Shown one piece after another: positions 1 to 46,656 of a DNA stretch of 46,656 bases; position 1 is the first letter of the stretch; each line of letters starts with the position of its first letter. Location of the stretch: contig CAUYUJ010000181.1 of the NCBI GenBank assembly GCA_963575745.1, positions 620,001-666,656 on the forward strand, in the 5' to 3' direction. Under the pieces are notes generated by a model. That model saw only the letters and a program-made list of their open reading frames with translations. It was not told where the DNA came from and did not search any database. The position numbers and the translations under genes are program-made. This stretch comes from Prorocentrum cordatum. Its lineage: Eukaryota.

Positions 1-230
1 GTCCGCCGCGGCGCTGGCGGCGCGGAGGCCGCCGCTGCCGGCATCGTGGGCGCCCCTGAGCGCCACCGCGCCCGCGGCGGCGCCGGCGCCACTGGCAGCA
101 CTGCGGCCACGGAGGGCAGCCGCGCCCGCGCGCGGGGCACGCGGCGAGACGGGGCCCGGGGCCAGCGGGCCGTGGCTGCAGCTGCTGCCGCCGGTGCTAC
201 CGCTGCCGCTGGTGCGGCCGCGGCCAAGGG

Positions 231-272
<42 letters not shown>

Positions 273-1150
273 CTGTGCTACAATCGCGGGGCGCCTCCGA
301 GCGCGGGAGAGGCACCAGCGTCGAAATCCCAGGTAGCGAGGCCTGAAGGGCAGCCTGCTGGGCTCGGTCGGCCATGCCGGGAGCGCCGCAGCCATCGACG
401 CGGTCGGAAGCAGCGACCGCGCTGACAGTCAGTAGTGGTTGCTGCGGCTGAGGCTGATCATGCAGCTGTTCCGGTATATGCTTATGTGGCTCGCCTGCTT
501 GGCGCAAGCAAACATGCGACGATGGTAGCCGGCATGGCTGAGACTGCTCGCACTGATGGTGCTGCCAGTTCTGCTGGTGGTGGCACTGTTGATGCGGGCT
601 TTGGGAGCGATTCGGGCAAGGCTGCTGCTGTTGACCCAAAAAGTGTCCCCGGTTCTGAAGTGTGTCTTGTAACAAATTGCTGTGCTGCACAGGCTGGCAA
701 GGTTGCTGCAGCGGCGGCAACGGCGACCGATTGCACTGGCCGAGGGCGTGCACATTTCCGTGCTTTAGCCGTGGCTGGACAAACTGACGGTAGTGGCCAC
801 GGCGGTGCTGCTGGCACTCGGTGCCGTGCCGCTGCTGCTGGCGACTCTGCTGCTGTGGATGCAGCTGCGGCTGCTGCCGTGGCGACTGCCGCGGGAACTC
901 GTGCTGGCCCTGCAGCAGCGGCAGCCCTGCGGACAGAGCCCTGGCGCCCAGCCGCGGTGGCTCCGCGGGCGCTGGCGTGGACACGCCCGCGCGCGCCTCC
1001 GAGAGCGAGCGCCGTGGCGGGCAGCGCGCGCTAGCGGGCGCCAGCCCTGGCGGCGCGGCCGACGCCGCGGGGGCGCGCACCTCCTCGATCGCCGCGCGCG
1101 CGGCCAGGAACAGGGGCGTGGGGCACGCGGCGGGCGAGACCTCCATGAAA

Positions 1151-1385
1151 CAGGGACCGACCGTCCCGGCATTCCTATAGACAAAACAAAGCATTTTCCC
1201 ATGCTCCTAGAACCCATCGATGTTCTTATAACAAAACACGCTTTTCAGCACACATATTTCCCGACGAATGAAAACACGACAGCCTCTGAAAGAACTGTTC
1301 TAAGAGCGTTTCGCGCAGACCACCGAAAGGACCTCAGAAGACTCCTTGGTGGGCCGGCAGGCAAGCCAGGACGTTCCGCCACTGG
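1151..1385 (+). repeat. Dispersed repeat family D, copy 1
   Basis: Starts CAGGGACCGACCGTCCCGGCATTCCTAT (28 bp identical to 38930), then ATGTTCTTA repeats and AGCCAGGACG..CGCCACTG. Confidence 0.8.
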
Positions 1386-1392
1386 GGAACCC

Positions 1393-1543
1393 AAAAGGCA
1401 CCGATGCCGTTACTCCCCGGACCTCTCCTGGGGTGCGTTCTGACCAGGACTTCGAGGCGAATCCAGTGGTGGCGACGAGGGCCGCCCAGGAGGCCCAAAA
1501 AGGGGAACACGGGCGGGGGGGGTCGAGGTATGGGTGTACCTCT
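1393..1543 (+). mobile_element. Family E copy
   Basis: GGGGTGCGTTCTGACCAGGACTTCGAGGCGAATCCAGTGGTGGCGACGAGGGCC core. Confidence 0.75.
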
Positions 1544-1813
1544 GCCTCCTCGTGAGCCACTGCTCGAGACCTCCAGCCGCGCGCAGCTGCCGCGCGCAGC
1601 TGCCGGGCGCTCAGCCAGCGCCGGGGCGGCCGCAGCGGCCGCAGCGCCAGCCGCGGCGGCCGCAGCGCGGCGCCAGGCCGCCGCGGCAGCGCCGGGCGCC
1701 GCCGATGCAGGCAGTGCGCGGGCGGCGGGCACGTCGGCGGGGCCCGCCGCGGGCACGGCGGCCGCGCGGCAGTCGCGGAGGCGCTGGGCCACCGCAGGGT
1801 TCTTGCTGGCCCG

Positions 1814-2010
1814 GGGGAACAAAAAGTGGCATATAAACATAAAAACTCGGAGGTCCGCGCGGATTTCTCGGATCGGCGCTGGACCCCCCTCGCTGGCGCG
1901 CGGAGCGCGCCAGGGGCGGCGCCGGAGGCACCGCCGGGGGGCCCCAGCGCCGATCCGAGAAATCCGCGCGGGCCTCCGAGTTTTTATGTTTATGCCGCTT
2001 TTTGTTCCCC
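1814..2010. mobile_element. Foldback MITE family F, copy 1
   Basis: ~70-bp arms GGGGAACAAAAAGTGGCATATAAACATAAAAACTCGGAGGTCCGCGCGGATTTCTCGGATCGGCGCTGG and their near-perfect reverse complement, around a core CTGGCGCGCGGAGCGCGCCAGGGGCGGCGCCGGAGGC. Confidence 0.9.
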
Positions 2011-2662
2011 TATGGCCCACTCGGCCCACTCGGCGTCGATGTCGATCGGCGAGGCGTTCCGGGCCCTGGGTGGAGAGAAGAAGGTCCCCCCTCACAGCTC
2101 AATCATCACCCCGACGCGCGAGGCCGTTCCGCTTAATCATCACCCCCACGCGCGAGGCCGTTCCGCAAACAGGAATCGAACAGGGCATGGGCTGTTTGGT
2201 AAACGCCCGGGGCCGCGCAATAAACGCCAAAAATCGGGTCTGGTTGGTTTTTCCTCTCTTGACTGGGCGCGGGCCCACGAGGAGGAGGCGGGGCGGCAAG
2301 TCCCCAAGCATCCAAGGGATTTTACATGTGTCCCAAGTCCGCAGCCCAAAGGAGGTCCCGACCGCTTCCCATGGGTTAGGTTCGCCCCGTATTCATTCCC
2401 GATGGTCCCGGGGCCCGAAAAATGGGCCCCATGATTTGGACGCCCGAGATGTGTACAGAAAAGAACAAAAGGACACGATGCCCAACAACAGATGTTGCCC
2501 AACTCCGACTGCAGTCACTGTTGGGCAGGCAGGTTGTCGTCTCCAAGGGACCGACTGAGGCGACACCGGCAGCGATGCCTGTTCAAACCGGACAGGGGCT
2601 GCGTCGATCTGCGCCACTCTTTCTCTTCATGCCCATTTCGATCCTCCAGGCATGAGGCCCAA

Positions 2663-3964
2663 ATCCGCCGGCCCCCTTGTGGGGCCACCAGGCTGTAGGC
2701 CCGTGATTCGCAGTTTCCTGTACCAGTGGTAGCTTGTAGTTTCCAGTGTTACAGGTCTGCTTCTTGCTGGTTACTGTAACTAGTTGATTGACCGCGCGAG
2801 GGGGGGGGAGGCCCAAACGGGATTTTTAGCGTCTCATGGGCGCGTTGTCTGAATTGCTGGGGGGGCTCGAAATCGACACCCCTCACGCAGATCCGCGGGG
2901 TCAGGGTCCAAAAACACAGGGGATGTGCAACATTTCTGAAATTCGGTGCCACCCCTCACGCAGATCCGCGGGGTCAGGTCCAAAAACACATGGGATTTGC
3001 CACATTTCTGAAATTCGGTGCCACCCCTCACGCAGATCCGCGGGGTCAGGGTCCAAAAACATAGGGGATTTGCGACATTTCTGAAATTCGGTGCCACCGC
3101 TCACGCAGATCCACTGGGTTAGGGTCCAAAAACACAAGGGATTTGCCACATTTCTGAAATTCGGTGCCACCCCTCACGCAGATCCGCGGGGTTAGGGTCC
3201 AAAAACACAGGGGATTTGCCACATTTCTGAAATTCGGTGCCACCCCTCACGCAGATCCGCGGGGTCAGAGTCCAAAAACATATGGGGATTGCCACATTTC
3301 TGAAATTCGGTGCCACCCCTCACGCAGATCCGCGGGGTCAGGGTCCAAAAACACGAGGGATTTGCTACATTTATGGTTCCGTGCCACCCCTCACGCAGAT
3401 CCGCAGGGTCAGGGTCCAAAAACACGAGGGATTTGCTACATTTATGAAATTCGGCGCCACCCCTTACGCAGATCCGCGGGGTCAGGGTCCAAAAACACGA
3501 AGGATTTACTACATTTCTGAAATGCGGTGCCACCCCTCACGCAAATCCGCGGGGTCAGGGTCCAAAAACACAGGGGATGTGCCACATTTCTGAAATTCGG
3601 CGCCACCCCTTGCGCAGATCCGCGGGGTCAGGGTCCAAAAACACATGGGATTTGCCACATTTCTGAAATTCGGTGCCACCCTTCACGCACATCCATCGCA
3701 AGGCGTGGTAACCCAAACTGCGAGAACTCCCTCGGCCCTTTAATCGCAAGGTGTGGTAACCAAGCCCGTAAACCATACACGTCTTACCAATCGCCAGGTG
3801 TGGTAACCCCTCTTGTGATCAGTTGGTTTTGCTGATTGCGAATCGGCTTCGCATGAAGTTTCGATACTGCTTCACGACAGCGCCAAGGCCTCATGACTTA
3901 GCTCTTCCATGGCCCATTCTCCGAGAGAGGGGGCCGGCGGCAGGGGGCGAAGCCCTTACGGATA
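2663..3964 (+). mobile_element. Family H1 copy 1: non-coding element with asymmetric IRs, 3' hairpin and internal 73-bp array (Helentron/DINE-like)
   Basis: Starts ATCCGCCGGCCCCC and ends GGGGGCCGGCGG-CAGG-GGGCGAAGCCC-TTACGGATA. Both non-repetitive flanks (~210 bp left, ~120 bp right) are homologous to 16311-17169. Confidence 0.75.
2877..3690. repeat. 73-bp tandem array, ~11 units
   Basis: Unit CACCCCTCACGCAGATCCGCGGGGTCAGGGTCCAAAAACACAGGGGATTTGCCACATTTCTGAAATTCGGTGC; period 73 is also visible in ORF offsets 3046/3119/3192. Confidence 0.97.
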
Positions 3965-4199
3965 TAAACAAAACAATCGATACAATCTACATTTTAAAAG
4001 GTGTAAGTATATATATATGTGTAAACATACATATACAAATGTATGCATATATATAACTTTGCGGGACTGAACCAAAAACCAGGGGGGCGAGCGGGCGAGC
4101 GCGTGGGCGAGCGGCAGCGGAGGCCGGGGCGGAGGCGGGCGGGCGTCGGATGCTCCCCAGTACGACCAGCTGCGGCACAAACAAAAGAAGAGCAACACT

Positions 4200-4556
4200 C
4201 GGGTGGCGTCCAGCAGGGGGCCGTTCCAGAGTGGACGAGCGCGTTCCACTACTCGCAGAGTACCTACTCGCAGAGCACATACTCGCAGAGTACCTACTCG
4301 TTCAAGAGTGGACGAGCACAAACAAGAGCAGCAACATCCGGGGGCGTCCAGCAGGGGGCCGATCCAGAGTGGACCAGCGCGTTCCACTACAGTGGCCGTT
4401 CAAGAGTGGACGAGTAGGTACTCTGCGAGTATACTCGCAGAGTGCCTACTCGCAAATGGCCCATGGCTTGGGTCCGGCGCGGGGGATCTGTGATACATCT
4501 CATCGAAGCCAACACCTGTTTTTTTGTTGTTTGTAGGTTTGCGAGTAGGCGCTCTG
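4200..4556. repeat. Cluster of TACTCGCAGAG repeats, direct and inverted, with a 42-bp palindrome at 4411-4452
   Basis: CGAGTAGGTACTCTGCGAGTA|TACTCGCAGAGTGCCTACTCG; duplicated GGCGTCCAGCAGGGGGCCG.TCCAGAGTGGAC block. Confidence 0.9.
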
Positions 4557-4907
4557 CAAGTTGTGGAGCGCGCTCGGTGAAAGAGGGGGGGGCGCAAAGC
4601 ATGGCCGGCGGCACGTGCGCGGCCCAGGGGGGGCGGGGGGCGCATTGAGATAAGAAGAGACGCCATGACACCTCAGAAGATATCACAGCCCCCTCACCAC
4701 CCCTAGTCATCAACCCCTTCTGGGCCGCCCCCGAGACATCGACCCGAGCCCTGTTTGGACCCCAACATCCTGCGGCATGTCTCGAGCAGTGGTCTGGGGT
4801 CCCCGAACCAGGCAAAGAAAACCGCCAGCTGTGAGACGCAAAACTGGATCCCCAGACCCCCAGCGTCATGATTCTTGTTCATGGCGTGGGCCCCCTGCGG
4901 TCTGGAC

Positions 4908-7305
4908 TTGGGTCGGGCATGTCCCCCTACAGGCGGATTTGGAAAAACAAAAAAAACAAAAACAAAAAATTATGAGAAAATAATCGATCAGGGTCAAAAA
5001 ATAATCAAAATATAGTCCCCGAACTATTTCCCGGCGGTGCCGGGTGAAATGCTGTGCCCGCCGGTGCGACTGACTGACTGACTCACTGACTGACTGAACG
5101 TCAGGAAGGCACTTCGGACAACACGTTTCAATTCGCCCGCGCGCAACCGCAACTGGGCGACACATTTCAGGCCGTAAGCGCGCGCTACCGCAACCGCAAC
5201 CGGGCGACACATGTCAACCTGCCCGCGCAACCGCAACCGCAACCGCAACCAAACGACACATTTCAACCCGCCCGCGCAACCGCAACCGCAACCGCAACTG
5301 GGAGACACATTTCAGCCCGCCCACGCGCGCAACAGCAACCGCAACCGGGCGACACATTTCAACCCGCCCGCGCAACCGCAACCGCAATCGCAACCGGGCG
5401 ACACATTTCAACCCGCCCGCGTAAACGCAACCGCAACCGCAACTGGGCGACACATGTCAACCCGCCCGCGCAACCGCAACCGCAACCGAAACTGAGACCG
5501 CCCTTGCGCGCAACCGCAACCGCAACCGGGCGACACATTTCAACCCGACATCGCAACCGCAACTGGGCGACACATGTCAACCCGCCCGCACGCGCAACCG
5601 CAACCACAACCAGACGACACATTTCAACCCGCCCGCGTAAACGCAACCGCAACCGCAACCAAGCGAAACATTCCAACCCGCCCGCGCGCGCAACCGCACC
5701 GCAACCGGGCGACACATGTCAACCCGCCGCGCAACCGCAACCGTAATCGCAACCAGACGACACATTTCAACCCGCCCGCGCAACCGCAAACGCAACCGCA
5801 ACTGGGCGACACATTTCAGCCGGCCCACGCGCGCAACCGCAACCGCAACCGGGCGACACATGTCAACCCGCCAGCGCAACCGCAACCGCAACCGCAACCG
5901 GGCGACACATTTCAACCCGCCCGGGCAACCGCAACCGCAATCGGAACCGGGCGACACATTTCAACCCGCCCGCGTAAACGCAACCGCAACCGCAACCGCA
6001 ACCGGGCGACACATTTCAACCCGCCCACGCGCGCAACAGCAACCGCAACAACACATGTCAACCCGCCAGCGCAACCGCAACCGCAACCGCAACCAAGCGA
6101 CACATTTCAACCCGCCCGCGCAACCGTAACCGCAACCGCAACAGGGCGACACATTTCAAACCGCACGCGCAACCGCAACCGCAACCGCAACTGGGCGACA
6201 CATTTCAACCCGCCCGCGCAACCGCAACCGCAACAAAAACTGGGCGACACATTTCAGACCTCCCGCGCGCGCAACCGCAACCGCAACCAAGCGACACATT
6301 TCAACCCAGCCGCGCAACCGCAACCGCAACCGCAACTGGGAGACACATTTCAAAACACCCGCGCGCGCAACCGCAACCGCAATCAGGCGACACATTTCAG
6401 CCCAACCGCGCAACCGCAACCGCATCCATATAGCACAATTCAACCCGCGCGCACAACCGCAACCGCAACCAAGCGACACATTTCAACCCAGCCGCGCAAC
6501 CGCAACCGCAACCGGGCGGCGCAAATCAACCCGCCCGCGCAACCGCAACCGCAACCGCAACCGGGCGACACATGTCAACCCGCCCGCGCAACCGCAACCG
6601 CAACCGCAACTGGTCGACACATTTCACCTCGGGTACACACACGTCATGGTTCACCTTGCTCTCGTGTGCACATTTCTCTTTTCGTTGTTCGCTCACCTGC
6701 GGTCCTCCTGCAGAGGATCTGAAGAGGAAGGAGGGTGGGATGGAGGAGGGATGGCGGGAGGAGGGAGGGAGGAGGGAGGGAGGGCGGGGGGGAGCAGGGA
6801 GGGGAGGAGGGAGGGAGGAGGGAGGGAGGAGGGAGGGAGGAGGGAGGGAGGAGGCAGGGAGGGGATGAGGGAGGGAGGGAGGATCACGAGGAAGAGGAGG
6901 AGGAGGGGGAGGAGGAGGGAGAGGAAGAGGAGGACGAGAGACAGCGGGAAGAGAGGATTGGGCAGGATGGCCAGGAGGAGGAGGAGGACCACGACGACGA
7001 CGACGACGATGGGGAGGGGGATGCGGCGGTGGTCGTGTTCCAGAGGGTTGTAGGAGCAGGCGCCGATGGAGGAGGGGACCCGATGGCTCGATAGGAATAT
7101 AGAGGGCCAGGAGGTTGCGACGGAGGAGGGGGATGCCGATGAGGAGGACGAGGGGGAGGAGGAGGGCGAGGAGGAGGAGGACGAGGACGCGGCTCTCCGC
7201 CGGGACATTGCAGCGGGGGATCCCCATTCCACGCTGCTGCCTCGGATTTTTGACTACGTAGTTTTGGATACGTATTCCTCCTGTAGAGGGACATGCCCGA
7301 CTTAA
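4908..7305. mobile_element. Pair of TIRs of the same MITE family, 2.4 kb apart, enclosing the CAACCG array
   Basis: Left TTGGGTCGGGCATGTCCCCCTACAGG (4908); right CCTGTAGAGGGACATGCCCGACTTAA (to 7305); no clean TSD. Confidence 0.55.
5120..6627. repeat. Compound minisatellite: GGGCGACACATTTCAACCCGCCCGCG plus (CAACCG)2-4, ~39-51-bp units
   Basis: Roughly 30 units; a constant core with a variable hexamer count. Confidence 0.95.
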
Positions 7306-7461
7306 GTAAGCCTGGACCCGTTCCCCGGGACCGGTTCTTCTTCCTCCTGAGTCGTTATTTGACGGCCCCGACGGCCGGCATAAGGGTCCCCAGAGGCCGA
7401 ACCTCCCGAAAAGCCTCCCGACGTGATCATTGCACGACCCGAGGGGTCTGGGTCGCCGGTA

Positions 7462-7669
7462 GAGGAAGACAAAGCAGCATAAACATATACTTTTGGAGGT
7501 CCGCGCGGATCTCCTGGATCTGCGTTGGGCCCCCCGTCCTGGCGCGCGGAGTGCGCCAGGGGCGGCGCCGGAGGCGCCGCCGGGGGGGGGGGGGATAGTC
7601 CGCGCGGATCCGAGAAATTCGCGCGGACAGCACCGACAATTCATGTCTCAGGCGTCTCTCTTCTTCCTC
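7462..7669. mobile_element. Foldback MITE family F, copy 2 (degenerate)
   Basis: Same core (CTGGCGCGCGGAGTGCGCCAGGGGCGGCGCCGGAGGCGCCGCC) and GGATCCGAGAAAT arm. Confidence 0.8.
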
Positions 7670-8569
7670 GAGCCGGGCCCCCAGGGTCGGCCTGGCCACC
7701 GCTCGGGCGTCCATTCCCTGGGCTTTTGTCCGGCCTCGTGCGTGGCTTTTTCGCCGAATCATCCAGGATGCTCCTCGAGGGTGTCCTCGCCGAGGAAAAC
7801 ACGCACACGCCCGAGCGATGCCAATTGCCTCGGTGCCGCTTCTCCCCGCTGCCTGCGCCCCTCGCCGCCGCGCCTGGCGGCGGCGGGGGGCCCCCCGCGC
7901 GGGCCTCCGCCGCGCGACCGCTCCGCGCGGGCGCCCGCGAGAGCCCCGCGCGCCCGCGCGGGGCCTCCAAGGCGGCGCGCGCCACGGGGGCGGCCGGCGG
8001 CCCGGCGAGGAGCCGCTCCGGCGCCCCCGCGCGCGCGCTGCGGGGCCTCGGCGCGCCCGGCCGGTCCGCGCCGCCCGGCGCGGCGCGGTCGAGCGGTGCG
8101 CACGCGGCAGCGCTCGAGCACGCGGCCTGCCGCCACGGATCGGTGGCACCGGGCCTGGCGCGTGCCGGGGCCCACGAGCCGGGCGAGGTCCCGTGGGATC
8201 GGCGCCGGAACGCCCCAGCGGCCAAGCGATGGGCGATCGGGTGGTCGGTGGTGGCTGCGATCTGCTGCGCCCTTCCCTCTGCCTCCCCTTCCTCTGCCGC
8301 CTCACCTCCGCCTCCTCCAACCCTCCGCCCTCCTCCACCTCCTCCTCCTCCTCCTCCTTCCCGTGCCTGCTCCTCCTCATCTTTCTCGTTATCCTGCTCC
8401 TATGTCTACCCCGTTCCTGTTGCCGGATCTCCGTCCTCAGACCTGCTCTCGACCTCACCATCCCCGCTGCTTCCCTCCGAATTCCTCCTCCGAGTCATCC
8501 TCACCCTTGTACTCCATATCCTCGTCCTCAACCCACCCTGCGCCCTACTGTTCCTCCTCCTCCTCCTCA

Positions 8570-8735
8570 GCAGCAGCAGCAGCATCAGCATCAGCACCAG
8601 CAGCATCAGCATCATCATCACCATCACCATCACCATCAGCATCACCATCACCATCACCATTGCCATCGCCATCACCATCGCCATCACTATCGCCATCGCC
8701 ATCGCCATCACCATCACCATCACCATCACCATCAC

Positions 8736-8826
<91 letters not shown>
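8570..8826. repeat. (CAG)/(CAC-CAT)/(CAT)n compound microsatellite
   Basis: Direct reading. Confidence 0.97.
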
Positions 8827-8828
<2 letters not shown>

Positions 8829-10615
8829 ATCCTCCTCAACACCCGCCTCCCTCCCGTTTCTCCACCTCATCCTCCCACCCTCCTCATCCTGACCCTGCGT
8901 CCACACATACACCCACAGCGAACAGGAAGCTCCGAACAGACAACCTAAGTGAAACCCGCAGGCTAAACATAGACGCACGCACTCAAGGAGACCTGAGGAG
9001 AAGGGAGGAAGACAGACAGAGAGAGAGAGAGAGAGAAAAAAAAAAAAAAAAAAAAACTTCTCCCCCTCCCCCCTCCCTCCTCCCCCTGCCCACTCCACTC
9101 CGCCTCCCCCCTCCGCCTCCCCCCTCCGCCTCCAGCACCCCCCCGTCCCTTTCCCTTCCCGACTCCCCCGCACCGCCTCCCCCGCACCGCCTCCCCCCCC
9201 CCATCGGCAGGCGGTCGCGTGCGCCAAGCGGTGGGCGGGCGGGCGACACTGCGGCCCCGGCCCACCCTGGCGACGGCTGCCCGCCATCGGGGCGGGAATT
9301 CCAGACGAGACTCTGTTAAGGCGCTGGGAAGAGGACCAGAGCGGCGCGGAGGGACCGCGGGCGGGCCAGGAGAGGCCGAACCCCTGCAGCCGAGCACTCT
9401 TGGACCGCATGCCGCTCCGCCGGCTCTGGCCCGCCACGTTTCGGCGCCAACGCTGCCCACGCCCCGGCCCCCGGGCTCCCGGTGTCCCGAGTCTTTGCGG
9501 GCCTTCCGCCCAGCGGAGCGGAGCGACACGCGATCCGCTCGCCAGGCATCGCGTGTCAACGGGGCCGCCGCCGTGACACGCTGACCAGAAGACGGAACGT
9601 GGCACGATCCTCCTCCTCCTCCTGCTGCGGAGGAGCAGGATCGCGGACGAGGAGGGCGAGGATGAGGATGAGGAAGGAAAGGACTGAGGGGAGAAGGCGC
9701 AGGAGCGGGGGAGGAAGGGGAAGGGGAGGGAGGTGTCAGCGAGGATGAGGGAGAAAGAAGGAACGACAAATGCCAGAGGGTGAGAAGCAGGAGGTGAATG
9801 GGACGGACGAGCAGGAGGAGGGCAAGGAGGCAGATGAGGAGGAAACGATGAGGGAGTAGAGGAAAGAGAAGGAGGAGGAGGCGGCGGAGTGGAAGAGGGG
9901 AGGGAGGAGGGTGGGACGAGGTTGGGAGGACAGTGGGATGAGGGGAAGGAGAAGAGGAGGAGTAGGAGGATGGCAGGGAGTGTGGCGGATAAGGAAGCTG
10001 CGTTAGGAGGTGGAACAGAAAAAGACCGGTGTGCAGAGAGGCAGGTAGTGGAGAAGTAGTGAGACATGTTCAGAGGAGGAAGCGGGTGAGGCGGAGGAGT
10101 CCGATGAGACTGAAGAGGACAATGTGAGGGGGGGGAGGCAGAAGAGGGGCAAGGCATGCGGGGTGTGGAGCAGGAACATCGAAACTACGACGAGCTGGAA
10201 CACACAGAGCAGGGGGAGGACGAGGAAGGCACCGAGACCAGACCAAGGGATCTCTCTCACAGCAGGCCCTCGGCCCGGCCCACGGGAACCAGTGGAGAGC
10301 CTCTTAGTGAGGGGGTGGACGCAACGTCGTCGCCACCACCGCTTTCATCGACACCATCATCGTCGTCGTCGCGGCCATCGTCGCCTGCATCGGTGGGCGG
10401 GCTCGTCAGCAACGCATCTGCAACAGCATATACAAAATCCTTCGACGGAAACCTGGGTTCACACTCTCTTGACCCATCCTTTGCGGGCAGGGTGAGCTTG
10501 GGCAGCGCGATTGGAGCGCCAAGCTTGCTGGCGCCTTGAACACAAGATGGCCGCGGGCGCTATCTCCTGCATGGGTCCACGGCCAACATTATTTGCTTAG
10601 CGTGTCGCTGCACAG

Positions 10616-10767
10616 AGCCCTGCGATACGCTATGCCTTGGAAGCCGACTGCGTGTTGCTCTGCTTCGAGGGATGGACGGCTGAGAAAAAACTCGAAGCGT
10701 TGACGCTTGCGGACTGGGAAGATATTAGCGCGTCGCGCCGAAGCGATGTGTGCCAGAACCAGCCGCG
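10616..10767 (+). other. Possible exon of an intron-rich host gene
   Basis: Non-repetitive open frame SPAIRYALEADCVLLCFEGWTAEKKLEALTLADWEDISASRRSDVCQNQP, preceded by CAG and followed by G|GCACG (GC-type donor); no recognisable domain. Confidence 0.3.
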
Positions 10768-10825
10768 GCACGACACGCTAAGCCATTTGATTATTGCCCG
10801 TGTTGTTTCAGATGTGCGTGATCGA

Positions 10826-11018
10826 GAGAAAGAGAGAGAGAGAGAGAGAGATAGAAAGAGAAAAAAGGAGGGAGAGAGAGAGAGAGAGAGGAACAACAAA
10901 AAAAAGAAGAGAGAGAGAGGGTGACAAAGAGAGAGGGAGAGAGAAAAAACAAAAAAACAAAGAGAGAGAGAGAGAGAGAGAGAGAAAAAAAAAAAGAGAG
11001 AGAGAGAGAAAGAGAGAG
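10826..11018. repeat. (GA)n / A-rich microsatellite
   Basis: Direct reading. Confidence 0.95.
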
Positions 11019-11633
11019 CAACAGTTCGTACAAATATGTCTGCCCTGGCCTGGCGGGTTGTAAATGCTGCCCCAGCCATCCTCACACTGACGGGAGGTGC
11101 CGCAAAGCGTACACGGGTGGGGAAGAACGGCGGGCTAAGGGGTCTCAGAGTGACAAAAAAACGTGTTTGTGGTGATCAGGGCGTGACACGCCCTGTGAGC
11201 ACACCCGAGCATCAGGCGCCGGCTTGCATGGCGCTTTGGCCAGCGCGCAGCGGCACCTCAGCGAGCCGTGGCGCCACTGTGGGGCATCCCCCGCGGCAGC
11301 CCTGCGCAAAAGCTGTTGAACAGTTGCCGGTTGTTCTCGCGGCGCTCCCAGGAAAGGAGAGGCTGGCACTGGTGCGCTAGCGATGAGTTGTAAAGGTGCG
11401 CCAAGATGCTTCCCTTGAGAGTGAACACGAGAGAGGCAGTCATACGGAAGGCCCGTTGCAGGTCGTTCCATGCGGACTAGCTCGGTGGAGTCTGTTCAGC
11501 AGAGGGCTAGACTGCTCCTGGATGGAAAGAAGGGCATGCGCAAGCTTTGCGGCGCGCTGTTGCAGCGCCGTGACGCCAGCGATGGGATGTCAGAGACGCA
11601 CCGACGCGACTCCGATATATCCCACTAATGATG

Positions 11634-11673
11634 GAGAGGGGGCCTGCGGCAGGGGGCGAAGCCCTTACGGATA
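11634..11673 (+). mobile_element. Solo right end of family H1
   Basis: GAGAGGGGGCCTGCGGCAGGGGGCGAAGCCCTTACGGATA, one mismatch to the ends at 3925-3964 and 17130-17169. Confidence 0.8.
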
Positions 11674-11813
11674 AGATAGCACTGGACTCGGCCTCGCGCT
11701 TGTGGGGCGCGATCTGCAGCTCTGCACGCCGTGTGACGCTCGCGCAAGCCACTGCCACGAACGAGCGCATCTCTACTACATGAGGTTGTGGGAAGCGCGC
11801 GCCGTGCAGCAAC

Positions 11814-11983
11814 CGTTAATGATGGGCGTGTTTTCCACCACCACCACCACCATCAGTTGGAGGCGGGGGGGGTCCTCCTCCTCCTCCTCCTCCTCCTCCT
11901 CCTCCTCCTCCTCCTCCTCCTCCTCCTTCTTCCCCCTCCAACTTATGGTGGTGGTGGTGGAAAAACAAGCTCATCAGTTAACG
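11814..11983. mobile_element. IR element wrapping a (TCC)n microsatellite
   Basis: TTAATGATGGGCGTGTTTTCCACCACCACC..AGTTGGAGG / CCTCCAACT..TGGTGGTGGTGGAAAAACAAGCTCATCAGTTAA; a second left arm plus (TCC)n at 43433-43570. Confidence 0.75.
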
Positions 11984-12139
11984 TGCAGTTAACTCGGCTG
12001 TGCGCAAGGATGTGGGAGCTCGCGGGCTCGGGGGGGTCCCCCCGTCTGGCCTCTGGAGGCCGACACCCGAGGGCACTGCGTGTGCCAGGCAGGCCTCCAA
12101 AGCACCCGCCCAGCCCGATAAACATGCACGTCCAGGACA

Positions 12140-12170
<31 letters not shown>

Positions 12171-12185
12171 ACGGCGACGACGAGA

Positions 12186-12219
<34 letters not shown>

Positions 12220-12348
12220 CGGAAGGGGCGGCGGGGCGGCCGCCCGAGGCTCATGCTGCACCCCTGGGACGTCGGGCCGCACCCGCGTCGGGCCCGCTGT
12301 CGAAGCCGCGTCGAATCCGAACCCACGTCGGATCCACGTCGAACCTAC

Positions 12349-12552
12349 AAAGAGAAACAAGCGCCACAAACATAAACTTTTCGGCGCTCCCCGCTGATTT
12401 CCTGGATCTGCGCTGGGCCTCCGTCCCTGGCACGCGGAGCGCGCCAGGGGCGGCGCCAGAGGCGCCGCCGGGGGGGGGGAGGGGGGCAGCGCGGATCCAA
12501 GAAATCCGCGCGGAGCGCGAAAAAGCTTATGTTTGTGGCGCTCTTTCTTCTT
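12349..12552. mobile_element. Foldback MITE family F, copy 3
   Basis: Same core; arms GCGCCACAAACATAA / TTATGTTTGTGGCGC. Confidence 0.85.
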
Positions 12553-13634
12553 CGAGAACCCGCGTCGAACCCATGCCAAAGACGAGGAAGGAATACAACT
12601 TCCAGGGTAGGCCCTCAGCTGCCGCGATGCGCGACACGCAGCACGCAGCGCGCTGACGCGGAGCTCAGCACGCAGACGGAACACGGAGGTCTGGGGCGAC
12701 GCGGTCGCCCAAGCGCGGGGCCCGCGCGTGCAGCCGACCCGCAGCGCGTGCACACGGACGCCTTGAGCACGGCACGTGCTGCGCTCCACGGCGGGCCCAT
12801 CGCGGCAGCCGGGCAGCACAGCCGACAGGGCAGGAGAGGCCCCCCGAAGCTGCAGCGCCACGAGTCCTGGCCGCGAATGGCCGCCGCCAGCGCGCGCGCC
12901 GCGCCGCCGGGCCTGGGCCCGGCGCCGCCGCTCCGCGCGGCGCCGGCGGAGCCGGCGCGGCACGTCGGCGGGCCGCGGCGCGGGGCTGGGCAGCAAGGGG
13001 GCGTGTGGCGCTTCCTGCTCCTCGCCCTACTCGTCCTCCTCGTCCCTCCTCGCCCTCCTCCTCGTCCCTCCCGCTCCTCCTCCTCCTCCTCCTCTCCTCC
13101 TCCCTCCTCCTCCTCCTCTCTCTCCTCCCTCCCTCCTCCTCCTCCTCCTCCTCCTCCTCCTCCTCCTCCTCCTCCTCCTCCTCCTCCTCCTCCTCTCTTC
13201 CTCCTCCTCTCCTCCTCGTCCCTCCCGCTCATCCTCCTCATCCTGCTCCTCCACTCCTCCGACTCTCTTGACTCGTTGGTCCAACCAATGCGGTCTGGAC
13301 CCAGATGGCCCCAGGCCGTATGCCACATCGGGCCACCGTGCCGTGCAGGGTGGAGACTCCTGGAAACTAGTCCGACTCACAGGGCTGAGGCGCCCCAAAG
13401 CCAAATTACCTCAAGTCCTCTCCACTTCTCCATGCTCTTCCTGCTCCTTCTCCTGCTGCTGCTGCTCCTGCTCCTGCTCCTGCTCCTGCTGCTGCTGCTG
13501 CTGTTCCTCCTCCTCCTCCTCCTTTTCCTCCTCCTCCTCCTCCTCTTCTTCCTCGTCCATTCCTTTTCTGTATAAACAACTTCTCTCTGTCGCACCCCGA
13601 GGCCCCACCATTCATTACCCTGGAATTTAGAAAT

Positions 13635-14065
13635 TGGCAACAGCTTCACAGATGGAGGGCGAGTCGTTTTCAAAGTTTTCGCCGCGCGCATTCGTTTAAA
13701 CAATATGCAAGGGCTTGACGGATTCTGGGCGGGTGGTTTTAAAAATATGGCTCTCGCATTTGTGTCACGCACATTCCTTGTACAAGATTGCAAGAGCTTC
13801 ACGGATTAAGGGCGGGCCGTTTTCAAAATATGGCTCTCGCCTTAGCGCCGCGTACATTCGTTTTTTTATATAAAAACAAATGCAACAACTTCACGGGTTG
13901 AGAGCGGGTGGTGTTCAAAACGTTTCTCTCGCCTTAGCGCCGCGCACATTCGTTGTTAAGCATTGCAAGAGCTTTACGGTTTGGGGGCGGCTCCTTTTCA
14001 AAACGTGGCTCTCGCAATAGCGCCGCGCACATTCGCTTCTAAAAGTTTCAAGTGTTCCACGGGTT
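13635..14065. repeat. Degenerate ~85-95-bp tandem repeat, ~5 units
   Basis: Recurrent TTCAAAA..TGGCTCTCGC.TTAGCGCCGCGCACATTCG...TGCAAGAGCTTCACGG. Confidence 0.85.
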
Positions 14066-14494
14066 CCCGTGATCGACGTACCAGCAATTGTGTTTTGAAG
14101 GACTCACGATTATAATGGTGCAACAGTTACGATGATTCGCGGTGTTGAAGTCCCAAGAATGGCGTTACGGCACGATTCAGGATCGCTAAGATGCAACAGC
14201 CAGGTTTATCCGTGGCGTTGGAATCCCTAGAACAATGTTATGGCATGCTTCAGGGTCTTCAAACGGTTGTCTTCCAACGAGGCAGGTCCCTCTGTGGAAA
14301 TGAACCGTTGTAGGGGCCTGCGAAGAAGGAGCTCTGGGGGAGGGTTTATTCCAACATGGTTGGTGACTCTTGGGTTTACACTGGTCCTCCTCCTCCTCCT
14401 CCTTCTCCGCGCCAGTGGCTCGCCTGGGAGCGGCCCGCGGCGCAGGACCGGGCAGCAACGGGGGGCGCGTGGGGGCGCTGGCGGCCAGAGGCGA

Positions 14495-14615
14495 AGGGCG
14501 AGAGGAGGAAGGCTTCGGAGGACGTCCTTCGCCACCTCGGCTGGATTCGCCGCGAAATCCTGGCCCGAACGCACCCCGGGAGAGGTCCACGGTGCGGCGG
14601 CATCGTTACCTTCTT
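14495..14615 (-). mobile_element. Family E copy (reverse orientation, degenerate)
   Basis: TCGCCAC..CGGCTGGATTCGCCGCGAAATCCTGGCCCGAACGCACCCCGGGAGAGGTCC. Confidence 0.7.
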
Positions 14616-15669
14616 GATTCGCAGGGCCTGGGGGGTACCCCCAAGGGGGTGGCGCACGGGGGGCGGTTTTCTGAGAAGGCGAAGGGACGTCTCAGATGGC
14701 AGGGAGGATCAGCTCAGGGGGGGAAGCGTCGACCCCGGAATCGGCGATACACCGCCGGTTGATGGGCGAAAGGCCGCGGACAGCGACTCCGAATGGCCCT
14801 GGGCGGGGCGGGCGCTGTCGGGACCACATCCGCGCTCAGTGGCTCGGGGGTCGATGCGTCCCCCCCGCGAGCCGTTCCCCCCCCCAGCCGCTTCGGCGGC
14901 AAGGGGGGGGGGGGCGCGGGGCGGCTGGAGGCGGCAGGCGGGCGGAGGAGGGCCAGCGGGGCCCACGAGGGGGCGGCGCGAGGGGCTCTCGGCCTTCCGA
15001 GAAGGCAGGGCGCCTGGCGGGACCCTGTTGCTGGAAGCCTCTCAGGGACCTCTCGGGCGCCTTTGCAAGAACTTCGAGGGGCCTCCCAGGGGCCCCTCGT
15101 GAGGGCTCTCAACGAGTCTGTCGGGGGCCTCCCCGGGACTTCGCGGGAGCCTCTCAGGGGCCTCTCGGGTCTCCCGTGCCAAGCCGCAAGGCGTGCCACG
15201 AACCCGTCCCTCGCCAGCCTGCCTCACACCCGTCGGCTTGACCGCGCAGGCGTGCCATCCAACACCCCGTGTTTCCCAAGACCTCCCCCCTCCACCCCCC
15301 CTCCCTCCACGCTCCTCCCCCTTCCTCCTCCTCATCCTCCATCGTGGCCCTTCACTTCCCACTCCTCCCTCTCCCCTTTCACACCCCTGCTCCTCGCATA
15401 TCCGTCCTCCCCCCCTCTCCTCCTCACTATCCACCTCACCGTCCTCCTCCTCCTCCTCCTCCTCCTCCTCCTCCTCCTCCTGCTCCTCCTCCTCCTCCTC
15501 CTCCTCCTCCTCCTCCTCCTCCTCCTCCTCCTCCTCGTTGTTCCATCTTGCGTCACCGATCTTCTCTCCTCGCGCTGCGCTCGTGCCTCGCTCCCGGCTC
15601 CTCCCTCCGGTCTTCGCTCCTCGCTCCCTCCCGCTCCCTCCTCCTCTGACCCATAGGTTGAAGAGCATA

Positions 15670-15834
15670 CACCCTGCGAAATGCTTAAGAAATCATGGGT
15701 TAAGAAATTCATAGTCTCAGAACTTGAATAAAAACCCAACATGTCTATGAAAATCTTAGGAGTTACATTGAAACGTTAAGAATAATCGAGACTCTGGCAG
15801 AAAACGTAAGTTTTCTTAAGCATCGTCTAAGGTG
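15670..15834. mobile_element. 165-bp AT-rich MITE flanked by TA (Tc1/mariner-like), copy 1
   Basis: TA|CACCCTGCGAAATGCTTAAGAAA...TTTCTTAAGCATCGTCTAAGGTG|TA. Confidence 0.85.
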
Positions 15835-16310
15835 TACTGCATCAGAAAGCGCGTGAGTCTGCCAAGAAGGGCCCTCCAGGATCGTGTCAGGGGCGTTCGG
15901 GATCTCTCTCGGCCTGCACTGGGCTTTGCGGGCCCTCTTGGGGCTTCTTGGGCTCTCTCGGAGTGCCCCCCTCCCTCTTGGCACTCGGAGCCTTCCCAGG
16001 AGCGATCCCGTTAGGCCCCTCTAGCTCCAGCTCCCAAGACGGACCCCAAGACGACTCCAGCGTGAAAGCCTCCCTGAAGTTCATAACACAATATGGACTC
16101 CCCCGAGCTCCAAGCCCAAGCCCAAGAAAGCTCCCAAGACGAAACTCAGACCGCCAGCAGGCGCCCAAGAAACCCCTGAGTGCCCCCACCAAAAAATGCT
16201 CTACAGGCCCAAAGAAGCCCCAAAGCGGCCTCCAACAAGCCCCAAAAAACTTCACCCGTAGACTGCTATATCTGGGGGCCAGCGGAATGGCATAAGCCGG
16301 ATGACAAAAA

Positions 16311-17169
16311 TATCCGCCGGCCCCCTTGTGGGGCCACCAGGCTGTAGGCCGAAGGTTCGCAGTTTCCTGCACCAGTTGCAGCTTCCAGTTTCCACTGTTA
16401 CAGTTCTGCTTCTTGCTGCTTACCGTTCCTTGTTGATGGACCGCGCGAGGGGGAGGAGGCCCCAACGGGCAGGTTTAGCACGCCCTGAGCGTGTGCTCTG
16501 AGTTGCTGGGGTGGGTAAAAATTTGACACCCCTCACGCAGATCGGCGGGGTCAGGGTCCAAAAACATATGGGATTTGCAACATGTCTGACATTCGGTGGC
16601 ACCCCTCACGCAGGTCGGCAGGGTCAGGGTCCAAAAACAAATGGGATTTGCCACATGTTTGGAATTTGCTGGCGCCCCTCACGCAGATCGGCGGGGTCAG
16701 GGTCCAAAAACGCAGGGGATTTGCTGCATTTCTGACATCTGGTGGCACCCCTCACTCAGATCGGCGGGGTCAGGGTCCAAAAACACATGGGATTGGCTAC
16801 ATTTCTGAAATTCGGTGGCACCCCTCATGCAAATCGGCGGGGTCAGGGTCCAAAAACACATAGGATTTGCAACATGTTGTAAATTCTGGGGCACCCCTCA
16901 CGCACTTCCGCGCGGTCAGGACACAAGAGACTTCCAACATTTTCGAATTCGGGGAGAAGATTTGGGCACAGCATACGGGATCAAATAGAATACAACAGCG
17001 AATACAGCAAAAGCCTGGCAATCTCCATTCGTCTTGCCAATTACCTATCGTCTTCGCATGAAGTTCCGACGCTGCTTCACGGTGAAGCCAAAGCCTCATG
17101 ACTTCGCTCTTCCATGGCCCATTCTCCGAGAGAGGGGGCCGGCGGCAGGGGGCGAAGCCCTTACGGATA
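16311..17169 (+). mobile_element. Family H1 copy 2 with ~5 units of the 73-bp repeat (16527-16905)
   Basis: AAAAA|TATCCGCCGGCCCCCTTGTGGGGCCACCAGGCTGTAGGCC ... CCATGGCCCATTCTCCGAGAGAGGGGGCCGGCGGCAGGGGGCGAAGCCCTTACGGATA|AA, matching the ends of copy 1. Confidence 0.75.
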
Positions 17170-18510
17170 AACTACCCCGTCGCCCAGATGCGTCTGACAG
17201 CTAACTTTCGGGCTCGTCTAGGGGTATTCTTCCTCATGCGAGTTTCGACTACGTTTTTGAACGCGCCCCAGGATCAACTTTTGGACGCTGCTGGGCCCAG
17301 CTTGGGGCCCGAGGCGGAGCCCAGACCGGCCCCGAACCGCCCCCGTTTTTGATGCCATGCGGACGGGGCTGCGGCCCAGCGAGGATGTGCTCTCGCGTGG
17401 GCCGCCCGGAGTCTCCACCGCGGCCGCCTCGTGCCCTCCTTGGGCGCCCTTTTGGGGGCCCTGCTCGGGGCCTCTTCGGCCCTCGTGGGCGCCTTTCGGG
17501 CCGCTCTCGGGCCGTGTTACGGCTGTTCTCGTGCAGCGTTTTGGCTGTCGCTGACCTCCTGCAATACGGGCTACAGAGAGCCAACGGCCATACCACTGAT
17601 CCGTGGTAACGATGACGGGTCGATGACGAATGGATGAATGCAACATCGATCCGCCACACGGCCCACTTGAGCCCGATCTGTTATGGAATGGAGGAGAGAT
17701 GGAGCAAAGAAAACAATACAAAACACACACTTTGGGGAATCTGCCACTACTTTCGGAATATATTCACCAAGTCTTGGCGCCGTCTGCGCCTCTTCCGGCG
17801 AGAACTGGAATGAGTGGGCGGTGAATGCCTCCCCCCCAGGGGACCTCTGCGAGCAGTTCGGGAACAGCTTGCGACCCTCTGGAGCCAGCTTGGTCTGCAG
17901 GGGCGATATTCGAGGCGGGGCATCTCGGAGTGTATTCCTACAGCCTCTAGTAGCCCATGTTGCCATCTTATCTTTGACACCAGTCAAAAGATTTGGAGGA
18001 TCGAGAGGCCAAGGTGACGCCTGGGATATCACGGAGGTGGACTCACCCCCAATTTGGAATTCGAGCCCCCGCTTTTTTGCCTTGCATGTCCTTGTCCGCG
18101 TAGATCTCCTTTCTTACAGGTAGAGAGTGTACCCAAAGGGACGAGACATAAGTATAGATATACATCAAGAGAGAGAGAGAGGGCGAAAAAGAAAGAAAGA
18201 AATAAACATAGAAAGAGAAAGAGAGAGAGAGAGAGGTAAAATCACAACAAACAAATAGCGATACAATGTTTGTACGCAGAGGGGGGTCCTGGAGGGGGGT
18301 CCCGGTGGAGGTCCCGTCGGTGGTGGGGGAGGGTGGCCTCGGGCCAGAATGCCCCCCCCCCGTGGTCCAGGCGGGCCCCTGGGGGGGGAGCGCCAGCAGC
18401 GGTCCCCGGGGGAAGTCCTGTCTTCGGGATCTGTTGCACAGGCCGTCAGGCAGTGGTCGATAATGTGGGATGACGATTAAAGAAAAAAAGGAGGGGGGAA
18501 CGATTGAAAA

Positions 18511-19609
18511 CATGATGGACCCACGAACCCGGAAAGGGATATAGACATGTGGAGCATGGACACGTTTTCACGATACCCAACTGGGCAACACCTCACGAAA
18601 CATCCCACGAGACACTTCACGAAACATCCCACGAGACACCTCACGAAACATTCCACGAGACACCTCACGAAACATTCCACGAGACACCCCGCGAAACATT
18701 CCACGAGACACCCCACGAAACATTCCACGACGACAGGCAACCACTCAACCAAGGCGGTGTGGTCGTGCTGGGGAGTGGTCGTGCTGGGGTGTGGTCGTGC
18801 TGGGGGGTGGTCGTGCTGGGGGGTGGTCGTGCTGGGGGGGTGGTCGTGCTGGGGGGTGGTCGTGCTGGGGCGTGGTCGTGCTGGGGCGTGGTCGTGCTGG
18901 GGCGTGGTCGTGCTGGGGTGTGGTCGTGCTGTGGTGAGGTCGTGCTGGGGTGTGGTCGTGCTGGGGTGTGGTCTTGCTGGGGTGGGGTCGTGCTTGGGTG
19001 GGGTCGTGCTGGGGTGTGGTCGTGCTGGGGTGTGGTCGTGCTGGGGTGTGGTCGTGCTAGGGTGGGGTCGTGCTGGGGTGGGGTCGTGCTGGGGTGTGGT
19101 CGTGCTGGGGTGTGGTCGTGCTGGGGTGTGGTCGTGCTGGGGCGTGGTCGTGCTGGGGTGGGGTCGTGCTGGGGTGGGGTCGTGCTTGGGTGTGGTCGTG
19201 CTTGGGTGGTCCGCACCATGTGATTTATCGATCGGGTCGTGCTGGGGTGTGGTCGTGCTGGTGCTGGGGTGTGGTCGTGCTGGGGTGTGGTCGTGCTGGG
19301 GTGTGGTCGTGCTGGGGTGTGGTCGTGCTGGGGTGTGGTCATGCTGGGGCGTGGTCGTGCTGGGCGTGGTCGTGCTGGGGTGTGGTCATGCTGGGGGTGT
19401 GGTCGTGCTGAGGTGTCCCGCACCCTGTGATTTATCGATCGGGATTTCAAAAACAAGCGTTTCGCCTGAGACATCCTCAAATTTTAATCCGCCGGCCTCC
19501 TTCGACCTCGATATTAATCAGGGAAAGAATCCGCCGGCCTCCTTCAAGTTGGGCACCGGGGACATTTTTACATAGAAAAAGAGAACCCTGGGCCCGCGCC
19601 CTTTCCGGG
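18511..19609. mobile_element. Family H2 copy 1: element carrying a 24-bp array (18590-18730) and a 16-17-bp GGGGTGTGGTCGTGCT array (18757-19410)
   Basis: GAAAA|CATGATGGACCCACGAA-CCCGGAAAGGG (18528-18538) ... GAACCCTGGGC-CCGC-GCCCTTTCCGGG|AAAA. The left ~40 bp and right ~165 bp are homologous to 24817-26307. Confidence 0.75.
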
Positions 19610-20422
19610 AAAATAGTTTCCCCCACCGGGGGGGAACGCTCAGAAGCAGGGCTCGCCTGTGCGGTGTTTCGTTACCGGGGGGGGCGCGCGCCCGAGGACG
19701 GCGGGGGGGGACAATTAGAAAAATAGTTTCCCAGCCCGGGGCAGGTTTTTTCTTATCATCATCCCGGGCGCCGCCGCGTGAACACGACCCCCGGTCATTT
19801 TTTAATCATCATCCTCCATTACCCGGGGGGGGGTAGCGGTAATTTCAAGCGCATACCACAAGCTTGGCCCAAACAAAATTCAAAACAACAAGTTGACCCA
19901 AAAAACCCTCACGCCAAAGCGAAAGCGGATTTCCGTTTTAGTGGCCTTCCCTGCCCCTTCTGGGACCAATCCTACAGACGACCCAGCTCTCTGACCCCCA
20001 GACAAACCCAACCGGTAACCCTTAAGCGGGGTACAACATATCGGGATGTCGGTGCGCTTCGATCGCCGTTGCATGCGCGCGAGCACCAGCGTGCGGGACG
20101 GGGTCCGGTGCCCCCCCTTACGTGCAATCGCCATCGTTGCCCGGGGGCGGCGGGCCCTGATAACGACCGTTACGCGCCAGAGGATACGAAATCAGAGCGG
20201 GGGGGCCGAACGGCCATTCACTGTCACTGGGTACGTGGCTGAACTCAGCTTCCTCGTCGAGGATTCTGTTTGTTTACTGTTGTTTAAATCTCAGTTCTTA
20301 ATAATCCCTCCAGTGCCCATTGTTTTTTCCATGGAGTGCCCCTCCTGGGTCTCGAGCCATGAACTTTTCAATGGGGAATCCTGACGCTCAGGCTGGGCCC
20401 CTGGCACCCGAACTATAATAAT

Positions 20423-20503
<81 letters not shown>

Positions 20504-21814
20504 AACGACAACGACAATGACAACGACAACAACAACAAACTCTCCCGTCTGATACTCTCACGGCTTATTGAAAACCGCGCTCTCGCTCGAGAACTCCATG
20601 CAATTTATCTTGGAATCGCGCTCTCGCGCGGGCTCCCTCTCAATTCCGTGAAACGTCGCGCCCTCGACACTTAGGAATCACGCTCTCACACTGGACTTCC
20701 TCACGATTGACTTGGGAAGCGCGCTATCGCTCGAGACTTCCTCGCGATTCATGCAAGACTAATGCTTCAACGACCCGCCAGCTCGACCGGGCCGTTAGGG
20801 TCCGCCCGCCCGACCCGCCCGTCGGGTTTTGCTGCTTGCTTCTGACTCCTATCCCGCACCTGCGAATCTCTCGTGTTCTTTCCTTCTCCTTCCCCCCTTT
20901 CCCTCCCCTCCTTACTCCCGTCCAGTTTTAGAGGGCGTGCCAAGTACACGTGGCAATTGAGGAAGATATATACCCTCTGAGGGGGGTACCCCAGGCGGGT
21001 ACGATCGAAGACGGAGAGTGCGGGTATCGAGGGTTTGGGATATGAATGCTCAAGAACACGCAGACAGATACGAGCAGTTTTGAAATGATTATCGTTGTTG
21101 TTTGTTGTGTGTTGAATCTTCACTTCTAGAAGAAGAAGAAGAAGAAGACGGTATTCTCCCCCTCTCTGGTGCCCAGTGTGTTTTTCAATTGATGTGCCAC
21201 TCTCGGGGTTCGCATCCTGTTGTTTACCAAGAAAAGTCTTGAGGCTAAGAATGTGGCGCTGGCATTCGGTCGCGCTCGCGCATGGGACTTCCGCACCATG
21301 AGCGCAAGAATCGCGTCCTCGCATTAGGCGTCCTCGAAATTGATTGAAACGCCGCGCCCTCGACACTTAGGAATCACGCTGTCGTTTGGGACTTTCTCAG
21401 GATTTACTTGGGAATCGCGCTGTCGCTCGAGACTTCCTCGCGATTCATGCAGGAATCATGCTCCACCAACCCGACCGCTGGACCAGCCGTCTGAGCCCGC
21501 CCGACCGACCCGCCCGTCTAGGTTTGCCGCTTGTTTCCTGCTCCAAACTCCCCTCCTGCGAATCTCTCTCGTGCTTCATCCCTCCTCCCTGTCCTTCACC
21601 CCATCCATCCCTTCCAGATTTAAGGGATGCGGTAAGGAAAATCGCCCTGGAGGGGGGGGCAAGATCTAAGACGAAGAGGGCGGGTATCGAGGGTTCGGGA
21701 CATACCTGATGAGTGGCACGCGAGCAGTCGAGAACGAACAGTTTAAAATGCGTTGTGTTTGTTCATGTTCTTGATGATGGTGTTGTTGTCGTCATTATCT
21801 TCGCTCTCGACCCA

Positions 21815-22545
21815 GCCCGCGACACACACACGCGACCCACCCCGCGACCCACCCCGCGACCCACCCGGGACCCACCCGCGACCCACCCGCGACCTACCCT
21901 GCGACTTACCCGCGACCCACCCCGCGACACACCCGCGACCCACCCGCGACCCATCCTGCGACCCACCCCCCGACCCGGCGGCGTCGTTGTCGTCAATGTC
22001 GTCGTCGTCGTCGTGTTCGTCGTCGTCGTCGTGTTCGTCGTCGTCGTCTTCGTCGTCTTCGTCATTTTCGTCGTCGTCGTCGTTTTCGTCGTCGTGGTCG
22101 TCGTCGTCGTCGAGGGCGTCGTCGAGGGCGTCGTCGACGGCGTCGAGGACGACGACGACGAAAACCGGGAGAGATTTGCAGCGCGCCCGGCCGCGCCCTC
22201 GGCGCGCCCCTCGAGCGCTTCGAGCTGGGACGCCTGGCAGGTGAAGCCGGACAGGTCCCTGGACGACGCCTTGGGCAAGGAGGGGCCGAAGGAGGGAGGA
22301 GGAGGGAGGAGGGAGGAGGGAGAAGGAGGAGGAGGAGGAGGAGGAGGAGGAGAAGGAGGAGGAGGAGGAGGAGGAGGAGAAGGAGGAGGAGGAGGAGGAG
22401 GGAGGAGGAGGAGGAGGAGGAGGAGGGGGAGGAGGAGAGGAGGAGGAGGAGGGGAGGAGGAGGAGGAGGAAGAGGAGGAGGAGAAGGAGGAGAAGAGGAG
22501 GAGAAGAGGAGGAAGAGGAAGAAGAGGAGGAGGAGGAGGAGGAGG
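21815..22545. repeat. (CGCGACCCACC)n, then (GTC)n, then (GGA)n tracts
   Basis: The same 11-bp repeat occurs inverted at 23385-23570. Confidence 0.9.
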
Positions 22546-24029
22546 ACGCGACGCGCAGCGCCTTGGGCAAAGATGGAGGCGATGCGCAGAACAAAACGGG
22601 TAAGGCTTCGGGTTGCCTCTTTGTTGTCGTTAAACTCTCATTTTTGGAGGAAACATTAGATCTCCACCAGTGCACGCTGCTTTTCCAATTGGAAAGCCTC
22701 CTTGGGGCTCGCAGCCTGTTCTCTACCGAGGAACAAAAATCTTCTTGCTCAAACTGTGCCCCTGGCCCCCTGGCTACAACAACAACAATGGCTCCCGCCT
22801 GATACTTCCTCACAGTTGACCTGAGAATCGCGCTCTCGCGCGGAACTTCCTCACAATGTATGCAGGAATCGCGCTGCTGCATGGGACGCCCTCCCAATTT
22901 ATTCAAACGCCGCGCCATCGACACTTAGGAATCACGCTTTCGCTTTGGCTTTCGCAGGATTTACTTGGGAATCGCGCTGTCGCTCGAGACTTCATGCAGG
23001 AAACACGCTTCAGCAACCAGCCTGCTCGAGCTGGCCACCTGGGCCGCCTTCCCGACCCGCCCGTTAGGGTCTGCCCGCCCGATCTGCCCGTACGGCTCTA
23101 CCACGTTGTTTCTGCTCCTAGCCCCCCTCCTGCGAAGTCTCTCGTGTTCCATCCCTTTTGCCTCCCCCTTCCATTCTCTCTTCCCTTGCTTTAGGGGCTG
23201 CACAATGAAGGAAAGTGCACGTGGAAAATAAGGAAGATACACCGACAAGCGGGTACGATCGAAGACGAAGAGGGCGGGCATCGAGAGTCTGGGATATGCG
23301 TGTCGAATGGCACGCAAGAAGGTCAGAGCGAACAGTCTAATGCAGCACCCCGCAATTGCGAATGACAATGAGTGGGCGGGCGCGGGGTGGGTCGCGGGTG
23401 GGTCGCGGGTGGGTCGCGGGTGGGTCGCGCGTGGGTCGCGCGTGGGTCGCGGGTGGGTCGCGGGGTGGGTCGCGGGTTGGTCGCTGATAGGTCGTGGGAG
23501 GGTCACGGGTGGGTCGCGGGCGGGTCGCAATGTGGGTCGCGGGGTGGGTCGCGGGATGGCGCGGGTGGGTTGCGGGCGGGCCGCGGACGAGGACGACGAC
23601 AACAACGAAACAACGCAACGCAACAACAACCAGCACCGTGGAAGCCCACTTTCAGCCACGCACCCAGGGACAGTGAAAGCCAGCTCGGCCCAACCACTCT
23701 GAAATGTATTGTTGATGTTGCTGTTGTTGTTGTAGTTGTTGCTGCTGTTGCTGCTGCTGATGTGATTGTTGCTGCTGATGTTGATAGTGTAATTGTTCAC
23801 GTTGTTATTGTTGTTGTTGATGTTGTTGTTGCGTTGTTGTTGTCGTCTTCGTCGTCGTTGCTGTTCGAAGAAACGGAGACACTGGCCCGAACTTGTTGTT
23901 GAGTGTTTCTTCTTGTTGGAGAACCGAATATTTACCCTTCAGGGTCAGCAGAGCTCCAGCAAACGCGGGCTTGCCCCACGGGGCCGGAGGTGTTGGCACT
24001 GAGTCGGCGGTGTCAGGGGCTTCCATGGG

Positions 24030-24541
24030 GCCGTTGCACCCCTTCGTGGCGCCCTCGCAGCCTTTCGTGGCCACGTTGCAGCCCTTCGTGGCCCCCTCGC
24101 TGCCCTTTCGTGGCCCCGTTGCAGCCCTTCGTGACCCCCTCGCTGCCCTTCGTGGCCCCGTTGCAGCCCGTTCGTGGCCCCCTCGCTGCCCTTCGCGGCC
24201 CCGTTGCAGCCTTTCGTGGTCCCCTCGCTGCCCTTCGTGGCCCCGTTGCAACCCGTCGTGGCCCCCTCGCAGCCCTCCGTGGCCCCGTTGCAACCCTTCG
24301 TGGCCCTCTCACTGCCCTTCGTGGCACCGTTGCAGCCCTTCCCGGCCCCCTCGCTGCCCTTCGTGGCCCCGTTGCAGCCCTTCCAGGCCCCCTCGCTGCC
24401 CTTCGTGGCCCCGTTGCACCCCTTCGTGGCCCCCTCGCTGCCCTTCGTGGCTCCGTTGCAGCGTTTCGTACCCCCCTCGCTACCCTTCGTGACCCCCTTC
24501 CAGCCCTTCGTGGCCTCCTCGCTGCCCTTCGTGGCCCCGTT
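24030..24541. repeat. 21-bp minisatellite with alternating subunits (CCCTTCGTGGCCCCCTCGCTG / CCCTTCGTGGCCCCGTTGCAG)
   Basis: About 24 subunits forming a 42-bp dimer. Confidence 0.95.
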
Positions 24542-24816
24542 CCTTCTTGGCCCCATTGCTGCCCGTCCTTTCTCCCTCGTCTTCCTGTCTGAGGGGCTGC
24601 GCGAATGGCACATGTCAGGCAAAGAATATAGTCCCCTTAAAGGGGTACAGTCGAAGATGAAGAGGGCGGGCCACGAGGTTGTGGAACATGCATTTTGAGA
24701 GGCACGCACGCATGTAAGAGCGAACAGTCTTAGAATTAGTGTTGCTGTTGGCCTCGCTCTTCTAAAGAAAAGCTGTTGTTGATCCCCCCTCCAGTGACCA
24801 TTGTGCTCTGTTGAAA

Positions 24817-26307
24817 CATGATCGACCCACGAACCCGGAAAGGAATATAGAACTGTAACACATGGCAGCGTTTTCAAAGACACCTGATTGGGTGACGGGC
24901 AAATGCAATGCTGAGTGTATCGATCTTGATGTACCCTGCCGAGGGCTGTGCTGTGCTGCGCCGTGCTGAATTGCGATGTGCCATGGCGCGACTGTGCTCT
25001 ATAGCCTCGTGGATCGAGTCCTCCTTTGCATCCGAGTCCTGACCGAACTGATCTGGATCTTAAGCTCGAGCTGCCTGAACACATAGTAGCTGCCCCAGAG
25101 CTAATGGACAGGGGAACATGCCAGGAGGACGCGCCGCGAAACGTCCCAAGGGATGCGCCAGGCGACGTGCCAGGGGACGTGCCATGGGGTCGCACCGCGG
25201 GACGTGCCAAGGGGACGCGCTACGGAACGTGCCAATGGATGTGCCACGGGATGTGTCAGGGGACGCGCCACGCGACGTGCCAGGGGGACTCGCCAAAGGA
25301 CGCCCCACGGAACGTGCCAAGGAACGTGCCAAGTTGCAATGCTGAGTGTATCGACCTTGATGTACCGTGCCGAAATCAGTGCTGTGCTGCGCCGTGCTGA
25401 ATTGCGATGTGCCATGGCGCGATTGTGCTCTATAGCCTCGTGGATCGAGTCCTCCTTTGCATCCGAGTCCTGACCGAACTGATCTGGATCTTAAGCTCGA
25501 GCTGCCTGAACACATAGTAGCTGCCCCAGAGCTAATGGACAGGGGAACATGCCAGGAGGACGCGACGCAGAACGTCTCAAGGGACGCGCCAAGCGACGTG
25601 CCAAGGGACGTGCCATGGGGACGCACCGCGGGACGTGCCAAGGGGACGCGCTACGGAACGTGCTGGGGACAAGCGTTTCGCTCGAGACATCCTGTCAAAA
25701 TCATCTGAATTCCTACGCGCGGGACGCTGCACGCGCGAGACATCCTCGGAATTCCTGCGAGCGGGACGTGATAACAAGCATTTCGCCTGAGACATCCTTT
25801 GAATTCTGGCCCCCCACAAGGCCACCGCTCGAGACATCCTCCAATTTTGCAAAACCAGCGTTTCGCTCGAGACATCCTCTACAAATTATGAAAAACAAGC
25901 GTTTCGCTCGAGACATCCTGTCAAAATCCAAAGAAATCGAAATACCCGAGCGCGGGACGCGGCACGCGCAAGACATCCTCAGAATTCCTGCGCGAGGGGC
26001 GCTTTTCCGTGTCGCGGTCGGCTCTGCAAAACCAGCGTGTCGCTCGAGACATCCTCAACAAATTCTGAAACCAAGCGTTTCGCTCGAGACATCCCCAACT
26101 CTGCAAAACCAGCGTCTCGCTCGAGACATCCTCAACAAATTCTGAAAAACAAGCGTTTCGCTAGGGACATCCTCAAATTTTAATTCGCCGGCCCTCTTCC
26201 CACTTGTTATTTATCGCAAAAGAAATTCGCCAGCCCTCTTCCCGTCAAACCCGGGGGGAAACCATCTAAAAGATAAAAGAGAACCCTGGGCTTATGCCCT
26301 TTCCGGG
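24817..26307. mobile_element. Family H2 copy 2: same ends, different cargo (431-bp duplication, GACGTGCCA repeats, GCGTTTCGCTCGAGACATCCT repeats)
   Basis: GAAA|CATGATCGACCCACGAACCCGGAAAGG ... GAACCCTGGGC-TTAT-GCCCTTTCCGGG|AAAA. It interrupts a host repeat unit whose uninterrupted paralog is at 26920-27000. Confidence 0.8.
24905..25662. repeat. Tandem duplication with 431-bp period
   Basis: 24905-25235 is nearly identical to 25336-25662 (ORFs at 25026 and 25457 share their first ~60 aa). Confidence 0.95.
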
Positions 26308-28039
26308 AAAAGGTGCTCTTCCCGGTGCTCGCACCCTGTTTTTACGAAGGCAAGTGAGATGTCACCTAAGCGGCCCCATGGCCCCCGAGTTCCTAAAAAA
26401 ACTCGCGCGGGTCGCGCTCTCGCGTGAGACATCCTCCGATTTACTCAGACGCCACGCCCTCGACACTTAGGAATCACGCTTTCGCCATGGCTTTTCTCAT
26501 GACTTACTTGGAAATCGCGCTGTCGGTCGAAACTTCGTCGCGATTCATGCAGGATGCACTCTTCAGCAACCCGCCTGCTCGACCTGGCCGTCTGGGCCTT
26601 CCTTACCGACCTGCCCGTCAGGTTCTACCCGTCCGATCTGCTTATCTGGTTTTGCCAGATGCTTTCTGCTCCTAGACCCACTTTTGCTACTCCCTCTCGT
26701 GCTCCATCCATCCTCCTCCGTCCTCTCTTTTCCTGCCTCAGGGGCTGCACGGAATGCACGCTGCAGGTTAAAAAGATATACCCCCTAAGGGGGTAAGATC
26801 AGGGGGCGGGTATCGAGGGTTGGGGATACACGTGTTGAGTGGCACGCGAGCAGATAAGAGCGAACAGTATTACAATAATTGCTGTTGTTGACTTCTCCTT
26901 CCTAAAGAAAACTGTTTCTGATCCCCCCTCCAGTGACCGCTGTGTTCTGTTTTACAAAATGTTATTCCCGGTGCTCGCACCCTGTTTTTTAAAAGGGCAA
27001 GTGAGGTGACACCTAAACGGCCCCCTGGCCCCCGAGTTACGGAAATAACGCGCGCGGGACTTCCTTACAATGTACGCAGAAATCGCGCTCTAGCGTGAGA
27101 CTTCCTCGCAATTTACTCAGACGCCGCGCCCTCGACACTCAGGAATCACGCTTTCGCTTTGGCTTTTCTCATGATTTACTTGGGAATCGCGCTGTCGTGG
27201 GTCTACCCGCCCGATCTGACCATCTGGTTCTGCCACGTGCTTTCTGCTCCTGGCCCCCCTCCTGCTACTCCCTCTCGTGCTCCATCCTCCTCCCTCCCCC
27301 TTGTCCCTTCCTTCCATCCGTCCTCTCTTCCCCTGCCTCAGGGGCTGCACGAAATACACGCTGCAGGTAAGAAATATAGAACTCACCCCCAAGGGGTGCG
27401 ATCGAAGACGAAGAGGGCGGGTATCGCCGGTTGGGGACACGCGTAGCAGATAAGAGCGAACGAGATTAAACTGATTGGTGTTGCTATTGTGGTTGCAACT
27501 GCTGTTGTGGTTGAATTGTTGTTGCGGTTGTTGTTGTGGTTGCTCTTCTTGCTGTTGTTGCTGCCGCTGTTGTCGTCGCCCCACTCGCGACCCGGCCCGC
27601 GACCCACCCCGCCGGGTGGCCCCAGACAGTCTCCGCTGCAGGCAGCCCCGGACAGCCTCTGGCGCCGCCCCCCTGAGGAGCTCCGCGCGTCCAGGGCGGG
27701 GGCGCGAACGCCGCCCCGGACTGTCCCGGGGGGGCCCGTGGAGGCCAGCCGGGACCACCGCGGGGGGCAGCCCAAAGGCTGACCGGACAGAGCACCTGCA
27801 CACACGCCGCAACCTCTTGAGGGAACGCGATGCACCGTCGCCAGCCTCAGACAATTCGGTCAGGGGGGGTCTCGGAAAGCGAAGGGCCCCTCCGTCCTGA
27901 ACAAAACCTGCAGTGGGTTCCTCAGAAAGCGGGGACCGCCCCCCTCCCCCCCTGCCTACCTACCCCCGCCCCCCAAGAACTGGGAGGTCCGGACACCCTC
28001 CCCCGCGCAAGGGGAGGTGGGAAGAAATGAACCTCCCGC

Positions 28040-28173
28040 CCGTCGCCGCCGCCGCCGTCGCCGTCGTCGCTGTCGTCGTTGTCGCAGGCGCCATCGCCGT
28101 CGACTTGGCCGTCGCCGTCGCCATCGCCGTCGCCGTCAACGTCGCCGTCGCCGCCACCGCCGTCGTCGTCGCA

Positions 28174-28271
<98 letters not shown>

Positions 28272-28588
28272 TGCCGTCGTCGTCGTCGTTGTCGTCGTAG
28301 TCGTTGTCGTCGTCGCCGCCACGGGCCAGAACAGACCAGAATCCAAAGTAGGTCACGTCCACCACGGGCCAGATTCAGACCAATTAGGTCACGTCCACCA
28401 CCGCCACCGTCGCCGACTCCGCCGTCGCCGTCGTCGTCGTCGTCGCCGTCGTCGTTGTCGTGGTGGTCGTGGTCGTGGTGGTGGTGGTGGTGGTGGTGGT
28501 GGTGGTGGTGGTGGTGGTGGTGGTGGTGGTCGGGGTCGTGGTCGTGGTCATGGAGGTCGTGGTCGTCGTCGTCGTCGTCGTCGTCGCC
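28040..28588. repeat. (GTC)n and (GGT)n microsatellites
   Basis: Direct reading. Confidence 0.95.
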
Positions 28589-28804
28589 TTGAGGGGGGGG
28601 GGGTGTCCTGGACCCCCCCGATTTGTTTTTGCTTTTGGGGGGTCGGGACCCCACCCCTGTTTTGTTGTGGGGGTGGAGTTGGGAGGGGTTGAAAACCCCC
28701 CTGCCACTAGTGTCAGAAAGCATTCGTTCTAAACTTCCTCTAGTCTGGGCGGGTTTCTTGGGTCGGCGCTGGGCATTCCTCCCTTGCGCGCATATTGCGC
28801 CCAG

Positions 28805-31560
28805 GGGAAGGAAGGAAGGAAGGAAGGAAGTCCCGTCTAAGGCCCGGGGCGGGCGGGACGCCTCAGAAGAACATGTCCATCTCACCAGTGAATGTCAGTA
28901 GCCCAAGCAACATAATCCTCAGCTCTGCGATGCCACTCTTGTGGTTCTGTCGCAGTTGTTTGCCAGCTGCCCAGGCCCTAAGCCTTGCAGAATCTCCGCA
29001 GAGAGTCTTCGAACCGCATCCAAGGTCGCGACGACGGGCGTGTGAGGCGTGACGATCCCAGCTCGGACACGGCGGCCTGCCATTCTGAGTCTCTCCAGAT
29101 GGTGACCTTCCTCACCCAAGACGAATAGCTGGATGTAGCGACTCTGGACGCCCATTTCCACTTCCGTCGGAAGTGTTCCGGTGCCCACTCTTTGAGGCCA
29201 GCGCTGCCTGCGTGCTCCCGCGCCTTGTGAGTGGCACGTTGGACCCAGTCCACCCATTGCTCGCCTTCCTGGCGCCCGGAACCAACGATGCGCCGGAGCA
29301 TGGCGCTCTGCGTGGCTTTGAGTCTCCGCAATTCCTCTGCTCGCGGTGTCCACGACTCAGCAGCCCACAGCACGGTCTCTGTCACCGTGGCGTCAAACAG
29401 CTTCAAGCGCTTCCTCAAAGAATACGATTTGTTCAACAACAAGCGTTTCAGATTCCAGAATTTCCTCCATCCGGCCACGACCCGGTTCTCGATCTCGGCC
29501 CCGGTGACGTCCTCAAGGGAGACGACGGTTCCAAGTAATTCCAGATGCTCTCCCTCCGTCAGAACATCGATGCAGAAATTGTCAGCTAAAGACACCTGGC
29601 CCCTGCGCTGGGAGTTGGGCCGGTTCGTCTGCACCTTACACTTGCTCGGGTGCAGGGACAGCCCCCTCCTCGCCAGAGCATCCCTTAGCGTCAGAATCAT
29701 CCGCTTGATAGAAAGCCAGCTTCGCGCAATCAGGGCCTGATCATCCGCGAATACCACGTGGGTAAGGCGATGGCCCCTGAAGTCCTGTCCAACATTGGTG
29801 CCGTAACCTCGTTTTCTCCAGACTACACTCACCTCGCGCAACACTCCGTCAAGAACAAAGTTGAACAACACCGGCGATAAAGGGTCGCCTTGCTTCACGC
29901 CTCTCTGCACCACGAAACGCCGGCTCTCGGCGCCGTCCCAAAGCGAGACATATCCTTTGACGCCGTGGTACAAATGCCGCAAGGCATTCACAGCAGACGG
30001 GGCGATATCGTTGCTCACCAAAGCGTCGGACAGCGCAGCGTGGTGGACTTTGTCAAATGCTTTTTCCACGTCCAACGTGGCAATCCACAATTCTTCGCCC
30101 CACTCCAGCGACTTTTCGATAACCGTTCGAATAATACGAACTGCATCCGAGCATCCTCTCCCCGGTCTGAAACCGAACTGCTCTTCAGACAGCTTGGAGT
30201 CGATGTCCGAGGCAACCCGGAGGTACAGCACGGTACTGAACAGCTTGGCCATCACAGGAATCAAGGCTATCGGTCTGTAGTTCTTTGGGAGGGACGGATC
30301 ACCCTTCTTGAACAGGACCCGGAATTTCGTAGCCTTCCATTCCTCTGGCGGCGCCAAACTCCCTTGAACCATCTGCGTAAAGAACTCTGCGATTACTTGC
30401 AGTAGCCTCGAATGCTCTGTTTTCAACATTTCTGCCACCAGCCCGTCGTCAGCCCCCGTTTTACCATTCTTTAACTTGCGAACCGCCTTCAGCAATTCCG
30501 CTTCCGTGACACCGTCGTTGTACTCGTTGGTCTGAGGCGCGAGCTCGCCCCCCCTCTCCTCGTGGTACAAGTCCTCATAGAACTGAGCGAACACTTCGCA
30601 GATCGACGCCGGGTCTTTCTGGGCAACGCCGTCCTTATCTTTGACGAGCAAGGTCCGGTCTATGCCTTTGTGTCTCTGCTGTGCCCGGCGCAGCGCCTGA
30701 AGACCAGCGCCCTTGACCACTAATGCTTCCAATTCCATGTCTTGTTTTTCTCTTCGTTGTCGACGCACTGCCCTCCAGAGCTGTTTGGAGAGAGCGCGCC
30801 GCCTGTCCGGGTCCGCCTCATCCCGGCGCTCGTCGAAGAGTCTCTGGACTCCCGGGTTGTGCTTGAGGCGGCCGTCGGCTGGCTTGTCTTCGCCAGTGCG
30901 CGAAGCGACCAACACCACCTTGTCAGTCGGATCCTCCTTGGGGTCATGGTCTTTGAGAATGCGGTCAAGGCCGTCATGGAATGCTTCAGGTTCGCCATTT
31001 TGTGCGGCAGATGGCTTCCATCCCACCTTCAATCGGGGACCTCGTTTCCTTGTAGGCCTTCCTGCGAGAGCAAAGTCTGCCGTGAAAGCTCGATGGTCAG
31101 ATTGTCCTTCCACAAAAGTAACAACATCCCAATCGCGAAAAGTTCCGGCTGCGATTTCGTCAATAAGTACATAATCGATTTGTCTCCTCTCCCCGGTGCT
31201 CCACAAACGGTGCGTCCACTTATCGCTCTCCGCTTTCGGGGAGAAAGTGGTGACAGCTGCAAGCTTGGTTCCGTGCAGCCACTCGGCCAGCAACCCTCCT
31301 CTACGGCATCTGCGGCCAAAGCCATGCTCCCCGATGAAATCTGGCGAATCCGTGCAAGTTTGAGCCCCCAGAACTGCGTTCGCATCAATCCCAAGAATGT
31401 TCGTAAGCCCTTTTGTGCGCCCTTCCTGAACCACATCAGCCAGAGACACAAGAAGATCATCGTATTCCTCCTCCGGCCCATCTCTGTGAGGAAAATGAGC
31501 TGTCACCAATCTGAGTTTGGAGCGGCCCGTGTCCAGCGCAGGCACAAGAAAATCCGTGCG
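28805..31560 (-). mobile_element. 5'-truncated RTE-clade LINE copy with short 3' UTR and (TTCC)n tail
   Basis: N-terminal APE motifs are absent and the in-frame upstream sequence is unrelated. The reading frame continues past TAG 28978-28980 to TGA 28882-28884. About 50 nt of UTR is followed by a GGAA tandem tract at 28806-28830 on +. The 5' boundary is approximate. Confidence 0.85.
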
Positions 31561-31689
31561 GACCTCAGAAAGCGCATGCTCATGCTGCCTTCTGTTCCTC
31601 GAGAGGAGGCGGACTGAGGAGGACGAAGACTGCGTTAACAGCGAGGACGAGCACAAGGAGGGGATGGGTCGGTCGGTCGGACAAGGCAT
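28978..31689 (-). CDS. Non-LTR retrotransposon ORF (RTE-like): C-terminal half of APE endonuclease plus reverse transcriptase; 903-aa ORF whose first ~40 aa are probably not element-derived
   Basis: APE motifs LVTAHFPH, GIDANAVLG, RRQIDYVL, SDHRAF. RT motifs KKGDPSLPKNYRPIALIP, EEQFGFRPGR, TLDVEKAFDKV, GVKQGDPLSPVLF, VFADD (29740-29751), GLSLHPSKCK, LELLG. RTE-type C-terminus RKWKWASRV...RPWMRFED. No RNase H or CCHC knuckle seen. Confidence 0.95.
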   Translation of the reverse strand: MPCPTDRPIPSLCSSSLLTQSSSSSVRLLSRNRRQHEHALSEVRTDFLVPALDTGRSKLRLVTAHFPHRDGPEEEYDDLLVSLADVVQEGRTKGLTNILGIDANAVLGAQTCTDSPDFIGEHGFGRRCRRGGLLAEWLHGTKLAAVTTFSPKAESDKWTHRLWSTGERRQIDYVLIDEIAAGTFRDWDVVTFVEGQSDHRAFTADFALAGRPTRKRGPRLKVGWKPSAAQNGEPEAFHDGLDRILKDHDPKEDPTDKVVLVASRTGEDKPADGRLKHNPGVQRLFDERRDEADPDRRRALSKQLWRAVRRQRREKQDMELEALVVKGAGLQALRRAQQRHKGIDRTLLVKDKDGVAQKDPASICEVFAQFYEDLYHEERGGELAPQTNEYNDGVTEAELLKAVRKLKNGKTGADDGLVAEMLKTEHSRLLQVIAEFFTQMVQGSLAPPEEWKATKFRVLFKKGDPSLPKNYRPIALIPVMAKLFSTVLYLRVASDIDSKLSEEQFGFRPGRGCSDAVRIIRTVIEKSLEWGEELWIATLDVEKAFDKVHHAALSDALVSNDIAPSAVNALRHLYHGVKGYVSLWDGAESRRFVVQRGVKQGDPLSPVLFNFVLDGVLREVSVVWRKRGYGTNVGQDFRGHRLTHVVFADDQALIARSWLSIKRMILTLRDALARRGLSLHPSKCKVQTNRPNSQRRGQVSLADNFCIDVLTEGEHLELLGTVVSLEDVTGAEIENRVVAGWRKFWNLKRLLLNKSYSLRKRLKLFDATVTETVLWAAESWTPRAEELRRLKATQSAMLRRIVGSGRQEGEQWVDWVQRATHKAREHAGSAGLKEWAPEHFRRKWKWASRVATSSYSSWVRKVTIWRDSEWQAAVSELGSSRLTRPSSRPWMRFEDSLRRFCKA

Positions 31690-32824
31690 TAGCGCGGTTG
31701 CTGTGCCTTCGCAGGTGACGCAAACCCTGTGCGTGAAGGGGGGAGCTCTTGTTCAGTTTTCCCGCCGCCCTCCCCAACGGAGGGAGGCCAGGCTTGAGCT
31801 CCCAGGCAGCCCAACGCATCGAAACAAGAGAGCGGCGGAATGCGCCAAGGGCAAAGAACGATCACTGCCCAGCTCAGGAACTTCAGTACGGAAGACAGTG
31901 GAAATAAGCCAGCAAGCCAACCAGGAGGAGGAGGGAGGGAGGACCCGGGAAGAAGTGCAGAACGACGTGAAAAAGTGCAACACCATGAGGAATGTATGCT
32001 CAGGGTCATGATGCGCAGGTGTGGAGGACAACCGCCCTACACCAACAAGCACGAGGAGTGTCATGGGACACCTCCGGGGAAGCGCGAACGCATTAGGCCA
32101 CAACTCGCGGATAGGCTGGTAAAAAAAAATATACACGCCGGTCGGAAGACGTAGGTAAAAAACATGAAGTCGGAAGGCGGATCAAGTAGATTGGGTTCAG
32201 GACCTCCCAGAAAATAGAAAACCACAGAAAAAAACGTATCGGCTCTTGAAGTAGGAAGGCGCTTGAAGTAGATTGGTATATGGGAAGCCAGAAATACCTA
32301 CTTTCAACGACCAGCGTGTAACCACCTGCGCGAACAACGACCCAGACAGGTATAACGGGCACGGAGCGTCGGATACCTGAGCAATGCCACTGAACGGTAC
32401 AAGCTGGAGAGAGCTATGACACAAACACCTCTATCCAAACGAGCGCTGGGTGGAGAAAGAGAGGAAAGATACATCCGGCTGAATCCAACATTGTTGAAGG
32501 GGCCCTGGGACACACAAATAAATACACACAAATAAAAAGATTGCCCATATTTTTCCATATTTTCTGGGTTTCTGTCTCCCCCCCCACTTCCCATATTTTC
32601 CCATATTTTCCTGGGAGTGGACGATTAACTGTGTCTGTGTGTTTCTTTCCCTCCTGACTTGTTGAAGATCGCCAACCACGGAGCTATGAGTCACACAACT
32701 GCGCTGGAAGTGGTCCGTCACCATGCTTTGGCCGCGAGGCCGTGCAACACAGCCTCCCGTGGCATCGTCGAACCCAGGCCAGGCGATGAAACAGTCGGAC
32801 ATTGTGCAGAGATCGCCAGTGGTG

Positions 32825-32989
32825 CACCCTGCGAAATGCTTAAGAAATCATGGGTTAAGAAATTCATAGTCTCAGAACTTGAGTAAAAACCCAAAATTTC
32901 CATTCAAATCTTAGGATTTACATTGAAAAGTTAAGAATAATCGAGACTCTGGACGAAAACTTAAGTTTTCTTAAGCATCGCCTAAGGTG
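32825..32989. mobile_element. 165-bp AT-rich MITE, copy 2
   Basis: Highly similar to 15670-15834 end to end; homology stops at the TIR ends; right flank TA, left flank TG. Confidence 0.85.
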
Positions 32990-33607
32990 TACAAGCTTTC
33001 GTGCCTTCCCAGTTTTCAAGGTAGAAAGGTGCATGCTTGACGTGATCCTGTGAAGGCCTCTGGTCCTTGTTCGCCAGGTCCGAAGGACAGGGTGGTCTCA
33101 GCAGCAGAAGGACCGGCACACCAAAGCAAGCATCGATAGCGGATGGGCTGGCAAGTCCAGATCGGCATTGGTAACGGATGGGCCGGCACGCCCAAACAGT
33201 ACCAAGACAAACTTCCGAACCAACATGCCAAGTGTAAGTCTTGACCAACCCAGGGACAGGCATGATGTCGTGCCGCACGGACTGGCTGGAATCGTGATGC
33301 TCTCCTCGCGCGGGCCGTCTCCTGGTTGGCCGCGATGCACCAAAAATGCACCACACAACGCAAAAAGTGCACCAAAAGTGCATTAAATATAAGAACGGAA
33401 TTCAATGAAACATAAGCCTATATGTAAGCTTACCTTTAAGCCTAAACTTAGGCTTAAGAGTAGGGAAAAAACTTAAATCTTAAAAACAAGTCGAAAAGAG
33501 AGTTAGAGAGGGGCGAGGGCCGGCGGTGCAGGTCCGAGAGGGGGGGGGGAGCAGCAGGTAGAGCGCGGGCTTCGTCGAGGGCGTGCGCCACATCCTGCTC
33601 GATTTAA

Positions 33608-33778
33608 CGGGCGAAGAACGGTAGAATATCAACTTTTTTGCTGTCGGGGGCGCCTGTCCCAGGGCGGCTGGAAAGTTTATACCCTTACGGTGGCACCGTA
33701 GGGGTATAATCTTTCCAGCCGCCCAGGGACAGGCGCCCCCGACAGCGAAAAAGTGTATCTTTCACCGTTCTTCGCCCG
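33608..33778. repeat. 171-bp near-perfect hairpin (84-bp arms, 3-nt loop)
   Basis: CGGGCGAAGAACGGT...GCTGTCGGGGGCGCCTGTCCC...TATACCCTTACGGT-GGC-ACCGTAGGGGTATA...GGGACAGGCGCCCCCGACAGC...ACCGTTCTTCGCCCG; centre at 33693. Confidence 0.95.
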
Positions 33779-33789
33779 CTGATCGATGG

Positions 33790-34190
33790 GAGCATCCGCG
33801 AGCGTCACGGCGGCAGGCGCCTCGACCACGGCAAGGCCAGGCGTGCGGAACCGAGGTTTCTCAGGGTCACGGTGGTGCTGGCAAGAACGAACATCAGCGT
33901 CGAGGACGCCTGGGGCCCACGAAGTCTCGGATGGGTCCCCACGCACAGAGAAAGCCACCAGCTCCGCTTGGGCGTCCCCCGGGTCCAGCAAATCGCCAGG
34001 GTCCCACAAAGCCCTGATAGCAAGTATCGTGGACCTTGCACGGGCGGCGCAGAAAAGAGGCGGGATCGTCTTCCCGACTGGTTTCGATTTCTGCTGCCCA
34101 GGGTCCTTCGCGGTCTCAAGTGCGCCCCTGCAGTGCGAACATGAACCTCGCCCCTGCGTGCCGGTGAGGCAATCAAGAAACGTTGCACTC
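33790..34190 (-). other. Possible exon or coding remnant within the 222-aa ORF
   Basis: Pyrimidine-rich tract plus CAG near 34190, then a protein-like frame SATFLDCLTG...IRALWDPGDLLDPGDAQAELVAFSVRGDP; no recognisable family. Confidence 0.25.
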
Positions 34191-34339
34191 TGAGGCCGAG
34201 AAAACGAGCAGGAAATCGAGAAAACGAACAGGGGCACGAGCGGCCGCCCGGAATTCGTACTCATCAGTGCCAACTGTGTGCGTGACGGGCGCCAGCAGGA
34301 GAGCCTGAAGTAGGGCCCACGAGCATCAACTGGGGGCCT

Positions 34340-35243
34340 CAGCATCCCATTCGCATGGTCGCAAAATGCTCCATTCTACCACTCGTGCCCACTGTCGCGT
34401 GCTGCGCCAGTAGGGTGTCCATAGCTATGAGCATCGTGTTTCCTATTGTGAGCTGTCGCGCCTCTCGTGCTGCAGCACTGTGGACTCCCCAAACAATCGC
34501 TATGGGTGCGGATCGGGGGCGTGCCAGGGCCATCAGCCCACCGCGCCGGGGGCGAAGTATCATCAGGAGGGCCGTCGCCAGTGAGGACAACGCGACGAGC
34601 AAGCACATGGCTGGACCAAACAGCTAGGGAACCAACTCCATCGCGACGTCAACGCGTTTGCTCCCAGCTGGGAAGGGTCAGCAGCCAGATGCGCGGACAA
34701 AGAGCAAGTCACATCAGTAGCCAGTGCTATAGCAAATCCCATCTCCGTCACAGCGTCGTCAATGGCCGTGAGGACGTCAGCGAAATTGAGCACGTAAACT
34801 AAATCAGTCAGAAGCGCACCTGGAACAAAAAGACCGCTGTGGAAATGCTAATTTTGGAACAACCAAAAGGTACCAATACCGCTACTCCCCGAACCTCTCC
34901 CAGGGTGCGTTCTGACCAGAATTTCGACGCAAATGCAGCGGTGGCGACGAGGGCCTCCCACGAGGTCAAAAAAGGGGAAAAAGAGCCAAGGGTAGCAGTA
35001 CGGGTACCTTTCCCTCCTCTGAAGCGTGGGGTCCGACGCTCATGTGAAACAATGTGCGCGGTGATGTTCAGAAACTTGTGCTTGCACTGCCTTGGAAAAA
35101 ACCTGCCTTCTCAAGGAGCGGCACCTGCTGTTGCAATTGCCGGACCAACCCGTGCAAACTATGCGTGCAATGTCCTCGTTGGACAGCTCAGTGTCCATGA
35201 TCAGCTTTCTCAGGGCCCAATGGTATGCGGCATCAACGAAGAG
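34340..35243 (-). pseudogene. Decayed LINE reverse-transcriptase fragments (different family from the RTE copy), interrupted by a MITE-like element
   Basis: 35243-35040 reads LFVDAAYHWALRKLIMDTELSNEDIARIV (resembles the RT FVD..AY motif region). 34835-34700 reads PGALLTDLVYVLNFADVLTAIDDAVTEMG (resembles PG.PLADLVF). 34600-34340 reads GGLMAL...IAIVWGVHSAAAREARQL. The order is collinear with an RT; frameshifted; no intact YxDD seen. Confidence 0.55.
34865..35011 (+). mobile_element. ~150-bp dispersed element family E with GGTACC-containing imperfect IRs
   Basis: AAAAGGTACCAATACCGCTACTC...GGGTAGCAGTACGGGTACCTTT; core GGGTGCGTTCTGACCAG..TTCGA.GC.AAT.CAG.GGTGGCGACGAGGGCC. Confidence 0.8.
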
Positions 35244-35615
35244 GTAGGGGAGAGGAGGGAGGGAGGAGGGAAGCAGGAGAAGGACGCAGGGGGGGAGGAG
35301 GGCATGGGGAGGGATCAAGCGTCAGGGAGGGGGTGCGCAAGTCAAGAGGATGGGGAGGGAGGGAGGAGGAGCAGGAGGCGGGGGGGAGAAGGGAAGGCGC
35401 ACGTGCGAGAAGGACGAAAACTGAGGACTGAGGACTGAGGAGAGGGGGCGACGACGACGACCCTTAGATGGCCTTTAGAGAAATCACGACCACAGCCCCA
35501 GACCCCATCCGTCTGCGGCATTCCTCGAGCCGTATCGCTCTGTCAAGGTCCTTGGGCCGGAAAGCGGGCGAACACGCCCGGTGCGAAAAGTAATTGCATC
35601 GCCCAGATCGCAGGG

Positions 35616-35627
35616 GACGACGACGAG

Positions 35628-35672
<45 letters not shown>

Positions 35673-35689
35673 GACGAGGACGAGGACGA

Positions 35690-35762
<73 letters not shown>

Positions 35763-36600
35763 CCGCCAACGACGATGACGACGACAACGACGACGACGGC
35801 GACGGCGACGACGACGGGGGGACGGAGGGAGTTACCCCCCACTACCCCCCCCTGCGCGGAGGGAAGGGGTCCAGAACTCCAGGTTGTGGGTTTTTAGGGA
35901 GAGGGAAATGGGAGGGTGACCTAAATGGGGGGTGCGAAGATAAGGGCCCTGAAAAGATCCCTCGAGGGCCCCTGTTGGAGCCAGCTCAGCAGGGGCCCAA
36001 GCGGGGCCCTCAAGGGCCCCTGCAGGGCCCCTTTCTTCACCCCCCATGTATGTAGGCCACCCCCATTCACACCCGCTCGACGGCTCTTGGCACGCGCCAC
36101 CGCGGTCAGTTGCCCGGTGGTCCGCCTTGGGCGGGGAGGAGGAGGAGGAGGAGGAGGAGGAGGAGGAGGAGGAGGAGGAGGAGGAGGAGGAGGAGGAGGA
36201 GGAGGAGGAGGAGGAGGAGGAGGAGGAGGGGGACTCATGGTTATTGGAAGCGGCCCGCGCCACCGCGTCAACTGCCCGGTGGTCCGCCCCGCCGGCCCAT
36301 GCCCGCCGCAGGGCCGCTGGCGGTGTCGAGGCGTCTTCCGCTTCTCCCTGGGCCGGCGCCTGGTCGGAGCAGGGCACTGCAGAGGAGGGGGAGGAGGAGG
36401 AGGAGGAGGAGGAGGAGGAGGAGGAGGAGGAGGAGAGGAGGAGGAGGAGGAGGAGGCGGAGGCGGAGGCGGAGGAGGAGGAGGAGGAGGAGGAGGAGGAG
36501 GAGGAGGAGGCGGAAGAGGCGGAGGAGGAGGAGGCGGAGGAGGAGGAGGAGGAGAGAGGAGGAGGCGGAGGAGAGAGGAGGAGGCGGAGAGGAGAGGAGG
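35616..36600. repeat. (GAC)n tract at 35616-35815 and (GAG)n tracts at 36136-36228 and 36382-36600
   Basis: Direct reading. Confidence 0.95.
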
Positions 36601-37683
36601 TGGCTCAGGCGGCGCGTCCAGGGACCGAGACGATGATTATGCGGGAGAACGCTGCTGGGCTTGGACAGAAGCGAATCGACCCCGGAGCTTCCAACCCCGA
36701 CTACCAGTCGGGCTGACTTGCGGGCGACACGGTCGGCTGCCGCACCCCCTGGAGCACAGTCTGGGGGGAAAAATTCCGCCGACTTCTTGTCGGTCTCCAG
36801 GCGTGTGAGATTCTTCACTCCCCCAGAACCCCCCAAGGGACCCCAAACTGGAAATTCGACCGCCCCCCCCCCGGGCCCGGCACGACCCTGGCACGGAAGC
36901 ATCAAAGGGGGGCATTCAAACACTTGTTTGGGTAGCCCCGAGACGGCTCCAGAGGCACCCGAGATAGTCCAAGCAGGCCGACTCACCGGAAAAATCCGCC
37001 CAAGACATTCGAGACAGGGCCCATACAGCTTCCGAGACGTTCAAGACGCCCCAACAGGCCTTCAAGACGTCTCCCAAGAGGGCCCACCAAAAGGAGATAG
37101 ACACGCCCCACTCCCGATGGAAAACGAGTAGTTTTACCAGAAGCGCTTCTTGGGCTTTCACAACGGCCAAGACGGCCCAGGAGACCCCCAAGATCGACTC
37201 GAGACGGCCCGAGAGGCTCCGAAGAGGGCTTCCAAGCGGCCCAGGACGGCTCCCAGACAGGGCTCCAAGACGCCCCAAGAGGACCCCCAGGATGGCCCCA
37301 AGAGAGGCCCATGTGGGTGAACGCGGCAAAATGTTCTAGTTTGTCGCCCGAGACCGCCAGCAAAACGCCCCAGAAAGCTCCAAGGAGCCCCAAGAGGCCG
37401 CCAGGAGGCCCAGATAACCCACACAAACCACCCCTAAAAGGTTTCAAACAAATGCCCACAAGCCCACCCAGAAGATCCCCTAGGAGACACCGACAGGCGT
37501 CCAAGAGGCGCGGGGCGGGCGCGGGCGCGGTGGCTGGATGGGCCACACGTTTGTGGTTCAAAACCCAGGCACGGCGGTGTTGTGGTTCACGGCCCAGGCA
37601 CGGTGGCGGGTTGCCTCTCATGGCGCTTCCACCGTGTATCTCTCCGCCCCACGCGTCGCTTTATTACCTTCTTGAGAAACCCA

Positions 37684-37829
37684 GAGGTACCGTTCCGCTA
37701 CTCTCCGAACACCTCCGGGGGTGCGTTCTGAGAAGGATTTCGAGGCGAATCCAACGGTGGCGACGACGGAGGCCCAGGAGGCCCCAAAAGGAGAAAACGA
37801 GGGGAGGGTAGAGGTATGAGTACCTTTTC
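37684..37829 (+). mobile_element. Family E copy
   Basis: AGAGGTACCGTTCCGCTACTCTCC...GGGTGCGTTCTGAGAAGGATTTCGAGGCGAATCC...GAGTACCTTTT. Confidence 0.75.
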
Positions 37830-38107
37830 CACCTCTGAGGTTTGTCTCCCCACCACCCCTCCCTTCTCCTAGTCCTGATCCTCATCCAACTCACCGTTCT
37901 CATTGTCATGTTCGCCCTCCCTCCTCGCTCGCCCACTCCTGGAAATACTTCCACGGAGTTCGGCACGTGTGGCGCCATTGCCGACTCGATCTCCCAAGAG
38001 GTCACCTGAACGGGCATCTGTTGAATGGCTTGCATATCATGGTGCCGTTTGTTTAGGCACGCGCGACGTTGACCCCCCACCAGCGCCCCCGCCCCCCCTT
38101 CCCCCCC

Positions 38108-38216
38108 ACACAGACACACACACAACACACACACATACACACACACACACACACTACACACGCACACACACACACACCAAACACACACACACACACCACA
38201 CACACAACACACACAC
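38108..38216. repeat. (CA)n microsatellite
   Basis: Direct reading. Confidence 0.95.
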
Positions 38217-38929
38217 GGAAAACGCTGACTTCGGGAGTTACTCCCATCTGCAAATGCCACTGCGCTGAACGCTTGCCAGCTGCTCGCCGTGAACCCGAAG
38301 TCCTCGCAATCTGCGCACACCACGCGCGCTCGATTCGTCTTTCGATGGTGTTACGCTTCTTCCTTCCCGGAGCCTGCCCCGCACGCGGCGCGCGCCGGTT
38401 CGCGCTCGAACCGCTCTGCCGCATCGGCCAGACATCTGGGCGCTGACCCCCTGCTTGTGGCAACCCTCACAGACCGCACCGGCACCTTTTGCCTTCCGAG
38501 GGTGCTCCGCGTAGCGGTTTAAATTGTGCGGCCTCCCCGAGCGCCGCAGCTGCCTCTGCTCTTGCCACTCACGAGCGCTTGACGCCCGCGCCCACTGCTT
38601 ACACATCATCCCGCCAACGGGCCGACAAAGCCTCTCCTCGGCTGCGCTGTGTGTGTTCTGTTCTTTCGACACCTCCGCCTTCTCCTTCGGTGGCAACTCA
38701 TGGGAGCCTCCCATACAATCTTGTCGGCTCTTGAGAATCGACGCTAATCGACGCTAAATCGACGCTGAACCGATGCTCATAGACGCTAGCCGACGCTAAA
38801 TCGGCGCTACCCCGTCGACTCCCAAACGCTAATCGACTCTAGCCGACGCCAAAGACGGAATTGAGAGGGGAGACCAGACTCCCATGATTTGCTACCGAAT
38901 CCTCCCTCTCGGATGTTCAAAGTCTTGAG

Positions 38930-39243
38930 CAGGGACCGACCGTCCCGGCATTCCTATGGCCCTACCACGACATGTTCTTATAACATCAACCCAATGTGAC
39001 AACACAAGACATGTTCTTAGAACCCGAAACATGTTCTTAGAACCCTATAGGCCTAACACGACATGTTCTTAGAGCCCGAAGCTGTTCTAATAACAAAAAC
39101 AACGTTCTCAGAACATAAACCCGATGTGCTAACACAAGACGGTCCCAGCAATACATGTTCTGAGAACCTTTCGCGCCGACCATAAAAGGCTCTCCGGAGA
39201 CTCTCTGGTGGGCCCATAGGCGAGCCAGGACGCTTCGCCACTG
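38930..39243 (+). repeat. Dispersed repeat family D, copy 2, with expanded ACATGTTCTTAG repeats
   Basis: Collinear with 1151-1385. Confidence 0.8.
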
Positions 39244-39550
39244 CTCGCCAGATCCCATGGGGAGAACCTGTGCCCACGAGTCTGGCCACAAACACAGGCA
39301 AACCAATCGAGACATCCTCCGAATCTGGCCCCCCTGGGGGGCGAAAAGGAGCGCCTCGCCCCGGGACGTCCTCCAAGTCTGTTTTCCGAAAGCGGAGGAG
39401 GTTGAGCATGCCAACAGGCAAACCGCTCGAGACACTTCCGAGCCTCGAGGTCACCAAACGCGCGGCGCGCGCGCGGGCGCTTCGCCACTGCTCGAACGTC
39501 TCGCCCTGCCAGATCCCATTTGAACCCTCGAGGCTACCAACCACGCGGCG

Positions 39551-39965
39551 CTCCTCCTCCTCCTCCTCCTCCTCCATCCTCCTCCTCCTCCTCCTCCTCC
39601 TCCTCCTCCTCCTCCTCCTCCTCCTCCTCCTCCTCCTCCTCTCCTCTCCTCCTCCTCCTCCTCTTCCTCCTCCTCCTCCCCTCCTCCTCCTCCTCCTCCT
39701 CCTCCTCCTCCTCCTCCTCCTCCTCCTCCTCCTCCTCCTCCTCCTCCTCCTCCGCCTCCTCCTCCTCCCTCCTCATCCCTTCCTCCTCCCTCCTCCTCCT
39801 CCTCCCCTCCTCATCCTCCTCCTTCCTCCTCCTCCTCCTCCTCCTCCTCCTCCTCCTCCTACTCCTCCCCCTCCTCCTCCTCCTCCTCCTCTCCTCCTCC
39901 TCCCTCCTCCTCCATCCTACTCCTCCTCCTTCCTCCTCCTCCTCCTCCCCCTCCCCCTCCTCCCC
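39551..39965. repeat. Long (CCT)n polypyrimidine tract
   Basis: Direct reading; similar tracts at 13015-13260, 15440-15536, 43476-43570 and (GGA)n at 44274-44423. Confidence 0.97.
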
Positions 39966-40734
39966 TGGGAGGCCCTGGGCCCCTGGGGGCTCCGCCGCGG
40001 CTCCCCCCGAGAGCGCGGCAGCGCACACCGCCGGGGCACACCGTCGGGGGGGGGGGCAGCCGAGGCCGCGCTCCTGCGATGGCGTGGGGGCTCCGGCGGC
40101 CGAGGCGCGAGGGAGCCCCCGGGGAGCCACGGCGGGGCGCAGCTCTGCGGCGGGGGGGGCACCTGCTTGCCGACGCGGCCAGGAAGGAGCCACACAAGTC
40201 GAGGGAGGGGGAGGGGGAACAGCAAGAGAGAGGGAGAGAGAGAGAGAGAGAGAGAAACAGAAAAAAGGAGAGGGGAAGAGGCATGCGGGCCAGAGCCCCC
40301 GAGAGCGCCGTGGGCTGCTCAGGGCGCCCTGGGCGGCCCGGGTCCCCGGCATGTTGCAGCGGCCTGCGTCCCCAGGCACGGTGGGGGGGCACTGGGCAAG
40401 GAAACCTCCGACGAGGGATCCGGGGTCTGGAAGCCAGTGGAAGGCCAATCGTGGGTTGGCCATGGATATCACCGCCGCCCTCATCAGATAAGGAGCCCGC
40501 CAGGGTCTGAAGCCTCCCAGGCACGCTCCTTCACGAACGCCCCCACCGTAACAATCGGTCGGACGGAGTATGTAGAAACATGGAGTATGAGGCGTGGAAA
40601 GCAGACTGTGTTCCGTCCGCCCCCTGAGGAGGACGGACAAGGTGAAGCCACTCGATCATTGAAGCAGGAAGGCGCTTAAAGTACATTGGAATCTGTGAAT
40701 CCAAAAGGAAGAGCGTGGAAGAGCGTCCATGAGG

Positions 40735-41003
40735 CCCCCAGGACGGCCAAAGAGGGCTCCAGAGCGGCCCCAAAAAGCCCTCCAGACGGCCCAAGAAGCC
40801 CCCAGGACGGCCGAAGAGGACCCCAAGAGAGCCCGAAGGCGGCCCCGACAGGCCGCCAAGACGGCCTCCGAAGGGGCTGAACGGCGCAAGAGCGCCCCAA
40901 GACGGCCCAAGACGCCCCCAAGAGGTCCCGAGAGACTCCAAGAAGCCCCCAAGAGGCTCCAAGCAGCCCCCAAGAGGCCTCCAAGAGGCCTCAAAGAGGC
41001 CGA
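40735..41003 (+). repeat. CCAAGA/GACGGCCC-rich degenerate repeat family
   Basis: Similar tracts at 16030-16250 and 36930-37510. Confidence 0.75.
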
Positions 41004-41089
41004 GGCTCACAGCAGGCCCCACAACGACTGGACTGCACATGCTCCGGACGTGCACCCCGCGAAGCGAAAGGAATCAGGGCGATATAGCT

Positions 41090-41273
41090 TTATGTCGGGC
41101 GTGTCCCCTACAGAAGGATTTTCTACGGAAAATGAAAAATACTCCGAAAATACCCAAAAAGGCAAAACAATAGTCAAACAATGGTCCCCATACTTTTGTT
41201 TTTTGTTTACTATTTTGGGGGTATTTTTATTTTTCTTCGAAAATCCCCCTGTAGGGGGACAGGCCCGACTTAA
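41090..41273. mobile_element. MITE with ~35-bp imperfect TIRs and 8-bp TSD (hAT-like)
   Basis: ATATAGCT|TTATGTCGGGCGTGTCCCCTACAG...CTGTAGGGGGACAGGCCCGACTTAA|ATATAGCT; TSD at 41082-41089 and 41274-41281. Confidence 0.85.
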
Positions 41274-41539
41274 ATATAGCTTTACGAGTGGAAGAGTGTG
41301 ACGACCCGAGTTCACGATGTCATCGCACTGCCTCGCTAGCGCGAGCCCCATGCGGAGGAGGAGGAGGAGGAGGAGGAGGAGGAGGAGGAGGAGGAGGGTC
41401 AACGCACGCCTCAGAGGCAAGGATGCAGAGGGGACCGCAGTGCAGGTACGGTGCGCTTGGCCATCCTCTTGGCACGGGCACTCGAAAAGGCAGGGACGCT
41501 CAACAATCGGCACCCGATGGGAGGAAGTCTGGGGAGACA

Positions 41540-41652
41540 CTTTCCTGGGGTGCGCTCTGAACAAAATCTCAGGGCGAATCCAGCCGTGGCGACGAGGGCC
41601 TCGCGGGAGGCCCCAAAAGAGGAAAATGAAGCAAGTGCAGTGGTTTCGGTAC
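41540..41652 (+). mobile_element. Family E partial copy
   Basis: CCTGGGGTGCGCTCTGAACAAAATCTCAGGGCGAATCCAGCCGTGGCGACGAGGGCCTC. Confidence 0.7.
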
Positions 41653-41691
41653 AGTGGAGGCCAGTCCACAAGAAACCTCCCACAAAAAAAA

Positions 41692-43016
41692 TTAGCCTGG
41701 CGAAGGACCCAACCATATGCAGTTGTGAATATTGCAAATATGAATATCGTTTTCGGTGGCGCTACCTCTGGGTAGGGGAGACGCATGCGAATACCCCCAC
41801 TGGGGCCTTCGGTGGAGCTCCCTATGGGGCTACGAAACGCTGCCCTGGGTGGGGGAACCGCATGCGGGCACCCCCACTGGGGCCTTCGGTGGAGCTCCCT
41901 ATGGGGCCACGAAACGCTGCCCTGGGTGGGGGAACCGCATGCGAACACCCCAACTGGGGCCTTCGGTGGAGCTCCCTATGGGGCTACGAAACGCTGCCCT
42001 GTGGTGGGGGGAACCGCATGCGGCAGCCCCCACTGGGGCCTACGGTGGAGCTCCCTATGGGGCCACGAAACGCTGCCCTGGGTGGGGGAACCGCATGTGG
42101 ACACCCCCACTGGGGCCTTCGGTGGAGCTCCCTAGGGGGCTCCAAACTGGGTGGGGGATGGGGACTGGGGCCTTCGGTGGAGCTCCTATGGGCTACGAAA
42201 CGCTGCCCTGGGTGGGGGAACCGCATGTGGACACCCCCACTGGGCCTTCGGTGGAGCTCCCTATGGGGCTACGAAACGCTGCCCTGGGTGGGGGAACCGC
42301 ATGCGGACACCCCCACTGGGGCCTTCGGTGGAGCTCCCTATGGGGCCACGAAACGCTGCCCTGGGTGGGGGAACCGCATGTGGACACCCCCACTGGGGCC
42401 TTCGGTGGAGCTCCCTATGGGGCTACGAAACGCTGCCCTGGGTGGGGGAACCGCATGCGGACACCCCCACTGGGGCCTTCGGTGGAGCTCCCTATGGGGC
42501 CACGAAACGCTGCCCTGGGTGGGGGAACCGCATGTGGACACCCCCACTGGGGCCTTCGGTGGAGCTCCCTATGGGGCTACGAAACGCTGCCCTGGGTGGG
42601 GGAACCGCATGCGGACACCCCCACTGGGGCCTTCGGTGGAGCTCCCTATGGGGCCACGAAACGCTGCCCTGGGTGGGGGAACCGCATGCGGACACCCCCA
42701 CTGGGGCCTACGGTGGAGCTCCCTATGGGGCTACGAAACGCTGCCCTGGGTGGGGGAACCGCATGTGGACACCCCCACTGGGGCCTTCGGTGGAGCTCCC
42801 TATGGGGCTACGAAACGCTGCCCTGGGTGGGGGAACCGCATGTGGACACCCCCACTGGGGCCTTCGGTGGAGCTCCCTATGGGGCTACGAAACGCGTGAG
42901 AGGTGTGCCGAGAGCAGAGGCAAGGAGGGGGAGGAGGGAGGAGGGGGAGGAGGAAGGAGAGGAACGCGGGGCACCGTCTCTTCAAAACGAGGACCCAACA
43001 CCACAGGATGGTTGGG
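41692..43016. mobile_element. Family H3: element carrying the 77-bp array
   Basis: An A8 run, then 16 bp, then CCCAACCAT (41708-41716), which is inverted with ATGGTTGGG (43008-43016). Terminal hairpin CCCAACACCACAGGATGGTTGGG is followed by AACAAAA. Single copy in this window. Confidence 0.55.
41768..42894. repeat. 77-bp tandem array, ~14 units
   Basis: Unit CTGGGTGGGGGAACCGCATG(C/T)GGACACCCCCACTGGGGCCTTCGGTGGAGCTCCCTATGGGG(C)(C/T)ACGAAACGCTGCC; one disrupted unit near 42135-42165. Confidence 0.97.
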
Positions 43017-43050
43017 AACAAAACCCTGAGACCCCAGGACGGCCATTGAT

Positions 43051-43410
43051 GACTGGTGTGGGAGCGTCCACCGAACCCAAGAGACCCAGGGCCCCCCGGA
43101 GGCAGGCAGAGTGTTTCTTGGCATGATGGCGCTGGCCCCCGCTGTACAGTCGGGGGCTTGACCTAAGGAACCCAAAATAAGGAACGAGGCCCCTTTTTTC
43201 CATAAGTCAAACTTCGACTTCCGATCGGAAACAGAAGGGAACCCGGAGGCAAGCTGGGAAACACTCAAGGAACGCGGAGCCCCTCCCCAACGAAAAGGGT
43301 TCCTTCTTCAGGGCCCCGACTGTACTGGTGTGGGAACGTCCATCGAACCCAAGAAACCCAGGGCCCCCGGGAGGCAAGCAGAGTGTTTCTTGGCAGGATG
43401 GCGCTGGCCC
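43051..43410. repeat. ~90-bp direct duplication (43051-43139 and 43324-43411)
   Basis: ACTGGTGTGGGA.CGTCCA.CGAACCCAAGA.ACCCAGGGCCCCC.GGAGGCA.GCAGAGTGTTTCTTGGCA.GATGGCGCTGGCCCC. Confidence 0.9.
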
Positions 43411-44864
43411 CGCAGGGGCCTCGGGGCGTGTTGGCGTGTTGTCCACCACCACCACCAGAAGTTGGAGGGGGGGGTCCTCCTCCTCCTCCTCCTCCTCCTC
43501 CTCCTCCTCCTCCTCCTCCTCCTCCTCCTTCTCCTGCTCCTCCTCCTCCCCCTCCTCTTCCTCCTCCTCCCTGGAAGCTCGTCTGGGCTCCTGGCAGGGT
43601 CTCGGCTACAGCTCGCTGCAGCGGCCGGCGCGCGGAGGCCTCCGAGCCCGCGCGTCTGGCGGCCCCCCCCCCCCGCCCTCGCTGGCAAGCGGGCCGCGTG
43701 CACGACCACGGCTCCCGCCGCGAGCGGGGCCGAGGCATTCCATGGGGGGCACAGGGAATGCCAGTGGGCGCAGACCTGCTGTGAGTAAGCTCGAGTGCAG
43801 GAGATCCTGGGGCACACCGTTCTGTCGAAAAATCGGGTGTCGTGGGGAACCCACAAACTTATATACACGAGAGCGGCTTTCGCAGGCAGCCGGGCCGAAG
43901 TGAAGCTCAAAGGTAGCACTACATTACGGCAGACGAGAGAAGCCGAGAGAGAAAGCGAGAGAAAGAGAGAGAGAGAGAGACCATCCAACCTCCACCCACA
44001 TATTTGTTTCAGCAACAACACTTCGACTGCTGACTGCCCGACCAGATCCAAGCCAGTGACACTGAGACGCTACTGCATCATACGCCGGGATTACTGGCCT
44101 CGGCTAAATAAACGGCGCGCTCCCCACCCCGACACCCCCTCTCCCTCCCCCGCCCCTGCCCCCTTTCCTCTGTCTAACAAGGCATCCATGCGCTTGTGAA
44201 AGTATGTGTGTGTGTGTGTCATGGAGTCGAATCGTCAAATTTGTCGGAGATGCCAGCTAAGAAACGCAACGGAAGGAGGAGGAGGAGGAGGAGGAGGAGG
44301 AGGAGGAGGAGGAGGAGGCGGAGGAGGAGGAGGAGGAGGAGGAGGAGAGGAGGAGTGGAGGAGGAGGAGGAGGAGGAGGAGGCAGGAGGAGGAGTGGGAG
44401 GAGTGGAGGAGGAGGAGGAGGAGGCACCCCCCACCCAAAGACGACGAGACGATCCTCTGCTCCACAAGGGCGTCTTGGATGCGCACGCCCGCGAGCGCGC
44501 CGCGGGTGCCTCCGGGGCCCTTTCCGCCTGCGCGCCCTCGGACTCCAGCCAGGACACGGCGGATCCCCTGGGCGCGGGTGGCGCTGGGGCTGTTTTGTTG
44601 AGGGGTGTGGGGGGGGGGGGCGGACGGGAGCTCCGCTGGCTGGCAGTACGGTAGGCAGCTACAGCACCGGGAACCTTGCTGTCAGAAATCCTGGGGCACA
44701 CTACCCGCGGACATCTGAGGGCCCACAGGTGCCCCAGAGTTTCTGCGGGTCCCTGGGGCCATCGAGGGATAAGACGTTCTCGCGAGGCACCTACTGGCAG
44801 GCCGATTTCTGATTTGAATTGCGAACTGTAGAGCATGCGTGCAAGCGATCAGGCAAGCACGCGA

Positions 44865-45242
44865 CTCTGCTCTACTCTATTCAACCCGACTCTGTTCTAA
44901 TGTCTCCCCTACTCTACTCTGCTCTACTCTACTCGACCGCACTCTACTCTAACCTACTCTACCTACCCTACTCTACGCTACCCTACACTACCCCTGCTCC
45001 ACTCTACACCACTCCTGCTCTACTAGACTCGATTCCAACTCGACTTTCATCTACCATACTCTCCTCTACTCCACTCTACGCTACTCTTGTCAACTCTATT
45101 CGACTGTATTTTACTCGATCATATACCAAATTATACTCTATTATACTCGCATCTACCTTCTTCCACCCGACTCTAGTCTAACCTACTCTACTCTACTCCT
45201 ACTCTCGTCTACTCTACTCCGAATCGACTCTACTCTACTCTA
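44865..45242. repeat. Degenerate (CTACT)n pentanucleotide repeat
   Basis: Direct reading. Confidence 0.9.
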
Positions 45243-45344
45243 TTATTTGTTCCTCAACCCTTTTCTGTTCTACTCTTATCTACACTGGTTTGAGGGAGTT
45301 TCTGTGGAACTCACGTCATCCTCACCCCCGGCGCGAAGAGCACG

Positions 45345-46656
45345 AGCCCAGAGCGGCCTCCGGCACCGTTTCCGGACAGATCCGGTGGATCCGGTGACGA
45401 ATCCAAAACCGGCGCCCTCGCTTGAGACATCCTCACAAAACCGGCCCCGGGGGAGGTGCCCAGAGGAGCCCAGAGCGGCCTCCGGCACCGTTTCGGACAG
45501 ATCCGGTGGATCCGCCGACGAATCCCAAACCGGCGCCCTCGCTTGAGACATCCTCACAAAACCGGCCCCGGGGGAGGTGCCCAGAGGGGCCCAGAGCGGC
45601 CTACGGCACCGTTTCCGGACAGATCCGGTGGATCCGGTGACGAATCCCAAACCGGCGCCCTCGCTTAAGACATCCTCACAAAACCGGCCCCGGGGGAGGT
45701 GCCCAGAGGAGCCCAGAGCGGCCTCCGGCACCGTTTCCGGACAGATCCGGTGGATCCGGTGACGAATCCCAAACCGGCGCCCTCGCTTAAGACATCCTCA
45801 CAAAACCGGCCCCGGGGGAGGTGCCCAGAGGAGCCCAGAGCGGCCTCCGGCACCGTTTCCTGACAGATCCGGTGGATCCGGTGACGAATCCCAAACCGGC
45901 GCCCTCGCTTGAGACATCCTCACAAAACCGGCCCCGGGGGAGGTGCCCAGAGGAGCCCAGAGCGGCCTCCGGCACCGTTTCCGAACAGATCCGGTGGATC
46001 TGGTGACGAATCCCAAACCGGCGCCCTCGCTTGAGACATCCTCACAAAACCGGCCCCGGGGGAGGTGCCCATAGGAGCCCAGAGCGGCCTCCGGCACCGT
46101 TTCCGGACAGATCCGGTGGATCCGGTGACGAATCCCAAACCGGCGCCCTCGCTTGAGACATCCTCACAAAACCGGCCCCGGGGGAGGTGCCCAGAGGACC
46201 CCAGAGCGGCCTCCGGCACCGTTTCCGGACAGATCCGGTGGATCCGCTGACGAATCCCAAACCGGCGCCCTCGCTTGAGACATCCTCACAAAACCGGCCC
46301 CGGGGGAGGTGCCCAGAGGAGCCCAGAGCGGCCTCCGGCACCGTTTCCGGACAGATCCGCTGGATCCGGTGGATCCGCCGACGAATCCCAAAACGGCGCC
46401 CTCGCTTGAGACATCCTCACAAAACCGGCCCCGGGGGAGGTGCCCAGAGGAGCCCAGAGCGGCCTACGGCACCGTTTCCGGACAGATCCGGTGGATCCTG
46501 GGACGAATCCCAAACCGGCGCCCTCAGCTTGAGACATCCTCACAAAACCGGCCCCGGGGGGAGGTTGCCAGAGGGAGCCCAGGCTGGCCTCAGGCACCGT
46601 TTCCGGACAGATCCGGTGGATCCGGTGACGAATCCAAACCGGCGCCCTCTGCTGAG
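45345..46656. repeat. 122-bp tandem array, >=10 units, runs off the window end
   Basis: Unit GGCACCGTTTCCGGACAGATCCGGTGGATCCGGTGACGAATCCCAAACCGGCGCCCTCGCTTGAGACATCCTCACAAAACCGGCCCCGGGGGAGGTGCCCAGAGGAGCCCAGAGCGGCCTCC; ORF offsets of 122. Confidence 0.97.

Follow-up and report, generated by a model that had tools for sequence, protein, structure and literature searches.

Two segments of the window (the whole 46,656-nt stretch of Prorocentrum cordatum DNA that was analysed) have the same ends and differ in the tandem arrays that lie between them, and both are dispersed members of a real, abundant, non-coding mobile family rather than products of a local duplication. The host of this very abundant family is a GC-rich planktonic eukaryote. 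We think that both copies, read on the minus strand, are probably non-autonomous rolling-circle elements of the Helitron2/Helentron kind (HLE2, "HINE"-like). The coordinates of the copies and their parts are listed in Table 1.

BLASTN, motif counts and a covariance model agree on the shared ends that the original prediction had described. The left ends (18504-18570 and 24811-24876) are 83.8% identical over 68 nt (E 4e-13), and the right modules (19449-19613 and 26145-26311) are 75.7% identical over 169 nt (E 1e-18). Two exact occurrences of the 20-mer GACCCACGAACCCGGAAAGG were counted in the window, with a shuffle expectation of 0.02, and likewise two of the right-end pattern GAGAACCCTGGGC-N4-GCCCTTTCCGGGAAAA, with an expectation of 0.00. 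When the window was searched with a covariance model of the right end, the only matches were the two copies (61.0 and 59.7 bits), the next score being 9.1 bits. The two ends are paired by an inverted repeat of 10-11 bp, CCCGGAAAGG[G] / [C]CCTTTCCGGG, which directly adjoins one end (0 nt) and stands 17 nt away from the other. This repeat, predicted to have 11 bp, pairs over 11 nt in copy 1 and 10 nt in copy 2 (24834-24843 with 26298-26307), in both cases at 100%, and it is overlapped, as also predicted, by the 3′ arm of a GGGC-N4-GCCC hairpin with the loop CCGC in copy 1 and TTAT in copy 2.

Table 1. Positions in the window of the two copies, their parts and the unfilled host repeat
Feature	Position	Strand	Remark
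Copy 1 of the element	18511..19609	-	core CATGAT...CCGGG in + reading
A-run (minus: T-run) at left end, copy 1	18507..18510		target or terminus; from sequence and analogy with the copy 2 boundary
17-nt terminal segment outside the inverted repeat (3′ end in minus orientation), copy 1	18511..18527	-	no convincing hairpin
Subterminal inverted repeat (3′ ATIR/subTIR in minus orientation), copy 1	18528..18538	-	CCCGGAAAGGG on +
24-bp tandem array, copy 1	18588..18735		6.1 units
16-bp tandem array, copy 1	18756..19416		41 units
Shared ~165-bp module adjoining hairpin end (5′ module in minus orientation), copy 1	19449..19609	-	BLASTN
Hairpin GGGC-CCGC-GCCC, copy 1	19590..19601	-	3′ arm (+ strand) within terminal inverted repeat
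Terminal inverted repeat (5′ ATIR in minus orientation), copy 1	19599..19609	-	CCCTTTCCGGG on +
A-run (minus: T-run) past hairpin end, copy 1	19610..19613		
Copy 2 of the element	24817..26307	-	BLASTN, motif counts, covariance model, contigs, inverted repeat
A-run at left boundary, copy 2	24814..24816		contigs of other copies begin matching at 24814/24815
Subterminal inverted repeat, copy 2	24834..24843	-	10 nt
431-bp duplication, copy 2	24904..25541		24904-25110 vs 25335-25541, 96.6%; 12/24-bp array in each unit
41/77-bp units, copy 2	25669..26176		related to first ~30 nt of shared module
Shared module adjoining hairpin end, copy 2	26145..26307	-	BLASTN
Hairpin GGGC-TTAT-GCCC, copy 2	26288..26299	-	
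Terminal inverted repeat, copy 2	26297..26307	-	CCCTTTCCGGG
A-run past hairpin end, copy 2	26308..26311		an X2 contig joins 26308 to 24814
Paralogous unfilled copy of the host repeat	26795..27058		site 26952-26964 = TTACAAAATGTTA

The arrays within the two copies do differ, but the description of them as entirely different cargo was overstated. BLASTN aligns the 41-bp units of copy 2 at 87-96% identity with the first stretch of the right module in copy 1 (19449-19480), which the copies share, and this part of the array is therefore a tandem expansion of the shared module, not foreign sequence. Contig evidence indicates, moreover, that both types of cargo are multi-copy variants of the family. 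Four contigs of the public sequencing run X1 skip 430 nt over the 431-bp duplication of copy 2, showing that single-unit variants of this duplication exist, and interior tandem repeats are present also in the related metagenome loci L004 and L005/L022. No Pfam domain was detected in the scanned element frame (18046-18567), the remaining frames being low-complexity arrays.

The abundance and the boundaries of the family were determined with contigs from four public runs, to which X1 contributes 55,515 contigs. Copy 2 is highly repeated throughout, cargo included, and contig depth falls sharply at both of its ends. In the 17 bins that span 24761-26239 the summed X1 depth ranges over 25,984-122,331, and the bin that straddles the right end (26240-26326) has 5,353; outside the copy it is 620 immediately to the left and 0.9-27 immediately to the right. 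Contigs of X2 and X3 start to match copy 2 at 24814/24815, and those of X10 carry dissimilar sequence upstream of this position (consensus agreement 0.57). Junctions of the copy 1 type recur in contigs of X2 and X10, and thus both architectures are multi-copy. Because depth is high inside the element and collapses at its ends, and because the flanks vary among copies, these results uphold the view that the copies are mobile insertions and not a local duplication. It is very improbable that the copies are remnants of a segmental duplication, or a dispersed satellite that has these ends by chance, and we regard this explanation as largely refuted. Tandem and segmental repeats do dominate the window, and head-to-tail junctions exist, one X2 contig joining 26308 to 24814 with a shorter side of 35 nt and 3 shared letters. 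However, the two copies have unlike flanks, as have L005 and L022, and the contigs vary in this respect at 24814/24815; the element is absent from a paralogous host repeat; and the terminal motif is conserved, with covariation, in otherwise unrelated contigs of 41-56% GC.

The same host repeat allowed the filled site of copy 2 to be compared with an empty one. The left flank (24654-24812) matches 26795-26951 at 78% and the right flank (26319-26411) matches 26965-27058 at 86%, with 1506 nt (24813-26318) between them at the filled site and 13 nt in the paralog. The two paralogs are too diverged for the junctions to be placed better than about ±4 nt. A T-run (on the minus strand) adjoins both ends of both copies and is found in all 9 metagenome instances as well, in agreement with the predicted insertion into an A/T run. 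The second part of that prediction, that the target is not duplicated, is not established by a paralog of only 78-86% identity, which is the sole empty site. GAAA(A) is present on each side of both copies, and so, judging from the letters at the junctions, a target duplication of 4-5 nt at both copies is possible.

One could envision that the element is another, possibly undescribed, type of DNA transposon, either one that has a GAAA(A)/A-run target of which 4-5 nt are duplicated or one that moves by a different single-strand enzyme, the palindromic core TTTCCGGGAAA being a protein-binding site. The two copies fit the reading GAAA(A)[CATGAT...TTTCCGG]GAAAA, the 3′ palindrome of HLE2 is absent, and no similar sequence turned up among the published Helitron2 and Helentron/HINE sequences of the searchable supplements. 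All 11 instances show the palindromic core TTT(T)CC-G-GGAAA(A), although this is not an independent observation because TTTCCGGGAAA was fixed by the scan pattern. We think that such a transposon is unlikely, since the very ends are not mutual inverted repeats and the 17-nt offset exists on one side only, as is typical of Helitron2 and unlike a cut-and-paste TIR element. Furthermore, the contigs of other copies cease to match at 24814/24815, so that the G of GAAA does not belong to a conserved flank.

In the Helitron2-like reading that we favor, the minus strand shows, from 5′ to 3′, a T-run followed by the terminal inverted repeat CCCGGAAAGGG, the last bases of which pair with the bases that follow to form a hairpin of 4 bp with a 4-nt loop. 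The ~165-bp conserved module, the variable tandem-repeat block, the complementary inverted repeat, 17 nt and a second T-run complete the layout. A Rep/helicase encoded elsewhere might nick beside the T-run, peel off one strand, and recognize the hairpin and the inverted repeat in single-stranded DNA, with the paired inverted repeats marking the end point as in the model of Bao and Jurka (2013). The peeled strand would enter another T-run without a true target duplication, and head-to-tail dimers could result from read-through or from insertion adjoining a resident copy. Turnover of the central arrays by replication slippage and unequal exchange would leave copies that have the same ends with different arrays.

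Several observations do not fit this reading. Pfam searches of the window and 8 related loci detected no Rep/helicase or endonuclease gene; their matches were limited to an RVT_1 open reading frame, one kinase and one PPR protein. There is no palindrome after the 3′ inverted repeat: the 51-nt ends fold at −1.7 and −1.4 kcal/mol, values at least matched by 137 and 154 of 200 shuffles, respectively, and the only palindrome in the 3′ end segment is the 4-nt CATG. The folding energy of the 5′ hairpin is ordinary (z 0.07 and −1.57), and the evidence for this hairpin is its covariation. In addition, the HELIANO paper states that the left ends of HLEs are usually more diverse than the right ends, contrary to which the putative 5′ end is here the widely conserved one. 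The resemblance to DINE-1 noted in the original prediction holds for the minus-strand layout, which agrees with Helitron2/HINE/DINE-1 anatomy, but does not show membership, given that the 3′ palindrome and the DINE-1 core are lacking and that no partner was found.

The hairpin end is not confined to the window. In eight of the 22 loci obtained from a metagenome scan, TAAAn-GAGAACCCTG-hairpin-TTT(T)CCGGG precedes a stretch of 3-8 A, and the remaining 14 have neither the hairpin nor the A-run. This end of ~40 nt is common to 8 marine plankton loci that are otherwise unrelated in sequence and lie on contigs of 41-56% GC. Over 877 nt, L005 and L022 agree at 98%, and they part one base past CCGGGAAA; as read from its sequence, the head-to-tail unit of L022 has at its other end a near-copy of the terminal repeat in direct rather than inverted orientation. 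None of the 8 related loci, the contigs of which are short and were searched up to 3.4 kb upstream, yielded an inverted partner for this repeat. Both observations count against the Helitron2-like reading. The scan pattern, while fixing TTTCCGGGAAA, left the 12 nt of the hairpin free, and covariation of the stem, which the original prediction had proposed as a check, was evident among 10 sequences. Of 40 cells, 39 were paired and 5 were double-changed, with GC replaced by UA or CG at two of the four pairs; none of 500 shuffles equalled the stem score, and slid controls were 35-62% paired. It is conceivable, though in our view rather doubtful, that the ~40-nt end with its T/A-run represents an undescribed lineage of single-strand transposons (rolling-circle or other HUH-type) in several marine plankton eukaryotes. 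If this is true, then the lineage has spread, perhaps via horizontal transfer, this genome consists to a large extent of non-autonomous members of the lineage, which seed the satellites of the genome, and the recognition end is kept across hosts of 41-61% GC, the rest, including the other end, being lineage-specific.

Alternatively, the element might be a non-autonomous retroposon (SINE/SVA-like) on the plus strand, the hairpin and the A-run serving as a 3′ tail for a LINE reverse transcriptase and the center being VNTR-like as in SVA. SVA-type composite retroposons have fixed ends, a center of variable-number tandem repeats and an A-rich tail; the element, too, has fixed ends, a variable repeat center and an A-run. 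SINEs and non-LTR retroposons in general have variable TSDs, a 3′ tail that is poly(A) or matches a LINE, and a 5′ part of pol III type or of LINE origin. The A-run that follows CCGGG is compatible with such a tail and has 3 to 8 nt depending on the copy and the family, the hairpin end is conserved across families like the 3′ tails of LINEs and SINEs, the other end was seen in none of the 8 related loci, as 5′ truncation predicts, and a LINE-type RT open reading frame is present in the window (28978-31689, minus strand). Nevertheless, a retroposon seems improbable to us. The LINE in the window has no such tail (covariance model R1 gave nothing nearby, and the LINE 3′ region is unrelated), nor was any LINE with the tail of the element found. 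The A-runs are short, and, in a further difference from SVA, the same A-run is on both sides. An A-run precedes the left end too, and the same GAAA(A) occurs at both copies, whereas retroposon target duplications would differ; a variable TSD was found in neither copy. The ends are linked by the 10-11-nt inverted repeat, which retroposons do not need and SVA lacks, head-to-tail junctions are separated by AAA(A) only, and a search of the element detected no tRNA-like or Rfam-like 5′ part.

Among named systems, two could be set aside. Canonical Helitrons (HLE1) have 5′-TC, 3′-CTRR, and a 16-20-nt palindrome ~11 bp from the 3′ end, and they insert between A and T; on the plus strand, the element has a 12-nt hairpin 8 nt before CCGGG, and its ends, CATGAT.../...CCGGG(A)n, show neither TC nor CTRR. 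Cut-and-paste TIR elements (MITEs) carry inverted repeats at their extreme termini together with a TSD of fixed length; in the element, the inverted repeat sits 17 nt further in on one side, and the terminal bases CATGAT.../...CCGGG are not complementary. Helitron2, according to Bao and Jurka (2013, PMC3627910), has asymmetric inverted repeats of 8-15 bp. The 5′ repeat lies within a 5′ hairpin at 0-2 bp from the end, and the 3′ repeat, at ~20-30 bp from its own end, precedes a 3′ hairpin; Helitron2 inserts after TTTT, between T and T, leaves no TSD, and shows compensatory changes. Like Helitron2 (e.g., Helitron-1N1_CRe of Chlamydomonas), the element is non-coding, adjoins TTTT, may lack a TSD, and combines short asymmetric inverted repeats, within the Helitron2 length range in both copies, with a hairpin at the very end that shows compensatory changes. 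Its minus strand has, in this order, a T-run, CCCGGAAAGGGC, a 4-nt loop and GCCC, with the stem paired as described above. The second repeat, ~20 nt from the other end (17 nt plus 2-4 T), roughly fits in distance but is not followed by a hairpin; the element differs also in its large central arrays and in that no RepHel partner was found, and the searchable supplements (12 of 14 files; PMC3627910) contain no sequence similar to it.

HINEs, according to Thomas et al. (2014, PMC4067079), have subTIRs of 12-15 bp and a T-rich target with at least 2 T per side, lack a TSD, and in some cases carry tandem repeats; in HINE/DINE-1 the 5′ subTIR is 2-4 nt and the 3′ subTIR 38-60 bp from the end, and a palindrome of 5-10 bp lies 8-35 bp from the 3′ end. 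The element differs in its 3′ subTIR, which is 17-21 nt from the end, in the absence of this palindrome and of the DINE-1 core, in its protist rather than arthropod host, and in that no endonuclease-bearing partner is known for it. Its subTIRs (10-11 nt) are subterminal as in HINE/DINE-1, with the 5′ position fitting, and, as in DINE-1, the 5′ subTIR contains the 5′ half of a short inverted repeat; the target is T-rich with at least 2 T, variable in number, on each side, and non-coding sequence, central tandem repeats and a very high copy number are likewise in common. Cg_HINE of the Pacific oyster (Vojvoda Zeljko et al. 2020, PMC7492417) has a subTIR of 11-12 bp with a complementary repeat nearby in the left flank, and some of its elements have common flanks and other central repeats. 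The complementary repeat of the element is 4 bp compared with 7-12 bp in Cg_HINE, no palindrome follows the other subTIR, and sequence and host are unrelated; the two nevertheless share left and right flank modules, a subTIR of similar length with a complementary repeat 1-12 bp from the left one, a satellite-like center, and the occurrence of the same flanks around different repeats.

The original prediction held that two stretches of the window, copy 1 and copy 2, have the same ends, and this was borne out by BLASTN, by pattern counts and by a covariance model. The left ends are 83.8% identical over 68 nt and the right ends 75.7% identical over 169 nt (BLASTN). Both the left-end 20-mer and a right-end pattern with 29 specified bases occur exactly twice in the window (0.02 and 0.00 occurrences expected, respectively), and the covariance model of the right end found just these two sites in 46.6 kb, at 61.0 and 59.7 bits, the next score being 9.1 bits. 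An inverted repeat of 11 nt in copy 1 and 10 nt in copy 2 connects the two ends. Adjoining the right inverted repeat is the expected hairpin GGGC-N4-GCCC, the stem of which is kept in both copies while the loop reads CCGC in one and TTAT in the other, and an A-run is present on each flank of both copies. A search of Rfam with E up to 1 gave no match on the element ends, its only hits being to low-complexity miRNA models in a GAC/GTC array, and ARAGORN found no tRNAs.

Coordinates of the elements, their ends and the neighbouring features in the window (forward-strand numbering)
Feature	Position	Remarks
Copy 1	18511-19609	
Copy 2	24817-26307	
Left ends, copies 1 and 2	18504-18570; 24811-24876	
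Right ends, copies 1 and 2	19449-19613; 26145-26311	
Inverted repeat, copy 1	18528-18538 / 19599-19609	
Inverted repeat, copy 2	24834-24843 / 26298-26307	
Left flank of copy 2 and its paralog	24654-24812; 26795-26951	
Right flank of copy 2 and its paralog	26319-26411; 26965-27058	
Right flank of copy 1	19607-19640	starts GAAAATAGTTTCCC...CCGGGG; recurs ~110 nt on, at 19716-19745
Host repeat unit	20560-20760, 21240-21470, 22800-23000, 26400-26560, 27050-27200	recurring, GGAATCGCGCT... motifs
11-bp-unit array CGACCCACCCG and complement GGGTGGGTCGC	21808-21976 and 23385-23586	opposite orientations; large inverted minisatellite pair around ~1.4 kb with (CGT)n and (AGG)n arrays
Satellite, period 73 bp	2831-3785 and 16409-17000	two places 13 kb apart
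Satellite, period 49 bp	5078-6680	
Satellite, period 42 bp	24031-24541	adjoins copy 2
Satellite, period 77 bp	41649-43003	
Satellite, period 122 bp	45248-46653	
Reverse transcriptase, LINE type	28978-31689 (-)	intact ORF, 903 aa; RVT_1 domain, E 2e-33

The window is eukaryotic sequence, extremely rich in repeats, with a GC content of about 0.52-0.72 per kb. The host repeat unit makes up the region between and after both elements, and copy 2 lies inside one such unit; the right flank of copy 1 belongs to a small local repeat. A paralog of the host repeat that surrounds copy 2 is 78% identical to it on the left side of the element and 86% on the right. Between these matching flanks lie 1506 nt at the filled site and 13 nt at the paralog, which lacks the element, and the comparison confirms the proposed true insertion into an A/T run. 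Because the filled site and the paralog have diverged, the precision of the junctions is about +/-4 nt, and the four bases adjoining the left end are wholly different (GAAA at the filled site, TTAC at the paralog). One alternative, compatible with the two available copies and the diverged paralog, is a DNA transposon of another or undescribed type that makes a GAAA(A) duplication; we consider it improbable.

The interiors of the two copies differ. Copy 1 contains two arrays, one of 24-bp units and one of 41 units of 16 bp. Copy 2 contains a 431-bp duplication that includes 12/24-bp arrays and, in addition, arrays of 41/77 bp; in BLASTN at word size 7, the 24-bp array of copy 1 showed no resemblance to the 12/24-bp arrays of copy 2. 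The claim that the same ends enclose entirely different cargo nevertheless stands only in part, because the 41-bp units of copy 2 align with the initial ~30 nt of the right module common to both copies (BLASTN), so that this array is an expansion of that module and not foreign cargo.

Metagenome contigs were scanned with the pattern GAGAACCCT-N(8-20)-TTTCCGGGAAA, which leaves the hairpin bases unconstrained. Eight of the 22 loci returned (L003, L004, L005, L007, L009, L010, L020 and L022), with nine instances, have the same architecture, usually TAAAn, GAGAACCCTG, a 12-nt hairpin, TTT(T)CCGGG and then 3-8 A. The remaining 14 were rejected as chance matches that have neither hairpin nor A-run; L001 and L018, with a different and longer insert, were excluded as unrelated or uncertain. 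The GC content of the eight contigs is 41-56%, and beyond the motif they are unrelated to the window except for L009, which has 88 nt in common with copy 1 at 84%. A non-mobile duplication as the origin of the two copies is thus very improbable, as the end is conserved across unrelated contigs and the flanks of the copies differ. L003 and L010 are one and the same locus, whereas L005 and L022 represent one family at two sites, 98% identical over 877 nt and parting one base past CCGGGAAA, a divergence point that fixes the element terminus independently. L022 carries two copies head to tail, 900 nt apart, and interior tandem repeats are found also in L004 and L005/L022. An inverted partner of the terminal repeat was detected in none of the eight related loci, the contigs of which are short; by sequence reading, the segment at the L022 junction holds a direct, not inverted, near-copy of this repeat.

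The stem variants among ten sequences were GGGC/GCCC, GGTC/GACC, GGCC/GGCC and GTGC/GCAC, with GGC/GCC in L003. Pairing was kept in 39 of 40 cells, as compared with 35-62% in a slid-partner control, double changes affected two of the four stem pairs (5 cells), and none of 500 shuffles reached the covariation score; the check for stem covariation was therefore positive. The folding energy of the hairpin by itself is unremarkable (z 0.07 and -1.57). Viral contigs gave no match to the right-end pattern or to the left-end 20-mer. The single match to the 20-mer in GTDB genome contigs (L023, a Gemmatimonadales MAG) was dismissed as chance, its BLAST identity extending over just 20-22 nt.

Two of the loci have noteworthy surroundings. 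In L007 a protein-kinase exon, 612-1274 (-), breaks off past the catalytic-loop motif, and the hairpin end, at 320-351 (-), follows ~260 nt further downstream; the element may reside in an intron or interrupt the gene. In motif orientation, 103-405 of L003 and 421-723 of L010 hold 30 units of a 10-bp repeat (GGAAAAATCT) that begin immediately beyond the hairpin end and its A-run, a position outside the element when it is oriented as in the window. Either the element was inserted into an A/T-rich microsatellite or its architecture differs.

Contigs of four coded public runs (X1, X2, X3 and X10) were aligned to 24500-27100, where 55,515 X1 contigs were placed. The summed depth of these contigs, which does not equal copy number, was 25,984-122,331 across the 17 bins that cover 24761-26239 and 5,353 in the one straddling the right end (26240-26326), compared with 620 in the bin to the left of the element and 0.9-27 in the two that follow on the right; the profiles of X2 and X3 have the same shape. 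Every part of copy 2, including the cargo, is therefore highly repeated, and the lower depth in the bin with the hairpin end than in the interior may merely reflect short, loop-variable contigs. The adjoining 42-bp array is itself very high-copy in the runs (first depth bin). Matching begins at 24814 in X2 contigs and at 24815 in X3 contigs, and X10 contigs have unlike sequence upstream of this point (consensus agreement 0.57), indicating that flanks vary among copies. Junctions of the copy 1 type were also seen, before 26145 (X2) and after 24851 (X10). Four X1 contigs skip 430 nt, and hence some copies hold a single unit of the duplication; further joints leave out 232-294 nt within the 41-bp arrays, the length of which thus differs from copy to copy. 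In one X2 contig, position 26308 is joined to 24814, with 35 nt on the shorter side and 3 shared letters. This joint is a head-to-tail junction, the right and left ends being parted by the A-run alone.

A retroposon with a hairpin-plus-A tail would account for the variable A-run and for the missing other end in short contigs. We think that this is unlikely, since it leaves unexplained the inverted repeat connecting the ends, the presence of the same A-run at either flank and the head-to-tail junctions with AAA(A) alone, and the LINE of the window has no hairpin tail. The reverse transcriptase of this LINE, the sole recognisable protein domain in the window (domain scan), is most closely related to metagenome proteins alone, at 51-55% identity at best, which give no clue to host taxonomy, and an endonuclease domain was not detected in its 903-aa frame. 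We rejected the LINE as a partner, the 3' region of its ORF (27900-29100, minus) having no similarity to the element end.

In minus-strand orientation, the element runs from a T-run through the terminal inverted repeat CCCGGAAAGGG, a ~165-nt module, the tandem arrays, the complementary repeat and 17 nt to another T-run, and the 3' bases of CCCGGAAAGGG pair with the next bases to form the hairpin. Different arrays between the same ends are already known for non-autonomous Helentrons (HINEs). The novelty lies in the family itself, in how abundant it appears to be in a planktonic protist and in the ~40-nt covarying end common to several plankton sequences. Tandem arrays are made and spread by HINEs in oysters and by DINE-1, a HINE of flies. 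If the rolling-circle reading is right, much of the repeat load in a widespread planktonic eukaryote derives from one non-coding family of this type, which would also be a vehicle making and spreading such arrays. The hairpin end, with its covarying stem, is a compact signature by which the family and its putative autonomous partner could be sought in protist genomes and metagenomes, where Helitron-like elements are, to our knowledge, poorly catalogued. It also provides a defined substrate for testing 5'-end recognition by Helitron2-type (HLE2) transposases. The motif strings had only unrelated primer- or site-type matches in full-text literature, and the titles and abstract openings of work on Helitrons in haptophytes and coccolithophores contain no description of the family. 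The terminal match is absent from 12 of 14 supplementary files of PMC3627910 and 9 of 10 of PMC4067079.

In the relevant passages of Bao and Jurka (2013, PMC3627910), Helitron2 has asymmetric inverted repeats of 8-15 bp and inserts after TTTT without a target-site duplication; the 5' repeat lies 0-2 bp from the end, within a 5' hairpin with compensatory changes, and the 3' repeat, which precedes a 3' hairpin, at ~20-30 bp from the end. Folding revealed no such 3' hairpin in the present element. Excerpts of the HELIANO paper assign short terminal inverted repeats and T-T insertion to HLE2 and describe left ends as usually more diverse than right ends, the opposite of the situation here, where wide conservation is seen at the putative 5' end. 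Because the 3' hairpin is absent and a Rep/helicase partner is only putative, we do not file the element as a proven member of HLE2/HINE, but it probably works like one. According to portions of Thomas et al. (2014, PMC4067079), HINE/DINE-1 elements have 12-15-bp subTIRs, central repeats and no target-site duplication, and target T-rich sites with at least 2 T on each side, in variable number; in DINE-1 the 5' half of a short inverted repeat is nested in the 5' subTIR. Some oyster Cg_HINE elements are described, in part of PMC7492417, as having common flanks and differing central repeats. The predicted likeness to DINE-1 holds for the T-runs, the inverted repeats, the 5' hairpin and the central arrays and fails for the 3' hairpin, and five published features of Helitron2/HINE/HLE2 are found in the present element.

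Follow-up and report, generated by a model that had tools for sequence, protein, structure and literature searches.

The stretch of DNA analysed here, hereafter the window, comprises 46,656 nucleotides of Prorocentrum cordatum (C181:620001-666656) in an assembly of 4.15 Gb and 22,724 contigs. At 41692-43018 on the minus strand it contains H3, a non-coding element of 1,327 bp, probably of Helitron2/HINE type, the boundaries of which are sharp in 22/30 loci and at empty sites. Read from 43018 to 41692, H3 consists of a terminal TT, the inverted repeat CCCAACCAT, a TCC-rich spacer, approximately 15 units of 77 bp, a 36-nt module, the inverted repeat ATGGTTGGG and a 16-nt tail, which is followed by a host T-run. 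The features that the initial annotation had placed at the ends, namely the A-run, 16 bp, motif, hairpin and inverse motif, were all confirmed in the sequence, with plus-strand matches to CCCAACCAT at 41708, to AGGACCCAAC at 41704 and 42990 and to ATGGTTGGG at 43008. However, because H3 reads on the minus strand, the hairpin regarded there as the right terminus is the 5' end.

Based on this orientation, the minus strand of H3 begins with the TT (43017-43018; AA on the plus strand), which belongs to the element. The 5' subterminal inverted repeat CCCAACCAT (43008-43016) forms the outer arm of the 5' hairpin and pairs with GTTGGG 11 nt inward, in the inner arm at 42990-42999, which is a direct repeat of 41704-41713. 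The stem CCCAAC/GTTGGG has an extension, and the first 50 nt of the 5' end fold with approximately -5.6 kcal/mol. The spacer (42896-42989) is a (TCC/GGA)-rich, microsatellite-like tract. The central tandem array (41753-42895) comprises one shortened unit, approximately 14 units of 77 bp, of which some have deletions, and a partial unit; TRF reports it as 41760-42141 and 42164-42895, with 16 unit starts. Beyond the array lie the 3' unique module or leader (41717-41752, 36 nt), which has several variants among subfamilies, the 3' subterminal inverted repeat ATGGTTGGG (41708-41716) and the 3' tail (41692-41707). The inverted repeats are a perfect 9-bp pair, with the 5' copy 2 nt from its end and the 3' copy starting 25 nt from the other end. 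The stem-loop of the tail (CCT/AGG, 41696-41706) is weak, with 3 bp and -1.6 kcal/mol, and reaches 4 bp in one variant. The element thus starts with TTCCC and ends with CTAA at a T^T site, and the target is a run of eight A of host DNA at 41684-41691 (a T-run on the element strand). H3 itself sits within another repeat, an empty paralogue of which is present in L298 (88% identical at the H3 site and differing within the A-run). Additionally, an 88-bp direct duplication (93%) is located just to the right of H3, at 43052-43139 and 43324-43411.

Other arrays of the window have similar ends. H2 (18510-19611, minus strand) belongs to the same class and to another family, with the repeat CCCGGAAAGGG, and carries 24-bp and 16-bp arrays. 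Its motif lies at 18528, 17 bp after an A-run, and the inverse motif lies at 19599; both ends are present in 19/30 H2 loci, and the ends of the remaining 11/30 are out of range. H2b, a second copy of the H2 family (24816-26309, minus strand), carries 12-bp and 41-bp repeats as cargo and has an empty-site-like paralogue in the window. A third family surrounds the first 73-bp array (2664-3964, plus strand) with a perfect 13-bp asymmetric inverted repeat, a 5' hairpin and, by eye, a 3' GGGC-GAA-GCCC stem-loop, and its second copy surrounds the other 73-bp array (16313-17169, plus strand). H3 and H2 had been described as conserved in structure without sequence identity. The shared grammar of the ends stands, whereas their sequences are partly alike, since both start with TTCCC and have GGGT in two places, the inner arm of the hairpin and the 3' repeat.

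A relaxed scan of the window for this grammar returned H3, H2, the second H2-family copy and one chance-like match, and six matches were obtained in 20 shuffles. The strict scanner overlooked H2 and the relaxed scanner overlooked the 73-bp family, so negative results of the scanners are weak. The proposal that many minisatellites of this genome are cargo of such elements is borne out locally by five window arrays that lie inside such ends (the 77-, 16/24- and 12/41-bp arrays and both 73-bp arrays), as well as by 86-99-bp variants and a 101-bp unit elsewhere. The relaxed scan did not catch the 83-, 21-, 122- and 11-bp window arrays (a weak negative), and for the 49-bp array (5028-6626) a 5'-type end but no 3' repeat was found in the window. 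Upstream of the 49-bp array, a TT-CCCGGC hairpin-GGGT sequence and a (GACT)n microsatellite form a DINE-1-like 5' module. Two 11-bp arrays in opposite orientation (21808-21976 and 23385-23586) have similar upstream sequence and are probably another element family; the 11-bp repeat also occurs in C18, C1489 and C603.

H3 copies across the genome

The 5'-palindrome pattern of H3 has 16,884 matches in the genome and the exact 3'-end pattern has 8,292, compared with 0 in both reversed controls, which disposes of the concern that such ends might arise by chance. The strand counts of these patterns are balanced, and the copies are dispersed. At approximately 1.3 kb per copy, these numbers of ends correspond to an estimated load of 11-22 Mb, or 0.3-0.5% of the assembly, and one of the commonest dispersed satellites of the genome is thus explained as transposon cargo. 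A 22-mer of the unit has 144,094 matches (control 0), approximately 8.5 per 5' end versus 11 exact matches in the window copy, a ratio that, although rough, suggests that large arrays outside the element are scarce.

A search with the 99-nt left end of H3 yielded 1,285 candidates, and 36 of the 40 scored were identical over all 99 nt. When 30 loci were picked by the leader, both ends were in range in 22, with lengths of 974-1,575 nt, 9-18 units and unrelated flanks, so the boundaries drawn for the window copy recur in other copies of the 77-bp array. In five of the other eight loci the array runs on to the edge of the locus, and the remaining three are interrupted or decayed. A sample picked by the unit, consisting of every unit cluster among the first 100 matches listed (C1, first 3.26 Mb), contained 29 loci; with a fuzzy pattern, 18 had both ends, seven had one end and four had none. 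By eye, the ends of two of these four are decayed; in a third, other sequence cuts the cluster, and the fourth consists of one unit. Among the unit-picked loci, one contains two complete elements and another contains a second cluster without ends. The expectation that other arrays share the ends of H3 is therefore correct for most of this sample, while the leader in its literal form (41692-41767) is not universal: it has at least three variants, and it is the terminal modules that are common to the copies.

The unit length also varies among copies (77, 86, 89-90 and 99 bp). Furthermore, H3-like 5' ends hold an older 89-bp unit in L012 and an unrelated 101-bp unit in L106. Judging from the shortened first unit and the 89-bp relative, the array may have grown inside the element. 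H3 is a real, well-bounded and very abundant mobile element with fixed ends. Beside these features, copies were observed head-to-tail or abutting each other's A-rich ends (L002, L003, L018, L038 and L044), as were H2 copies in L100, L103, L121 and L122. Abutment across families occurs in L106 and L112, where an H4-type end lies beside H2; no 3' repeat matching the H4-type 5' end was found in the loci examined.

Candidate autonomous elements and candidate mobilizers of H3

DUF6570 has been proposed as a marker of HLE2 elements (accessible text of PMC11417382). A search of the genome for this domain gave 1,156 candidates, and 150/150 scored above the cut-off. Two families, AUTO-1 and AUTO-2, have the predicted layout of autonomous HLE2 elements, with a Rep and a PIF1 helicase and DUF6570 upstream. 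AUTO-1 is approximately 21.2 kb long, and its one ORF, which reaches 6,383 aa, encodes DUF6570 (Pfam 6e-19), Rep (Helitron_like_N, 7e-11), PIF1 (5e-13) and a C-terminal UCH domain (2e-19). Both ends are present in two of five copies and the 3' end in all five; the 5' end is TT-CCCGGATAGC in a hairpin, and the 3' end consists of GCTATCCGGG and a tail of 17-18 nt, with a 3' stem of 4 bp. The AUTO-1 repeat equals the H2 repeat at 8/9 first bases. All five copies (L221-L240; C16338, C1693, C1090, C14887 and C15172) lie among satellite-like repeats, and three of them are without the 5' end and have kept the 3' end.

AUTO-2 has 203 motif matches and measures 11.2 and 15.3 kb in two copies. Its DUF6570 match is above the Pfam cut-off (6e-10), and its Helitron_like_N and PIF1 matches (both 1e-4) are below it. 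A search with the Rep protein of AUTO-2 returned 1,332 candidates, and the 150 scored all belong to its own family with at least 91% identity, a depth at which rarer families are not visible. The ends of AUTO-2 are TT-ACCTAACAGCG with an inner complementary arm at the 5' side and CGCTGTTAGGT with a 16-nt tail at the 3' side, where no clear stem-loop was found. Immediately inward of its 5' end, AUTO-2 also contains a GAG tract and a 73-bp array of its own. Compared ungapped and at equal length, the tails of AUTO-2 and H3 are identical at 12/16 positions (P ~9e-5 for a single post hoc comparison), versus 7/16 for AUTO-1 and H3. AUTO-2 shares tail bases and spacing with H3, not the inverted repeat. 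H2, AUTO-1 and AUTO-2 likewise have a 5' hairpin that uses the 5' repeat, although its sequence differs.

The Rep motifs of AUTO-1 and AUTO-2 are ESQGRGGIHPH and EAQGRGF[TA]HGH, and the published RG(S/L)PHxH motif is absent from both. No AP endonuclease family appeared in the Pfam scans of the parts of AUTO-1 and AUTO-2 submitted. Protein searches with the two families returned 23 and 33 matches, mostly unnamed metagenome proteins with a few eukaryote entries and no named HLE2 reference proteins. One homolog, P0042 (36% identical), has a gene prefix like those of Symbiodiniaceae, in line with a host that is probably a dinoflagellate. AUTO-1 and AUTO-2 are two intact, high-copy candidate transposase families.

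These families lend support to the earlier suggestion that H3 and H2 share a mobilizing enzyme class, since both are DUF6570-Rep-PIF1 elements with the same end grammar; their action on H3 is what we infer. H3 is very likely a non-autonomous, array-carrying rolling-circle transposon of Helitron2 type (HLE2) that is moved in trans by a DUF6570-Rep-PIF1 transposase. The best candidate mobilizer would be AUTO-2 or an unsampled relative. That AUTO-2 itself moves H3 is a plausible but tentative proposal, suggested by the likeness of the tails. With the H3/AUTO-2 and H2/AUTO-1 pairs, it can be tested directly whether HLE2 transposases recognize the structure or the sequence of the ends. In a broader and rather doubtful scenario, a marine-protist branch of HLE2, with the Rep motif E[AST]QGRG[GF]xHxH and ORFs of up to 6,383 aa, would read the shape and spacing of the ends together with some bases, namely TT-CCC...GGGT and a tail of 16-18 nt, and not the sequence of the inverted repeats. 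One or two enzymes could then cross-mobilize numerous short families whose repeats are unrelated, and these families would be the chief origin of the dispersed minisatellites of the 4-Gb genome.

It is improbable that H3 uses the same rolling-circle chemistry with another HUH enzyme, for example a divergent Rep-helicase of the RGTPH type, a canonical HLE1 element, or a Rep that is IS200/605-like or has no helicase. Such enzymes are present, with at least 150 canonical PF14214 loci and 165 RGTPH motif matches in the genome, and the exact parent of H3 was not found. No autonomous element with H3's own repeat occurred in 20 PF14214-guided stretches, 10 RGTPH regions, five AUTO-1 and five AUTO-2 regions and one 33-kb interval; these searches saturate on the commonest families, so that absence of an H3 parent is not implied. 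Against another HUH enzyme, the canonical Helitrons of the 20 PF14214-guided stretches have the HLE1 motif and no ends in common with H3 or H2, and the HLE1 ends TC...CTRR at A^T, as given in the accessible text of PMC11417382, are absent from H3. The RGTPH Rep-helicases were also rejected as the parent, since none of the 10 regions examined (20 kb each) contained an H3 or H2 end and Pfam gave no DUF6570. Among the autonomous candidates examined, the end grammar was seen only in the DUF6570 families.

Four further associations of ends and Rep genes were rejected. The H3 copy beside an RGTPH Rep-helicase in L164 is an ordinary insertion. A Rep ORF at C14183 lies 4 kb from an H2 end, but this ORF bears the canonical RGLPH motif, and the H2 copies at that site are short and complete in themselves. 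A 90-bp H3-related array seemed to be cargo of the AUTO-2 copy on C15; the AUTO-2 3' end precedes the array, which is thus a neighbor. Finally, two orphan H3 ends on C1, one 5' and one 3', are separated by 30 kb and were considered as one large element, and neither Rep nor helicase lies between them.

Several other sequences were observed during this search. The RGTPH family (motif EYQGRGTPHWH; G000 C1489:58982-64483 in L185 and L186, and C12658 in L179 and L180) has Helitron_like_N and PIF1 matches below the Pfam cut-off, is without DUF6570 and is not matched by BLASTP to AUTO-1, to AUTO-2 or to a canonical HLE1 from this genome; it could be a separate Helitron-like clade. In the C4102 region (L177 and L178), the 3' portion of an RGTPH element is duplicated in inverted orientation over approximately 5 kb (99%), through either a rearrangement or an assembly artefact. 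A further Rep-helicase group (L136-L140) has the motif RVIEYQxRGLPHAH and the helicase motif GRAGxGKST, with N-terminal Stc1 domains in some members. The interval C1:1108598-1109251 (L333) contains a 105-bp tandem repeat that we take to resemble pentatricopeptide-repeat coding sequence.

Insertion sites and proposed mechanism

On the plus strand, the left junction of 34 unique full copies is preceded by A in 33/34 and by AA in 31/34. At the right junction, 43/44 ends continue with AA. The table behind this count omits loci L031-L060, which came from a right-end search that is biased toward 'AACAA' flanks because its query contained window flank; these loci are included in the 34 unique copies. 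Empty-site matches were found for 5/44 unique copies, one exact at the junction and four 80-88% identical with junction differences. In L015, an empty 73-bp satellite unit is restored exactly, without duplication, when both A's are counted as element. Based on these junctions, the A's at 43017-43018, previously assigned to the flank, are part of H3. A fixed-length target duplication was not found at the H3 junctions and empty sites examined.

These sites bear on a MITE-like origin, in which a DDE transposase would cut and paste an element with subterminal inverted repeats into A-rich targets. The inverted repeats near both ends, the small size and the high copy number agree with it, as do direct repeats flanking two copies (12 bp in L050 and ~34 bp in L014, at L014:1500); these may stem from older tandem repeats or from rare, variable duplications, possibly like those of Chlamydomonas CRe elements. 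However, H3 has neither the terminal inverted repeats nor the fixed-length duplication of MITEs; its repeats are placed asymmetrically, at 2 nt from one end and 16 nt from the other, copies occur in head-to-tail arrays (L002, L003 and L018), and the autonomous elements of the same grammar encode a Rep-helicase. The empty site in L015 largely refutes this origin, which is very improbable. Least probable of all is a retroposed SINE-like sequence with an A-rich tail or a recombination-spread satellite with co-amplified flanks, which the A-rich sequence after the right end and the arrays with one end or none might suggest, but which is disfavored by ends sharp to the base, short and variable A-runs on both sides without target duplication, the same ends around different unit lengths, related ends around an unrelated unit, and the balanced and dispersed copies.

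For H3 as an HLE2 element, the published Helitron model suggests that the HUH Rep domain would nick at the 5' TT and hairpin and that the Pif1-like helicase would displace one strand. The 3' repeat and tail would mark the end point, and the displaced strand would be joined into a T-run. Bao and Jurka suggested that the two repeats pair, opening the 5' hairpin (accessible text of PMC3627910). Everything between the ends, including the array, would be copied as a passenger, and the number and length of units would drift within copies.

Comparison with published systems

As described in the available part of PMC3627910, Helitron2 elements have asymmetric inverted repeats of 8-15 bp, at a distance of 0-2 bp from the end on the 5' side and of approximately 20-30 bp on the 3' side. 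H3 has short asymmetric repeats at these distances, a 5' hairpin that uses the 5' repeat, and a T^T(C) insertion site without target duplication. According to the same text, non-autonomous Helitron2 elements such as Helitron-1N1_CRe of Chlamydomonas similarly have short asymmetric repeats, the 5' one folded into a 5' hairpin, and a 5' T; Helitron2 of Chlamydomonas also inserts after a T-run without duplication, with rare copies that have flanking duplications. Unlike Helitron-1N1_CRe, H3 has a weak 3' hairpin and a long central tandem array, and its sequence and host are unrelated. The 5' TC, the 3' hairpin with CTRR and the A^T site of canonical Helitrons (HLE1) were not found as the ends of H3.

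H3 also has the structure of the HINE/DINE-1 non-autonomous Helentrons of Drosophila and mite, which are described in the accessible text of Thomas et al. 2014 (PMC4067079) with a 5' subTIR, an inverted repeat 3-22 bp away, a microsatellite, central repeats and a 3' subTIR with a stem-loop, at a TT target without site modification. However, the subTIR of H3 is shorter (9 bp versus 12-15 bp in that text) and its 3' palindrome is weak; a repeat of 9 bp is below the 11-15 bp of HINEs and within the 8-15 bp of Helitron2. Helentrons sensu stricto have an AP endonuclease and the S in RG(S)PHxH, whereas AUTO-1 and AUTO-2 are without AP endonuclease in the Pfam scans and without the S of RGSPH. In view of these differences of AUTO-1 and AUTO-2 and of the weak 3' hairpin of H3, we file H3 as an HLE2/Helitron2-type element and not as a Helentron.

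Cg_HINE elements of the Pacific oyster, as far as presented in the available part of Vojvoda Zeljko et al. 2020 (PMC7492417), resemble H3 in their dispersed, short satellite-like arrays between two terminal modules, and resemble its class in having related ends with unrelated monomers, a T-rich target and no duplication. Their monomers measure 140-180 bp versus 77-101 bp here, and the host here is a protist. A literature search, with most subscription journals outside its reach, did not turn up any paper in which HLE2 elements of dinoflagellates carry satellites. The class is known; the spread of small satellites by such elements has been described in flies and oysters, and publications on the mechanism itself cover flies, mites, oysters and Chlamydomonas. 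The addition here is modest and consists of the autonomous candidates and the unusual Rep motif, and the mechanism is now extended to a giant protist genome, which is useful for repeat annotation. Helitron variants are summarized, and a third clade is added, in the accessible text of PMC13085455. A Helitron2-like Rep-helicase of Symbiodinium microadriaticum branches outside Helitron2 and Helentron in the available part of Heringer and Kuhn 2021 (PMC8788227), in which non-autonomous carriers of satellites are not mentioned. This element is like AUTO-1 and AUTO-2 in that it is on the HLE2 side, is described there without an AP endonuclease and comes from a dinoflagellate, and AUTO-1 and AUTO-2 may be near its protein.
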